A stretch of DNA of 60,078 nucleotides, counting the filler, from Dugesia japonica (taxonomy: Eukaryota), in assembly GCA_001938525.1 (NCBI GenBank). It is 4 parts of 4 records of this genome, joined end to end, with 100 filler letters (N's around TTAATTAATTAA, not from the genome) between each part and the next. Parts side by side here need not be neighbours in the genome. Positions count along the whole stretch, not along the records: positions 48,445 to 60,078 come from MQRL01625844.1; 3 more parts are not named here. One strand, 5' to 3'. The position numbers and the translations under genes are program-made. Shown one piece after another: positions 1 through 60,078 of this stretch (positions are counted from its first letter, which is position 1; each line of letters opens with the position of its first letter). Under the pieces are notes generated by a model. The model was not told the DNA's origin and did no database searches. It was given only the letters and a program-made list of their open reading frames with translations.

Positions 1-88
1 TAATAAATAAATAATAAATAAATAATAAATAAATAATAAATAAATAATAAATAAATAATAAATAAACAATAAATCAATAATAAATAAA
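1..88. repeat. (TAAATAA)n simple repeat
   Basis: Tandem 7-mer is directly visible. Confidence 0.95.
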
Positions 89-876
89 TTTTTACCTGTT
101 GGACCTGAGAGTCGCCATAAAGCATATTAAATTTGATGAGTATTGTTGTTGTCACCAAAGTCTGTTTTTTTCCCTTTCTCTTTTCTTGTTTTTATTAGAA
201 CACGACATAGATGTGATTTGTTTTGAAGTCGTGTGATTATTTTCATAACCGAGATTGTAAAAATTCCAGTAATAAACTCTTAAATGATAGCAACCCCAAT
301 GATCTCGTTGAAGGCATATAATAAATTCAAATTAGACTGATAAATTCTATAGTAATTGTATGCCATGTCATTATAATGCTATTAAATAATGATTATATTT
401 CTTTTGTAATATGCATTACTATTTTAGTGTCAAGGAAAGAATAGGATGTCACCAGAAAGATAGAAATACTCACCTTTCAAAAGAAATGAAGAAAACAAAA
501 AAGAAACAGTTGCGTACATAATTATTGATGGTCAAACAAATGTACAGTAAATCCAAAGCCAAGAGATTACAGTACAGGACAAGAGAGGGGACTTTTCAAC
601 TAGCCAAGAAATTAATGGCCAATTTTATTCAGATGTACACTGATCGGGAGGTAATTCGAAACACTACGAACGTTATTGTTGTCTTACCAATCGTTGAAGT
701 CAGATCTACGACAATTCAACGGTATAGTTGATTTAGATAAATAAAATTAGTCGCAATGCGTTTTTAAACTGAATACATTTTCGGCTGTGTATGGTCAATA
801 ACAAGTACTTTTTTATTTAATGGGTACATATGTGAGTGTCGAATTAAATGTACTGAGTATATTAATGATTGTCAGT

Positions 877-1450
877 GAACATCTGCAACGTCGCGCTGAA
901 CCTGGAAAAGAGGTGTCATGAATGATTGAGGAACATTTTTATACATGGTGNCTATGTTATCTACGAAAGATTTATTACAAATATTACCTTAGTTAAGAAT
1001 ATTTAACAAAAGAGATGTTGTTGAAATATTTTTGAAGAATATAGAACAAAATGTTTAATGATCCAGCTCGAAAACAACCAACAAAATATTGTTTATTAGA
1101 GCATATTTATATATTAAAATTCGATCAAACAACAGAAANNNNNNNNNNNNNNNNNNNNNNNNNNNNNNNNNNNNNNNNNNNNNNNNNNGAACATCTGCAA
1201 CGTCGCGCTGAACCTGGAAAAGAGGTGTCATGAATGATTGAGGAACATTTTTATACATGGTGACTATGTTATCTACGAAAGATTTATTACAAATATTACC
1301 TTAGTTAAGAATATTTAACAAAAGAGATGTTGTTGAAATATTTTTGAAGAATATAGAACAAAATGTTTAATGATCCAGCTCGAAAACAACCAACAAAATA
1401 TTGTTTATTAGAGCATATTTATATATTAAAATTCGATCAAACAACAGAAA
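877..1450. other. Assembly overlap duplication across an N gap
   Basis: 877-1138 is repeated essentially identically at 1189-1450 on the other side of a 50-N gap. Confidence 0.85.
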
Positions 1451-4400
1451 AAGATTATGAATAAAGAAGGCGAAATGCATTTTTAAAAAGCCTACATTTG
1501 GCCGATGATATGATCAAATTGCTCAATTACAAAAGATGAAAGTGAAAATACCGTTGAAAACGTTATGCGACATAAATTAACCAGCACTAAATTGATCGCA
1601 CTTTTCAAAAAGCTTTGTCTTGAAACACAAAAGGAAGAAATTTAAAAATATGAAAGGACTAAAGATTTGTTAAGATGGAAAATTTTTTAAGAAGATGAAC
1701 GGATCAAACCTGGAAACGTATAGGAAGGCCAAGCTTCGTGCAAATATATAGAAAATATTTTGCATCGCATCGATAAGAATAAATCTGTGGCACAAATCAA
1801 TTTGATAGAAAAACCATCATTTTCTAGGGATTTAAAAGATCATCGAAATTCAAACTATAATTTGTCTTGGTAATACAGAAAAGATCAAAGACAAATCCCA
1901 GAAATTCAACAATAAAATAAATAGTTCTTAAACAAACCGATGATTTCAATTCAACATGATGACATAGATGATAACAATGATCATTCGGAAAAATTATAGG
2001 AGCCATAAATTACATGTAAGATATGATATTAATAATATGAAAGCTAATATGTTTGAGTATGATGATTGTTATTAGAGTCTGGAAAACTCATGGAATCATT
2101 AACATCAGAATTTAACTCCATAAATTTATTAAAATAAAAACTATAACATCCTTTTTTGTTTAAACAAACAAATTTAAAAAATCATATTTAAAAACGGAAA
2201 ATACTAAATATTTAATTTTATATTTTATTCTTTATAAAATATATTTGATTTTAAAAGATACATTAAAATAAGCATCTTTTATTCATTTAATTTNNNNNNN
2301 NNNNNNNNNNNNNNNNNNNNNNNNNNNNNNNNNNNNNNNNNNNNNNNNNNATATTTTATTCATTTAATTTTATATTTTATTCTATTTAAAATATATTTTG
2401 ATTTTAAAAAAATACACTAAAATAAAGATCTTTTATTCATTTAATTTTATATTTTAAAAATCCTTAAATGTTAGTAATTTATTTTATAAATTATTTTCTT
2501 TATACAGTTTTAAATATACTTTTAATAAATTCCGTTTTCAAAAAACAAAAATTTAAATCTGTTGACCGGATCCATCAAATCATAACTTTTTTATTTTTTC
2601 TTTTAATTTATGGATGAATTTTGTATGAATTTTAAATTTTGTTTAAATTTAATCAGAAGTCTTTTTATTTGTAAAAGTTTTCTTAAAAGATCTTGAATTA
2701 TCGATGGCGAAAGGTATTGCGCGTGTATGTGTGTGAAAAACGTGTTTGTATGTTATCATATAGTATATGTATGCATAAAGATATGGTGTAAAAAGAGAAA
2801 GCTGATTCAAAAGGTGTGCTTTTATGTGTGCTTTTACTTTTTTGAGGTGGAAATATTATGGTTGTGGTTGAAAGGCTGAATCCTGATGTAAATTGTAGTA
2901 CCTGTTTTGGGTTTTTAATTTATCTTTTGGTGTTTCAAGTTTTAAGGTTAATAAGTATTTAGAAAAAAAATCGTATTTAGATGGGTTTGTGTGGATAAAT
3001 TTATTTTTTTAATTTTTCTTTTTATGATTTATTTAATGAAATTATTTTCTACAAATTTGATAATTTGTTTGATTTTTTTTTGAATTTTCTTTTTTAAAAT
3101 TCTTTTTTTATGTATTAGGGTATTGATGGAAGAGGTAAGATGTATTTTTGTGTGTGGAAAATTTAGATGTTCATTTATGTGTAATTTTATGGGGATGTAA
3201 TGTATGTGTGTAAAGATATGATGAGAGATCGAAATTTTACTCAAATATTTTTATGCGTGTCGGTTTCTTTTTTGAGGTTTGGAAGATGGATTTAACTAGG
3301 ACCTCGAATTCGACTTTTACATGAAGGACTTATATCGTGAAATGCACCTGAGGCTGAGAAAAAGTTGNNNNNNNNNNNNNNNNNNNNNNNNNNNNNGCGC
3401 ACTTGATTTAAAATCGGTCTGTTGTGCATAATTGTTGGATTTGGTTGAATTTGATGTTGGAAAGAGGAAGTGCTGACTTATGCAATGGTACACGTTTTGA
3501 CGTGGTTTGATGGATTATTTGTTTATTTTTCGAAGGATAAAGATTTTTTGTTTGTAAGTAGTATAGGTACACAAAAAATGTTTTTCTGAGATTTTATTTT
3601 TAGAAGAAAAAGGAAAAATTAAAGAATATGAAAAAGTGTGATTTCGATTTTTTCGAATTTTTGTGAATTTTTAAAAATCATGGTGGAAGAGTTGGGAGAT
3701 GCTTTGAGATGAATGTTTAGGTAGTCTTGATATTTTGTTCAAGAAGTATCATTGCTTTTTTCGGGCAGTCTTGATCTTTTTTATTTTTTCGGCCAGTCTT
3801 TACACGCGTGCGTGTTTTACACATGTTGTATGGTTGCTGTGATCATGTTTCAAAAGGTAATTATATATGTATTTTAATGCTTTGGGCAGTCTAAAAAACA
3901 TCAGTTACATGATTTTAGGTTGTACTCGTGTTGCATACATATTGCAGGCGTGTTGTACTCGTGTCGGATATTTAGTGCATTCAACCAATCATATCAACCA
4001 ATCACAACGAGTATGTAACCACAGTTTTCATAGCATTAATCACTTTTAAATTCAAAAATGCAAGAAAAATTTCTTACTAAAGACAATGTCACATCAATTA
4101 CTGTGGAACTGTGAAAAATTACAGATTTCCGTCATTACAAGGTGTATTTTATCAGGAATCCAATTATTTATGACTTTAAAGTAATTCTATTTATTTTTTT
4201 TATAAATTAATAGTTTCTAAACCTTTTATGATTAGCAAGATTACAGTTTGCTTTTTTCCGATATCAACACGAAGAATCAAAACATATTAGAAGCATTATT
4301 TGCAAGATTTAGCAAAGATATGGAAATAAAGGATTCAATTTTCTTCAATTTTAACGAGCAGAACGAGAAAACATATGATGATAAATCTGAATGGTTGATA

Positions 4401-4594
4401 CAAGAAAAAATAAAAGGATTCAAGAAGTCAATAAATATAACTGGTGTCAAATGGAAGTACCTGAAGATACAAAAAAAAATATTTGAACTTGATCTAATCA
4501 ATGGTTATTATTTATTCATAATTTTTTACAGTTATTATAATAATAAATTTAATAAAAAAAATAATTTCCAATTGAAGCATGGGTTTTAATTTGT

Positions 4595-5706
4595 TTGAAT
4601 GTTGATAATCCGATGAGTACTCAAAACTCCTCTAACATGATGGCAGTGGTGAACACCTATGCGATCACGGAGAGATTGTTGCCAAAAATAATTTGCAGAA
4701 GCGATGATCTAGAGAAGCTTGTTAATTGGTGTAAAATATACTTTGATGCAAAGAACATCGTTGTTAAGAAAGATCAGGAGCGTTGGATAACATGTATGCT
4801 CCATGAAAATTTAATGAAAACATATGTGAAAACATTGAAGAAAGTTGATGGATATCGAAATAGATTCCGATTAGCTTTTGAGAGCAAGAGAGACTTAATA
4901 AAAGATTTACATAATCTTGTAAGCTATCGACGTGGTGTTGAAGAATTTGATGTGTTCTTTAAAAAACTGGAAGACTTGGTCGATAAATGTTTAGCAAATG
5001 GAGAGCTGACGAAAGAAAAACTCTTATCAAAAATGCTATTAATTTGTGCAGATCGTAAAAAAGTAGAAAAAGAGTCACTCATGCGAAAATTGAAGAAAGT
5101 AGAAGATATTAAAGAAACGCTATCATTAGTTGAAAAATAAGAAAAAAAGAACCTATTAACGTAATAAAGTGTTACGCAGGTGTAACACGTGGAGAGCGTA
5201 CTGGAAAAAGGAGGCAAAATATCGAGAGAGTAACAAAAAGAACAGAACCACAGTGTTGGACATGCTAGAGTTATGGGCATACAAAAAGAGAGTGTCCAAA
5301 GAATTTTCAAGTGGAATGTTGGACTTGCCGAAAGAAAGGTAATTTAAGTAGAAATTGTCCAGACAAGAAACTACCAAAATGTTTTGGGTATGATAAGATT
5401 GGTCATATCAGAAAGATGTGCACAGAAATTGTATGTGGTAGATGTAAAAGACCGGGTCACAGAGCGGAAGAATGTTATTCGAACATTTATAAACCAAGAC
5501 TAAAAAAGAGAAGATACATTTTTAAAAGCGGACAACAAACAAAAGATTGGAGTAGGACCAAACCATTTCATGCCATTCAAGAAGAGGATGATGATAAAAA
5601 TGAAGAGATATTTTTTGAGAGCATAATAGAAAACGATGATCGGAAAAGAGAATACCCAAAAGGCAAGGCTTCATCAGTAGAGGAGTGGGTCGGAGCTATT
5701 CATTAA
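4595..5706 (+). pseudogene. gag: Ty3/Gypsy gag with three CCHC-type zinc knuckles (disrupted)
   Basis: ORFs 4595-5140 and 5311-5706. Knuckles CWTCRKKGNLSRNC, CFGYDKIGHIRKMC and CGRCKRPGHRAEEC; pol fragments follow. Confidence 0.85.
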
Positions 5707-5799
5707 ACAATATGATGTTTGATTATCCTCAGAAGGCCGAGAAATGGAATAAGATGAGCGAAGTTATGAGAAAAATTTACAGATTCCTGAAAAGAAGAA

Positions 5800-7830
5800 G
5801 TTTCAATGATTTGGAAGTTAATCAATAAAGTATTGACAGCAATTAATAATGCTGGTCTTAGAGTTAATCCGGAGAAATATCAATTCATGCCAAAAGAGAT
5901 AAAATTCTTGGGACACGTCATCAGTAAAGAAGATGTCAAAACAGATCCAACTAAAATAGAAGCAAATTAGAACTTCGGTAAACCAAAATGCGTTAAGAAA
6001 ATGAGAAGCTTTTTAGGAATTTGCAATTACTATCACAAGTTTATTAAAGATATTTCGAAAAAAGCTAGATTGCTGGAACAACTGTATAGTGGGCCAAGTA
6101 ACAATAAAATCGAATGGACGAATGAATTAGAAGAAGTTTTTAATGTAATGAAAGAAGCACTAATGATGTTTCTAATATTATGTTTTCCACATATAAATAG
6201 AGGATTTAATTTGGACACGGTTGCGAGTTTCGATACGATTGGGGCAGTAATAACTCAAAAGAACAACAATGGACAAGAAAGAGTAATTGTATATGGGTCC
6301 CACACAATGACGAGTCATGAGAAAGGGTATTGTACTACGCGGAAAGAATTACTCGCAATTTACTACTTTTTTATTCATTTCAAACATTATTTACATGGGA
6401 AGAGATTTATCTTCAGAACAGTGCATATCGCTTTTATGCTAAATAAAAGTGATATTATAAATATTATAAATACGGAAAGGATTAAAACTAATAATTCAAA
6501 GATAGAGGCGATAAACAATTTTTGAATCCATTTATGTAATAAACATCTTCGTAGCTTTTCATGTCTAACTAATTATTATCACAAACTCATGAATGATCTT
6601 TTCAAAATTGCCATATTATTTGAAGAATTAATTGGAGGTAAAATTAGTTTCGACTGTTAAATGTGAAGAAGCGTTTAAGAATTTAAAAAGAAAGTTTTAT
6701 AAAGATAATAATTCCAAATTTCTGGAAAACTTTTATTTTAGATACAGATGAATCTTTTGATTCAATGGGCGCAGTTTCTTCACAGATAGATGAATATAAA
6801 AAAGAATTCATCATTATATATGGATGGAAAAGCATGAATAAACATGAAATTGGATACTGCATTTCTAGGTTAAAACTGTTATAAATTTTTTGTTTTGTAT
6901 AAAATTTCAAACATTATTTATACGGAAGAAAATTCAATTCAGGTACTGACTATAAGCAATTTTCTTTTATGATAACTACCAAGAAAACCAATAACTGCTC
7001 AATTCAAAAACTGGATAAATTTCTGGAGTAGTTTGGAAATAATTCTAGAATATCGTAACGGTGAATCACACAATAACGCTGATGCTCTATCAAGATTAAA
7101 TAAAGGAGATTTAAAGCAATGTCAGATGACCCACCAAGATGCAAAAACAAAAAGAATAAAGTCGAAGGTCTGGGCAATTGAAGATATAAAAAATGAATAT
7201 AAATAGCAAATCAAATATTGGGAAATTGATTAAATAAAATCAAGAATCAATGAAAAAGAAGAAAGAAAATTTTATATGAATAAAAACAGTTTTTAGCCAG
7301 AAAAATAAAATATAAATTGCAGAAGAAAGAATCTGTTTGATAAGCACAGACAGAGTTGTGTCATACAGGGACTAATAAACTCATGAATTATATTTCTGGA
7401 CCATATTATTTTACAAATATGAATAAAACTATCATAGACAATATAACAAGTTGCAACTTTTGTCAAAAATGTAAAACATTGACATGCAAAACAATAAAAA
7501 TGATTANNNNNNNNNNNNNNNNNNNNNNNNNNNNNNNNNNNNNNNNNNNNNNNNNNNNNNCTTTTCAGATTACTATTACCGAAGAGAAATATTATTTTAA
7601 AGGCTAAAATAACAAGATGATAAAACCATTACGAAATTACTTTTAAATGAAGGGACTTTAAAATTAAAGACCCCACAAACAACTCATGTAGAATGAGGAA
7701 AAAGGTTTTAAATCAAATTGATTACGAAATATGTCAGAAAGATTTAATTTGAGTATTATTTATTCAAGTCCCTGCCATCACCAAGCCAATGGATAAATAG
7801 AAAGACAAATTGTAAATTGTCTTCAAAATC
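5800..7830 (+). pseudogene. pol: Gypsy pol mosaic: RT C-terminus, RNase H, a second RNase H, integrase zinc finger/core
   Basis: IKFLGHVIS; MRSFLGICNYY; LDTVASFDTIGAVITQ...TTRKELLA; second copy ILDTDESFDSMGAV at about 6735; CHTG...CNFCQKCK; SPCHHQANG*IERQ. Confidence 0.85.
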
Positions 7831-7899
7831 AGTGCAGAGTAGACATCAATAATCATCGAGAAAAATTTGTTTGCAACATCGAGGCAAAATTTGGAAGAC

Positions 7900-8252
7900 A
7901 AATACAGATGGGTGAACGATTGAGANATGCAATAGAAATTCTTGAAATTAACAAAGATCATAGATTGACTGCGATTATTCAGAATAATGAGGATGTGTTT
8001 ATGGTCGATAAATGGGACATTAGATGCATACATTTAACAAAGCATCGAATAATCACTATTGGAGGTCCAATCAATATAAAACCGTAACGCCAACCAATGA
8101 ATCTAGAGGAGAAGATTGAAGAGGCTATCAAGAATTTGAATGATACTGGTATCATAGAAAAGTGTAATTCTCAATGGAATACGCCATTATTCTGCGTTTA
8201 GAAAAAGGAAACAAAAGATAAATGACTATTCTTAGACTTAAGACAGCTAATT
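7900..8252 (+). pseudogene. Gypsy RT N-terminal fragment
   Basis: HRIITIGGPINIKP*RQP...GIIEKCNSQWNTPL...LDLRQL. Confidence 0.75.
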
Positions 8253-8389
8253 NNNNNNNNNNNNNNNNNNNNNNNNNNNNNNNNNNNNNNNNNNNNNNNN
8301 NNNNNNNNNNNNNNNNNNNNNNNNNNNNNNNNNNNNNNNNNNNNNNNNNNNNNNNNNNNNNNNNNNNNNNNNNNNNNNNNNNNNNNNNN

Positions 8390-8736
8390 ACAAAAAGATA
8401 AACAAAAAAATGTTTATCAGTGAAATTTCATCTTGCGAAGATCCATTGAAATATTAAATTGTTGAATGATATTTGGTATGAAAGAATGGAAGTTATTAGT
8501 AATGCTAATATGATTAATGATTACTATAATGATAAAAGAATTCATAAACATTTCGAAATTGGTAATAATATTCTGGTAAAAATAGACATGGGAGATAAAC
8601 TGGATAATATATATGAGAGACCTTATAAAATTCTTATTCAAATACAGAACAATATCTTTAAATTGACGAATTCTGAAGGTAAATGAAGAGATAGTTCAAA
8701 ATATATAACAACTAAAGCAATTTAAAACGAGAAGGA
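8390..8736 (+). pseudogene. Gypsy integrase C-terminal (GPY/F) fragment ending in a polypurine tract
   Basis: FEIGNNILVK...KLDNIYERPYKI, then purine run AAAACGAGAAGGA immediately before TGTGAG. Confidence 0.65.
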
Positions 8737-9063
8737 TGTGAGATGATTACATAATCATCTTTCATTGCCAGTATAAATAAATGATGCCTGACTGCATGTT
8801 TGTATGACAAGGTATGTTAATTTATTTGTTTTAATCTCATATTATGATTTCATATTGCCCGAAATGAATGAAAGAAATAATTAATAATGAAAGTATTGGA
8901 GCTGCAGGAAAAATTAATAAAAATAGTATATTGCTCAAAAAGAGAAAAGAAATTATGAAAAATAAATATCGATCAGAAAATAAAATGAACTAATATTCAA
9001 GGATAAAAACAGAATTAATTAAATAAATGAAATATGAAGAAATAAACGTACAGAGCTACAACA
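8737..9063 (+). repeat. Putative 3' LTR (end uncertain)
   Basis: TG start right after the PPT, AATAAA, and a ...CAACA end. No partner LTR identified. Confidence 0.3.
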
Positions 9064-10919
9064 AAAGAACACGAAGTTGCGAGAGCGGAACACAAAATTG
9101 AAGGGACGTAAACTAGCACTACCGTAAATCAACTGTATGATGACAGAAATAATCAAGGTATACGCCGAACGAGGAGGATAAATCGCAACAGTTCGAACAC
9201 TCTCCTAAGTTTCTCGAATCAACGAATAGGTCACAAAAAAGATAAGGGTAAGATGATAATAACGATCAACAATATGTTATAATTTTTTTTATAAATAAAT
9301 CTTTAGTTATCTGAATTAAGATTACATCTCACGAAAAGAATTAAGATAAAGAACGGTCTATAACAAAAAAAATCAACTACAGTCGTAAAGAATGTAGTAT
9401 AAAGACGGGATACCACATAGTCCTAAATGGACTTAGAGTAGATGTCACAATGCATGAGGTGTTGTCAAATTTTGGCCATCTTCGGGATATCTACCCCTAG
9501 AATAAATTAACACAAAGTTGAACAATATAAAGAAGAATAGCAATCAAAACAATCAAGAAAAAGTGTCCACGAAGAAATAATAACATCAAAAACCTCGAAG
9601 CCTAGCACATATATTCGATAAAGAATTTTATTCCAAGTAAGAATAACACGAATAAAAGTTGCCAAAACGTATACTTTTTACAATTATTTGTATATTATTT
9701 CAATTGGATTTTTAGATAAAAAATAGTTTCTATTAAATTTTATTACTTTCTCATACTACTATCCTAATATTCGTGTGGTTCTGTCGTTCGTTGAAATAGA
9801 CTANNNNNNNNNNNNNNNNNNNNNNNNNATATAAAGAATTACTAATTAAAGATAAAACTAGAATCAATGTAATTTATAATAATAAGATAAATTACCCAAT
9901 TAAAATTCAATAAAATTATTTAGTTATAAAAATATTTCAATTTTAACAATAAATACTGATTAAATCCATGTCAATTTCTGACGAAGAGATTGTTAAAAAT
10001 TCGAAATATATTTATTAAAACTAAATAAACAAAATAAATTATAAATAAAAAACGAAATACAATATTTTGATCGATGCTTTTAATTTAATGAAATAATATT
10101 ATTCATTATTAGTAACTTCATATCAATTATTTTTATTTACAAATCGCCGTTGATGAAATATTTTTCACTTTACTGTAAAGCATCATAAAGATAAGATATG
10201 AATAAATATTTTTTGTACATTTTCATCAATTCTTAAAATGAGAATTCTATAACATTTATTTANNNNNNNNNNNNNNNNNNCTCAATGTTGTTATTTCTTT
10301 AAATCGCAATCATTTAACAAACAATTTATCATTATCAATCAATAACTTTTGTAATACCTTAAATAGAGACATTTTAAAAAAATCTTTAAATAATAAATTG
10401 AAATGAAAAAATAGCATTTTTTCATATTTCAATATTAATTTTATTTCATTAACCCAACTGCTGAAATCATTAACCGAACTGAATTACTCATCAAATATTA
10501 CTCATAAAAACCACTTCCATCATTATTATAGTTATCCAATTATCGGAGATAAATTGATTGAAACAAAATACATTTATACAGCATTAAACATTTATAAAGT
10601 TCAATTTATCACTAGTTATAAAATCAATCATTTTGTTTTCGAATAAGATCGCATTTCTTATGGCTTTAATTCAATGAGTCACTGTAATTTTTCAAAAAAT
10701 TTACTCGAAAAGTGTGATGATGATGTAATGGTATTTAAAATTTTACTGGAACTATAAGATTTTTAAATTTTCTTAGTATCTGCCTAATTTTTTCTAATGT
10801 TTAGTTTATTTTTTATTAAGTTTATTACTTTGATGAATTTGACACCATTCGATTCAGAATTAAAAATTATCTATACTGTCCAGATATACAATAACTTCTT
10901 TGAAAATTAATCCTTCCAA

Positions 10920-11350
10920 TGACTTGTGCATTAACTTTTGAAAAGTTGCCGGTGCTGTAGCTAATCCAAAAAAATTCGATTAAATCTGAATTGACCTTCC
11001 TTTGTAGTAAAAGCAACGACGTCCTTCGACTTTTCCACTAACTTTACTTGGCTGGATCAGATCAATCGATGAAAATATTAGAAAAGAGACTTTTTCTGTC
11101 CTTAAATTCACTTTTCTGTAATCCACACACATTCTTATCGAGCCGACCATTTTACTCACAATCACTAATTGAAAATTCCAAGGACTATTACACTTGCTGA
11201 TCACGCCAATCTTTGCTAATTCTTTAATCATTTCTTTAATTTGCTTTTTTAAATGAATTGGCTGTCTTCTAGGGTGCTGTACTATTGGATCTCTTTTAAC
11301 TTTCAGCCACGTGTTACTTTTCTCTTATGTCCTATATCGATCATTAAAGC
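10920..11350 (-). pseudogene. Gypsy RT N-terminal fragment
   Basis: GVISKCNSPWNFQLVIVSKMVGSIRMCVDYRKVN and a FGLATAPATFQ-like motif. Confidence 0.8.
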
Positions 11351-11439
11351 TATGAATATATCACCAAAATTCTGGATCAACTCAATTTTTAAAACTCTCG
11401 CAGCNAAACCTATGACTTTTTCATCACCTTTGTAATCTG

Positions 11440-12410
11440 TTTGTATTAGAACAGCTTAAATAGCTCCAAAACTGGCATCTAGAATCATTTCTTTTGATGG
11501 ATAAGAAAATGTCAATATTGGAGCTGTAGATAATTCATACTTTAACTTCTGGAAGTTATTTTCATCATCTTTGGACCCTTCAATCATCTTTTCATTTCCT
11601 GATATCACTGTGTACAGTGGCGCAGTAATAATTGTATTGTAATTGTAATTGTATCTTTGATAAATTGACGATAATAATTATTTTTGTCGCAGAAAGGATN
11701 NTAACTCCGTAACACAATCTGGTGTTGATGCTTCTGTAATTTTTTAATTTTATCATCGTTAGTTTGATTTCCTTTTTGACTAATCAAGTGCCCCAAAAAA
11801 TTCAATTTATCAGTTCCAAATACACATTTTCCTGGATTAACTTTTAATTTTTATGCTTTAATTAAATCAAATGTCTTTTCTAATATTTGATTATGTTCAT
11901 CGACAGTTTTTCCATAAACAAAAATGTCATCCAAATAAACAATTATAAAGATTTTCTTTAAAAATTAAATTCATTAAACTCTAAAAAGTTGCCGGTGCTG
12001 TACATAAACCAAACGACAACCGATTAAAACAGAATTGTCCAATTTTCGTACTAAAGGTTGTTTTCATTTGTGAATCTTCGTCTAACACAACTTGATAATA
12101 TTCTTGTCCTAAATCTATAGATGATTAACTAGTTGTTCCGTGTAAGGTATCCAAAAGCGTTTTTATGCCAAGTACGGGAAATGAAAAGTTTTCAGTTACT
12201 TCATTCAATTGTCGAAAATCNNNNNNNNNNNNNNNNNNNNNNNNNNTTTTGGTATTATCACTAAAGGAGAATTCAATGGGCTTTTACATTTTCTTATAAT
12301 TTTTGATTCTAACAAATCTTCATTTAATTTTTCAACTTTTTCTTTCAAATGCATTGATTGTCTTCTTGGATTCTGAGAATTTGGAGGTCCATTTGTATTA
12401 ATTTACCACT
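11440..12410 (-). pseudogene. pol: Gypsy RT with RNase H start
   Basis: RLSFGLCTAPATF, VYLDDIF (about 11925-11942), NFLGHLIS, ILDASFGAI. Confidence 0.85.
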
Positions 12411-12639
12411 TGGTCTAAATAACATATCTGCAGTACTATGTTAATTCCTTTTTATATTATAATAGTATAATTAGACTACTGAGATAATTTATCCACGTCT
12501 AAAATTGTAATATTATTGGTTTCGTCGTCACCATAACAGTAAGAGCTTGATGATCTGTCCTAAGAGTAAATTTTCTTCAGTACAAGTAATGTTTGAAATG
12601 CAATTAATATAAATTCTCTATTTATAGGAGCAGCATTAG

Positions 12640-13635
12640 AGATTTCTTCAGACCCTGAAAAGTATTGTTTGTTTTATCTGCTCATTCTAACTTCTTGTTG
12701 ACTGGTTTGCTACACAACTGTTCTAAGATCCTTGATTTTCTTGCATAGTTTTCTATAAACTTCCTTTTTTAATTACAAATTTCTAAGAAACTTTGTAACC
12801 TTTTTACATAGTTAATTTTTACAAAATTTTCTTATTGCTTCTATTTTAGTTGGATCAGGTCAAACAGAATTCCTTCTAATAATGTGCCCAAGAAATTTGA
12901 ATTTNCTTTAAAGAAACTGACACTTTTCAGGATCGTTTCTTCAAACAAACTTCATTATTTTTGTAAATACTTTGTCAATTACTTCATAGTGTTGATCTTT
13001 ATTTTTCGTAAATATTAGAATGTCATCCAGATATGCCATATCACCTACACCTTTTGTCATCATCTCCTGAAATGTTCCTGGGGCCGCTGAGATTCCAAAC
13101 GACATTCTTTTAAAACAATATTGCCCATAATTTGTGAAAATGCAGTTTACTGGAGATTTATTTTCAGGTTCTATCTGTTAGTATGCATTTTCGAAATCTA
13201 TTGAACTAAAATATTTTGCGTCATCCAATTTTTCCAGCATTTCATCAAAATAAGGCATTAGAAAGGTTTACTTTTTTGCTACTGGATGTAACTGTCTAAA
13301 GTAAAAATACATTGCTATGTCTTTCTTTGCTTTTTTCAAAACACAAATCAGTAAGGTATTCCAATAAGAGTTACATTTCTGGGGTAATTTTATTCTCAAA
13401 CAGGTTTTGATTAGTTTCTTCAATTTTCGTTTCTAAGTTGGTGGCCTGCATGGTTTTAAGTTGAATATTTCACAACTTGTGACAATTTTGTGTATTGTCG
13501 GATTTATGCGTTCTACATCCCATTTTATCTGTCATGAAAATATGTTATTTATTTACAGTTATTTTTTATAACCTTTCAGAGTATTTATGGCTCTCCATTT
13601 TTAATTTTTCCCAATTTTTGCTTCATATTACAAAT
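12640..13635 (-). pseudogene. pol: Gypsy RT fragment
   Basis: RMSFGISAAPGTFQ, AYLDDILI (about 13020-13037), KFLGHII. Confidence 0.85.
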
Positions 13636-13749
13636 NNNNNNNNNNNNNNNNNNNNNNNNNNNNNNNNNNNNNNNNNNNNNNNNNNNNNNNNNNNNNNNNN
13701 NNNNNNNNNNNNNNNNNNNNNNNNNNNNNNNNNNNNNNNNNNNNNNNCT

Positions 13750-14593
13750 AAGAAAGTAACTTCTTTGCAAACTTCATCAATTTCTACTCCAGTTCTAACT
13801 TTCCCTACGATTTTAAGTAGATAGTTTAAATAAGTTCAATAATTTTAATATTTTTCTTAAGTTTTCACACCACAATTTTTTAACGCTCATTTCTTAATAT
13901 AGTTCTCGTAATCTATTAAAACAAGTCAAACACATAACGTTAATTCGAGCTACTATATCTATTTATTCTCTTGAAAAAAATATCATTAACATATCATTTC
14001 TCAAAGAAGAAGTGCTTTGACACAATTTACACAAACAATTAGGTTGCAATTTATGGTATAAAATATACCTTTTCTGTTTTGCTTTAGTTGTTCCAATTCA
14101 TTTGATTTTTCTCTCAACCCCAAAATTTTCCTTCTTTAAAAACCTGTATACTTTTTTTGTAACTTCAGCAGTCAAAGATTTATCAGTTTCAAATTAGTGT
14201 AGCACTTTTTTGTCTTATGTCCACTATTTCCATACCGTTGACTCCTAATTATTTAAAATAACTTTCTAATAAGACCTGCTTTTTCAAAACCAAAGCGATT
14301 TGTTGATTCTTTATNNNNNNNNNNNNNNNNNNNNNNNNNNNNNNNNNNNNNNNNNNNNNNNNNNNNNNCGTTTTTTCTGAACATTTGATTTAGTATGACC
14401 AATCTTATGACTAAGCCAACATTTGATATTCCCTTTTTACTTTCAGTGCAAACTCTCTCATAACTCTGGATTCAAAAGCTTTTCTACAATCAAGTCTTAG
14501 TTCTCTTGAACATCCAAATCTCAATATCCACTTTTCAAAAATAGCTTTTCTTATTGTTTCCTTGTCTTGTCTATGCATAATTCTGGTATAAGA
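13750..14593 (-). pseudogene. Gypsy gag zinc-knuckle/protease relic
   Basis: Degenerate knuckles IKCWLSHKIGHTKS and GNSGHKTKKC lie upstream of the RT on the same strand. Confidence 0.5.
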
Positions 14594-14693
14594 NNNNNNN
14601 NNNNNNNNNNNNNNNNNNNNNNNNNNNNNNNNNNNNNTTAATTAATTAANNNNNNNNNNNNNNNNNNNNNNNNNNNNNNNNNNNNNNNNNNNN
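14594..14693. other. Artificial scaffold spacer N44-TTAATTAATTAA-N44
   Basis: Exactly 100 nt, with a six-frame stop linker; recurs three times. Confidence 0.95.
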
Positions 14694-15480
14694 TGATAAG
14701 AGCCCTAAATATTTCGAAGATTAAAGAAGATTGACGGTTATTGAAATAATTGAAAGTAAAGAAGATGCTTTTATGGCAGATAAATGAGATGTAAGACGCA
14801 CACATCTGACCAGACACAAAATAAATAAAACAAAAAAATTAGATACGGATGCCAGTTTTTATACGATTGAAGCAGTATTGTCACAGAGAGATAAAGAAGG
14901 AAGAGAAAGAGTTGTTGCCTATGGATTAGGAATACTGCATTACACGAAAAGGCTTTTTGTCTGTGTATTATTTCTGTATGCATTTTAAACATTACTTTAA
15001 CGGTACAAGATTTACTCTTAGAACAGATCACAAAGCTCTAACATTCATGATGACAACAAAAACTAATTACATTGCAATTCCAGACATGGATTAATTAGCT
15101 GAGCAGTTTAGATATGGTTTTGGAATATAGAAAAGAAATACAACATAGTAATGCGGTTATGTTATCTAGACCAAGATATGAGGTATGTGTACAGTATCAA
15201 ATGTCACATGAAGATGCCAATAAAGAGAAGATTAAAACGAGAACACTGAACATAATTGAAAAGGAAAAAGAAGATAATTTAAACATTTCTGAGGAAACAG
15301 ATTTGATCAAGAAAATGAAAATTCCGGATGACAAACTACATGAAACAATAGAAGAAATTCATAATTTATTATGTCATGTAGGAGTTGAAAAGGTGTACAA
15401 ATATATTGCAAAGAATTTGTGGAGCCAAATACAGAAGATAGTTCGAAGTTGTGAAATAAGACAATTAAGACTCGATTGTG
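14694..15480 (+). pseudogene. pol: Gypsy RNase H-integrase zinc finger fragment
   Basis: LDTDASFYTIEAVLSQ, FTLRTDHKAL, EYRKEIQHSNAVMLSR, EIHNLLCHVG...CEI. Confidence 0.85.
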
Positions 15481-15960
15481 GAAAAGAAATTAATATAATT
15501 ACCTTGAATTAAATTGCACGTTATATTTATCATATTAATATTACAAATATCAACTTTATTTTCTGAATAATATTTTCCTGGTAAGTATTTTTTAGGTGAA
15601 AAACCTAAGATTGTATGAAGAAAAGGTTCTTTATTAAACTTAATTGTATGCTTTGTTGTTAAATTACATTTTGATGTTGAATGATCTGGTGTAACTTCAA
15701 TGCCATGATATTTTAATTTATTAGAGATTTCTTCAACTTCATAAGCTCCAAGTTCTATTGTTACATTTGCGAAGCCAGTGTTTTGTTCTGTTTTTAAAAT
15801 AAAAATATTATTTTTAGTATTAACATTAAAAATTATATTATAACAACTAAAACATAGTAAACTCATTTCATAGTCAGAATATAATTCTAACAGAAATCTT
15901 AAATCAACTTATAAATTAGATTCTTGACCAACAAATAAAAATTGATAAGACGTTTTATTT
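15480..15960 (-). pseudogene. Polinton/adintovirus-type minor capsid (penton)-like protein, truncated
   Basis: YNIIFNV..NN.F...IELGAYEVEEI...ILGF...YSENKVDICNINMINITCNLIQG pattern, recognised by eye, among other Polinton fragments. Confidence 0.55.
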
Positions 15961-15989
15961 AGTATTATCATAAGGAAAATTATTTATTT

Positions 15990-16420
15990 TTATAAACATT
16001 ATATTTATCTTTGGCAATTAATTCTTGATCTAATAATTCTTGACAAACAAATTTAATTTCTTTGCGTAAATTATTATGATCAGCTTTTACTGCTGAAATT
16101 AATAATTTTAATCGTTCAAATAAAGTTACTGGATTATTTAAGATTAACTCTTTTAAATCTTCACATTTAATAATATTTTTTTGTATTTCTTTTTCAACAG
16201 AAACTATTTTTTAATAATAACCTCAATAAAGTTGTTATAATAATTACAATTAGTAGGAACTTTAATATTTAATTCATTTAAATTAATATCAATTGCTTCG
16301 AGATCATTACTTCTTTTTCCTAAAATTAAATTCATTACTTCTTCAGAATAAGAAATTAGTTCTTTAGATAAAACGTATTTCTTTCTATTTTCTTCAAATA
16401 AATACATCGATGGATCTTTG
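15990..16420 (-). pseudogene. Polinton conserved hypothetical ORF
   Basis: C-terminal NPVTLFERLKLLISAVKADHNNLRKEI...QELLDQELI resembles the 'L.ERL.LL...AGN...EI' motif of Polinton ORFs and sits directly upstream of the penton-like ORF. Confidence 0.5.
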
Positions 16421-16497
16421 CTATATTTGAATTATGCAACGTAATCAACAAATAACCTCTGACGTAATTACGTCATCGAGTATTCAGAAACAATATT

Positions 16498-18118
16498 TTG
16501 AAGAATTACTTGAATCCTTTTTCGAAATTAGATTCTTTTTGGATTCCTTCAGATAATCGAAATCAAATGGATAAAATGCTTTCTTTAAAAATGGTTACCC
16601 CGGCTGAATTGGTTAGTATAAATCAAGAAAACAAATCGTATTTTCTATCAAATTTTTCAATATTCTTCGACTATTATCTGAAAAATTTCAAAAGCCAGCC
16701 AAATTTACATTCATACAAACTTATGTTTCCAGCAAAACTCGATAGTGGATTATATGTTTTCCACTTACGCTTTGGATCTCTCACAAGACAATGTACTTCT
16801 CAATGCTCTTGGCAAACTAATCGTCCCTGTGAATGTACAAATTGTGCTTGCGGATTTCACTCGAAAGCTAGGAAATGCCAAGGCAAATGCAACTTCTTTA
16901 AGATGTCAGGGAATTGAAAGGAAAATCAATGTAAGTTTATTAAAAATTTTCATTGTAATTTCTTAATTTGTAAACTTTGTAAAACAGTTTTCATTTAATT
17001 TTTAGCAAGCGTTTTGTGAATATTTTTGAGGAATTTTTTATTAATAGTTTTAAAGCCTTTATTAAGACTCGTGATAACGATTTTGTCAATTTTCTTGAAA
17101 GTTCTTTTGTGGTTAGTAACAATCATAATCAAATGCAAATGATTGATTTTTTGAAAAAAGTTGCAAAATGTGGTCAAATCCCAGATAGATTGAACTCTGA
17201 TTTTGAGACTGTTCTGTCTAATTTTTTGATGTCAAATAACTTTAAGAATTTCATAAAAACAAATAATATCTCAAAAAATCTAAATGAATCTAATGAAATG
17301 CTTATTTTTTATCGTTTTTTGCAGCGATTTTATAATTATTCCCTATTAAATATGAAATCTCAAAAGTCTCAAGCTTCTGCGATTATTGATTTAAGGATCC
17401 TCACTAACTTTGTTATCAATAAATCTTCTTGATACTTTTCCACATATTCCAGATAAGGATAAAATTTCTGTGGACATTTCTAACTTGCCCATTGCGGCAT
17501 ACCCCTGTTATTTTGAAGGATCAGATTCCCTTGAAACTCAAAATATTGCTCAGAGCCCTGATTTGGAGAGAAATGTATTGAATTCTTTTTTATTTGATAC
17601 TAAATTGGCTCTCAACTCACCAGCTAAAGGCCTATCCACTGCAAGTTCAGGCACCACTAATACTATGCAAATCCCTAATAAACTGACTCTTTCTGGAGGT
17701 CCTCTTGAGTCAAAAAGTGTTGTTTCTTGTGGTGAGTCTTTAAAATATTCCAAACTAAAAAACAATAACTACAAACGGATAAACTCTACGCCTAAATCAA
17801 TCTTTACGCGTAGTAAAACTATTAAGGCAATCACAATGCAGATTGGAAATACTGCTTCTTCCCTCGTTCCTAAACACAATGCTGCCAAAATTGCAAATGG
17901 TGTCAACTTCTCTAATGCAATCAAAAGCACAGAAAAATACATATCTTATGAGAAATGACGTTTAGGGTCCACAGTTGTCCCCACAATTGCCTCACTTCCC
18001 GCAACTGTAGATAATTCTTCTTCCGAGATTATTGATAGCAATTGGTTCAGTGATAAACAGATCAATGCTTTTATGGATAGACATCTGAACAGCGGTAGCC
18101 TTGTTCAAATTCTGTCTT
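16498..18118 (+). pseudogene. Intron-containing transposon-like gene with a Cys-rich (CXC-like) cluster and possible Ulp1-like protease start
   Basis: CTSQCSWQTNRPCECTNCACGFHSKARKCQGKC; GT-AG intron 16931-17005; S/T-rich linker; NWFSDKQINAFM at about 18040. Confidence 0.4.
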
Positions 18119-18119
18119 A

Positions 18120-18640
18120 AGATATAGTTGGGTAACAGGTATGAATTATTCTAAAATAAAATCAAAATATGCAAAAAAAAATTATGATATTTTTTTAAGA
18201 AAAGAAAAAGGAATTAGAGGTGGATCTTTAGGTGCTTGTGGCGAGAGACAAGTTTTTAACCATAACAATAATAAAAATCTATAAACGTAACAAGTAAATA
18301 AAGCAAAATTTGATGATTTAATAAAAATGATGGATTTAAATGAGGAAATTCCACCTGAATATTTCAAAGAAACAATTATAAAATATCTAGATAAAAATTC
18401 ATTATATGAATCTTGTATGACTAAGCTCTTACCTACAGGTGAATGTTTTGAATGTGAAGATTTAATTTATACTCCATCAACAGATAAAATAAATTACATT
18501 TATGAAGTTGATTTAAATATCCACCAGAAATACATGAAAAAACTAAATATATTTTCCTTTAGCACCGACAGAATTAATATTACAAATGAAATGTTAAGTC
18601 CATATTATGAGGAATTCTATCTGATTTTAATAAATTAATA
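18120..18640 (+). pseudogene. Polinton protein-primed DNA polymerase B, polymerase-domain fragment
   Basis: KGIRGG, YLDKNSLYESCMTKLLPTG, YIYEVDL. Confidence 0.85.
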
Positions 18641-20260
18641 ATCTCATTTACATTTTTCCCTTTTACATATTCATAAGGAAATGATATTTTGTTTGGTTCT
18701 AAATTAAAAGATTTAAAATGCGCAAAGTGATCTTATTGTAAAATTAATTTACCCATTGTTTCAATTGATGTAAAAGAACATAATCCCGCTAGTTGTAAAA
18801 TTCTAATATTTTCATATTGAAATGAAATGTAAACTTCATCTGTATAAGGGATTATTTTTTTAACTTTACTTGGATATTTTGCTAATAATTCTGGAAAAAG
18901 ATTAATAAAGATTATCATAATAATAAAAGATTATCATAACCTGATACATTGTGAAAATAAAATGGTATAAATAAATACTTTATAGGTTTATCTTGTAAGT
19001 TACACTTTGAATGAGTATAACTTCTAAATTCTCCAGAAAAATGATCATGATCTATTAATGAATTTTCAGTTATTAATTTATAACAATATCTACATTTATT
19101 TATACTCTGAGCTAGTCTGCTTTTATATTCTTTAATTAATTTATTGTCTTTTATATCAGTCAATTTATTATAATTCTATTCTGAAAATTCGATAAATATT
19201 TCATGTAAGCTTTTTTCATGAAATTCTTATATTCATTTACTCACTACATAAATTCCAAGAGATAAAGGTTTTTGTTTTTTAGTGTTATTACCTGTCCAAC
19301 TTTCAAAATCACCATAAACTACAAAAGGCATTTTATTTTTGTAAATATAATTTTGAAAAGAATAATATTTGTTTCGAAAATTAAACATTACTAATTTCAT
19401 GATTAATACATTCCTTTTGATGTTTTATTAATAAATTTTCACTATGATAACATTTCCTACATCTAATGCACAAATAATTTTTATTTCTGTTTGTTGTAAA
19501 AAATAATTGCACATCTCTAAACAAAATATAATGATTTTTTAAACTAATAAATGGCATTTATTTTCCTCAAATTTAGGTTTAGTTTAATAATTAGAAATAT
19601 ATAGAGATTCAATTTTTTCAGAGATAGTTACAGTAAATACATTTATTTGCTAATCATTTAATTTTTCAAATATTTTAACATCATCAATATATACAGGAAA
19701 TTTAATTCCATTCGTTTTAAACTCATTTAAATATGGAATGTATTTTTCAACTTGAGTTTTATGATGAAGTCTATATTTATGAGCTAAAATCGAATAGATT
19801 AAACATTTTCTATCTTTATTTTGAATATTAATTACTTATGGTTTTGAAAATGGTAATTTTCAATATGATGAGGAACCACCAGCTTTATATTGATATTTAG
19901 AAAGTTTGATTTTGTAATGAACAATGTAATTTAAATTCCATTCAGATTCATTTCGATCTTTATCTTCAATATATTTTTGTAATTCATTTATAATATCATT
20001 TACATCATCATTAATTTTACCTTGAATAGTCAATTGTTTATTCTTTGAATATGAATTTTAAATACTTTCAACATATTTACTGTTTACTTCTTTATCATAA
20101 TTACAATTTACAATAATTAGAACAATAATCTTTTTACCATAATTAAAACACTTGGTAATAATTTCATTGATTTCAGTTTGAAATTCATTAATCATTTTTT
20201 TGAAAATTTCAACTTTTTTGGTTAATTCCACTTTACTATCTTTAAAATTGGGATATTTTA
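18640..20260 (-). pseudogene. Polinton pPolB N-terminal/exonuclease fragment
   Basis: NIQNKDRKCLIYSILA, PFVVYGDFES, DHDHFSGEFRSYTHSKCNL, PFYFHNVSGYD. Confidence 0.85.
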
Positions 20261-20620
20261 GTGTGATGGTTTTGGTCAATTTGGTTCAGTTTTTACTATT
20301 TGGTAAATTATTTACTCACAGTGCTCAGAGTTTGGTCGACAATTCTCAGATTTTGGATGATTCGATCAATTATTTCCTAAGCATGGATAAACTTAGTCAA
20401 TGATTTAGTCACGGATGTCGGTTTTAAATGGTTTTGGCTGATTATGATCAATTATTTACTCACTAAGGTTAGTTTTTAGGGGATTTCAGTCAATTATTTC
20501 TTCGGGAATGATTGATTTTTGGATGATTTGGTTAAATATTTTGTAGGATTGGTTAATTTGAGTCGAAAATTTTCACAGATATTCGTGTGAACAATCAAAT
20601 TTGTTGAAATTTTCAACTTT
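20260..20620. repeat. Degenerate 21-bp-unit minisatellite (same family as 50735-52020)
   Basis: Recurring TTTGGTCAATT-like units; CAGTGCTCAGAGTT(T/C)GGT is shared with about 51848. Confidence 0.65.
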
Positions 20621-21338
20621 TTAAAAGATAATTTACATATTTTGTAGTAAATTGGGAAAATTAGGTCATATTTGTGTCAACTTTCAAATTTTTAAATCAA
20701 AATTTTATAAAAATCAAGGAGCTACCAAATTTTTAAAAATTTTTGAAATAAAAATTTTGTCGAGATTTTTATATCAATCGATGCAGAATTTGGTGGAGAT
20801 TATTTTTCAGAAATAAAAATTTTTTGAAAAAATATCTTTTCATGAAATTACCATCTATTAAATAGAGAGTTTTTCAATGATTATAAATAATTATACCTAA
20901 AATCACCAAAGTTTATATCTTTATATCTAAACGATAGACGTATTTTCTTGTTTGCTCTAAGAATTATTTGATTTCCAATGGAGTTCATATAAGTTATCGC
21001 CAGAAATGAGACAAATGTTTACCAATTGCTAGAATTTTTTTAGAATCTTTAAAAAAAAGTTATACGTCGATGAAAATGATCAGAGAAAAAAATAAATTAA
21101 CTAAACATTTGGAATAATTTTTATGATCTCTTCAAAAAATTTTGAAAATAAAAAATTGAACTAATTAAATAAACCGCTATATAAACCGTATATAAATCAC
21201 AGCAACATATAAATTAATCTATGAAAATAATTTCTTCGCAAATCATTTAAAATCACTGAACCTTTTAAAGATATCTAATTATGACCATAAAGTATAAGAA
21301 AGACCAAGCTGTTAATTATATTTCGTAGACAAATTTGA

Positions 21339-21950
21339 TTGGATATAAAGATATTGAGTCGGGCCGACGATTTAGAAGTTTTTATCAAACAATGCCAGTG
21401 GTATTTTGACATTCTGGCAAAGCCGAAAAAGATGCGTGATGCGTTAATAGGCGCAATTATCGATGAAGATTTGATTGCTGACTACGAACGAACGGTATCA
21501 CGAGGAAATGGGTTTGAATCACGATTGAAGATGGTATTTGGGAAGCCCAAGGACATCATAGCAGATTGGGAAGAGATGTTTCTATATAAGAGAGAATCAG
21601 AGAGCATCCAGACATACTTTCAAGTAGTGAAGAAAAAGTTCGAAAATAATAAGAAAACCAAATAACCGAAGAACAAATAATCGCAAAAATTTTGGTACAT
21701 TGCAGTGGCAACGATGAAATGAACAAGAAAGTAGAAATTCGGGAATAAGCATCAATGGAGGTTATCGAGACATTAATGATAAAAATAAGGAAAATACAGA
21801 AAAGTAATTGTTATATCAAAGAAGAACGAAACTTTAACGAAGTACTGAAAGGAAATGAGAGACAAGTTTGGGCAGACAGACCGAGAACTGATCGGAAGAC
21901 CAAATACTGGGAGCCGACCAGAGACAGGACAGAATGGAAAATATTAATCA
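21339..21950 (+). pseudogene. gag: Gypsy gag fragment
   Basis: KILSRADDLEVFIKQCQWYFD aligns with KIICRSDDLEKLVNWCKIYFD of the gag at 4595. Confidence 0.7.
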
Positions 21951-22519
21951 AGTTAACATGCTCGAAATGGTATTTTTTTAAAGAAAGTTTTCTGTAATTA
22001 TGCAATCAATCGTTTTTATATTGATATCGATGAATCGGCTATTAGCATTTGTAAGACCAGTGGAAATTAAATGGAAATCAATATTAATAAAACACGTTTT
22101 ATTAATTATGACACCGACAACATTTCTATATGAAAGAATGCCAAAATATTTGATTCACAGCAATTCGATTTTATGTGCAGTGTTATATTAAACAATGCCT
22201 TAAGAAAATCGCATTTGGTAATTATTGTATTTGTCATCACAGTTATCAGTATGGCCACAAGAAAATTTACTTTAATATCGTAAAAGTTTACTTTAAAAAT
22301 TTTAAAAATTGAATTTATTTACCTATATATCTTTCGCATCGTACCTTTATTATAAATCTTATTTAGTGAACGTTTTCATGAAAACCAAACATTACAAATC
22401 ATAAAATTAAAAACAACTTTATCAATATTCACATAAATATGAATTATAAAAAGAAAACAACAATTTCATATTCAGTTTCATTTTAGTTATAAATTTTCAA
22501 TATCACTGAATTGTAATGT

Positions 22520-23181
22520 AAAGTTAAATAAGATAAATAAATGTTTTTAGCAGAAAAATGTCTGTCTTTTGCAAGGATTTTTTCAGCATTGAAAATCTTC
22601 TCTCTACAAAAGCAGAAGTGCATTGACTTTTTTGTAATAATGCAAAGATCGATGGTGACATTTCCTCTCGACTGCAGTTCACAATTGACATCCCATCGCT
22701 TTTTTTAAATACGGAGCAATAGCAATACGGATCCATTTCAAATTGTAGTTTTTTAAAGTATTCAGCAGGTGGTTTAATGTTGCACCCAGCGCTCTCCAAA
22801 GAAATTACTAATACTGCTAATAGATGGTAGTTTTGTTGAATAGTCAAAAGATCTTGGACAATTTGATCACTTTCCATTGTCTTTTGCTTGTGATAACAAG
22901 AAACCTTTATCATCCCGACTGCGCATAATTTGTTTCACTTCTGGGATATTTTTAGATAAATATGAAGCCACCTCAATCCAAAGATCACATTGAGTAAGTA
23001 TTGGTGTTGGAGAGTATATAATTGAATCAAATTGGCTTTGTTTTGATTTGTTTTTAATACTGGGTAATTTAATGCGAGCGATCAGTAAGTCAACATTGCC
23101 AAAATGAGCACGCTCCGTCATCGCACAGTTAAAGATTAAATGAGCTGCACAGTTAACATGAAATAGACGTGGATATAACAT
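22520..23181 (-). pseudogene. hAT-like (CGGBP/DUF659-type) transposase fragment
   Basis: LFHVNCAAHL (CxxH), PTPILT, C-terminal TSAFVERRFSMLK. Confidence 0.75.
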
Positions 23182-23752
23182 ATGTAAAGTTTAAAAGAAA
23201 ATAGTTAAAATTAAACTTTAATGAATATTTCTATATTTCAAAATGTTTAACACAAAATGTAAAATATGCAACCAATAAATTAAACACACTAAAATATAAG
23301 AAAAGTACACACGTAAGTCTAGTCAGTTCAATAACAACTTCCGCACAGTATTTCCAATATATCACAATTGAATATGTCAAAAAAGTCTCAGAATAAATAG
23401 ATTCAATTAACAGTTTTATCTACATTTTTTTTATGACAACACAGCTTTCAAAAAATATCTTAATAAGCACTTTTCCTATTTTCAGTTATTAAAACAGTCG
23501 TTGAGAATCTTAATTTTTAGTAACTATTTTAACTTTTCTTCACAGTGCTTGTCACATCACGACGTTTTTCAACAAAGAAATTCTTTTTATGTTTCACAAT
23601 GGTGTCCATTTATTTGCTAAAAAATTCGTTGCATGGTGTTGTAGAAAACTCCAGTGGATGATTTCGTATGATGGTAGCTATTTTTGAACTATTGCACTTA
23701 GCGACTTTAGGCATCAAGTCTCAAATGAAAGTGAGTAAAAAATGACGGGTCA

Positions 23753-25014
23753 GTGAAATACGTTAGGACATGTTATCACGAGTATCACACAATTACGTGC
23801 ATTACAGTTATTGTTCTTTCCGAGACCACCAATAACTTTCAAGTGAAATGCTTATACTGTTTGACAGTATTCTGGGGTGGTAATTGTATCCGAGCATACA
23901 TGGGTATTAAAATTGCAACATGCGTCGCCAAATGTGAAAAGGTGCCAGTGAAAATTCTGGAATGCTTCAAACCAGCAGATGCTGTTAAACAAGCTGAAAA
24001 ACAAGAAAAAGAACGAAAAATAAATCTAGATAAGGTGGTTGCATCCCCATCGTTGTCTTCATTGTCCTCAAAGCAACTGAAACTATACGATATATTCAAA
24101 AGTACTGAGAAATATTATTATCTCAGAATTATTGGGGCAAAGTATGCACCATTTATGATATCCCCAGAAATTCAGCATTTTCAGGAACATTGGTACACAA
24201 AGGTATCAAAGATGAGACGAATAGCATCGGAAGTTTTGGGATATGATAGCATGATAGTGATATTCTATAGATGACATGAACTAGGCGATGATGAATATCT
24301 TTTCGATTGTGGATGCATTCCAAATAGTTTGAATCATGTGTTTGCCTACAAAAAGTTATTAGACGATAGTGAAACTATCGAATTTCAAATAAAAATTATG
24401 ACGATGATGATGATTTCGAAGATGCAATAGAAGAGCCACAAATGTTTAAAAGTGAACCTGTAGTGTCTCTCGCTGATAGTACACCAACCAATCCATATCA
24501 GGATAATGGAAACATTAAATCAGAAAATACAATGACAATAACAAAGGTCTGTATGAAATCTCCAAGGAATTAGTAAACCTTACAAGGCGAACTCATAATA
24601 ATACCGAACCAAGAAAATCGTTGCAGGATTACTAAAAGATCTATTCCCATTATTGCAACTTGAAGACTTAGAAAGTGAATATATTAAACAACTCAGTGTG
24701 GAATTACGTAAAACTCATCCGAGCGTTGTACAAAGATACGGAAATGAAACATTTTGTGACAATAAAATTTTAAATGAATTAGTCAAAGATGAAATTAATT
24801 CACAGGTAATTATTACTGGTTTAACATATTTTACAGATTGGTACTTATGTGTTTGTGAAACCTGATGAAATACAAATTTATTTAAATGAAGCATCTATCG
24901 AAATAAATAAATATTTTCTAAATTGGATTAAAAACAATCGTGGTTGGAATATCGTAAAAAATGAAGAAATAATGCCAAGACCAAGCGCTACTAGAGAAAA
25001 TCCATTGTTATATT
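23753..25014 (+). pseudogene. Unknown pre-Env domain(s) X
   Basis: Long, mostly open frames. Motif KVSKMR...SMIVI...DEYLFDCGCIP (motif core 24290-24322) has a homologue at 47626-47658. Confidence 0.6.
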
Positions 25015-26836
25015 CTACCTGGCTGATATTTAAGATCATTATTTTAATTTGCAAACTTAATCAAACTGCGTCAATTACGGCATATGATTGTTCTCAAACA
25101 GAAATGGGAAAATTTATTCACTAATGGATGTGGAACGATGTCTTGAAGCATACTCGATAAAACTTTATACAAATGAAAATCTAAAATAATTTGTATATCA
25201 GGAATCAGGATTCAGACGAGTAAAAGTAAAGGAATGTATTGTGAAACGAACTAATTTTGTATATTATTGTGGTAAATGCAGTCATACTTCAATCATAAAA
25301 ATGACTTATATTCCAAAACTAGTCGAAATTACTCCTGAAAACTGTTTAGTGGCTTTTCAAACCAATGAAATAAAAATCAGCCCTGAGATCAAACTAAAAG
25401 CCAAACTGAATCATGCAATAAAAGAGACTATTGTTGTAAAGGGAATGCTAGAGAAAAGTGGTGATTTCACTGGTGAATCATTCAAAATATCTGAGAAAAT
25501 AGTTGACAAAGTAATAATTATTGAGGAATATGTTGCTGAATTACGATAATTTAATGGAATATTTGATGATAACAAAGAGAAACAAACCAGTTGCCAAACA
25601 GGAGAATCAATTCTTGTTTATGATGTTAAATATAATCAATGTAATTTATGACATCTTAAAACAATGGTCTTTAACGAAATTTATGGTGAAAAAATAGAAG
25701 ATAGACCAGATAAAAGTATGACAGTAAATCAACCAAAAAAGGGAATCCGAATTATACCTCTCTAAATGAGAAGAACTCAATAGTGGTGGTATCAACGTCC
25801 ACAGATGATGCAATGAGATTTATTAGAAAAGAAAAATGTATTAAATGTGGAAGTGAAATATATGGAACAAACTATAAAGGAATCTATGTTTCAAAGAAAA
25901 GTAGAAAAGCTAAAATTTGAATTCATATTGAAGATATAAAATTAATAAACTATTTTAATATCAAAATTGACTATCTATTTCATCATGGACAATATATAGC
26001 GGAAACAATGTACAGAGAAATGATACTCAATGATTGTAAACTGAAAAATGAAATTCTACGAAATAGAATAATTATGGTAATAACTAACCCAAATCTAGTG
26101 GCACCTATGCTTATATCGGAAAACGGAGTCTTTGTAAGAATTATGAGAGATGTATTGTTTAGTTATAAATGTAAAGAAGTTCCAATAAAACTCGCCAAGT
26201 ATGAAAAGTGTACAAATGAGTTGCTTGTTAATGTAAACGGAAAAATTGAGATTTATGGAACCTATTACTAGAATATTACTTGAGAAGGTGTTAAACCAAA
26301 ACACTTACAGTGTAATAGACCATTATCACCTTTATATCGTTTAACTGCAGAAACATGGATTGCCTTACCAGATCACAGAGAGGTTAAAACCCCAGAAAAC
26401 CTGAGGCTACAAAGCTGGAGTATTTAATTAATTTTACATTTCTAAATAATATTGCTCAGAGCTGAATTTATTCAAGTGAAGACATTGAAGAAGCCAGACG
26501 AAATCTATTATATCCATCTAAAAAGGAAAGAGTTATTATGGAACTAGTCGATACAATACTACCAAGAGGTACATGAAAAGTAAATTATGAATATTTATTA
26601 ACACTTGTCCACTATAAAAAGGCTACTCACAACACTATGAAAGAAGATTTGTGTTCTTTGGACAAGCCTGCGCAGGATTAATTGAAATCTATATTATGAT
26701 AACAATAGCTAGAGTGATCGCAGCACAAATTTTATCAACGTATCGATTATATGCAATAGTAGGACTATCGTGGAAATAAATAATTGGATGTGTACCTTTT
26801 CTAGCCAAATTCTTTATTATTGATCATCAATATAGA
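25015..26836 (+). pseudogene. env: Chuvirus-like / herpes gB-type (class III) envelope glycoprotein
   Basis: Signal-like WLIFKIIILICKL, then ITAYDC (25080), YYCGKCSHTS, EITPENC, KIDYLFHH, MYREMILNDC...NPNLVAP, YKCKEV, CTNEL, MEPITRIL, and membrane region FFGQACAGLIEIYIMITIARVI...LYAIVGLSW. Confidence 0.8.
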
Positions 26837-27241
26837 TAAAATGATTTTAATCAGAAAACGAGCAAACCAAAGCATTTATTAAAATATGATATTGAATATG
26901 GTCAAAATAGTGGTGATAAAGAAGGAAATAATGGTCCACCAAACTCTTTAAACAACCATCCAAACAAGAATGATGACAGTGAAATAACTCAATTTCAAGA
27001 ACCTGGAATAGTCAAAAGAAATTTGTTTCCTTATGATACATTTAGCAGGTTATGTATACCTTAAACATTTATGCAAACAGCACCTGTATATCCAATAGAT
27101 AAATTAAAGTAAATGAAACATGTTGATAATATTAATAATGATACTGTTATAAAAATGGAAGCAAGCACTGTAGAAATCGAAAGAAAGCATATATTAGGAC
27201 TACCATGTAATTATGTGATGATGACTTTTGTTAAATGCTGA

Positions 27242-30200
27242 AGACAACCTACTGTGTGGATACAATTTAACAAGCATAAAGTAAACGCTATGCTCGATTC
27301 TGGATCTAGTAATACAATTATATCAGGTGAATTACTAAGCTTCAAGGAAGCAATTCAAATTATACCATCAAAGGAAGTTGTAAAATCAATTACAAGGGAT
27401 ACATTGAATATTATTGGTCAAATTAAAGCAAGACTATTTATCGGATGAAAAGAAATAATACATGATGTGTTGGTTATGAAAAATAGCCCAGTAATGTGTC
27501 TAGTATGAATGGACGTAATGAGTCGATTACAAGGAATTTCAATGGAATTGTGTACAGGTAATTTGATAATAAGTGGAAGAAATAATGTCATTCATAAAAC
27601 AAATGAAGTGTTCTTAAATCAATCATTAACAATTCTACCACACACGGAAATTGTGCATTATGCTAGAACAATAACTGAAATCGATAATGACTATTTGTTT
27701 CAACCCTGTCTCAATTTGATGAAAAAATATGACACTGCAATATGTTACAAAATAGTAAATGTCAAAAATCAAGTAGTGCCAGTATGCATTAAAAAGGCTA
27801 AATTACCAAAAAATGTTAAAATATACAAGGAACCAGGCGTAGCAAGCTCAAATTTGTCTGATAGACAAAGTAAAAGATTTGACAATCTGTTAAAGCAATA
27901 TTACGAAGTATTTGCAAAGCATGAATATGAATGAGGCATAACTAATGTCATTGAATCGCAATCCATATACATACAGAGAAGAATGAGACCGGCAATTATC
28001 AGCAATGAACGAATTCGGAATTATACGTGATAGTATGTCGCCATTTTTATCATCAAGTGTAATAGTAAAGAAAAATGATTGAAATCGCAGATTATGTATT
28101 GATTATCGAAAACTGAATCAAATAACAAGAAAGGGCATATGTCCTTTACCATTGCCACAAGAAATGTTCGATTTAATTGGATAAGTTGAAATTATATCAG
28201 AAATAGATTTAAACATGGAATACAGTAAATTTGGGGTTACATTAGAAGATAAAAAGAAAACTGCATTATCAGGTGGCAAAGGGTTGTATGAGTTTAATGT
28301 GTTACCATTTCGATTAATGGAAGCACCAGCAATATTTCAAAGAGGTATAAATTTTATATTACGAGATATTTCTAATGTTTTAGTATATATTGATGATATT
28401 ATAAAATTCTCGAAAACATTTGATAGAAGTAGTACTCGAAAGATTAAAAGAAGCTAATCTTAAAATAAAACCATCAAAATGTGAATGGGGAAAAAACGAA
28501 GTTGTGTATGTTGGTCACGTAATATCAAAGCATGGATTAAAACCAAATCCAGATAATGTAGTAAATATAAGAAATTATCCAATATCAAACAGCGTCGATG
28601 ATGTTCTACAATTTTTGAGTTTGGTCAGTTATTATTGGAAGTTTATTCAAACGTTTTCTCATCTTGCTCAACCATTAAATTTATTACTCAAGAAAAAGAC
28701 AAAGTTTGTATGGGGAAAACATCAGCAAAAAGCTTATGAAATATTAAAAAAGAAACTATTGCGTGAACCAATCTTGTGTTGTCCTGATTTCTCAAAATTA
28801 TTTATATTAATGACTGATGCTAGTAATTATGCGTTGGGAGCAGTGTTAGGTCAAAAAGTTGACGGAGAGAAAAATCACGTGATTGCGTATGCAAGCAGAT
28901 CATTAAAACCACACGAGGAAAACTACTCAACAATTGAAAAAGAAACGTTAGCACTAATTTATTGAGAGACCACATTCAGGCAATATTTAATCAGCAGAAT
29001 GTTACAATGGTTAATGAAGCATAGAGATACGAACAGTAAATTAATCCGATGGTCATTAGCCTTACAGGAGCATGATTTCGAAATAAAATATCGAACAAAC
29101 AAAGCAAATACAAATACAGATACTTTATCAAGAATCAACGACAATAATGAACAGAAGCTAGAAAATATAATATTTGCGGCAATAGAGGCTTCTAATATTA
29201 CAAGTGAATTAATCAAAGAACAAGAAGAATACAAACAATTAAAATATGCTAAACAACATGTGGCAATAATCAAGGATGAGAAGCAATTGAAGGAAATCAT
29301 AAAATAAAAGCAAAGGTATTATGAATTATCTAAGAAATAATGAATTGTTAATAGTAGTACCAGAAAAGCACCGAAACTCATTAATGATGCAATATCATGA
29401 CGGTGCATTTGGAGGGCACCTCAGAGCTCGAAAAACATTATCAAAAATGAAACAAAAATATTATTGGGATACTGTGAAACTTGATGTTAAAAACTGGTAT
29501 CAGACATGTAAAGTGTGCTTAACTATAAGAAAAACCTATGCCAATACGATGGGCCCCAATGGAAATGACAGCAATGAAAGTTATAGGACCATTGCCAAAT
29601 ACAGTAAAGGGTAATAAATACATTCTAGTTTTCTGTTATTATCTCACAAGATCGTTAGAAAGTTATGCTATACCGAATCAAAAAGTAGAAACAATTGCTC
29701 AAATATTCGTAGAACATATCATATTTAAATATGGAACTCCAAAGATGTTGCTCACTGATCAAGGAGCGAACTTTCAAAGTGAATTGTTTAAAGCTATAAC
29801 ATAATTATTCGGAATACTCAAATTAAACACATCACCTTACTACCCTCAAACTGATGGACTCGTTGAAAGACTCAATGGAACTCTTATAAATATGATTTTA
29901 TCATATGTTAATCGAAAACAAAAAGATTGTGACGAATTCATTAAACCTTACTTATTTGCATACAGAAATGCAATTATACTGGAGAAACTCCTTTCTATTT
30001 AATGTACATAAGAAGAAACAATATACCTATCAATTTAAAATTTTAACAACCTATATCCCAGTATATGGAAATCCCAAATTACAAAACAATAATGCATGAA
30101 CGAATGCAATTAGCATGGACTCGAGCTGGATTAAAAATGAAATACAATCAGGAAAAAATATAATGAAGCTTATGATAAAAAGGCTCACAAGTCCTAAGTC

Positions 30201-30381
30201 TACAAACACCATTCAAAGGACCTTATGAAGTTCGTGGAAAACAGAGACAAATTTCAAATTAAAACGAATTCAAAAAAAAAGAAGCGAACCAATAATTGTG
30301 CATGCAAATCGATGCAAACAGGTTCCGAAAGAAGATAAAGAAAGATACTCATTACGAAATAAAACAAAGATAAAAGAGAAC
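27242..30381 (+). pseudogene. pol: Gypsy pol: protease, RT, RNase H, integrase
   Basis: AMLDSGS; RLCIDYRKLN; LPFRLMEAPAIFQ; LVYIDDII; LMTDASNYALGAVL; YSTIEKETLA; H..AFGGH...CKVC; LLTDQGANF; YPQTDGLVERLN; FKGPYEV. Confidence 0.95.
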
Positions 30382-30399
30382 TAAATAATTTTTCATAGA

Positions 30400-31585
30400 A
30401 TCCAAATCTCTTAGAGTTATTTGAACAAAAGCTTGTTCATTATGTGTGAAAACCAATTTCCCACCTACTGAAACTCAAGTAAGCATTCTAGAAAGAATAG
30501 ATGTCTACTCAACATATACTCAAATAATATGAAAATTTAAATACCAACTAAACGAAAAAATCATTCTTGAAAATAAACTGGAACCTTTCCCAATTTCTTC
30601 TGAAATAAATCACACCAATTCAATCTATATAAAAAACGAACTCATTATGAAATACAAATACCCTTGGATCGTCACCGAAATGGTGTCACCATAGATACAG
30701 CATTTCAAACTCCAAGGTATCATAAAAATAAATGTGTGGACAAAAGAATTTACAAACTTTGTCAATATTATACCAATACTGGAAGGTATAAACATCTTTT
30801 GGATACCAATTCAATCCATAAAAGTTTAAATAAAAATTGAAAACTATCCAATTAAAACCCTAATCCATCATAAAACCTTTGCCTATTATAACAATCTAAC
30901 AATGAATAGAAGTTATTCAGTAATAATTACTTATTCTGAAATTTTCATACTCAAAAATGGAACCTTTTCCAATAACAAGAAATCACACAATATCATTGTA
31001 TAATGAAACAAATCGAATTACGAGATTATTGCAAATGAATCATTTCAAATCTCAAGAAACTCAAAATCCGATGAAAAAGTTATCCTTCGTTACTATTCAA
31101 AGTACTCAAATGAACGTTTCATACTAGATAATAAAGGGTCTTTAGAAAAAAAATTTAATATCTTACATTTAGATAAAGTGCACCATCTCAAGGTACTCTA
31201 TCAAAAACAACAATCAAACCCTACTGATTGGCGAGCAACTTTCTCAGAAAATCTTCGAATAATTCCGGACGAACTGAACAAAGTTCTTAGTCAAACAAAC
31301 AATGTTGTTTTAACAAAGATCAATCATTCAGTGTTAAACAATTCTCTATTAACAAAAAATAAACAACTATTGAACTCATTTTATAATTTGAGCACAATGA
31401 CATCGTTAACTGATTTATATATTAACAATTCTCATGCTATCTTTCTGTGCATATTCATCGCATTATGTTTATTCGTCTCACCAATATTATTATTCATACT
31501 AATTAAAATGCTTACATCAGAACAAAGAATTTCGAAGGACTCAATGTATCAAATGGACAATATCTATATAATCTCGGAAGTATAG
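30400..31585 (+). pseudogene. Post-integrase accessory ORF with a C-terminal transmembrane helix
   Basis: ORF 31178-31585 contains AIFLCIFIALCLFVSPILLFILI; disrupted coding-like sequence lies upstream. Confidence 0.45.
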
Positions 31586-31690
31586 TGAGACAATTTTATT
31601 TATGACTTAAAATTATTTATAAATGCATTAATATGTAAAAGATGAGTTGAGAATTCTGAGTTGGGTTAGTGGGGGCGACATTTCGGGAGA

Positions 31691-31913
31691 TGATAAAAAA
31701 TAGATAAAACTCTATCACAGCAAAATATATGTGTATACGACAATGACAATGAAGGTAATATACAAGAAAGTATAGAAATATGAAATGAACTATGAGAACA
31801 AATATAAAATAATAAACATTTAAAAATTTTGAAATATACAATAAAATGCCAATATAAAATAAGAATAAATTTAATAAACGTTCATTTGGGTTTGCTCAGT
31901 TTTAAGCATGACA
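31691..31913 (+). repeat. Possible 3' LTR of the env-bearing element
   Basis: A G-rich tract (GTGGGGGCG...GGGAGA) is followed by TG...AATAAA...TGACA. No 5' partner in the window. Confidence 0.3.
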
Positions 31914-33134
31914 TTGTTAATATCAAAATTCTATATATGCATAAGTGTCTATGTGTACGTATAAAAATGTGTATATACATATCTTTATTGGTAATTAACA
32001 AATAAAATTTCGTGATAACAATTTCATAAAATCATTCCCCAAAATATTATTGATATTATTGATATTACTATAATCAATTATTGTCATTATTATTATCCAA
32101 AATATTATTGATCATCACTGTCAATAGTATTACTATTAAAGTCAAGAATAATTTTGCATATTAAATAAATTATAAATCTCATCACAAAAAAAATAATAGT
32201 ATCAATTTGAATCCTGAGGAAGTCGAGAAAGCATGGTTTCTCGATATCCCAAGATTTAGTCTAAAATAGGTTGTCAAACTAAATGAGCGTTATCGATGTG
32301 ATTATCATTTTACTATCATCATTAATTTTAAAATAATTATTTCTCAACAATAAATATTAAAAAATTATCATAATTATAGTCAGTCATACTATTAATGTTG
32401 TGGTGAAATATTGATATTATTATTAGAATAAATAAATTTTTAAAAAATGAATCTAAATAAATAAACGTATTGTTACCTAAATTCAAAAAATATATATAAA
32501 TGTGGCACACTGTCCGGAGGCAGTGTGCATATTGGTTTATGACCTTTTTAAAGGCCATATACATAAAAAAATGGACAAAAATAAAATCATAAGCAATCAT
32601 ATGATTACAAATTTTCTTATAAAAAAAATAATAAATTGGAATATATAAACAAATTGTATTAAAATTATGTATTTGGAATTTTTTGTAGTTAATTTGAAAT
32701 TAAGTGACTAAAATTTAGTATTAAGTTTATAAAATAAGTTATAATTAATATTTATAATTTAGGAAATGAAAAAATTAGTAAATTTACATAATACATAAAT
32801 TTTAATTATAATTTGTATAAGTCGATTTCATTATAATGAAATATTTATATTTCGAGGATGAAAATTTTTAAAGGGAGGAGATTTAATAAGGTTGAGTAAA
32901 TTTACATTCCAATAAAATACGAAATTAATTTACACTTGTAAAATAAAGGAATAATGATAATGATTTATGTCAAACTTGTGTCAATATGTATTATAAATGA
33001 AATTATAAGCATGTGAATGCATGTGTATATTTGAGTGCTATCAGGAACATTAAAATCTAGCAAATCTAAATAAATAAAATATTAATTAATTAATTAAAAT
33101 ATTATGTTATTAATAAGCGGAAAGATGAAAAAAA

Positions 33135-33234
33135 NNNNNNNNNNNNNNNNNNNNNNNNNNNNNNNNNNNNNNNNNNNNTTAATTAATTAANNNNNNNNNN
33201 NNNNNNNNNNNNNNNNNNNNNNNNNNNNNNNNNN
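33135..33234. other. Artificial scaffold spacer N44-TTAATTAATTAA-N44
   Basis: Same 100-nt linker. Confidence 0.95.
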
Positions 33235-34940
33235 AAACCGATTTCATTACACGGCGGTAATGAATCTAAATAGGCTAATGAATCGGGATATCAAAAAGAA
33301 CGGGGTACCGATACAATCAATTTGGTGCAAAGATTGCCTAAATGGGTTCAGGGACAACAATGCTTACGACAAGCATCAACCAATTTGCGAGCGAATACAA
33401 ACCGGCACAACANNNNNNNNNNNNNNNNNNNNNNNNNNNNNNNNNNNNNNNNNNNNNNNNNNNNNNNNNNNNNNNNNNNNNNTAATATACGCTGATTTTG
33501 AATCAGTACTCCCGGCGAATGACCGTCATTTCCAAAAACATTTACCGATTTCGGCTGAACTTTGGTTGGTAAATAATTTTACCAACGTAAGCAAATACAG
33601 CCAGTTTGTTGGAAATGACTGTATCTATGAATTTTTAAAGGCAACAGAGAATATAAGCAAAAATGTGGTGTATCCATATTACGATCGAAATGGTAAAAAG
33701 AAAATCAGGATTACACCAGCTCAGGAAGAGGAATTTAATAGGAGCACAAATTGTTATTCATGTAAAAAAGAAGATAATCGACCCAGTTCGTGATCACGAT
33801 CATTTCACAGGTCGATATAAAGGAGCAGCCTGTTCGAAATGTAATTTAAGCAGAAGATTATTAATACAACTACCGGTTGTATTTCATAATTTGAAAGGAT
33901 ATGATCTTCATCATATTCTTAAATACGNNNNNNNNNNNNNNNNNNNNNNNNNNNNNNNNNNNNNNNNNNNNNNNNNNNNNNNNNNNNNNNNNNNNNNNNN
34001 NNNNNNNNNNNNNNNNNNNNNNNNNNNNNNNNNNNNNNNNNNNNNNNNNNNNNNNNNNNNNNNNNNNNNNNNNNNNNNNNNNNNNNNNNNNNNNNNNNNN
34101 NNNNNNNNNNNNNNNNNNNNNNNNNNCGTTATAATGTCAAAGGGTATTTTTCCATATAATCTTGCTACAAGTTTGCAAGTGTTGGAAAATACCACAACAA
34201 TGCCACCAAGATGGGAGGTAGTTAGTGAGCAAGATTATGAGAAGGCGTTAGAAATGTGGACAATAACAGGATGCAACAATTTATTAGATTACANNNNNNN
34301 NNNNNNNNNNNNNNNNNNNNNNNNNNNNNNNNNNNNNNNNNNNACTTTTTTCAACAGTTCAGGGCTTAATCGATAGCAAATAATAATTTGGATCCATTAA
34401 ATTTCTTTGGAATCCCGGGTATGAGTTGGGCATCAGCATTGATGTCGTTAAAGGAGCCCATTGAACTGTTGATGGACAATGGTATACCTTTTTTGAAGGC
34501 GGTATACGAGGTGGGCTAACATTTGTAAATAAANATTATGTTGCCTCCAATGCGAACACGGAATTACTGTATATAGATATCAACAATCTATTTGAATGGG
34601 CTCTAAGTCAAAAATTACCGTATGCTGATTTGGAGTGGGTGTATAGTGGATTAGACGAAATTATTGAAGAATGTAGATCAGCAGACTTCGAGTCTCTAGC
34701 ATATAGATACACATTGGAGGTGGACATGGTTATTCCGGCTGAGATATAAGATAAGTTGAACGATTTACCTGTAGTAGCAGAACATCAAACTCCTCCAGGG
34801 TCAAAAGTGAAGAAATTATTATTGACTCATAACCCGAAATTTAATTATGTNNNNNNNNNNNNGTTGCTGCAAATGTACATAAGATTAGGAGTACAGGTAA
34901 CATCGGTTCATAGGGCGGTTAAGTTTAAACAAGCTTGGAT
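33235..34940 (+). pseudogene. Polinton pPolB (near-contiguous, gapped and frameshifted)
   Basis: IYADFES, VRDHDHFTGRYKGAACSKCNL, PVVFHNLKGYDLH, KGIFPY, GIPGMSW, GIRGG, YIDINNLF*WALSQKLP, LEVD, KKLLLT, VHRAVKFKQ. Confidence 0.92.
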
Positions 34941-36593
34941 TCTGATCGTGATGCTCTGTTCCTGCTGCTCTGTACACATCAAAGTTTATCATTACTGGTA
35001 ATAAATTTATTGTTATTAAAATAATAATATTAATTATAATATAAATTTAGTTTTCAATGATTAGACTGCTCCGTCTATTTGTACACCTACAATTCCTGCT
35101 CCGTCAGTTCATGCAGTGACAATTCCTGCTCAATTAGACATGAAAACTGTTCCGTATAGGTAATAAATTATTTTAATTATAAATTTTATGAAACAATTTA
35201 GTATTTTAGGCTATCATCAATAAAGAAATTATGAAGGGGAAGAAAAAGAATAAGAAAAGAATAAGAAAATTAAGAGAAAAGAAAAAAACAATGTGAACGA
35301 ATATCAGCCCTCTTCAGGGCTACAATTGATGATTGAAAAGTTATGTTTTTTTTATTAGTTAATTTTATTCAATTTTAGTTTTTTGTTAATTTTATTGATT
35401 TTTAGTTTAAGTTTTATTAGATTTATAAGTTTTTTATTAGATTTTAGTTTTAGTTAAATTTAGTAAAGTTTTATTTATTTTAACAGATTTTGTTTTTTAT
35501 ATATATTTTATAATAAGTTTTATTTAATAACTTGTTGTTGTTCTTATTTTATTTAATTAATTTTAAACATAACATTAAAACATGAACATGCGCACACATA
35601 CACATATAAACATACAGTAAAACATTAGGAATGCAAATAAAATAAAGACAAAACAATAGGGATGCAATGAAACAAAGCAACTATTATAAACATATTGAAA
35701 AAATAAATAAATATATAATAAATCTAGATACTATTATAGATAGATTATAATAATTTCTATTACTTCCGGAGACTTGCAATTTAGATCCATGTTGAGAGCT
35801 TTTGTTACTTTAATCTTGTCTTCTTCAANNNNNNNNNNNNNNNNNNNNNNNNNNNNNNNNNNNNNNNNNNNNNNNNNNNNNNNNNNNNNNNNNNNNNNNN
35901 NNNNNNNNNNNNNNNNNNNNNNNNNNNNNNNNNNNNNNNNNNNNNNNNNNNNNNNNNNNNNNNNNNNNNNNNNNNNNNNNNNNNNNNNNNNNNNNNNNNN
36001 NNNNNNNNNNNNNNNNNNNNNNNNNNNNNNNNNNNNNNNNNNNNNNNNNNNNNNNNNNNNNNNNNNNNNNNNNNNNNNNNNNNNNNNNNNNNNNATAAAT
36101 TCTTGAGAGTGATTGCTTTCTTCAATTTACACTGGTTCAAATATTTCTCATAATTTGTTCTTAAATGCCTGTTTTTTCTTGCAAAAATGGATGGGATACT
36201 TACATTTTCCTTGTGTAATTCTTCTTCTTTATTATCCTTGTTGCAAATTTCGATTTTCTTGATCATTTCTTTTTGTTTTGTTGATAAATTGTTTAACGTC
36301 ATTTCGCGAAAATAATGTTTTGATTACTACAAATTAGTCTTTATATATTGAATCATCTGTGTATGTGTATGTTCTTTGTTTACACGATTGGTTGTTTGCA
36401 GTATTAGTTGTTCTTTGTTTTCATACGTATATGATTGGTTATATTTACATTTCTTATTTTATTGGATAACAAAANNNNNNNNNNNNNNNNNNNNNNNNNN
36501 NNNNNNNNNNNNNNNNNNNNNNNNTATTTTATTGGATAACAAAATAGTACAAATTGCTAAAAATAATTTAATAATTTCATTATTTTCTAAGAA

Positions 36594-37053
36594 ATGAGAT
36601 AACAAGTTGAAATTATCAAAAAGGTTGCTTCTCAACAGACTTCTCAAGAAGAAGAAAAAGAACAGCAATTTTCCGATACTAAAAGTATTAATCAAGAAGA
36701 TGTTGAAACAGATTTAAATGTGATAGAAGAAGAAGATGTAACAATAGCAAAATGGATTGACCTCTTGGAAACATGCTCAAATGTTTTTTATCAAGGTTTT
36801 ATTTAATATATTTACTATATATTTATTAATATTTTTAATTTCAGAACAATTTATTGAAATATTAGAAATCCTATATCCATCACTCAGAGAAGANNNNNNN
36901 NNNNNNGCACCTGAAATGGTTTGGAACCGAATAAAAGAAATAACCGGAGTGGATATTGAAGATGCTATTGACACCTTTTATAAATTCCATGACAATCAAT
37001 GCAGACAATGCTCAAGCAGAAGAAGCCATCTAAAACGTAAATTTGTTAGTTAG
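36594..37053 (+). pseudogene. Small spliced ORF between pPolB and the putative Polinton end
   Basis: Removing the 49-nt GT-AG intron 36796-36844 joins ...TCSNVFYQ/EQFIEILEILYP in frame; C-terminal HDNQCRQC. Confidence 0.45.
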
Positions 37054-37261
37054 TGTCAGTAATAAAAAGAAGAAAATGGATGTTTAAATGTAATTTCGTT
37101 TGTTTAAATGTTTGATGTAATATTTTATTAATGTCGATAAAATTTTTATAACTTGATTTTGTTTATTTTCTTTACTTTTAAAAAAAATTTCAAAAAAAAA
37201 TTTTTAAAAAAAATTTTAAAAAAAATTTAAAAATAAAAATTTTTAAAAAAAAATTTTTAAA

Positions 37262-37636
37262 AAAAAATGATCAAGAAAAATTTTCTACTCTCCCCGGGGG
37301 GATGAGTCAGCCTGATCTAGTCATTTTTTCTTTGTTTAGTTGTACTTAGAAAATTTTTTGAAAAAGTATGACTCATGATCTAGAAAAATTTTCCTTACCC
37401 GGGGGAGAGTGATCTAGAAAAACGATGAGTCATGATCTAGAAAATGTATGAGTCATGCTCTTTGTTTTCGTATCGCGATGACTCATCCCTATGACTCATT
37501 GTCTTTGTTCTAGTCATCGATGACTCCTCGTTATGAGTCATACTTATGAGACAACGTTTTTGTCTTAGTCATCGATCGTCTTTGTTATAAATATTCTTTG
37601 TCTAGAGGGGGATATCTAGTGCGCTACTATCTACCT
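37262..37636 (-). repeat. Putative Polinton terminal inverted repeat with an AP-1 site cluster
   Basis: Ends GCGCTACTATCTACCT, whose reverse complement resembles the AGTAGATAGATAGTGGCGCAC termini. Seven TGASTCA sites; lies downstream of pPolB. Confidence 0.6.
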
Positions 37637-37899
37637 ANNNNNNNNNNNNNNNNNNNNNNNNNNNNNNNNNNNNNNNNNNNNNNNNNNNNNNNNNNNNNNN
37701 NNNNNNNNNNNNNNNNNNNNNNNNNNNNNNNNNNNNNNNNNNNNNNNNNNNNNNNNNNNNNNNNNNNNNNNNNNNNNNNNNNNNNNNNNNNNAATTTTTT
37801 ATTAATTAGCACAAAACTGTGCTAATTTATTTGAAAAAAAACTGGAATAATTTGATCCATAATCATTATTATCTATTTTTTGGACTATGTCCGTTATCG

Positions 37900-37928
37900 T
37901 ATCATTATTAATATTATCGTTATTATTA

Positions 37929-37985
<57 letters not shown>

Positions 37986-38035
37986 NNNNNNNNNNNNNNN
38001 NNNNNNNNNNNNNNNNNNNNNNNNNNNNNNNNNNN

Positions 38036-38083
<48 letters not shown>

Positions 38084-38107
38084 GTTATTATTATTATTAT
38101 TATTATA
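37900..38107. repeat. (ATT)n microsatellite
   Basis: Directly visible. Confidence 0.97.
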
Positions 38108-39662
38108 AAATTTGTATCATATTGATCCAATTATTGTTATTATTTTTATTATTAGTGTGTGTTGCGTGGACAAAGTAGAATCTACTTTGTCCGAAATTCG
38201 ACCTGGTGAAAGGGTTTCGATTCTTATATAGTGAAAAATTATTTCACTGATTTTAGTTATTACTCGAAAAAAAATTTTGTTGGAAATTCAAAAGGGATTT
38301 TATTTATTAATCGGAAAAATATTTTTTTAAAAATGGAAAAGAATATATTGAAAAAATTACTGAAGAAATTATTGAAGATTATTTGAAAAGGAAAAACTTC
38401 AAGTAAAATTCAATCAAAGCATTTGTGTATTTATTTTGCTCGCCGATTTTCTGTCCTTGCTTGATGTGGGATATGATATAATAACATAAATAATTATAAC
38501 GTGAATTTGTCAGTGATGCTTACGGTTCAGTTGTAAGAAGAGTTGCATTTTGATTTATTTTTTTTGAAGGAAACAATTAAACCAAAATTATTAGATTTGA
38601 ATAATTTCTTTGTTTCGTGATGTTTCATTAGACAATTTGTTACCATTGATAAATGCAATTAATCATGAATAAATATTTAGACCGTGAATTATATTGAGAA
38701 TATGTAGGATCAGTAAAAAATCGGAAAGGAATAAATCGAGACGAATCTTGAAGATTCCATTGGACAGAATTAAGAAATTAAACAGAAAAGAAATATGTTC
38801 AATAGTGGAAATTGTAGAAAGAGAATTAAGGGATCTTAGAATCATTGAGTTTTGAAGAACAATTAGAAGTAAAAGAAAATGATATGATATTGAAAATAGC
38901 AGATTTTTGGTGAAAGATTTATCACTTGAAGAAACAATTTGAAACGATTTTATTATTCCAGAACTTGTATATAATAATTTAGAGTGCGGAAATAAAATAA
39001 TAAATTTAATCGGGATGTTAAATACATCAGAAACTAAACTCACATTAGGACGTGGAAATAAATAATAATAATAATGAAATTGAATGATGTATTGAATGAA
39101 GAGAATGGAAAATTTTAACGAAAAATTGATAAAATGTTGTTCTTCCTTTCATTGCAGTGATGTATCGGTTAATGTTTTTTATTGAATTATATTTTGGTTT
39201 TAATTAAGTGATTTATTTTAAAGTGGTTTAGTTTAAATTTATTTGAACGTCTTTTCATTCATTTTTTTTGATGAAATACCAAAATTCACTGACAAAAGAA
39301 TTTACTAATTCTAACATTTCAACATTCAAATTTTAAATTATAATTTTTTTTTAATGAATTCGTTAGCGATAATTAATAAATTCAAATTTTTATGGTGATA
39401 TACTCATATATATACTCATAGAAAGCATTTTTTTAAGACGGAGTTCCACTTTGGTCCGCTGGACCCGAACCAAAAGCACAGTTACTGTAATCCCGTAACA
39501 AGGAGTCACCGGAACCAAACCGAGAGCGTGTAGAGGATACACGACGCTAAATGCTTGTGGTTTTCACGAGTATGCCCCTACTAAGAAAAATAAATTATTA
39601 TAAACTCGTGGANNNNNNNNNNNNNNNNNNNNNNNNNNNNNNNNNNNNNNNNNNNNNNNNNN

Positions 39663-39717
<55 letters not shown>

Positions 39718-39733
39718 TAAAAATAATAATAAT
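39663..39733. repeat. (AAT)n microsatellite
   Basis: Directly visible. Confidence 0.95.
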
Positions 39734-42104
39734 ATTGGGGTATCACCTGAGTTGTCATGGCGACTGGGGAAATATCAGCCCTCATGGGACCCCTCCAAGA
39801 ATTTATCTAATGCCCTTTATTAGGTCTTCGGTATAGAGTCGTTGACTCCCAACACTTACTTGAGAGCTCACTCGTACACTTTTAGTTTGGGTTCATTATT
39901 TTTTCCTTATTATACCATTATAAATCAACAATATTTTAGAATTAATTATTTATATTTATCTACACGAAATTAAGAGCACCCGTGTCTAACCACTGGGTAG
40001 GCTCTACAGGGGCGAATCCAAAAGCTTCTTCGTCATCCTCAGTATTCCAGCGAGTCCATGTCTCTCGCTCAAGACGGTGGGAAAAATCGGCAATTTATTG
40101 TTCCAGAAATCAATTTTTGCGGGTGAGTATCTGGCTGGATTGTTTCGCTATTTCATCTTGTTTCTTCACAATGATATCCAATTTTTTAATTAACTGGTTA
40201 CGCTGAGTGAGATGCCTTAATAGCGCGCGCTCATTTTGGCGTTTGATATGTCTTTCCAGTAATAAGTTTTGAATTAAGCGGCGACACCTACGAAGACTGA
40301 TAAGAAGACGAATTCGTGGCACAAAAAACGAATTAGAATTAGGAGATAGCTCAATCACTATTAATATTTAATTAGCAGTAGAATCCTTAAAATAAACATA
40401 AACGAACGACAAGTAAGTCAATATAAAGCGAAAAGATTTTTAATTACAATATTAAATGAATATAAGAGGTCATGGCCGTGAGGTTTGTGTGCCCTTATCA
40501 ACCATTAATGATTCGAGCGGCATGGCATTCTGTAAGGTAAGAATAACGGCGACCAGTTTATTCTCACGGTCATAGAAGGACCGGATAATTTCTGCGAACG
40601 ATTCGATTTGACTTTTCTATAACCGTTTCTGGTGATAGATTGCCTCGGCCTCTTTTTGGAATGCTATATACTTGGCTTTATAGCGTTTTACCTTACCGTC
40701 GGCTGTTCCTGTATCTGCCTTCCAACGACGGTTGGCGAGGCGACACAGATCCCACGTCATTTTGGTGTCATTGCTCGTTTCTCTTACCTTTTTGGTTGGA
40801 GCGGACAATCGATTTAGTGATTGATGCACTGAAAAAAAAAGACATCAATAGTTACAGAAAGGCAAAGATAAAATAATGACCTAAACTCAAAATATTATTA
40901 TCCATGATAAGATAAATTAAAACCGATACCTAAAGACATCATTTACAACAAGAATACTTTTTATTAGTATTTACAAAAAGTCGCATAGTCAATTAAGACG
41001 CAGTAACATTATTGGTGGTGGTGTCAGAGTTTTCGGAACTGCCACCAGCTTTAGTATTCCTTACATTCCATAAATTGTCCAAAACGAAGGCACTCAAATT
41101 GGGATAAGGGAGAAGATGCTCAGTTGTCATGCTCACGACCGATGGAAATTCTGCCCATTCGCTTACCGTATGGAAATCCTCATTATAGATGGGTGGGAAA
41201 GCCGTGGCAGTATGTAACACTTCTCAAGCTCGATTGGGGCCGGACCAATCATAATAGACCTGGCGCTCAGTGACATCCAAGTACCTCTCTTCTTCTATTT
41301 CGATGGTAGTCAGGTTCGATCTGTCTACCAGAACCCCTGCCTTTCTGTCATAGGGATTCTTATACCGCTTAAAAACAGAACGGCCGGTTCTACGGTCGAG
41401 GAGAAAATTTCCTACTTGTATTCCACTAAAAAAATAGTGAAATGCTAAACGAATATTTATTGGTGATGATAATTTTAATCAATTGGGTCTAGGCATTAAA
41501 AGTTGATAGGTAGGAGATACAATACAGGTTTTAATTAACAACTATATTAATTCTACAGTACAAAGAAACAGTGATTAATATTCGAACATTGCTATAAAAT
41601 TAGTTTGATTCAATATCTAAGTCTACTATCAATGGTAGGGGATAAAATTCCAGGAAACATAGGAGGTCTAACTCATCCAGGTAGAGAACTATATCGGAAA
41701 AGAGTAAATGACCAATTAATTGTTTGCAGCGCACGGCTTTAACCGCAAGGCAGTTTTTAGTTCAGCAGACATAATCTAAAAAAAATAAAAATCATTGACC
41801 CGACTTACACCAGTAAATACATATGGTGTCATACTTTCGAACCCCTTAAGGAACATATACCCGATCCTACTTATTGTTATCGCCATGCGTCCATCAAAGA
41901 TAAAACCTAAAATTAGCCTAATGATGAGCATAACTATACGCCTGAATCGATAATAGAACCCTTAATCAAAAATTAAATAATAACCTCAGTGACCCTGTTG
42001 ATGGTAGTGACCATAATAAAGGTGATAGTCAAAATAATGATGATAATAATTATTTTAAATAATAAGAACAATAATGAAGATGACATTAATACACATGATT
42101 TTAT

Positions 42105-42130
42105 TGAATAATATTAATAATAATAATCAA

Positions 42131-42180
<50 letters not shown>

Positions 42181-42230
42181 NNNNNNNNNNNNNNNNNNNN
42201 NNNNNNNNNNNNNNNNNNNNNNNNNNNNNN

Positions 42231-42287
<57 letters not shown>
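42105..42287. repeat. (AAT)n microsatellite
   Basis: Directly visible. Confidence 0.97.
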
Positions 42288-42289
<2 letters not shown>

Positions 42290-44299
42290 CGATAGTGATA
42301 ATATCATTAACAAAACTAAAACCGTTAGAAACAGGATTATTAGCTAAAACTTGACATAATGAAATTTAATGATACAAATAACAAAATTGTCTCCAACCTA
42401 AAATTCATTATGACAAAAAATTCCACTTTAACCGGTTCAGGGACTTACAGTCTGTAAGTTGTAGGTGTCAATGCCATGATTAGACAAGGTAACGATTGAT
42501 GTTAAAGTAACAAGTTCATCTGAAAACAGGTACACCTATTATTTTCCTGTTTTCGTTTTAAACTTGATATTTCTCGGGTGTTATGACGAAGCAGAAACCA
42601 CGAGAACTAGTGACTGAAAATAATCCCATCTTCTAACAGAAGTGATTTCTGTTCAAATTGAGTCCCTCACGTGAGTAGGGCTTATTAATGATTTTGATGA
42701 TTCCCGAAATTCCACTAAATGAATATATATCCAATGATAAAGATAATGCAGAAAAACGATTTATTTGGAAGCACTTGTCCAGATACAATGATCAGCATTT
42801 TCTGGTTAAAACACTGGTGAACCGATTATCGAAAAAACAATTCTACACCTCATGATCGTAGTTCACAAAGATGTGATTATTTGTTAGATATTCGTGATAG
42901 TGAGACACTAATCGATATTGCGAGTGTGTTTGATGTTGAGTCAACAAATTCAAACTTTACTCTGCTCACTATACATATACTGTTCTTTGGATTGCCCATA
43001 CACACGGCTGTGACAATTGTCCTAATGTTGTTTTAACACATTATGAATTCTGGTAGATTCGTCTGAAGTCAAATCTGGTAGCTATTTGTGTGTGCATGGA
43101 TGGAATAACGAGGTAACTACTCAGGAATGGTATTATATCACGATGAATTCTTGCCTGACGGTAGGATAGATCAGCTTTCTCGATTATAGACTGACTTTCC
43201 AGGATTGACAGCTAGTTTGTTATTAGATGAGTATCGCCTCTAATTTAACACTCTTTATTATTTGTTAATCGGTTATCTCTATCCAACTATAATTTGAAGA
43301 AATCAGTTAATTTTATTATTTATAGAATTAAATGCATAATTAAAAATATCTACCATTCGGTCAATTATTTATTTAGCATTTTATTTAATCAAATTTAATT
43401 GTAAACATCCATAAGGTTTATTATTTAAGATAATTGAATTACACATTTAACACAAATAAAAGAATACACATTTCTTACTATTGTTAATCAGAACTCAGCA
43501 ATGGTTTTTTGTTCCACAATTCTTCTTTAATCGGTGAACTGGGTAAGATCCAAAGAAATTCTGAGATATATTTTTGGTGCTTTATCAAATAGTTAAATCA
43601 CGTCCATATTGAAAAGTTTTCATTACTCTTCCTGGTATTTTTCTTTCCACTAATGAAGTGATGTTTCCGAAATTTCGATATCAACGTAAAAATAGCTGTT
43701 TCTTGAAAAAAAGTGTAGTTTTGTTAGTGATTAAAAATTTGTAGTTGTTAGTTTTTTCTTCTAAATTTCGGGTGATTTTATACTATTTTCGATGCAACTC
43801 GGCACAATCTCCATAGGCCTTCTATTTGTGTTTTAAGTTCCTTGCTCATTCCCATTCCATTTTTTCTTACTAAAAGTCTCTGTGATTTTCCCGAGCAGAG
43901 ATATCTTCGAAAAACANNNNNNNNNNNNNNNNNNNNNNNNNNNNNNNNNNNNNNNNNNNNNNNNNNNNNNNNNNNNNNNNNNNNNNNNNNNNNNNNNNNN
44001 NNNNNGTTTTTTAATAATAAATTATTTTTCTTTTAATTAATATCCTTGATTAAAGATGATATTCCATCTATCCGATATCCTCTTTCTTCTTTTTGGCTTT
44101 TTCTTCCGATATTATTAATTATAGTAATTGTAAGTTTTAGCCACGTGGTGGTTAGTTTTAATTAGCTTTCTTTCGGTCATTTACTTTATTGTTTTATGAT
44201 TTGGGCCCCTGCCTTTGATTTTCTTCTACAACCGGGTGTTTCACCCCAAAAAATAATAATAATTTTTAGGTAATTTTTGAAATTCGTTAATTTTTTTAA

Positions 44300-45607
44300 A
44301 ATTTAATTCAATATCACAAAGTAAATATCACAAAGACTCCCATCTTTGAAGTTTTTTATATATATATTTTATCATTTAAATATCACAATTACTCCCTTTT
44401 TTGAAGTTTTTAATAGTTATATTTTATCATGTAAATATCCCAAATATAGGAAATCCCCATGCAAACTATTAAGACTGCTCCATCCCATGCAAAATATCAA
44501 GACTGTCGGATATCTTGAATTAATATAGAGACTGTCCATACCATGTAAAATATAGATTCTGACCATGCCATTGCATAAATACCATGTAAAATATAGAGAC
44601 CTCGCAAAATATCGAGACAGCCCCATCTCATACATAAATATAAAATCTGCTCAAAAAAAATTTAATGAAAGTAAAAAATTTCTCCCAAAAAGAAATTTTA
44701 AATTACCCGCCAAAATTTTTTTAAATTTCTCTTCAAAAAATTCAAAAATTACTAAGATTACACTCTTCCCTGTTCAAAAAATATTAAAAACAATCCTTCC
44801 CTGTTCAAAAATACTCAAAAAATACTCAAAAATACATCATTTTTACAAAAATACCATTAGTTTCTATAAATTTATCATTTTAAGCAAAATACAGCATTTT
44901 ACAGAAAATAAAGATTTCAAAAGATTATTACTTCATACACACCAGGCAGAAAATTTCAAATAAATCTTATAAAATCTGATAATTAATTTTCTTTCTACCC
45001 ATACTACTCTCCCCCTCCTAAAAATTTTTTTACACACTTATACCACTTAAAAATCAACCAATCAAATTCAAGCACTTAAAATCAAAAATCAAAGCACATT
45101 CGACAAACAACATCTTCCCAATTACCTATCCAACAAACCATTAACCACTAAAATCCATCAAACCCATACAAACCTACACCCTTTAAGAAATCACTCACGA
45201 TAACAAATATAATTGTGCCCGTGAGCCACTACCCTTCTAGGAAAAACCATCCATTCGACCTCATAAGTCCTTTTGACAATTTATAACCGAATTTTTATCC
45301 AAACACAACCAAATTTTAAAAACCACGAAAAAATTTATTCCAAGATCTCCAGCTTTCCCTCGAGTTCAATTTCCTTCTTACACTCACACACATATACAAT
45401 TTAAACTTGAGCTACTTTTTAAAAACCCACTTAGAAACCCAAATACACAAATTTTTAAAATCAAAAAAATCTGATCCTATCAAAACATTTTTGATCCTAA
45501 AAATCTTAGAAAAAAACCCCCTAAATTGTAGCACAATCTTACGTTTTACCGAGCCCCTTCTTGGGGTATCCCCTCAAATTGTGCCCGTGCGCCACTATCT
45601 ATCTACT
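44300..45607 (-). mobile_element. Right end/TIR of a Polinton-like element
   Basis: Ends AATTGTGCCCGTGCGCCACTATCTATCTACT at 45607 and is the inverted homologue of 59844-60078. Internal copy of the subterminal motif at 45211; truncates env2. Inner boundary uncertain. Confidence 0.7.
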
Positions 45608-46745
45608 AACAACATTGGGGTAACAAGATTCGGATTCACTATCGATATTGCTAATCGATTTTGATTATTTCTGTACTCCATTTGCACTCATTAAAGACGA
45701 CTTCATGATAAATTTCCTCCATTTGCTATAACAAACTATGATAGATGAAATCAACCTTATTATTTGCATAGTTTATTATTTTTATATCATTAGTATTTAA
45801 TTGTGTAGATTTAGGGATATTTATTTTTCCCAAATAATTTTTTTCATAAACAAGATAGTCACATTTCGTTGTGGAAACTTTCTTGATAAGTCGAATTGCA
45901 TCCTTGGTGTCGGTTGATACTAATACAATTGGAGTACTCTCTTCTCCGATTCTCTCTTTGCTGCCTACTTGCTTTTTATTTAACTTTTTTACTTTTTGAT
46001 TGTCCATTAATCTGGATCTTTTTACTTCTGTTTTTTCTCTAGTTCTCTTTTTTTGCGTCAAAGACAGCTTTTTTAATAATGTCAATTCACAAAAATCGCG
46101 TCTTTCATCATTTAGAAGTGTAGCGAACCCCCTTCGACAGCTAGAAAACCGTGCATTGCAATGGGGATTTCCCACCATATTTCCTGTTTCCACTTCGAAT
46201 ATGCCTTCATATTCTCTCAATTTGACTGTTTAATTCTCTAAATCAACTACTCGATTTACCAAATTATTTTGCTTTGTTTTTGATCGCCAGTACAATCACA
46301 GTCTTCATCAATTGTTCCTCCTCTAATAACTGCTTCTGCCAGTATCTTTCTGAATTCTGCTGCTAACGTCACTTCAATATCGAATTTTAATTTTCCTGTT
46401 CGAAAAGCGTCTAAACTATCATCTGGTAATATGCTTACTAGCTTTGATATAAGCTTAGCTGATAATATAGCTGCATAACTATGCGTTCCACAATATTATT
46501 TGAACACCACTTTTTGGACTCTAAAATCTCTCTCACCTTAGTTCTGTAATACTTTTACTTGATAGATATAATATAAAGATGGCTTGATAATATCTAATCT
46601 ATCTGTATAAGCTTCATTGCAATCTACTACATCTACTAATGAATATATACCTGATGGGATAGGATTCTTACAATCATATGCTAACAAACTCGGTTTGATT
46701 TATTAATCCTAACATCATCAAAATCAATAATATGATTTGAGTTGA
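45608..46745 (-). pseudogene. env: Second chuvirus-like/gB-type glycoprotein (env2), 3' truncated
   Basis: QIILLILMMLG signal, LLAYDCKNP...SLVDVVDCNEAY, YCGTHSY...KLVSILPDD, STDTKDAIRLIKK...KC, NNKVDFIYH, VNPNLVTPML; collinear with the env at 25015. Confidence 0.8.
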
Positions 46746-48300
46746 ATTTTCGATTCCTGAACTAGTTAAACGAAATGATCTCGGATTGAATTCATACCTC
46801 GGAATTTCACCGTTATTTAATAGAAATTCAAATCTATTTCCATCCAACTGGAGGATTCGATCCAAGTTTTGAATCTTTATTCGAATACTGACCTAAACTT
46901 TAAAACTTTAGCTTGCACTTTGCGAATATATCATTGGCTGCATTTGCTAAGGCATTTCAAATCATAAGAGCTAAGGCAGTCATAGCTCGCCCTGTTGTAA
47001 CTCCTTGTGCGGCCAAAGTATGAATAGTATTTTTTTTACTTTAACGCGGTAGTTTCTTTGGTAACCGTTTGATGAGTGTCTTTAGCAATAAGGTTAGCTT
47101 ACTCATCCCAATCTCCAGATTTCTCAATTTTCAATTCTGGCTTCATTTGTCGAATTATTTGCATGATTTTGCTACCTGTTTCGGGTAGCGTTGACCCATC
47201 TATTTCATTTTCTAAATTAATTTCATTGATTATATTTTCTAATGCTTTAACTCTTATTTCTCTATCAACCGTTTCATTCACCCGTTCGATATTAGTGCTC
47301 CTTTTAGGTCTACCTCTTCTTGTAACTCTTGGTTGATTTGTCTCCCTTGGAGCGCTAGATTTTAAAACTTCTGCATCTATTCCTGAATTTTGGACTGGAC
47401 AGGGATCTAATTCTTCTTCCACAAATATTTTTCATGGTACATTTGGTGCATTATCTCCTTTCGCAGCATTTACATTTACTTGGGGGTCATATTTCCCATT
47501 ATTATTTCAAATACTGTTACTGAATTCTGCTGAGTAAACTCCGCTATAACCTCTGGCAAACTCAACATTTTCCAGTAATAATCAGCTCCTTCTATTGTCA
47601 ATACTGATGTTATAGTAGTCTGTCATGGCAAACAACCGACATCTACTAAATATTCGTCATAATCAACTTGATTTCCCAAAATCACTATGAAAGAAGAGCT
47701 TGGAAATCTGATTCCAATATCCATTCTCAATTTCAACACCTTCTGATTACAATAATATCTTTTCACTTCCGGTATCTCCTGATCTGGTTTTCTTGTTTCC
47801 ACTTAGAAATGACTCTGTCTTTTTGGATCTTGCCTAATTACTTGACCATTTTCAACATTCGAATTTCTTTTTGGTAACTACTTGGCTTACTTGCCAGATG
47901 GTAGTATTAATGGTACTATTTCCTTTAAAGCATCTGTTGGAATGTTCAATGACAATGTCCAACTCAAAATATCTTTAATATTTTCATTGTTTCTTGGATT
48001 TGATTGGATTTCTCTTTGCAACCGCCATGGAATTCTGTTTTCACATTTGGCAGAATGCCGTAAAACAGAATAATCGTTTCTCTATTTTATTTCTCATTGA
48101 ACAAATATAGTTCAAATTCTCTGCGTTTTACTCCCTTTAAATGTGTTGTCAACCTAGCTACTAGTTCACGCACCTTTATTTCAGTAACTACATTCACCCC
48201 TTTCGTCATGTGTATAACTACTTGTGCATTTCTCAAATCCCAATCATGATGCAATTTGTTGCCTATTTTACGACAAATTTCTGCAATTGGTTTAAAATAA
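46746..48300 (-). pseudogene. Pre-Env domain X homologue
   Basis: KVLKLR...SFIVIL...DEYLVDVGCLP at 47626-47658; no pol motifs seen. Confidence 0.6.
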
Positions 48301-48344
48301 ATAATTAAGATACAATAAAAATTGCAAATAATAAAATGTTTAGT

Positions 48345-48444
48345 NNNNNNNNNNNNNNNNNNNNNNNNNNNNNNNNNNNNNNNNNNNNTTAATTAATTAA
48401 NNNNNNNNNNNNNNNNNNNNNNNNNNNNNNNNNNNNNNNNNNNN
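48345..48444. other. Artificial scaffold spacer N44-TTAATTAATTAA-N44
   Basis: Same 100-nt linker. Confidence 0.95.
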
Positions 48445-50075
48445 AAATTTATTCTCTTCAGTAATTGGTAGTCTTTTATGGATGATGGTCTCATAATTAT
48501 TCAGATGTTCAGATGTTCTTTTCTTTATTTTTATTATTAATATCACAGTTATGAAATGATTTGTTAGATATAATAAGAATTTATTTCTTGATTCTGTTTT
48601 GTTATTTTTTGTTTATTAGCTTTTGTTTCCAAAATTGATTATATATTATTAATATTGATATAATGCTTGTTGATATCATCATGGTTGTTAATTTTTCATA
48701 TTGTTTCTTGATTCCAGTTCTTTTTGCCAGTTTCTCAACTTTTAACTTAGTAATTGAATCTCCATTTTTATTAATTTTTATAGTAATTTCCTTTTTAGTG
48801 TTTTCAATAATATCAGTCATTACATCATGATTCTCTAATTTCATTTTTGTAATCAAATCTTCTTTTCCATTGGCTCCAATACTTTTTTCGTAGTCATAAT
48901 TGTTGTCAGTGTTGCAGTGCTAAGTTTTAATTCCAGCAGTAAAAGTTTCATTTTCGTTAATAGCATCATAATGCTCAGTTTTCATTTTAATAAAAGAATC
49001 TCTGTTAAAAAAACGTTTTGTTTCGTCTGCACTTGTTATAATTTTAGAGTTCTCATTCTTGTCTTTATTGCTTTCATTTTAAGTATTCTGTTTTATGTCC
49101 TTTGTTAAATTTTATTGGCAGAGAGTATCTAAGAAATTATTTAAATTAACATCAAAATTTGGNNNNNNNNNNNNNNNNNNNNNNNNNNNNNNNNNNNNNN
49201 NNNNNNNNNNNNNNNNNNNNNNNNNNNNNNNNNNNNNTATCTCTTTCACATTAATTGAATCAAAAATAAATCTATTTAACTTGTCATTTTGCTAACAAAT
49301 CTTCTTATTACCATCTGTTTCCAATTTTTGAATATTTATTCTCATAGTTTTTATTTCACATCGTGTTTTCATCCTTTGAATTTCAATTTTTAGGAAATCC
49401 ATTTCAGCCTTTCTATCATATTCTATGTCACATGTTTTGAGAAATGTATGTTTCTTAATCCAGCATGCTTCTTTAAAAGATGCACAATCTCTACTGTCAT
49501 TACGTTGAATGTATTTGTTGTTACCCATTATATTCTTATTACAAAAATGAGTTATTATCTTTTTCTTTTTCGGCTGCTTTCATTACAAGGATTGCTATAA
49601 TCTTGGTCGAAAGCAACAAGGTCTCTATTCTCATTAATTTTGTTATTGTTCTTATTGTAACAATATAATTANGATTATTATTATCATAAAAAATTAAATA
49701 TTTTCAAAATTACGAAAATAAACTAAGGCGTAAATCAAAAAAGTTTTAAAAAAATGTTTCTTTTTAAAATTTTTATTAAAGTAACAAAATCTTTTTCAAA
49801 AAACATTTTTTATTTTTTCAAAATTTTCGAATTTATCTTCTTCAGGAATTGTCGATAAATTTCATATTCGTATAATCGTATACATTATTATTATTTTTAA
49901 ATCTTTTATTATTATTACTTGTGTAGTAATTTCTGTGTTTTTCTCTACAATTATGGTTATTGTTTTCATTTTGATCTCTTCAATTATGTTGAGCATTTTA
50001 AGTGTCAATACTGATTTGTATCTTGAACTTTAATTTTATACTTTGCTTCTATTTAGTATCAGTAAATGGATAGTA

Positions 50076-50464
50076 AGTAGATAGATAGGAGGACACGAGG
50101 ACAAAGTAGGTCAAAGGGGGGACCCCCCGTTGCCATGGTAGCCAATGTAGGTCAAGGTCGTTTCAATGGCAACCGCCTTAGCAACGGTATCTAGGTTATT
50201 TGGTTACCATGGCAACCGTCCTTATCGATGGAAACTAGGTCAAGGTCGTTTCCAAAAAAGTTGCTATGGAAACGACCTTGACCTACATTGGTTGCCAGGG
50301 AAACGACCTTGGCCTACATTGGTTGCCATGGTAACGGGGGGTCCCCCCTTTGACCTACTTTGTNNNNNNNNNNNNNNNNNNNNNNNNNNNNNNNNNNNNN
50401 NNNNNNNNNNNNNGGGGTCCCCCCTTTGACCTACTTTGTCCTCGTGTCCTCCTATCTATCTACT
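50076..50464. mobile_element. Non-autonomous mini-Polinton-like element (MITE), about 313 bp after removing the gap overlap
   Basis: Perfect TIR of about 50 bp (about 90 bp imperfect), AGTAGATAGATAGG...CCTATCTATCTACT, flanked by ATAGTA at 50070-50075 and 50465-50470. AG..CT ends with a 6-bp TSD are Polinton hallmarks. Confidence 0.8.
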
Positions 50465-50734
50465 ATAGTAGCTTCCCGCACCACGCACACATTCACCAAG
50501 CATCCCCATAGTGACGTAATGAAATTTAATCCTAATACATTTAGTTAGGAATTTAAAAATTGCATCATTAGGTAACTTAATTTGGGGTGATTTTTCCCTG
50601 TGCATTTAGTTGGAAAAATTTTTTGCACACAAATGATGTCATACGATTAATTTCATCATCGAGATTTTTACGTAATAGGATTAATTGGGATGATTTTTTC
50701 ACTGTGTATTTAGTTGGAAAATTTTTGTAGGTTT

Positions 50735-52020
50735 TTAAGGTTCAGGTGAATTCGGTCTGAAATTTTCTCGGTGAGATCGAATGTGGTCAATTTTTGACTT
50801 GTTTAGATGAAATTGATCTAATTTTTCCTCGGGATTGGTAATTTTTGGGTGAATTGAGTCCAATTTTTCATCGGTTTTGGTCAGTTTGGGTACTTTTTGG
50901 GCGATTCTGTCAATTTTTGGTTGGTTCAGGTGAATTTGGTTGACAATTTCCATGGCGAGGTCGAATATAACCAATTTTTTCGCTGGTTCAGGTGAATTTG
51001 TACCAATATTTTCTCGGGATTACTCGGTTTGTGTAATTTCTGTGTGAATTTGATCGAATATTTCCTCGGGAATGGTTAATTTGGTCTACAATTGGCTCGG
51101 TGAGGTTAATTAAGGTATATTTTTGGATGGTTCAAGTGAATTTGCTTGATAATTTGTTCGCTTAGATTGAATGAGGTCAATTTTTGATTGGTTCAGGTAA
51201 ATTTGGTGGAATATTTCCTCGAGTTTGAGCAGTTTGGGTAAAGTTGGTTGGGTTTAGGTAATTTTTGGGTGATTCGGTTAAATATTTCCATTGTATTAGT
51301 AATTTTTGAGTGATTGGGTTGAATTCTTTTTAGAGAATAGTAAAGTTGGTTCGGTTTTGAACAACTTAGTCAATTATTTACTCGGTTTAGTCAATATTGG
51401 TTAATTATNTCCTTGGGAATGGAAAGTATAGGTAATTTTTGTAATTCAGTAAAGATTTTCCTCGGAATGGAAAAATTTGGGTGATTTTTGGGTGGATTTG
51501 GTAAATTATTTCGTCGGGTTTGGTCAAATTGGGTCATTTTGGATAATTTGGTCAATTATTAACTCAGTGCTCAGATTTTGGTTGATAGTGTTCAGAGATT
51601 GCTTGACATTGCTCAGATTTTGGTTGATAGTGCTTAGAGTTTGGATGGTTATGGTCCATTATTCATTCATAAGGATAATTTTTCGATGAATCGGGGTAGC
51701 AATTTCTTTGGTAATGGTAATTTGGTCAATTATTTCATTTAAATTAGTTAATCTCATATGATAAAAATACAAGTCGCAGGCTGACAGTGGTCAGAAATTG
51801 GTTCACAATGGTCAGAGATTGGTCGACAGAGCTCAAATTTTAGTTGACAGTGCTCAGAGTTCGGTTGACAGTGCTCAGACTTTGGATGGTTATGGTGAAT
51901 TATTTACTCACAAGGCTAATTTTTCAATGATTTGGGGTAATAATTTTGTTGGTAATGGTGATTTGGTCAATTATTTTATTTAAATTAGTTAATCTCATAT
52001 GATGACAATACAAGTCGTTC
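50735..52020. repeat. Degenerate 21-bp-unit minisatellite with a 240-bp higher-order duplication
   Basis: GGTTCAGGTGAATTTG and TTGGTCAATT units; the block ending TACAAGTCG repeats at 51776 and 52016. Confidence 0.7.
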
Positions 52021-52469
52021 CCGGTTAAATTAAAAATTAGTTGACCTTAATTAAAAAAATGTTAATCAATTTTATGTTTTATAAAAAACTTTAATGTTGA
52101 TTGAGCATTTCATCGATAAAGTTGATTATAATTAATTAGGACAATTATTGGTTATTTTTTAGTATATTCAGCCAGTTTTCAATGGTTTTAGTTGAATATT
52201 TTCTCAATGAGATCAAATTTGATCAATTTTTAGTCAGTTACGGCCTATTTGTTAAGGAATTTCTTAATAATGATCTATTTACTAAGGAATTTCATTGGTC
52301 AAATTTAAATTTTCAACAATTAATTAGTTGCTCCTATTGATTTTTAACATTTATAGTTATAAGTTGATAAAAAAAAGTAAATAAATAACAAATAATAGTT
52401 AATTATTTTCATACATTATTTTCAATAATAGTTTGTTTTCTTTCCATATTATTACATTAACTCATCCGG

Positions 52470-53545
52470 GTAGCACAGTCAAGCTATTTCTCGTGATTGG
52501 AAAATCAAAATAGCCAAGATCATTTAAAGGAACAGAAATAAAGAATCTTCCTGTTGACTATTATAATCAAAAAGGAGCATGAATGGATAGAAGGATCTTT
52601 GAACATTGGTTTAAAAATAAATGGGTCCCAGAAATTCGAGTTTTTTTAAAAAGTAAAGGATTGCCGCAGAAGACTGTTCTGTTATTAGATAATGCTCCTT
52701 GTCATCCAAATGAAAGCATACTGAAAACAGACGACGGTCTTATAACTGCAAAATTTTTACCACCTAATGTAACATCTTTAAGTCAACCTATGGATCAAGG
52801 AGTTATCTATTTAATGAAACGCCATTATCNCAATGATCTCCTTAGAAGCTTTTGCATAGAGAATGATGATTTAATGAATTTATGGAAAAAAATGACAATG
52901 TTAGATGCAATATATGGAGCTGTTAAATCTTGGAACAAAATTAAGCCAATAACCCTAGTTCGATCGTGGTTGAAAATNNNNNNNNNNNNNNNNNNNNNNN
53001 NNNNNNNNNNNNNNNNNNNNNNNNNNNTGGAACAAAATTAAGCCAATAACCCTAGTTCGATCGTGGTTGAAAATTTTGTCAAACGTAGAAAGTAATGTTT
53101 TGGACTCTATAGAACCTTAGATATATAACATTTCAAAATTATGTGAATTAATGAAAATTTTAAATGCTTTTGAATATGCTGATGACCAAAATATTAAGAA
53201 ATGGATGGAATTTGATTTATCTGATCCAGGATTCCAGATACAGAGTGACACGGATATTATTTCAAATCTAATTTCAAATCCGAATACATCGATCAATGAA
53301 ACTTCGACTATAACAATAAAATATTTTTAAGAAAAAGTTGAGATGATATTAGATAGTCATTGAGAAAGTCACTTAAACAAACTAAAATTACCGATTTTTT
53401 AATAAAGCATTGAATATATTTTCATTGTTTTTGTATCATACTAGTATTTATTATTTTTGTTTTATTATTTTGTGAATTATTCGTGGTTTTCGATTATCCG
53501 TGCCGGCCCTCCCCATCATTAGCCAGGATAATCGGGAGTTTACCG
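52470..53545 (+). mobile_element. pogo/Tigger DDE_1 transposon, 3' part with TIR
   Basis: [41 protein letters not shown]; 3' end GGATAATCGGGAGTTTACCG followed by TA. Confidence 0.9.
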
Positions 53546-54832
53546 TATTATCAATAACAGTATTTCATTGTCATTTACTTTTGTTTATTTCAGTTCAATA
53601 ATTTTCACAAAAGTTCCACAAACGTTCACGAATGTAAAATCATGTTTTTATGAGCTAAGATGTGATTAAATCATCCCCATTATTTGATGTGACAATGTCT
53701 GATAATTGCGCAAAGTCCAGAGTTCATTTCAAGATTTGTAATTACTAAGAAGAATAAATTTTATACAGGAGGTTGTATGAAATAAAAGAACAGTAAAAAT
53801 AAATTGACGCAAACTGATACATTTGACTTTGCATAATACTGTTAAGATAATAATTACTTTGTCTGTAGCCTAATGAGATTATTTGACAAGTCTAAACAAA
53901 TCAACATTATCTTAAATGCGCAATCAGATCCAGGAGATCTAAACCATTGAAATTTCAAGAAGGGGTTGCTTAAAACCGATGATTTTATTCAATTTAGAGC
54001 AGTTAGTAAGTTAAGTAGTGTTCTGGTCTAATTATGACTAAAAATGCAGGGTCTGAATAAATGAGGGAGTTTAATGGATCATTTTGCATATTACTGAAAC
54101 TAATAATAATAATAAAAGTTACTTTTCAGGCACAGCTAATAAAGTTTTCATATTCTTCAACTGTTGAAAATGAAGAGACATGTCAGTGTTTAAAACAATT
54201 TCAATTACAAACAACCGAAGCTCCCTAAAATACAAATTTTTATAATGAAATGATTAAGAAATGTTATTTTGTCTAAATCTCTAAAAATATTTTAGTATTT
54301 TCATTTGAAGTGACATTCACATAAATTCTAAATTTATTTAACCCAATAACTGCTATTGTCCTTTTTGGGACGTTATATTTTTTGTTTTAGAAAGTCTGCT
54401 AGTTTTAAGATTAATCTATATATAATTTTTTTTAAAAGGACTAAATTGTTTCTTTTTATTTAATTGATGTCAGCAGTTCCTGGAATCCTTGAGAGGAAAA
54501 TAGATTTAAAAAATTTGCACAGATAATGGTTTATCCCATACCTATAAAAGTAATTTAATTATTGCAATTATTTCAAATTTTAGATTGTTTTGCATAAAAT
54601 TGTTTACATTNTTTAAATGTGTCAATTCAAATGAAAATAAACCGAAATAAAATTTAAGAATATGCATTTGTGAACATTTACAATTTTCAATTATCTTTTG
54701 AATTAATGAAACTTATATTATATATTTAATTTAAAAGATTTTAAAACTTTAAAACGATCACGTTTTTCGATATAGTCTATAATTAGCTAACAAGCATGAA
54801 TCTTGTTAGTATAAATTGAATTATCTTTGTTA

Positions 54833-55730
54833 TTAGGTTGATGAAATATAAANGCAGGTTTTTAAATCTCAACTTTAAATTAGTACAACTCAGCTTATAA
54901 ACAAGTTTCTTAATCGAAATAAAAACCACTAGAATCAACGCATTTTCGTCAATGTTACAAGTTTATTTATACTGGCAGTATAGAATTCAAGAGTTCTTGT
55001 AGCGATGAAGTTGGTGAAGGCGTTGTGGGAATTGTCTTGGTTTTTGAAGCATTTTACTCGAAAAAAGTTGTTCATATGCTTGAAAAAGTGATAGTCAGTG
55101 GACGAGAGGTCCGGCAAATATGGCGGATGAGGCAGAGTCTCGTAGTCCAATTCGTGCAACTTCTGCAGGGTTAGTTGTGCGACGTGCGGCCGAGCNNNNN
55201 NNNNNNNNNNNNNNNNNNNNNNNNNNNNNNNNNNNNNNNNNNNNNNNNNNNNNNNNNNNNNNNNNNCTTTCGTCAATTTGTTGATAATACTTCTCTGCTG
55301 TAATCGTTTTGCCCGGATTCCAAAAGCTGTTATGGATAAGACTGGCTGCAGACCACCAAACAATCCCCATAACCTTCTTTTGGCGAAATGCCGACTTCGG
55401 AAAGTGCTGTGGTTGTTGATCGCGGTTCAACCATTGCACCGAACGTCACCGGTTGTCATATTATAATTCGTTCCAGAAAAGGATCGTTTTTGTTGCGCAA
55501 AACGAGCGAAGATGCAACTTCATAATGCCGATTTTTTTCTAATCGTTCAATTCGTGTGGAACCTACTTATCGAGCTTTTTTGTCTTTCCAATTCGCTTTA
55601 AATGACAAACGACGGTTGATTGGTCAACGTTGAGCTCTTCAGTAACGTATCGTGGGGTTTTGCGAGAATTAATTTCGATTAACTGCTTCAATTTCTCATT
55701 ATCAATGGCTGATGGACGTCTGGCATAAGA
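54833..55730 (-). mobile_element. mariner (DD34D) transposon, 5' truncated
   Basis: *VPHEL, YDNR, ARPHVA, HPPYLPDLSSTDYHFF; TA followed by TIR TTAGGTTG at 54831-54840. Confidence 0.92.
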
Positions 55731-56261
55731 TGAATTTGGTGAAAATTTGAATCTTGTGTTTGCAATTATAATTAATGAAAATTTTAAAACTTTGTGAGTT
55801 TGATCTTGAGTGTTGAGAAATCAGAAAAAATTATTGAAAATAAATCAAATTTTGCAAAAAGGTCGGAAGAAAATTCTTGTTATTCACTTATTCGAATCTT
55901 AAAACATTTAACCAATTAAACTCTTTCTCAGAGTTATGAATATTAAAGGATTGTTTTCATATTATAATTCGATTTATAAAAGATACAAAATTATTTTTAA
56001 TAAGGTATTTATAGTATTCAATTAGTTATTATGAATAACGATATGAAAATGTAACTGGCGACCACAGCAGGACTGTGAATGATGTGATAAGACAACAGCA
56101 TGACAAAAAAATTTTTAGAGGTGTTATTAAAAAAGCTCAAAAATTGATCAATTTTAATATCAGAAAATATGATGGTTAAGGTACAGCAGAAGCTTTAATA
56201 TGGTTCAAGGACATCGAAGAATGGATTATTCATAATGATTTCGATTCCCGTCTCAAATAGT

Positions 56262-56610
56262 CTATGATTCTGGATCATGGAGCAATTCCAGCGGCCTATC
56301 CATTGTCTTGAGAGCACTTAACCAGTTCAATCCCGGTAAGGAANNNNNNNNNNNNNNNNNNNNNNNNNNNNNNNNNNNNNNNNNNNNNNNNNNNNNNNNN
56401 NNNNNNNNNNCCCAGAAATAAATGTCTAGCTTCTTGTAATGAAACATATACTCTAGTAAATTACTACTTCCATATTCGACCCATGCCAACGTTGCAATTT
56501 CGTATTCAAACTCTATGATTTCTGGCCATTTTGGAGATACACATGTTTCATTAATCAGCATATCATAGGACGTTGCAAACTTGTAAGGAAATATAACTTT
56601 ACTCTGGTGT
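56262..56610 (-). pseudogene. Polinton pPolB fragment
   Basis: FPYKFATSY...NLLEYMFHYKKLDI...SLPGLNWLSALKTMDRPLELL, homologous to 34130-34470. Confidence 0.8.
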
Positions 56611-58705
56611 CCATTTTGCGGATATTCTGATAAGACGGAAGATAACGCTGTCGGTAAATAAATGTTAGAATTAGTGTTTTATCATTTAATACTTTATGTG
56701 GCTATTAACGATAGTGCTTTATCGGTGCTATCATTTAAAATCGAGTATGAAAAAAAACAGGCTTATATTACTGACTAAAAGCAATTTATGATATTTTACA
56801 TACGAGTGATTAAGACGAGATACCGCGAAATCTCGTTGGACTCAGGAAAAATTACCGTAACACAGAGGTGTCACAAACGTTTCAGTATTTCAGGTTACCC
56901 TTAAGACAAACAATGATGTAGATATTAATGCGAGAGTGAAGAGTATGGAGTAAATATTTAAATCGAAACGTATTCAGTATATATTAATAGCAATGTGTTT
57001 TACTCGCTTCCTGTATAAATCCTTTCCATATATCTACTTTTTATAAGAGCATACAAAGAAATATAGTAAAACAATTAATAATTACATAAATTTTGTTGAT
57101 ATAAAATTAACTAGTTCAAAATGCGAATCAGAAATAATTACAAGAATCGTAACATTCAATCAGTCTTTCAATATTTATGATTAAATTGAAATTAGAATGA
57201 TGAAATTTATCGATGATAATTAATATTTATACATAAATGCAAAAATTCGTATTATAACGATTTTTTAAAATATTTTTCATAGAATTGAAATCACGGTAGA
57301 TAAATCTTTATTAGTTTGAACAATGATTACCAACCTTTTGGTCTTCGCGGAACTCTAAAAATCAGCCTTTTCCATTATGAACCGCGACAAGCGGCATTGC
57401 TGTCTGTCAATTATCATAAATTTTTAGCTTGCGCAGTTCAGTCAGTCTGGATTTGTAACAAAGTTTTTTTATGTGTTAATTATGAAAAATAAGGAAGTTA
57501 CGTAGCCCAAATTTTTNTATTTTTGTATAGAAAATTAAAAATATGAGAAGAAAAAATTCCACCATCACTTTTTTGCAGTTTGTCATGTTATTAATAAATT
57601 TTTAATCAAATTATTTTTTATTTAAATTATTTTTTAAAAACTTTCAATTTTGCTGCCCGACCAATATATCAGCACTCAATAATATATGCAGTTATACCTC
57701 GTATAATGCGTATCCAAAATCTGAAATTTGGAAACAAATATAAATAAAGCTTAGTTAAGTTACTTCTGTATAAACAGCGCGTTACACGGGGTTCTAGATA
57801 CGCGTTATATGGAGGTTAAAAAAAAGCAAAATTCGTACATTTATTTGAATATAACACCATTAGGTAACTACGGTACTTAAGCATGAATAATATCTCAAAT
57901 ATGTCAAATTTGCATTACTACTGTCTTAACAGATGACAAATGTTGAAATAATATAATACATATCTATTAATCTGAATTATACAAAAATTGTGTATAACTT
58001 ACTTAAATTCTTCTTTTGTTAAATTTTTAAATATTTGCAAATTATCGTCACGAATTAGCCGAAAAACCGCTGAAATATGATGGTTCTCAAGAACTCCTCT
58101 ATCATTATACAACAAGGCTAATTTCGAACTAAATAAAGTTATAAATAATATATAGATTTAAATTAATATTTTTTATTATTGAACTACATTTTTTACAATT
58201 AAGGATTTAAAATTTAAAACTCTACATACTCAATAATAACTTGATAAAAATAACTCAACAATTGAAATTTAATCAGAAGGTGATTGAAGCAACACTGTTA
58301 AAAGTTTACTAAGTTTTAAATGTAATTTAATTAGATTATATATTTAAAAATTTTTAATTTTTTTTTATTAAAATTTATTTTAAATTCGTTTAAGTTAAAT
58401 TCGTTATATTTCTGCATGCAAAATTTTAGAAATTTTAGCAGGAAAGAAAGGTAATATTTTTACAAAATATTTTTTGATATTTTTTATCTTATTTTTTATC
58501 TTAATATAGTAACTCTTTATAATAATATAACCAAATAATAAAAACAGCTAATTTGATCTGATTAAATATGGAAAAATTTTAAAATAAAATAATTTAAATT
58601 ATTCCTCTAAATTATATTTTTTAAAGAACCGAAATTCACATTTAAATTTTCACTGACAGATTTCAAATTTCTGCCATCTTCGTACACTTTAATTTTGCAT
58701 TTTTC

Positions 58706-59843
58706 CAGTAGTGTATTGGGGCCTGAACGTACCAGAACAGCGTTCCGGTATATTTTTCCAGTAAAGAATTGTTTTTAATTTCCACTGAAAATTATATTTT
58801 AAATTGACGAATTTGAAAAAACATTTCAAAAAATATGTGAATTAATAGAGGATTTATCTTTCTTTGTTTCTTTTGACTTTTCTAAAATAAATAAACATCA
58901 AGTGTTCTGTGTTTGAAATATTACATACCATATTATCAAACTACAAATTCCGACAATGGAGCTAAGGCGCCCATGCGAACTAGTGGACTTACGTTCGAAT
59001 CTCATCAATTACTATTTCATACCGCCACGCTCATTAAGCTGTTGTTTAGATTATATTATTGTGTATAACGCCCACATCTTTTGCTTGTTCATTATATATA
59101 TAATATTAAAGGTAAAAAATAAAAGTGTTTAAATATTTTTGAAGTCAATCATTTTCAAAATTTAATTTAGTTTAATTATATTTTAGGAACTTAAATATAA
59201 GCATATATACAATTNATTATTGAAATATTATTTNATAAAAAATAATAAAAATTAATTTTTTATATTTAATATTATAAATGAGCAAAAAACGTAAACAACC
59301 CACTTTGGACAAAATCTTTGAAAAAAATCTCAAAACTTAAAACAACATAAAGAAGATGTAGTAGTGCTAGAAAACAGGATAAATCAAATGGACATTTTAC
59401 CAACATCAACAGAAAACTTTCAAAAACAAGAAGAATCACTATTAATAAAATTGGCTGAGTATTTGGGCAGCAGATATGATCTTCGAAAAAAAATATATAC
59501 TTGGCTAAAATGCGATTCCGGAAAATTAGGATGTCTGACTTGTTCAGCTATTCAGACTTTAGAACCTTTAAAGACGCAGGAGTAAGAGTCTCAAAAGAAT
59601 GGAGTGGCACTAAGGTATCAGCTTATGGTAAGGATAAAGCTTCACAACTTACTTCTTTGCGGAAAAAAATGTATGAACATTATAATAGATTTTCACATAC
59701 AACAACTGAGAAAATCTTAAAAGAAGCAGACAATAAAAGGCTTGAAGTTATTGTAAATAAAATGAATGAATCTAAAATTTGTAACACCAGAAAAGTTTTA
59801 GAACTGAGTATTATATTGCTAAACATGATCGCCAATATTCTGA
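58706..59843 (+). mobile_element. hAT transposon 5' end with ZNF862/KIAA1586-like transposase N-terminus
   Basis: CAGTAGTGTA...GAACGTACCAGAACAGCGTTCCGG end; MSKKRKQPTL, YTWLKCDSGKLGCLTC, SKEW, SLRKKMYEH...SH; interrupted at 59844. Confidence 0.7.
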
Positions 59844-60078
59844 AATAGATAGATAGTGGCACACGGGCACAATTTTTAATGAGTTATCGCGCACCCCACC
59901 GGGAGGCTCGGAAACACATTGCGCTTGAGCTGCGTTTTTTTTACATGATTTTTGTGCTCGTTTTTTTTCTTAAGATTTTTGGGATCAAAAAAGTTTTGAT
60001 CGGATTAAATTTTTTTTAATCGGATCAGTTTTTTTATCCTGGGTGTGTGTTTATTTTTAAATTTAAAATTTTGTGTGT
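59844..60078 (+). mobile_element. Left terminus of a Polinton-like element (runs off the window)
   Basis: AATAGATAGATAGTGGCACACGGGCACAATTT matches the reverse complement of 45576-45607; 59960-60015 matches about 45460-45516. Confidence 0.7.

Follow-up and report, generated by a model that had tools for sequence, protein, structure and literature searches.

The window, meaning the whole 60,078-nucleotide stretch of Dugesia japonica DNA that was analysed, carries on its forward strand a Ty3/gypsy element with the Pfam-defined Pol order of protease (PR), reverse transcriptase (RT), RNase H (RH) and integrase (IN). It is most likely a 5′-truncated, decayed copy of a Burro-like element. The copy is dead: its reading frame shifts about 14 times and is interrupted by numerous stops. 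The first-pass annotation had assigned the element to 23753..30381; its account of the content of this span held, but the 3′ limit did not, as the element continues past 30381 to 31582. Gag, CCHC, MATH and BIR were not found for this copy in searches of the window that included Pfam, nor were Smc or ankyrin domains in the copy, which is cut on its 5′ side at about 23735. No long flanking repeat that could represent LTRs was detected within the window. The window is crowded with fragments of other elements. For the adjoining stretch 22500-23750, an impression of hAT motifs was rejected, Pfam giving no match.

The cut 5′ end is a cysteine-rich open frame (23735..24187, + strand), recognised by its stop count: 23735-24427 contains 1 stop in 231 codons, compared with 18.1 in shuffles. 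Pfam returned no match for 23735..24187, and a BIR domain suggested by motifs in the same interval was discarded. A ubiquitin-like domain (Ubl) with one stop follows at 24188..24346 (+), identified with an HMM of three relatives (iE 3.5e-6). A four-row Ubl profile, window piece included, matched the UBL domain of UHRF1 (E 4.5e-5); its top match was a designed repeat protein, reached via summed weak stretches. The next domain, at 24602..24983 (+), is Bcl-2-like, spread over two frames, with a BH2-like motif near 24920-24955. With an X placed at the frame break, the piece scored 26.5 bits against an HMM of three relatives, the best of 500 shuffles reaching 7.9; in the window element this remains a weak, positional match. 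Relative P0008 matched Pfam Bcl-2 at E 9.6e-4, below the curated cut-off, and Bcl-xL at E 0.01, below the library cut-off, and residues 1-125 of P0005 gave only matches under 0.9 in the ESM Atlas, none of them Bcl-2. The placement of a ubiquitin-like domain before the Bcl-2-like one corresponds to the Ubi2/SUMO-like domain of Burro. The "X" that the first-pass annotation had placed ahead of Env is thus present, but its identity as ubiquitin-like plus Bcl-2-like domains had been missed. On the reverse strand at 45610..47751, tblastn located a divergent second fragment comprising Ubl (iE 8e-4), Bcl-2-like domain (10.9 bits, weak), signal and the N-terminal two thirds of Env, the latter at 32-38% to the Env of the first copy. 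P0028 and the two window copies share the order Ubl, Bcl-2-like, Env.

A signal-like helix (25002-25052, hydropathy 1.99) and the stretch behind it occupy 25002..25079 (+) and lead to an AYDC motif at 25080; relatives have a hydrophobic stretch directly ahead of the same AYDC-type motif. As had been proposed, the helix is embedded in a frame already open upstream, from 24825, and an in-frame ATG lies at 24972, ten codons before it. Env itself, of class III and of the chuvirus-G/gB type, spans 25080..26860 (+) with its anchor at about 26669-26719. Four frame changes divide it into 24825-25121, 25118-25762, 25714-26424, 26388-26678 and a part from 26618 onward, and it contains several stops. Pieces of it matched Pfam PF24664, Monjiviricetes_fusion (E 1e-14, 1.5e-24, 0.018 and 6e-6). 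Identity was 31-45% to P0005, 30-38% to database relatives over the like stretch, and 75 of 128 positions, counted by eye, to the Schmidtea element Smed_errantivirus_2. A phmmer search of the PDB with a window Env piece and P0028 gave no matches. The fold was obtained from the structure model of relative P0008 (pLDDT 82.7), whose top matches were herpes gB (E 2e-13) and chuvirus G (E 8e-42), and the conserved Env cysteines and full class III fold are kept across 91 rows. The class III match expected at the outset was thus obtained with the model of a relative, and the suggestion of a chuvirus-G-like glycoprotein directly ahead of the protease was borne out, PF24664 being followed in order by PR, RT, RNase H and integrase.

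The aspartic protease (27248..27540, +; Pfam Asp_protease, E 5e-4) has its DSG motif at 27296 and two stops, at 27446 and 27506; the interval 27260-27961 is 41% identical to L001. It is followed by a dUTPase-like spacer with a shortened C-terminal end (27605..27790, +; HMM of six relatives, iE 1.5e-5). Against the PDB, five of ten matches of the spacer profile were named dUTPases, the best at E 0.14, below the library cut-off. Reverse transcriptase and RNase H of Ty3/gypsy type, with frame changes, lie at 27957..29070 (+; RVT_1, RT_RNaseH, RT_RNaseH_2), and the zinc-binding, core and C-terminal parts of integrase are distributed over four frames at 29318..30363 (+; Integrase_H2C2, rve), matching P0007 and P0155 at 40-62% by tblastn. 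In a quick tree, the window RT-RH fell into one 11-row branch (SH-aLRT 96) together with four of six Env-Pol polyproteins; the Env-Pol rows did not form one clade in this tree. The closest named Pol matches were gypsy-type (17.6, 297, TED and an errantivirus), and the best PDB match of relative P0006 was Ty3 Gag-Pol (E 5e-119).

Between 26651 and the protease DSG motif at 27296, a single frame has 5 stops in 216 codons, exactly at the positions first listed (26777, 26837, 27062, 27110 and 27239). In the remaining two frames there are 23 and 27 stops, shuffles average 18.7, and none of 5000 shuffles was as low. Isolated stops do fall inside the Env homology, but not just the one originally counted, since 26777 and 26837 both lie within the Pfam Env match. 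Stops in the linker frame occur at the density of an ORF in decay. Among the 14 long relatives (matches of 900 aa or more), 10 have Env and the PR motif in one unbroken ORF and read through the interval where a conserved stop had been considered; five of these 10 have CCHC knuckles upstream. RT is reached by 5/14, and Gag/CCHC or ankyrin occurs in the same ORF in relatives. These unbroken ORFs, with internal signal, class III Env, anchor, PR and Pol, agree with the single polyprotein postulated at the outset. Seven sequencing runs matched, all with small word shares (0.07-0.08) and with no RNA run among them. In DNA runs, other copies covered 30/30 bins, and single contigs spanned ectodomain-to-tail and linker-to-PR. 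P0158 was found at two loci in genome contigs and one in metagenome contigs; a search of viral contigs for P0008 gave no match.

The linker between Env anchor and protease, predicted to be cytosolic, contains a late-domain-type YPx3L motif at 27086..27106 (+). YPxL, P[TS]AP or PPxY occurred in 8/12 polyprotein linkers (0.95 expected; at most 5 in any of 2000 shuffles) and in 36/69 tails of stand-alone G proteins (4.8 expected; maximum 12 in 1000 shuffles). Individually, P[TS]AP was present in 9/69 G tails (0.8 expected) and PPxY in 10/69 (2.2 expected), and no P[TS]AP was found among 38,261 ectodomain residues. Four of the 12 linkers lacked a canonical late motif; the proline after Tyr was kept in 11. 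In their tails, two named chuvirus G proteins, P0126 and P0153, bear P[TS]AP and a motif of LYPx[IL] type. A role of the Env-tail motifs in budding is slightly favoured. ESCRT late-domain motifs in the Env tail of such elements were not found in print.

Behind integrase, a further membrane protein extends over 30425..31582 (+), with an anchor at 31451-31501 by hydropathy. Only 5 of its 386 codons are stops, where shuffles give 30.1, and it matches the post-IN part of L001 (E 1.5e-6). Two hydrophobic helices after IN were seen in 8/9 relatives extending past IN and in 0/84 other gypsy Pol proteins, all of 2000 aa or less; the second internal signal of the relatives could not be recognised by hydropathy in the window copy. 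In relatives, the protein resembles tandem FN3 domains: a low-confidence model of L003 (pLDDT 46.6) matched FN3 tandems, and the Pfam fn3 match reached E 0.21 only. Of 135 candidates, none scored as a stand-alone relative of the P0158 post-IN region, and P0161 1250-1470 had no usable ESM Atlas match. An FN3-like membrane protein after integrase was not found in print for such elements. The X-Env-PR-RT-RH-IN layout of the first-pass annotation was thus right in its order but omitted this second membrane protein. A function in attachment is a tentative and rather doubtful assignment.

An intact member would accordingly encode, in one ORF, Gag with accessory domains, Ubl, Bcl-2-like domain, signal, class III Env, anchor, linker, PR, dUTPase-like domain, RT, RH, IN, second signal, tandem FN3-like domains and second anchor. 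Relatives display this domain order in unbroken ORFs, along with the class III fold, two hydrophobic-helix pairs and the Env-tail motif enrichment. The chain would be threaded twice through the ER membrane; flavivirus and alphavirus polyproteins are likewise threaded through it. Signal peptidase would cut after each of the two signals. The Bcl-2-like domain would then be held by a tail anchor on the cytosolic face, Env and the FN3 protein would lie in the lumen, and Gag and Pol would stay in the cytosol, where the element's own protease would release the enzymes. Because they are made as one membrane-tethered chain, Gag, Env and Pol would be delivered to one site at 1:1:1. The late motifs may then recruit ESCRT factors of the ALIX/TSG101/NEDD4 type, so that an enveloped particle is pinched off; Env would fuse it into a neighbouring cell, with the FN3 protein as candidate attachment factor. 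Whether particles infect other cells we regard as evenly balanced. For the reading as a whole, a decayed Burro-like copy together with this working of intact members, we estimate a probability of roughly 0.8; element identity and single-polyprotein layout, taken together, are very probable.

Two readings dispute the layout itself. Env might formerly have been encoded separately, beginning at the ATG at 24972 and ending at a stop of its own, and share a frame with PR incidentally. The position of this ATG just ahead of the signal and the five stops between anchor and PR fit such a history, and in the account of Chary and Hayashi there are three ORFs, with ENV-POL gaps allowed (PMC13524379). It is nevertheless improbable, given the 10/14 long relatives that pass from Env into PR with no stop, the decayed-ORF stop density of the linker and the lack of a Met just upstream of the signal helix in P0005. 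The crowding of the window with other element fragments could also suggest that Env and Pol derive from different nested elements, or from a chuvirus insertion beside an ordinary gypsy element. This is largely refuted and its probability is minimal: single relatives match collinearly across Env, PR, RT and IN, the window Pol groups with Env-Pol polyproteins, and other copies bridge the junction region.

The remaining two accept the element and dispute its function. Env may serve not for spread between individuals or even cells but for budding into internal compartments, or for fusion or vesicle transfer between neighbours, with the Bcl-2-like and Ubl domains keeping the host cell alive. One polyprotein forces Env and Pol to amounts equal to Gag, unlike in retroviruses, where they are not made in equal amounts. 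The accessory anti-death domains point the same way, and the available text of PMC13524379 and PMC6431247 contains no infectivity data. The full class III fold with conserved cysteines across 91 rows and the late motifs shared with the named chuviruses P0126 and P0153 speak against this view, which we consider unlikely without dismissing it. Somewhat less probable again is that the Env-tail tyrosine motif is an endocytic YxxPhi sorting signal instead of an ESCRT late domain. YPxL sequences also satisfy YxxPhi, and a third of the linkers (4/12) have no canonical late motif; yet proline follows Tyr in 11/12 linkers, and P[TS]AP and PPxY are enriched in the same tails, the former being absent from the ectodomains.

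Returning to the twice-threaded polyprotein, a broader proposal has about even odds: glycoproteins of the chuvirus-G/gB-type family would themselves bear ESCRT late domains (LYPxL/YPx3L, P[TS]AP, PPxY) in the cytosolic tail, in chuviruses and retroelements alike, budding would be driven by Env and not by Gag or matrix, and Burro-like elements would amount to retroviruses made as a twice-threaded polyprotein, equipped with a class III fusogen and with a second surface protein, of FN3 type, fused behind integrase. Chuviruses are not known to have a matrix protein; if the proposal is true, Env-tail late domains would also explain how these viruses exit cells. The Env-tail motifs and the post-IN protein bear on whether Burro elements are infectious proviruses, and on how Env-first elements and chuviruses bud.

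The layout, which had been flagged as possibly new, is a rediscovery: Env in frame between Gag and Pol is an already-published Burro hallmark (PMC6431247), and the GAG-ENV-POL order is likewise in print (PMC13524379). Under the names Burro and GYPSM1, giant LTR elements related to gypsy have been described from planarians (Arkhipova and Yushenova 2019, PMC6431247, which cites Jurka 2007 and Grohme 2018). Section 7 of that paper gives, in one frame, Ubl, BCL2-like, Env, PR, dUTPase-like, RT, RH and IN; the elements further have a Gag bearing CCHC knuckles at the N-terminus, domains of MATH, BIR, Smc and ankyrin type, long LTRs and an overall size of >25-30 kb. By this published layout, the window element has the same in-frame order of Ubl, Bcl-2-like domain and Env before PR, but neither the Gag/MATH/BIR/Smc part nor LTRs were found for this copy within the window. 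Burro Env was reported to match mononegavirus fusion proteins, and the review tied it to gypsy Env through HHpred, in contrast to the class III/gB-like fold obtained here. Decayed Burro fragments with stops and frameshifts were reported for Dugesia japonica itself. Late-domain motifs and an FN3-like membrane protein behind integrase go unmentioned in the available text of PMC6431247.

Chary and Hayashi (2026, PMC13524379) catalogued the GAG-ENV-POL order with gB-type Env in three phyla as "ancient errantiviruses", described with three ORFs and permitted gaps between ENV and POL. The terms "polyprotein", "late domain", "ESCRT", "cytoplasmic" and "in-frame" are absent from its main text, and "Burro" from its supplements. 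Smed_errantivirus_1 and _2 belong to flatworm group C1a in that catalogue, with 45 and 215 near-identical copies; they are intact for GAG, ENV and POL, a listing rule and not a family trait, whereas the window copy is not intact. The window element shares with them a gB-type Env directly upstream of gypsy POL. Smed_1 and Smed_2 stand at 63.7% to each other and at 32-38% to Smed_3-6; the by-eye 75/128 of the window Env to Smed_2 is close to the former and far above the latter. We tentatively equate Smed_errantivirus_1 and _2 with Burro; the Env identity to these Schmidtea elements bears indirectly on kinship with Burro1/GYPSM1 and on a planarian host. Chuvirus G belongs to the same Pfam family, PF24664, and has the same fold as the window-type Env, but at about 650 aa it forms a protein by itself, while here G is internal to a gypsy polyprotein. 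BEL/Pao elements carrying chuvirus glycoproteins (Dezordi 2020, as cited in PMC13524379) have Env after integrase and a BEL/Pao-type Pol, in contrast to the window element, with Env before PR and a gypsy-type Pol.

The main copy, a Burro-like Ty3/gypsy element cut at its 5′ end (23735–31582, +), is heavily decayed, with about 14 frame changes overall, four frame changes in Env and two further stops in the protease. The first-pass annotation had read Env and protease in a shared frame, and three-frame translation bears this out: from 26651 to the protease DSG motif at 27296, one frame held 5 stops in 216 codons (26777, 26837, 27062, 27110 and 27239) versus 23 and 27 in the other two, and none of 5000 shuffles was as low. 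Its placement of a glycoprotein ahead of protease and Pol was confirmed by a Pfam scan of 28 proteins, in which four Env pieces of the window matched PF24664 (Monjiviricetes fusion protein), followed downstream by protease, RT, RNase H and integrase in order. The element end proposed at 30381 was not upheld; the coding match continues through 30425–31582 (5 stops in 386 codons), which aligns with what follows integrase in L001, a close relative (E = 1.5e-6), and terminates in a strong hydrophobic helix (31451–31501). Searches of the window, the Pfam scan among them, detected no Gag, MATH, BIR or LTRs belonging to the main copy. A different, higher-depth repeat with no Pfam match adjoins the cut 5′ end (22500–23750, −).

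With the Env piece 25714–26424 as query, 262 representatives matched at E ≤ 0.001, and relatives were counted from the best 150 of these. Among those 150 matches, 14 were at least 900 aa long, and in 10 of the 14 a protease motif followed Env within the same unbroken ORF, in agreement with the expected continuous reading frame; CCHC knuckles lay upstream in 5 of the 10, and RT was reached by 5 of the 14. Matches of single relatives to the window were collinear from Env to the end of integrase. The cluster mate P0155 combines Env, several protease-like repeats, ankyrins and Pol in 4844 aa. In a tree of 42 RT-RH rows built by a quick search, the window fell into an 11-row branch (SH-aLRT 96) with four of the six Env-Pol polyproteins, the remaining two forming its sister branch. 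In four DNA runs from one organism, all 30 bins were covered by contigs 85–99% alike, and single contigs bridged both ectodomain to tail and linker to protease; the element therefore belongs to a multicopy family, and Env and Pol do not lie side by side by accident.

In several relatives (P0005, P0007, P0012, P0013, P0017, P0155, P0160 and P0162) aspartic-protease-like repeats number from two to six or more, and some of them lie downstream of integrase. A hydrophobic hairpin precedes Pol in P0155, and the ankyrins of P0155 and P0160 differ in position. All four runs contained a variant copy from which the Env anchor is missing, together with most of the linker (26579–27134). Directly after the polyprotein of the relative L003, an intact 615-codon ORF (3712–5559, +) with a weak RNase_T/DEDD exonuclease match (E = 0.003) is a candidate accessory gene. 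The animal retroelement sequences L001 and P0006 are filed under bacterial MAGs (Turicibacter, Flavobacteriaceae), most likely through contamination.

The expected chuvirus G/herpesvirus gB-type class III fold was obtained on the relative P0008, whose AlphaFold model (pLDDT 82.7, from the 91-row Env alignment) matched herpesvirus gB at E = 2e-13 and chuvirus G at E = 8e-42. Upstream of Env, in the part that the first-pass annotation had labelled X, 24188–24346 matched an HMM built from three relatives (iE = 3.5e-6); the four-row profile including it matched the UHRF1 ubiquitin-like domain (E = 4.5e-5), its top match being a designed repeat protein, from summed weak stretches. The segment 24602–24983 (with a residue X at the break) reached 26.5 bits with an HMM from three relatives, and 500 shuffles stayed at or below 7.9. 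One of these relatives matched Pfam Bcl-2 at E = 9.6e-4, below cut-off, and Bcl-xL at E = 0.01; an Atlas search with another relative gave no Bcl-2 match. The protease-RT spacer was weakly dUTPase-like (5 of 10 matches so named, best E = 0.14). A second, divergent fragment (47751–45610, −) has the same order of ubiquitin-like domain, Bcl-2-like domain, signal and Env, the latter cut at 45610 and 32–38% identical to that of the first copy. The surrounding 45610–49600 (−), also Burro-like, includes a long coiled-coil-like, low-complexity stretch.

Nine of 12 relatives examined extend well past the integrase core; in eight of the nine this extension contains two or more hydrophobic helices, and in the ninth a single one ahead of an in-frame stop. 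Of 114 other gypsy Pol matches, limited to 2000 aa, the 84 with an integrase core served as controls; none had two such helices, or as many as 350 residues, beyond the core. The low-confidence model of this part of L003 (pLDDT 46.6) comprises a helix, two beta-rich domains and a helix; among the 13 leading Foldseek rows, 12 were FN3-domain structures (best E = 6e-4), and Pfam fn3 on P0158 reached only E = 0.21. In the window protein, the anchor is kept and the signal is unrecognisable. No report of a post-integrase FN3-type protein was found in the literature searched on LTR, gypsy and planarian elements. The text of PMC6431247 lacks the term FN3; its Fig. 2A or the Grohme 2018 supplements may depict such a protein.

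The linkers between Env anchor and first protease were compared in 11 relatives and the window, leaving out P0155 as a near copy of P0012. YP occurred in 11 of the 12, YPxL in 5 (0.33 expected), and a canonical late motif (YPxL, YPx3L, P[TS]AP or PPxY) in 8 (0.95 expected; no more than 5 in any of 2000 shuffles); the window linker has YPx3L at 27086–27106. Because the motif was first spotted in linkers, the stand-alone glycoproteins of the Env alignment provide an independent test. Removing 15 polyprotein or partial rows and 7 without a tail from its 91 rows left 69 tails. With counts uncorrected for kinship among these 50%-identity representatives, YPxL was found in 21 (0.95 expected), P[TS]AP in 9 (0.8), PPxY in 10 (2.2) and at least one late motif in 36 (4.8 expected; no more than 12 in any of 1000 shuffles). 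Relative to length, YPxL occurred 21 times in 5,350 tail residues versus 5 times in 38,261 ectodomain residues. Of ten of these proteins that were looked up, two were named chuvirus glycoproteins (P0126, P0153), both with P[TS]AP and an LYP motif. This richness of chuvirus-type G tails is a lead on chuvirus budding, independent of the window element. Binding of these motif classes to ALIX, TSG101 and NEDD4 ligases is established. In an artovirus-like virus, late domains are described in ORF I and ORF III, not G (PMC6394706, in the part available). No report of late domains in Env or G tails of gypsy elements or chuviruses was found among the papers listed from a largely open-access literature.

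What is directly observed is the order of domains within single ORFs of relatives, the class III fold, two signal-plus-anchor pairs and the late-motif enrichment. Under the proposed mechanism, the polyprotein would pass the ER membrane twice. Signal peptidase cleavage would leave the Bcl-2-like domain tail-anchored, the normal topology of the Bcl-2 family, and would turn both Env and the FN3-like protein into type I surface proteins. Gag and Pol would be cytosolic, and the element's own protease would free the enzymes. The Env tail would recruit ESCRT, tying budding to the envelope protein, and class III fusion would then bring the particle into another cell. Protection of the producing cell would fall to the Bcl-2-like and ubiquitin-like domains.

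Budding might instead be internal, or transfer might run from cell to cell without free particles, which we regard as possible but unlikely. Slightly less probable is an endocytic role for the tyrosine motif of the Env tail; in its favour, a YPxL sequence also meets the endocytic signal YxxPhi. Both alternatives bear on single steps, and the element's identity is compatible with either. Separate expression of env, set beside the shared frame and the unbroken ORFs of relatives, appears improbable, and an origin of Env and Pol from nested elements, set beside the bridging contigs, has hardly any claim.

Other elements share the window. A gapped fragment at 33236–34900 (+) matched Endonuclease_7 (Pfam E = 0.002); its motifs resemble those of a Polinton-type protein-primed DNA polymerase, for which three pieces gave no Pfam match, and related pieces lie at 18933–19052 and 56448–56603. 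Decayed LTR-element fragments with zinc knuckle, RT, RNase H and integrase occupy 4236–8250, 10870–15470 and 21348–21623 on both strands; the one at 5821 forms a very long branch in the RT-RH tree. A DDE_1 transposase fragment lies at 52583–53041 (+, Pfam E = 2e-29).

The Env-before-Pol layout, earlier suspected to be novel, is already published in frame for Burro/GYPSM1: in the part available, Arkhipova and Yushenova 2019 (PMC6431247) list for its ORF1 the order Gag, accessory domains, Ubi2/SUMO-like, BCL2, Env, PR, dUTPase-like, RT, RH and IN. The potential new content lies in the Env-tail late motifs and the post-integrase membrane protein. In the portions accessible, PMC11410931 merely names Burro, and Chary and Hayashi 2026 (PMC13524379), citing Sacco 2022, describe GAG-ENV-POL elements whose ENV is of the gB type from three phyla, Nematoda, Bryozoa and Platyhelminthes. 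Their Schmidtea elements Smed_errantivirus_1 and 2, which we infer to be Burro, are 63.7% alike and both 32–38% alike to Smed_errantivirus_3–6. From 25190, the Env printed for Smed_errantivirus_2 shares 75 residues with that of the window over 128 positions without gaps (counted by eye), versus 30–38% for database relatives over the like stretch, which makes a planarian host likely. The window element is a decayed member of the published Burro-type kind.

Follow-up and report, generated by a model that had tools for sequence, protein, structure and literature searches.

The last 2.7 kb of the third scaffold in our window carry, on the minus strand, the N-terminal part of a decayed envelope gene (env2) and, upstream of it, a coding region referred to here as X. 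By the window we mean the whole stretch of Dugesia japonica DNA under analysis (60,078 nucleotides, filler included), which consists of four scaffolds with 29% GC, joined through N-flanked stop linkers at 14594-14693, 33135-33234 and 48345-48444. This composition fits planarian genomes, which are >70% AT. A second element with a related envelope gene (env1) lies on the plus strand of scaffold 2; it is called copy 1 and serves as reference, and the env2 element on scaffold 3 is called copy 2 (Table 1). That the two sit on different scaffolds, as was proposed from the sequence alone, is confirmed by the joins at 33135-33234 and 48345-48444, which separate them. The 5' end of the locus is the end of the scaffold, and because copy 2 ends on this side at a linker, any gag and further accessory domains are out of view. 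Both copies are truncated at their 5' ends, and no pair of LTRs was found around either of them within the window.

Several other repeats and decayed elements were recognized. Long AAT/ATT microsatellites lie at 37900-38106, 39663-39734 and 42107-42288, each at an assembly gap. Nested and decayed Ty3/gypsy gag-pol pieces lacking env are found at 4200-8300 (+), 10800-13600 (-) and 14694-15300 (+), and a DDE_1 transposase fragment (PF03184, E 2e-29) at 52583-53038 (+). Fragments at 33235-34960 (+) resemble a protein-primed DNA polymerase, which we take to be of the Polinton type, and contain an endonuclease VII insert (PF02945, E 5e-4); a second, related piece lies at 56274-56603 (-) on scaffold 4.

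Table 1. Positions of the main features of copy 2 and copy 1, counted from the first nucleotide of the window
Feature	Position	Strand	Basis or remark
Assembly linker (N44 + stop linker + N44)	48345..48444	.	cuts copy 2 on the 5' side
X2a, stop-poor frame (1 stop/123 codons)	47985..48344	-	ubiquitin-like look-alike at ~48230-48021, ending ..HGG
X2b, homologous to copy 1 24164-24322	47584..47811	-	homology by z; fold by eye and position
Low-complexity linker, RGRP motif starting at 47329	47200..47480	-	sequence
Probable Bcl-2-like domain, interrupted near 47040 and 46900-46930 by stops and changes of frame	46844..47170	-	by eye
Hydrophobic stretch	46701..46733	-	mean KD 3.26; frame changes near 46830-46850 and 46700
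Decayed env2, comprising the N-terminal ~60% of a fusion glycoprotein of the gB/chuvirus type	45601..46699	-	PF24664, tblastn, shuffles
Foreign dispersed repeat cutting env2	45463..45605	-	initial 17-mer also found at 45231 and 59854
True X of copy 1	24110..25060	+	Ubl-like block 24164-24322; Bcl-2-like part ~24689-24947; hydrophobic stretch 25020-25052
env1, full-span env and C-terminal transmembrane region	25061..26863	+	PF24664 matched piecewise over positions 38-614 of 653
PR, RT, RNase H and integrase of copy 1, preceded by an in-frame linker	26864..30380	+	Pfam; Ty3/gypsy order
Motif pair LAYDC/TAYDC (env2/env1)	46684 / 25077	- / +
Motif pair YCG (env2/env1)	46495 / 25265	- / +
Motif pair NNKVDF/NIKIDY (env2/env1)	45764 / 25957	- / +
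Motif pair NPNLV (env2/env1)	45636 / 26086	- / +

Two Diverged Envelope Genes

The sequence-only reading described env2 as collinear with env1 yet strongly diverged from it, and this is what the comparison gives (32-38% identity, z 26-31), with all four of the motif pairs that it quoted present and in the same order. By tblastn within the window, 46648-46283 aligns with 25112-25477 at 32% identity over 122 aa (E 1e-14) and 45941-45660 with 25768-26061 at 38% identity over 99 aa (E 1e-15). In shuffle tests these two main blocks reach z 30.8 and 25.8, values attained by 0/2000 shuffles in either case, and the middle and end pieces of the gene reach z 8.7 and 8.0. The profile of the Monjiviricetes_fusion family (PF24664), a fusion glycoprotein of chuviruses and mononegaviruses, matches env1 with E values down to 2e-21 and env2 twice at E 4e-5, below the curated cut-off, at positions 21-157 and 274-346; env2 thereby covers positions 21-346 of the 653 in the profile. 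The envelope part of the cassette proposed for this locus is therefore a real env of the gB type, but only its N-terminal ~60%, ending at ~45601. The protein sets contain one related env fragment (P0001), which is 50% identical to env1 and 30% to env2; among proteins of 1564-4977 aa there is no intact relative.

Both genes are decayed, env2 with 4 stops in the 334 codons of the aligned region and frame changes near 46260 and 45660, and env1 with 4 stops in 376 codons. An estimate of dN/dS, suggested as a check on the earlier claim, was made with the alignment on X-read segments in place of repaired proteins. The 212 codon pairs without stops give a pS of 0.69 (95% CI 0.60-0.79) and a pN of 0.41 (0.36-0.45), which after correction corresponds to a dS of ~2.0 with synonymous sites near saturation, a dN of 0.59 and a dN/dS of ~0.3. 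There has been purifying selection between the env1 and env2 lineages. The density of stops in each copy implies ~6-7% (2-15%) substitution since its death, with 13-15% of residues changed. As this density is low in relation to the divergence of the envs, most of the divergence predates insertion, and the two copies represent two old lineages.

The Downstream End of env2 and the Gene Order of Copy 1

At ~45601, some 700 nt before the point at which copy 1 has its transmembrane region, env2 gives way to a dispersed repeat; the gene is thus interrupted midway by a repeat and does not run to its end and into an LTR. The 17-mer with which the repeat starts has three matches in the window, against 0.02 expected. 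The repeat is present at 45215-45605 (-) and 59846-60016 (+) and begins TAGTGGCNCACGGGCAC; two starts lie 366 nt apart after env2, and the third, at 59854, cuts a transposase-like ORF at 59340-59830, such that the copy at 59846 also adjoins a decayed ORF, though a different one. The repeat may represent one end of a non-autonomous DNA transposon; no matching inverted end was found in the window.

In the remaining 12.4 kb of the scaffold, neither pol nor the C-terminal half of env was found by translated self-comparison or by permissive tblastn (best E 0.048). Pfam searches with 139/139 downstream ORFs that are free of stops and 35 aa or longer returned no retroelement family and a single match, to endonuclease VII. 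No pol, gag or LTR is thus attached to copy 2 in the window. Since env2 is truncated in mid-gene and no pol lies downstream, copy 2 by itself cannot show that env precedes pol.

Within the window, env followed by PR-RT-RH-IN is found in copy 1 only, the pol of which carries RT_RNaseH_2, Integrase_H2C2 and rve in the order of Ty3/gypsy. The linker between env and PR is open in the frame common to the transmembrane region and the protease, with 4 stops in 153 codons versus 13.9 expected. This count is reached by 0/2000 of the null and is similar to the decay in the known coding parts of copy 1; one of the four stops may be a true terminator. About 660 nt separate the DSG motif of PR from RT, and Pfam gave no dUTPase match in this interval.

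Downstream of the copy 1 integrase, in the frame of env and PR, lies a decayed ORF of ~400 codons (30380-31582, +) with a hydrophobic segment at its end. It is stop-poor (0/200 of the null), has no match in Pfam, and appears by eye to be leucine-rich-repeat-like; it may be an accessory ORF on the 3' side of the element. On the upstream side of copy 1, a decayed short gag at 21339-22010 (+), a candidate for the gag of copy 1, resembles the gag at 4685-4963, with 32% identity, and is separated from copy 1 by 2.1 kb of DNA-transposon debris. Decayed ORFs at 22500-23190 (-) have no Pfam match and by eye resemble the C-terminal region of a further transposase of the hAT type.

From the window alone, pol could also lie upstream of env2, since copy 2 is cut on its 5' side at 48344. 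The locus would then derive from a conventional gag-pol-env element with pol beyond the end of the scaffold and X as an intervening ORF, and ORFs after integrase do occur, as 30380-31582 of copy 1 illustrates. However, pol follows the homologous X-env segment in copy 1, no integrase is present within 1.6 kb upstream of env2, and no GAG-POL-ENV element is reported for Platyhelminthes in the portion of PMC13524379 available, which together make such an element very improbable.

Relation to Burro and to the Smed Errantiviruses

Burro/GYPSM1, described in 2019, comprises giant Ty3-gypsy elements of dugesiid planarians with a length of >30 kb (PMC6431247). Their ORF1 of 4,873 aa encodes Gag, MATH, Ubi2/SUMO-like, BCL2, a mononegavirus-like env, PR, a dUTPase-like insert and RT, as well as BIR and ankyrin domains, env lying between gag and pol in the same frame (PMC6431247). 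BURRO1 is expressed and repressed by PIWI in S. mediterranea (PMC8532177). In the window an env in frame with PR, as in a single polyprotein, is a Burro-like feature of copy 1 only. Decayed fragments of Burro are known from planarian genomes (PMC6431247), and copy 2 is likewise decayed; unlike Burro it is a fragment of 2.7 kb, with any Gag, MATH, BIR, ankyrin and LTRs out of view.

More recently, Nematoda, Bryozoa and Platyhelminthes were reported to carry only gB-type env in the order GAG-ENV-POL, in several clades, and this order was treated as an old and diversified arrangement, with no GAG-POL-ENV in Platyhelminthes (PMC13524379, published in 2026). Six Schmidtea mediterranea families with 1-215 copies are described there, their env domain I-II sequences being given in the supplement, and intact copies number 8 for Smed_4, 45 for Smed_1 and 215 for Smed_2. 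All six are listed without LTR or primer site (supplement 1, rows 1448-1453), which would fit very long elements of the Burro type with LTRs beyond the searched flanks. The Smed errantiviruses are of the HSV/gB-type C1a and have the same env family and motifs as env1 and env2, with env before pol; an ectodomain between two hydrophobic segments is one arrangement listed for such elements (PMC13524379). They are intact, in contrast to env1 and env2, which are decayed and show a divergence beyond what decay explains.

To place the two genes among these families, identities were counted by hand and by eye over two gap-free blocks, leaving out Smed_3, 5 and 6, which looked more distant. By these counts env2 shares 40/79 and 32/69 residues with Smed_errantivirus_4 (72/148, 49%) and 22/79 and 25/69 with Smed_errantivirus_1, and env1 shares 50/79 (63%) with Smed_errantivirus_1 and 46/79 with Smed_errantivirus_2. 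Judged by eye, then, env2 appears nearest to Smed_errantivirus_4 and env1 to Smed_errantivirus_1. The published identity of Smed_1 and Smed_4 is 35.5%, like that of env1 and env2 (PMC13524379). As decay accounts for only ~13-15% amino-acid change, env2 would be a sister of Smed_4 and not a decayed copy of it.

Elements of other hosts resemble these in part. Nematode GAG-ENV-POL metaviruses (Sacco et al., 2022, via PMC13524379) and their bryozoan equivalents are Ty3/gypsy elements with a gB-type env upstream of pol; they belong to other host clades, and in the POL tree they do not form a single clade together with the flatworm elements (PMC13524379). Anakin is similar in that a chuvirus-like glycoprotein with a gB fold was captured by an LTR element, which is however a BEL/Pao element of mosquitoes as opposed to the Ty3/gypsy order of copy 1 (PMC7642597).

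The suggestion that env-before-pol is an old and diversified architecture was right: dS is saturated under purifying selection, env1 and env2 match different Smed lineages by eye, and both Burro (PMC6431247) and the flatworm GAG-ENV-POL elements (PMC13524379) back it. The architecture was already published in 2019 and 2026, copy 2 alone does not prove it, and the locus adds little on gene order. Mosquito genomes also contain solo glycoproteins (PMC7642597). By analogy env2 could have been domesticated, or could be an endogenised glycoprotein of a chuvirus or mononegavirus, in either case standing alone and not as part of a retrotransposon; in favour of this, PF24664 is a family of viral proteins and pol is missing downstream. 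This is hardly credible given that a block of X upstream is common to the pol-bearing copy 1, that the nearest relatives are envs of retrotransposons, and that env2 is broken and truncated instead of preserved.

The Region Upstream of env2

Upstream of both envs the sequence-only reading saw about 1.5 kb of coding sequence that is neither Pol nor integrase. For copy 2 this is accurate, the region being 1.64 kb long, poor in stops on the minus but not on the plus strand (path cost 18 versus 31.1 for the null; 0/200 for the minus and 137/200 for the plus strand) and without significant similarity to the integrase of copy 1 (7/100 and 36/100 shuffles). For copy 1 the claim was overstated. An ORF at 23735-24274 was considered as X and rejected because the 125 codons at its 5' end encode a sequence that matches BED-finger/DUF659 hAT proteins; 11/12 of the matching proteins bear out the hAT call by sequence (P0003 is a low-complexity repeat protein), and 7/12 contain Pfam zf-BED or DUF659. 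With 23735-~24110 (+) being a hAT fragment, X of copy 1 spans only ~0.95 kb. The fragment lies in frame with X, which creates a chimeric ORF of 179 aa.

One block of 53 aa is common to the X regions of copy 1 (X1) and copy 2 (X2), at z 6.8 (1/2000) and z 7.5 (0/200), and makes them homologous; no other pieces of X align significantly between the copies. In copy 2 the block belongs to X2b, for which the protein sets contain no homologue. Ubiquitin-like patterns in X were noted ahead of any comparison with the description of Burro. X2b is probably a Ubi2/SUMO-like domain, as its appearance and its position, which is that described for Burro, suggest. The candidate ubiquitin-like domains in X have no match in Pfam, among PDB sequences, in the Atlas or among homologues. 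Single-sequence models of pieces of X have a pLDDT of 37 (X2b) and 44, the latter with the order strand-strand-helix-strand-strand-strand, and fold searches with them gave a best Z of 4.0, no E<=0.001 and no ubiquitin fold among the matches.

X2a has no counterpart in copy 1 and likely belongs to the element. Its pattern ending in ..HGG, which has no library support, is ubiquitin-like in appearance. A duplication relating X2a to X2b was considered and is not significant (153/200). Close to the end of the scaffold, upstream of the X2a frame, a T-rich tract with CAG at its end (48281, -) resembles a splice acceptor, and such tracts are common in AT-rich DNA. The RGRP motif at 47329-47297 (-) in the linker of X2, which we take to be AT-hook-like, is absent from the surviving part of X1.

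The evidence for a Bcl-2-like domain comes mainly from copy 1. Read with an X at its break, this part of copy 1 matches positions 3-100 of 100 in the Pfam Bcl-2 profile at E 0.19 among 24,736 families, which is below significance and the Pfam cut-off, and a match to BrxL is slightly better (E 0.053). The best two of the 4 PDB matches are to Bcl-xL residues 124-190, spanning BH1 and BH2 (E 0.31 and 0.35). Such matches would be weak if obtained blind; they gain some weight from the fact that the family is the one named beforehand at this place by PMC6431247. The corresponding part of copy 2 has no Bcl-2 match in the libraries and no significant alignment to that of copy 1 (213/500 shuffles). Its best PDB match is CENP-W (E 0.45), and a histone-fold reading of 47170-47000 on this account was set aside as chance. 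By eye, copy 2 has a BH1-like GVTTGR at ~47004 and a BH2-like WIESSSW at ~46864, spaced by 142 nt versus 136 nt in copy 1, and the landmark spacings of the two copies agree. A hand-written BH1 pattern matches only the X regions of the two copies, which constitutes no test as it was written after viewing both. From these motifs and spacings, 46844..47170 of copy 2 is a probable Bcl-2-like domain. The hydrophobic 11-mer that was seen as an internal signal before env2 is indeed there, starting at 46733, 52 nt before AYDC (60 nt in copy 1).

As in Burro, a BCL2-like domain would then stand directly upstream of the mononegavirus-like env with a Ubi2/SUMO-like domain before it, a likeness in domain order alone (PMC6431247). 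A possible second ubiquitin-like unit and the RGRP motif are not mentioned for Burro in the available part of PMC6431247. X itself was considered as a gag and rejected, having no Pfam gag match and z of 2.7 and -0.2 against two gags of the window. A related alternative is that the locus derives from a GAG-ENV-POL errantivirus that belongs to the Smed_4 lineage and is not Burro-like, with X2 as the C-terminus of gag or an unrelated accessory region. No piece of X2 has a library match, a single block of X is common to both copies, the candidate gag of copy 1 scores marginally against X2 (z 2.7, 1/100), and Burro finds no mention in the main text of PMC13524379. Nevertheless, the other gag of the window does not match X2 (57/100), X1, homologous to X2 through the common block, carries the Bcl-2-like match, and the BH1-like and BH2-like motifs occur in copy 2 at matching spacing, so that we regard this alternative as unlikely.

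We thus consider the locus to be a decayed internal fragment of a planarian Burro-type/GAG-ENV-POL Ty3-gypsy retrotransposon, Smed_4-like and of a lineage unlike that of the Smed_1/2-like copy at 24-31 kb, with a probability of roughly 0.85. Neither finding that would have refuted the sequence-only reading was made: the alignment of the envs is significant, and no integrase precedes env2 in the 1.64 kb available. The element is now dead, cut 5' by the end of the scaffold and 3' by another repeat.

A Possible Coupling of Envelope Production and Cell Survival

An element of this kind would be translated as one long frame leading from accessory domains through env to PR-RT-RH-IN, an organization seen in copy 1 and published for Burro (PMC6431247). 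The segment before env would consist of a ubiquitin/SUMO-like domain, a linker and a Bcl-2-like domain, as the weak matches in copy 1 indicate and as copy 2 may have by extension. The hydrophobic stretch after the Bcl-2 domain may act as an internal signal by which the ectodomain enters the ER, with a cut by signal peptidase near AYDC and with the transmembrane segment of env stopping transfer, so that Pol would stay in the cytosol and be freed by the protease of the element. Signal-peptidase cleavage, return to the cytosol through a transmembrane segment and release of Pol by a protease are established polyprotein biology. Judging from the respective families, the gB-type trimer would fuse particles with neighbouring cells or with germ or stem cells, and the Bcl-2 module may keep the producer cell alive.

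Proteins of the Bcl-2 family carry a tail anchor after BH2. The hydrophobic segment is found 96-132 nt after the BH2-like motif, and since this is the position of the Bcl-2 tail anchor, the cut by signal peptidase could also leave a Bcl-2 homologue with its anchor. We tentatively propose, at somewhat worse than even odds, that one segment might serve both as Bcl-2 tail anchor and as the signal of a gB-type fusogen, that a single cut might free an anchored anti-apoptotic protein 1:1 with Env, that the one or two Ubl/SUMO units might be sites for host proteases, and that the module might be conserved across envs that are ~35% identical. No statement of such a coupling of tail anchor and signal was found in the literature searched, including the available portions of PMC6431247 and PMC13524379.

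The locus links two descriptions, in that the envs resemble the Smed errantivirus set of 2026, and the upstream module and the in-frame env-pol resemble Burro as described in 2019. This suggests that the Ubl/Bcl-2-env cassette is common to at least two deeply split planarian lineages. The dual use of the hydrophobic segment, if true, would offer a testable mechanism by which a retrotransposon could couple the control of cell death to the making of its envelope, in an animal whose stem cells are highly active.

Follow-up and report, generated by a model that had tools for sequence, protein, structure and literature searches.

A gene-less 313-bp element with Polinton-type ends in Dugesia japonica and its probable mobilization in trans

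The closest described systems are the Polintons/Mavericks. According to the accessible passages of the sources cited here, Polintons generate 6-bp TSDs, have AG ends and carry terminal repeats of 1-3 bp (PMC4196379, PMC6839031, PMC8097293). These short repeats are thought to serve protein-primed replication via a racket-like strand (PMC4196379, PMC6839031). In vertebrates, the autonomous elements measure 12.7-24.6 kb, have TIRs of 46-1,447 bp, reach a median of 8 copies and end in (AGT)2, (AG)3 or (AC)3A (PMC8097293). The movement of Polintons is a model inferred from sequence (PMC4196379), and the accessible part of PMC8097293 gives their particles as not observed.

Non-autonomous Polintons are already in print. 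Supplementary file 3 of PMC9341512 holds, among 7 Maverick rows of its accessible part, the zebrafish elements Polinton-1N1_DR, -2N1_DR and -4N1_DR (15,469, 11,092 and 10,436 bp), the first of which is also named in PMC9341505. The N in such names is the convention for non-autonomous elements (PMC10045372). The zebrafish Polinton N families filed under Maverick have copy numbers of 1,874-5,744, which are RepeatMasker-based and may count fragments (PMC9341512). One paper refers to Tlr1 as a non-autonomous Polinton (PMC5499653), Polinton-N1A_NV of Nematostella has a capsid gene (PMC11296320), and the accessible part of PMC3014272 gives no non-autonomous Polinton copies for Anolis. The three zebrafish elements that can be sized are thus of 10-15 kb, whereas the element that we describe here has 313 bp, so that they are 33-49 times longer. 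The accessible text of the literature searched, including PMC8504770, PMC8969392, PMC6431247 and bioRxiv 10.1101/2025.02.07.637071, contains no MITE-sized Polinton; Repbase and Dfam, which lie outside the scope of this search, may hold short families.

Two other kinds of transposons invite comparison. The MITEs of cut-and-paste transposons (e.g. piggyMITE, in the accessible part of bioRxiv 10.1101/2025.02.07.637071) are, like our element, short, gene-less, TIR-bounded and present in high copy number, and they are moved in trans, as our element probably is, but the length of its TSD and its ends point to a Polinton integrase and not to a Tc1/mariner, PIF, hAT or piggyBac transposase. IS3EU/GingerRoot and Ginger2/TDD are integrase-related DDE transposons, and 6-bp TSDs are usual for IS3EU/GingerRoot, while those of Ginger2 are of 4-5 bp (PMC2836005). 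As far as the accessible passages describe them, IS3EU/GingerRoot, Ginger and IS481EU have TA, TG or TNT ends (PMC6839031, PMC10045372, PMC2836005). Given its AG..CT ends, we rejected an assignment of the element to IS3EU/GingerRoot, which ends TA..TA (sometimes TG..CA), and to Ginger1/Ginger2 or a solo LTR, which end TG..CA.

The DNA that we analysed (the window) is a stretch of 60,078 nucleotides, filler included, from the Dugesia japonica assembly GCA_001938525.1. It is AT-rich eukaryotic DNA, with a GC content of about 18-38% per kb, and nearly all of it is debris of transposons, interrupted by many N gaps. Three artificial linkers of identical sequence, in which a 12-nt all-frame stop spacer stands between 44 N on each side (14594-14693, 33135-33234 and 48345-48444), join separate pieces, and therefore neighbours across them are not true neighbours.

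As assembled, the element spans 50076-50464 (389 nt), of which 313 bp are left once 50 N and an overlap of 26 nt are removed (Table 1). In this collapsed form, two arms of 99 bp each enclose a core of 115 bp. The arms are identical at 93 of 99 positions, and the first of the six mismatches is found at position 57. In terms of TIR pairing, the outer 51 nt are 100% complementary and the inner 74 nt are so at 92%. The element is hairpin-shaped, and the complete palindrome announced in the earlier note has to be given up, because the arms cover only 198 of the 313 bp and include the six mismatches, and because repeat units make up the core. This core lacks mirror symmetry, and it contains a perfect 19-bp hairpin of its own (50236-50254 / 50267-50285). 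The DNA fold of the 288 N-free nucleotides reaches -109.8 kcal/mol (z = -16.4), and none of 200 shuffles was as stable. An 18-nt unit occurs four times in the element (at 50148 and 50236 on the plus strand, at 50285 and 50316 on the minus strand), as does a 14-bp near-palindrome, GTTNCYAKGGNAAC (at 50203, 50260, 50291 and 50322), and both are found in the core and in the arms. The 14-mer has no copy elsewhere in the window, and none was expected in 100 shuffles, a comparison that is partly circular since the pattern was taken from the element. In three of the four sequencing runs considered below, contigs contain a joint that leads from 50200 back to 50166 (35 nt), so that some other copies carry one extra 35-nt unit.

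Table 1. Coordinates of the element and of the related features in the window
Feature	Position	Strand	Remark
Left TSD, 6 bp	50070..50075	+	X2 contig stops at 50069, as an empty-site joint would be reported
Left arm, 99 bp	50076..50174	+	first 56 nt perfectly matched by right arm
Core, 115 bp	50175..50289	.	repeat units as in the arms
Four 14-bp near-palindromes and four 18-nt units	50203..50335	.	
Right arm, inner part	50290..50363	-	92% inner pair
Assembly placeholder, 50 N and 26 nt duplicated from 50338-50363	50364..50439	.	
Right arm, outer part, ending in CT	50440..50464	-	
Right TSD, 6 bp	50465..50470	+	
pPolB relic 1, broken	18933-20045	-	
pPolB relic 2, broken Polinton-type protein-primed DNA polymerase	33236..34944	+	enclosed on the right by end C
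pPolB relic 3, broken	56268-56846	-	
Sibling end C	37619..37637	-	identity of 15/19 with the mini end and of 17/19 with B1; an N gap has taken the last 2 nt
Sibling end B1, right end of a longer element	45579..45607	-	agrees with the mini end at 13/13 and 23/29
Sibling end B2, left end, element leaves the window	59844..59872	+	12/13 and 23/29 to the mini end; 27/29 to B1

On the two sides of the 50-N gap inside the right arm (50364-50413), the sequence overlaps exactly over 26 nt. Such overlaps are found at six of the eight window gaps of exactly 50 N (two of the six being microsatellites), against one of the 25 other gaps of at least 10 N, and we thus consider this gap to be a placeholder. 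Contigs of three runs contain a joint from 50345 to 50419, which skips 73 letters and leaves the intervening ones unseen, and this fits the collapse. The duplication of about 26 nt and the real length of about 313 bp proposed in the earlier note hold, as do several of its other statements. The element is GC-rich in AT-rich surroundings: its collapsed form has 50% GC, the kilobases on either side 23% and 34%. The 6-bp TSD is perfect: ATAGTA is found on both sides as an exact direct repeat that extends neither to 7 bp nor into the TIR, and the chance of such a 6-mer match, calculated from the window composition, is about 7-9e-4. The lack of coding capacity stands only in part, since a Pfam search of 66 N-free codons gave no match, but these belong to a frame that starts with ATG at 50166 and has 74 codons in the collapsed form. 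The high GC content most likely accounts for this frame.

The element ends in AG...CT, and these ends, together with the 6-bp TSD, match the published features of Polintons, as had been claimed before. The left end reads AG-TAG-ATAG-ATAG, that is, a 4-bp repeat after AGTAG, which makes a short terminal tandem repeat. The exact motifs (AGT)2, (AG)3 and (AC)3A find no match in this end, and the loose-end consensus of one sequencing run (X7) ends AGTAGTAG, with an agreement of 0.71 over four contigs, which comes near to the (AGT)2 of vertebrate Mavericks. The element has in common with autonomous Polintons/Mavericks the 6-bp TSD, the TIRs and the AG start, and its short terminal tandem repeat may correspond to theirs; the differences are that it is gene-less, about 50 times shorter and far above the vertebrate median of 8 in number, and that its end motif is not identical. 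An autonomous Polinton/Maverick (pPolB and integrase, 12-40 kb) is ruled out by the 313 bp and by the lack of a Pfam match. Other parses of the ends were also tried: a 7-bp TSD fails, and no end placement puts TA on both sides of the TIRs, as a Tc1/mariner MITE would have it. Neither Rfam nor the phage records gave a match to the element, and the 21-nt end has no match in viral contigs or in metagenome contigs. A 16-nt end pattern retrieved 15 viral loci, all of them single and internal and diverging right after the pattern, and these were rejected as chance.

Short, bounded by TIRs and a TSD, and with no protein of its own that matches Pfam, the element works like a MITE, and it has the TSD and the ends of a non-autonomous Polinton. 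Our main reading, to which we give a probability of roughly 0.7, is that it is a gene-less, MITE-sized parasite that is moved in trans by Polinton enzymes.

The abundance of the element can be seen in sequencing runs. We aligned the contigs of 4 of 13 listed runs (X1, X2, X8 and X7, from four samples and four studies) to positions 49700-50800 at 85% likeness, and the family is present in all four. The summed depth at the left end amounts to 1.2e5 in X1 (118,000), 1.0e5 in X2 (102,000), 8.5e4 in X8 and 5.2e4 in X7, whereas the left flank has 6-27 in one run and, over 49959-50069 in X1, 19-27. The ratio of left-end depth to the single-allele flank contigs is 7,500-18,000; as summed depth is not a copy number and every copy contributes two ends, this gives an order of magnitude. 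The family is a high-copy one, probably with thousands of copies. One X8 contig carries 15 foreign letters exactly before 50076, and therefore the same end boundary exists in another copy. Of the 12 positions listed within the element, 10 have most of their X1 depth on a letter other than that of the window (a count that cross-alignment of the repeat units may inflate), which makes the window copy a variant of the family. X7 contains the mini family with different variants and apparently a different end, and its contigs give no cover on 49959-49995, 50033-50069 and 50477-50800. This run, which has the species label of the others, may represent a lineage that has diverged, although contigs show presence, not absence. 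The right flank (50511-52200) is itself a high-copy, G/T-rich repeat, in which 51480-51950 is similar to 20268-20564, a stretch immediately upstream of the first pPolB relic, and it may be part of another Polinton-related end.

The distribution of this depth matters for another reading, which we find improbable: a long Polinton-type element would have lost its interior by recombination between repeats of its TIRs, the 313-bp form would not be mobile, and the depth would come from the TIRs of the long elements. Core and arms are built of the same units, the whole element is spanned by none of the contigs listed, and the known non-autonomous Polintons are long, all of which would suit such a remnant. 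However, the core is as deep as the end in X1, X2 and X8, with 85,000-143,000 in the bin 50218-50254 in these three runs (in X7, one core bin drops to 555), and several contigs reach from the left arm deep into the core. Moreover, the match between the two halves ends after 99 nt, which is not what two fused TIRs would show, and the median of 8 copies that the accessible part of PMC8097293 gives for vertebrate Mavericks argues against long elements as the source of the depth.

The parasite reading is further supported by what surrounds the element. Apart from the mini end itself, the window contains four sites that match it at 15/19 or better, against a mean of 0.11 in 100 simulations; three of them are listed in Table 1 as sibling ends, and the fourth, at 22953 (15/19), is probably a chance match and was set aside. 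B1 and B2 were ruled out as the two ends of one element, as they face away from each other and their outer 6-mers differ. Beyond the first ~29 bp, nothing is shared between the mini element and the B or C zones, and the helper is therefore probably a sister family, of which none was seen in the window. The zones of family B (44006-45607 and 59844-60078) are repeat-rich subterminal DNA with no Pfam hit, and B1 has an inner, degraded second copy of the end at ~45198-45241. End C closes, on the right, a TIR-like zone of about 450 bp that is rich in repeats (~37180-37638), and a short ORF lies directly inward of it. This end faces the truncated pPolB relic at 33236-34944, 2.7 kb away and with three N gaps in between, and this adjacency, for that is all it is, makes the best direct tie of the terminal motif to a Polinton.

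The relatives of the pPolB relics carry PF03175 and PF02945, and an Endonuclease VII-like domain is found in two of the three relics. An ORF located 3 kb downstream of the first relic and on the same strand (15468-15890, to 15908, minus) has viral clusters as its nearest ones in the Atlas, one set of which has Adeno_Penton_B in 18% of its members; recognition is low, and we take a penton/minor capsid-like protein here as a weak lead. In the search for pPolB relatives, 9 pattern matches in viral contigs and 113 in metagenome contigs were obtained and none was confirmed, and no intact helper was found in the window or in these two sets of contigs.

If the nearby Polinton relics were coincidental in a transposon-dense genome, the element could be the MITE of some other, unrecognised DDE transposon with 6-bp duplications and AG...CT ends. 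In favor of this, unrelated transposon debris abounds in the window, the DNA that follows the B ends is repeat-rich and without a Pfam hit, and no helper has been seen, but IS3EU/GingerRoot, Ginger and IS481EU have their TA, TG or TNT ends and end C faces a pPolB relic, and we hold this origin to be distinctly unlikely. Even less credible is an assembly fold-back or chimera at the scaffold gap, for which the 50-N placeholder inside the right arm and a fragmented assembly with artificial linkers could be invoked, but against which stand arms that differ at 6 of 99 sites, an exact TSD, an X1 contig that carries the left junction (24 nt into the element) and the presence of the family in 4/4 runs. 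Among the findings that, according to the earlier note, would speak against a Polinton parasite are a single copy, a fold-back and ends of another superfamily. The element is neither single-copy nor a fold-back, and its ends do not agree with those of other groups: we observe a summed depth near 10^5 at the left end in X1 and X2, contigs of the family in all four runs, and TA or TG ends in the other groups with 6-bp TSDs that we found described.

Two samples differ at this locus in an informative manner. In X1, which is possibly the source of the assembly, a contig covers 49825-50099 and represents the filled allele, with the left junction and 24 nt of the element (fewer than the bridge threshold of 31). 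In X2, a run of a different study, one contig extends over 49825-50069, where it differs once, and then continues for 76 further, unaligned letters. Joints are reported leftmost, so that with an empty site that has one 6-mer the left piece would end at 50069 and the alignment would go on from 50465. From 50465 to 50540 there are 76 nt, 50540 is the expected stop of a 31-mer unitig if the right-flank repeat begins at 50511, and X2 has 68 loose ends at this repeat start. These three numbers fit each other, and from this contig geometry, as opposed to the letters themselves, we infer that the X2 sample very likely carries an empty allele. The near-identical flanks would then mean either a recent insertion or a precise excision. 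With an empty site in another sample, we favor a recent insertion, and we regard the element as real, abundant and probably recently mobile.

As to the mechanism, knowledge of the family suggests that the retrovirus-like integrase of a full-size Polinton would recognise the terminal 21-29 bp in trans and would insert the element with a 6-bp staggered cut. Amplification would most likely follow the route proposed for Polintons, in which the excised strand would fold back through the arms into a racket and the protein-primed polymerase would start at the terminal repeat and copy the folded strand; the long arms and the terminal repeat would suit this route. Alternatively, the element could be moved by integrase only, through cut-and-paste and gap repair as ordinary MITEs are, and this is about as compatible with the data. 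The mobilization in trans by Polinton pPolB/integrase put forward in the earlier note is thus supported by the ends, the abundance and the position of end C facing a pPolB relic, while the share of pPolB, as opposed to integrase alone, is something that we infer.

The 14-bp palindromes probably are, if one is ready to speculate, protein-binding sites that help to pair or fire the ends, and they may bind a host factor. The 14-mer seems to resemble the RFX X-box. A tentative proposal, which we consider rather unlikely, goes further: the 313 bp would form a minimal Polinton replicon, in which two protein-primed origins and the integrase ends are joined by an X-box-like array, and which pPolB would copy extrachromosomally as a folded-back strand, with thousands of copies and movement still going on. 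If so, it would be the smallest cis-acting substrate of Polinton self-synthesis, it would suggest a host RFX-type factor as an origin helper, in the way in which NFI and Oct-1 serve the ends of adenovirus, and RFX-type sites would have been scattered through the genome.

Returning to the parasite reading, an abundant and apparently polymorphic natural element of 313 bp would delimit the smallest ends on which Polinton enzymes can act. Such an element would offer a small substrate for asking whether integrase alone is sufficient or whether the polymerase copies the element, and with it Polintons would join the transposons that give rise to true MITE bursts.

The debris that fills the window comprises pieces of Gypsy-type RT, RNase H and integrase, fragments of fusion glycoproteins and a DDE_1 transposase. 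Monjiviricetes-type fusion glycoprotein fragments lie beside Gypsy-type pol at 24800-26270 and 46259-46495, and correspond to envelope-bearing LTR elements. A relatively GC-rich segment of 2.5 kb (39663-42180) is located between AAT microsatellites and gave no Pfam hit in the scanned frames of at least 75 codons. Finally, broken transposase relics that are pogo/Tigger-like (DDE_1) and, by eye, mariner-like are found at 52583-53500 and 54935-55720.

Follow-up and report, generated by a model that had tools for sequence, protein, structure and literature searches.

The ends of Ac/Ds and En/Spm and the IR/DR ends of Sleeping Beauty all carry subterminal repeats that are bound by transposase. Target-site duplications are typically 8 bp in hAT elements, and they are 9 bp in FB and 7 bp in Galileo. 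In Galileo, the THAP domain binds repeated sites within the tandem repeats of the long foldback-like ends, and the authors of that work propose that the transposase owes its specificity to such multiple binding sites (PMC3688188). In Herves, the transposase binds a subterminal motif present in repeated copies (PMC3143072), and Tetris is a non-autonomous foldback element in which internal repeats of the ends expand into satellite arrays (PMC4079207).

Two host-factor motifs also bear on the locus described here. Published consensus sequences for the X-box are GTNRCC-N(0-3)-RGYAAC, GTTGCCATGGCAAC and GYTRYY-N(1-3)-RRHRAC, and RFX usually works via a single site near the gene start (PMC3414849). 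In C. elegans, every validated X-box lies at most 500 bp from the start, and two or more X-boxes were found in only eight genes (PMC3245922). The sequence YCAAGGYCR is the monomer site of Ftz-f1/NR5A (PMC7239656).

We analyzed a locus of Dugesia japonica (GenBank assembly GCA_001938525.1) within a window of 60,078 nt, which joins four parts of this genome, and we identified the locus as a small non-coding foldback-type DNA transposon (MITE). As in Drosophila FB, Galileo (P superfamily) and Tetris, almost all of the element consists of its arms, which contain tandem sub-repeats and pair into a hairpin; however, the arms of those elements are hundreds to thousands of nt long, whereas this element is ~0.3-0.4 kb, with arms of ~100-150 nt and a repeat unit of 31 bp. 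Its 6-bp target-site duplication is unlike those of FB and Galileo, and the element is therefore foldback-like in build only and is not placed in those families. It resembles Herves and hAT elements in having a short word in both orientations just inside both ends, with a copy in or next to the terminal repeat. It differs from them in its bipartite unit with a 14-nt palindrome and in its 6-bp duplication, and its sites are putative, whereas binding has been seen for Herves. To our knowledge, a bipartite unit that includes a 14-nt palindrome is unusual among known examples of subterminal repeats. The object is a foldback-like MITE with subterminal repeats, of a kind that is already known: an ordinary element with one curious feature.

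Boundaries and build of the element

The piece examined comprises positions 48445-60078 of the window (MQRL01625844.1); it is 11.6 kb long and AT-rich, with ~29% G+C overall. The element occupies positions 50076-50464, or 389 positions as written, including 50 N. Its left terminal inverted repeat (51 nt, 50076-50126, plus strand) is 100% complementary to the right one (51 nt, 50414-50464, minus strand). The word ATAGTA abuts the left inverted repeat at 50070-50075, and a direct reading of the sequence gives the identical word at 50465-50470; based on base frequencies, such a 6-nt match would occur by chance with a probability of ~7e-4. No longer or shifted duplication fitting both element ends was found around the ATAGTA flanks, and the alternative duplications considered (TA, 8 bp, 7 bp, and 5 bp with shifted ends) were ruled out, as the flanks do not fit them. 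Inverted ends together with the flanking ATAGTA are the signature of a cut-and-paste insertion, and they bear out the view, put forward when the sequence was first read, that this is a mobile mini-element.

Inside the ends, a left inner arm of 74 nt (50101-50174, plus strand) is 92% complementary to 50290-50363, with six mismatches. As a single strand, positions 50076-50363 are predicted to fold into one hairpin of -109.8 kcal/mol, compared with -37.3 kcal/mol for shuffled sequences (z = -16). At its center is a smaller hairpin (50236-50285) with a perfect 19-nt stem (50236-50254 paired with 50267-50285) and a 12-nt loop; this central hairpin includes two YCAAGGYCR matches and part of the fourth X-box-like palindrome. 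The arms are internally repetitive, they form one long hairpin, and there is little or no unique middle, as in foldback elements. No Pfam family matched the longest open frame of the element. We base the assignment to foldback-type miniature inverted-repeat elements on the inverted ends, the ATAGTA duplication, the repetitive hairpin arms and this open frame with no Pfam match.

The right end is interrupted by a run of 50 N (50364-50413), and the same 26 nt stand on both sides of it (50338-50363 and 50414-50439). A second 50-N run in the piece (52978-53027), located within a transposase fragment described below, has 47 identical bases on both sides. Because their flanks overlap, unlike those of the N runs of 67-75 in the piece, which show no overlap, the 50-N runs look like unclosed scaffold joins of overlapping contig ends. 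Such a join within the element is a plausible outcome of assembling a hairpin repeat. For annotation, the value of recognizing the element is that it can be masked and that it explains the assembly break inside it.

Organization of the repeat units

The 31-bp unit consists of a 17-nt word that holds AGGTCAAGGTC, followed by a 14-nt palindrome, and it is present inside the element in tandem and inverted copies. In both arms, a unique tip of 25 nt is followed by a variant of the AGGTCA word within the terminal repeat, then by a short G/C palindrome (G6-A-C6), and then by alternating palindromes and AGGTCA words. The G6-A-C6 sequence is a perfect palindrome of 13 nt at the inner edge of the left end (50116-50128), with its image at 50336-50348, and in both arms it separates the terminal AGGTCA word from the first X-box-like palindrome. 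This word (six G, one A or T, six C) is the sole strongly G+C-rich word of the element and occurs once per arm.

In the left arm, one 31-bp unit (50143-50173, plus strand) combines a 17-nt AGGTCA half with palindrome 2 (50160-50173). It is followed by an irregular stretch of 62 nt (50174-50235, plus strand), which is found only in this arm and forms an unpaired bulge in the predicted fold; this stretch carries the exact palindrome 3 (50203-50216) and a degenerate palindrome at 50222, and positions 50203-50217 are the exact inverted image of 50321-50335. In the right arm, the units form a tandem array (50260-50336, minus strand) with a period of 31 and 2.5 copies (TRF score 126, 89% matches), in which palindromes 4, 5 and 6 (50260, 50291 and 50322) alternate with inverted AGGTCA halves (50274-50290 and 50305-50321).

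Match to RFX and NR5A consensus sequences

The sequence-only reading had listed six X-box-like palindromes, and all six were recovered where it had placed them, as 14-mers with at most one mismatch from GTTNCCATGGNAAC. Those starting at 50203 and 50322 are exact matches, whereas those starting at 50129 (palindrome 1, 50129-50142 in the word scan), 50160, 50260 and 50291 each have one mismatch. The six sites are packed within 207 bp, and the rest of the 11.6-kb piece contains no further GTTNCCATGGNAAC site with two or fewer mismatches. By chance, such sites are rare: none of 100 shuffled sequences had a match, and ~0.01 sites are expected from the composition of the piece. However, all six repeat part of a single 31-bp unit, directly or as its inverted image, and they amount to about one independent event. 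For a random repeat unit, a match this close to the RFX optimum has a probability of ~1e-6 per position. The words fit published RFX consensus sequences, as had been proposed; under the stricter consensus GTNRCC-N(0-3)-RGYAAC, both halves fit only at 50203 and 50322, one good half-site is present at 50129, 50160 and 50291, and none is present at 50260. The X-box word is internal only and does not occur in the terminal repeat.

Repeats of TAGGTCAAGGTCG are interleaved with these palindromes. The copies already reported at 50148 and 50236 (plus strand) and inverted at 50273-50285 (minus strand) were found again, along with a fourth copy that had been missed, which has one mismatch (50304-50316, minus strand). 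The larger half-unit to which they belong occurs as direct repeats at 50102, 50143 and 50231 and as inverted images at 50278, 50350 and 50426; its terminal copy, CAAAGTAGGTCAAA (50102-50115, plus strand), lies within the perfect terminal repeat. Both the perfect terminal repeat and all of the internal units contain the AGGTCA half. The piece contains four exact matches to YCAAGGYCR, at 50152 and 50240 (plus strand) and at 50281 and 50312 (minus strand), where 0.16 are expected; these are the TCAAGGTCG and CCAAGGTCG words, all four of which fit the consensus exactly. The earlier description of AGGTCA as a nuclear-receptor half-site thus stands as a sequence match, although the motif is more precisely named as the Ftz-f1/NR5A consensus. 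At the level of sequence, the match of these words to the RFX and Ftz-f1/NR5A consensus is real.

Variation between arms and units

When the 74-nt arms are compared, 5 of the 28 X-box columns differ, whereas only 1 of the 46 other columns does (Fisher p = 0.026). The difference is stronger when the identical outer 25 nt are included (p = 0.0066) and weaker without the two columns where the consensus has a free N (p = 0.048); these arm-versus-arm statistics rest on six differences, two of which fall at free N positions. The three clean 31-bp units, set against one another, show 0-1 differences over the 17 positions of the AGGTCA half and 2 over the 14 of the palindrome half. On these small numbers from one copy, the comparisons point away from the palindromes as the constrained part of the element. 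The AGGTCA half, in contrast, is nearly invariant and is common to the terminal repeat and the units, which suggests constraint. Motifs no better conserved than their spacers across copies had been named as grounds against the enhancer reading; within the element, where arms were compared with arms and units with units, the X-box words are not better conserved than their surroundings and are in fact the least conserved part, which speaks against that reading to the extent that a single copy can.

Proposed role of the repeats

We consider it moderately likely that the palindrome and AGGTCA units are subterminal recognition sites for the transposase of the element's own family. This reading is based on the perfect inverted ends with their flanking duplication, the hairpin arms, the period-31 array, the mirror-image arrangement of the repeats, the presence of the AGGTCA half in both the terminal repeat and the units, the clustering of arm differences in the X-box words, the lack of any protein-family match in the element's frames, the transposon-rich surroundings, and the precedents of Galileo and Herves. 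The subterminal repeats would act as docking sites that give the family's transposase its specificity, and several transposase protomers on the repeats would pair the two ends. With a 31-bp spacing, or about three helical turns, the sites would all face the same side of the helix. The 14-nt palindrome would suit a dimeric DNA-binding domain and is a possible dimer site; even so, the AGGTCA half would be a better candidate than the palindrome for the core transposase site. We infer that transposase binds the repeats and, likewise, that their match to host-factor sites is incidental. The closeness of the unit to the RFX optimum and its exact NR5A consensus might nonetheless count against docking, and a transposon selected for germline expression might carry just such a pair of gonad- or cilia-related host motifs within a unit.

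It is doubtful, by comparison, that host factors use the repeats, with RFX on the palindromes and a monomeric nuclear receptor of the NR5A/Ftz-f1 type on TCAAGGTCG. The array would then be either a relic promoter, once used by the parent element in ciliated or gonad cells, or a dispersed enhancer that could be co-opted. In well-studied animals, both the RFX and the NR5A family have roles in the gonads, a setting that would suit a transposon. Two of the palindromes fit the RFX consensus on both halves and three on one, the consensus of the unit comes close to the optimal palindrome, and the exact fit of all four NR5A-type words exceeds expectation, each of which favors a host-factor role; in addition, plant MITEs that amplify transcription-factor motifs have been documented (PMC5950925). 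Like those motif-carrying plant elements (PMC5950925, PMC7329337), this one is a miniature inverted-repeat element with an interior that fits the consensus of a host transcription factor; however, the plant cases draw on numerous copies, on enrichment of the motifs and in some instances on binding data, whereas here there is one copy, in an animal host.

Several observations argue against a host-factor role. The sites are all copies of one unit, so the number of X-box-like sites is no sign of selection, and the X-box words are the most variable words between arms and units. Two sites of the element fit the full consensus of the RFX X-box of ciliary genes, and the unit consensus is near the classic palindrome; however, ciliary X-boxes are usually single and promoter-proximal, with validated ones typically within ~500 bp of the gene start, whereas the element has six, in a transposon, with spacers that are better conserved than the sites. 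Repeat-rich DNA surrounds this copy, and provisionally no start-bearing exon is recognized near it within the piece. The mirror-image layout in both arms also fits end recognition and not the needs of a promoter. For these reasons, the mobile enhancer for ciliated or germline cells that the sequence-only reading had proposed does not seem the favored interpretation: one repeat unit builds both arms, and no gene start appears nearby. Motif scans will list six “RFX sites” here that are one repeated word. If the family were abundant and its copies bound by RFX or NR5A, this would be an animal miniature transposon that spreads high-affinity sites for ciliary or gonadal factors.

The repeats could instead be a by-product of slippage or unequal exchange within hairpin arms, with only the outer tips recognized by transposase, which we regard as unlikely. 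The number of units does differ between the arms, with two and the irregular 62-nt stretch on the left and three in clean tandem on the right, and these unequal numbers point to repeat turnover; the end repeats of Tetris, which expand into satellite arrays, offer a precedent (PMC4079207). However, the terminal repeat and all units share a nearly invariant AGGTCA half, and slippage alone leaves unexplained why every copy retains a good 14-nt palindrome.

Recognition by transposase and binding by host factors might also be combined, although we think it quite unlikely that the end-recognition repeats double as a composite module for RFX and NR5A/Ftz-f1. In one version, host RFX could be recruited as a synapsis cofactor or for gonad- or cilia-specific activity; in another, copies of the element could spread arrays of six X-boxes and thereby rewire ciliary or germline genes. 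As a variant, the DNA-binding domain of the transposase could read the X-box-like palindrome in the manner of an RFX winged helix.

The predicted hairpin is very stable, and a read-through transcript of it would be a candidate substrate for small-RNA production, siRNA or miRNA-like, as with other MITE-derived hairpins. We view such a role as very unlikely. A relaxed Rfam scan returned matches on both strands, but these were only generic plant and animal miRNA precursors with scores far below gathering (best 33 bits versus 107); matches to the best-matching family were almost the same on both strands, which any hairpin would be expected to show, and a small-RNA role would leave the repeat content unexplained. 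At gathering thresholds, Rfam returned nothing for the piece. Most improbable is that the repeats serve a replication origin as iterons or, as suggested earlier, as host-factor sites: repeated palindromes with a hairpin are also found in some origins, but inverted ends with a target duplication are a cut-and-paste signature, the scanned reading frames flanking the element on either side contain no Rep-like or other domain, and nothing was found in the viral collection.

Searches for relatives

Within the 11.6-kb piece, we found no second copy of the element, no other occurrence of its ends, and no longer partner that shares these ends and encodes a transposase. The remaining inverted repeats in this stretch are AT-rich chance pairs. 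Exact-word scans with the end and the repeat unit returned nothing from the viral collection and nothing from prokaryote genomes. Nine metagenome matches were rejected as GC-rich bacterial hairpins that have only the G/C palindrome in common with the element and no similarity beyond it; the 13-nt G/C palindrome accounts for these chance matches. The contigs L001 and L005 are bacterial and come from gut metagenomes, and no contig retrieved was human DNA.

A 71-aa open frame of the interior yielded no candidate in a word-indexed protein search. Using phmmer, we obtained eight matches to this frame, all of which were rejected as long repeat proteins that owe their inflated scores to the summing of many weak stretches; the best of them (P0032) has 10 of 28 residues in common per repeat. 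P0032 is translated from an ENA metagenome contig on which a 156-bp satellite forms a 3-kb array (L010:1501-4674), and this DNA was also rejected as a relative, as the satellite has neither X-box-like nor AGGTCA words. Translation of the L010 locus under the bacterial table does not give P0032 due to in-frame TGA codons, suggesting that the protein was called with another genetic code. In the literature, no relevant report of transposons that carry X-box or RFX motifs was found.

Genomic surroundings

The sole host exon recognized in the piece is an internal exon of 126 nt that encodes part of a PDE1-like phosphodiesterase of the calcium/calmodulin type (58128 to 58003, minus strand). It has AG and GTAAGT borders and matches PDE1B structures with E = 8e-14, and no further PDE signature was found elsewhere in the piece. 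As the one clear stretch of host coding sequence, it marks the source as an animal genome. The element lies ~7.5 kb from this exon, in repeat-rich, probably intronic DNA, and it is not at a recognizable gene start.

Other transposon remnants are present to the right of the element. A fragment of a pogo/Tigger-type DDE_1 transposase (52583-52975, in a region extending to 53038, plus strand), which contains the second 50-N run, is 68% identical to its best relative. A mariner-type transposase remnant (54938-55820, minus strand) includes a weak helix-turn-helix match (55566-55820) and a Transposase_1 match (55267-55439); it is broken by a run of 71 N (55196-55266), and the reading frame differs between the two sides of the run. 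Near the end of the piece, two overlapping open frames (59322-59845, plus strand) that have no Pfam match include a basic region as well as a Cys-x-x-Cys stretch, and they may loosely resemble the N-terminal zinc-finger part of hAT-type transposases.

Base composition also differs on the two sides of the element, with ~22% G+C to the left and ~35% to the right. Directly to the right of the element, a degenerate minisatellite-like region (50740-52000) has periods of ~21, 42 and 50 bp and a G-over-C skew of up to +0.49, and similar blocks of 21-bp repeats are found at 51566-51644 and 51782-51879.
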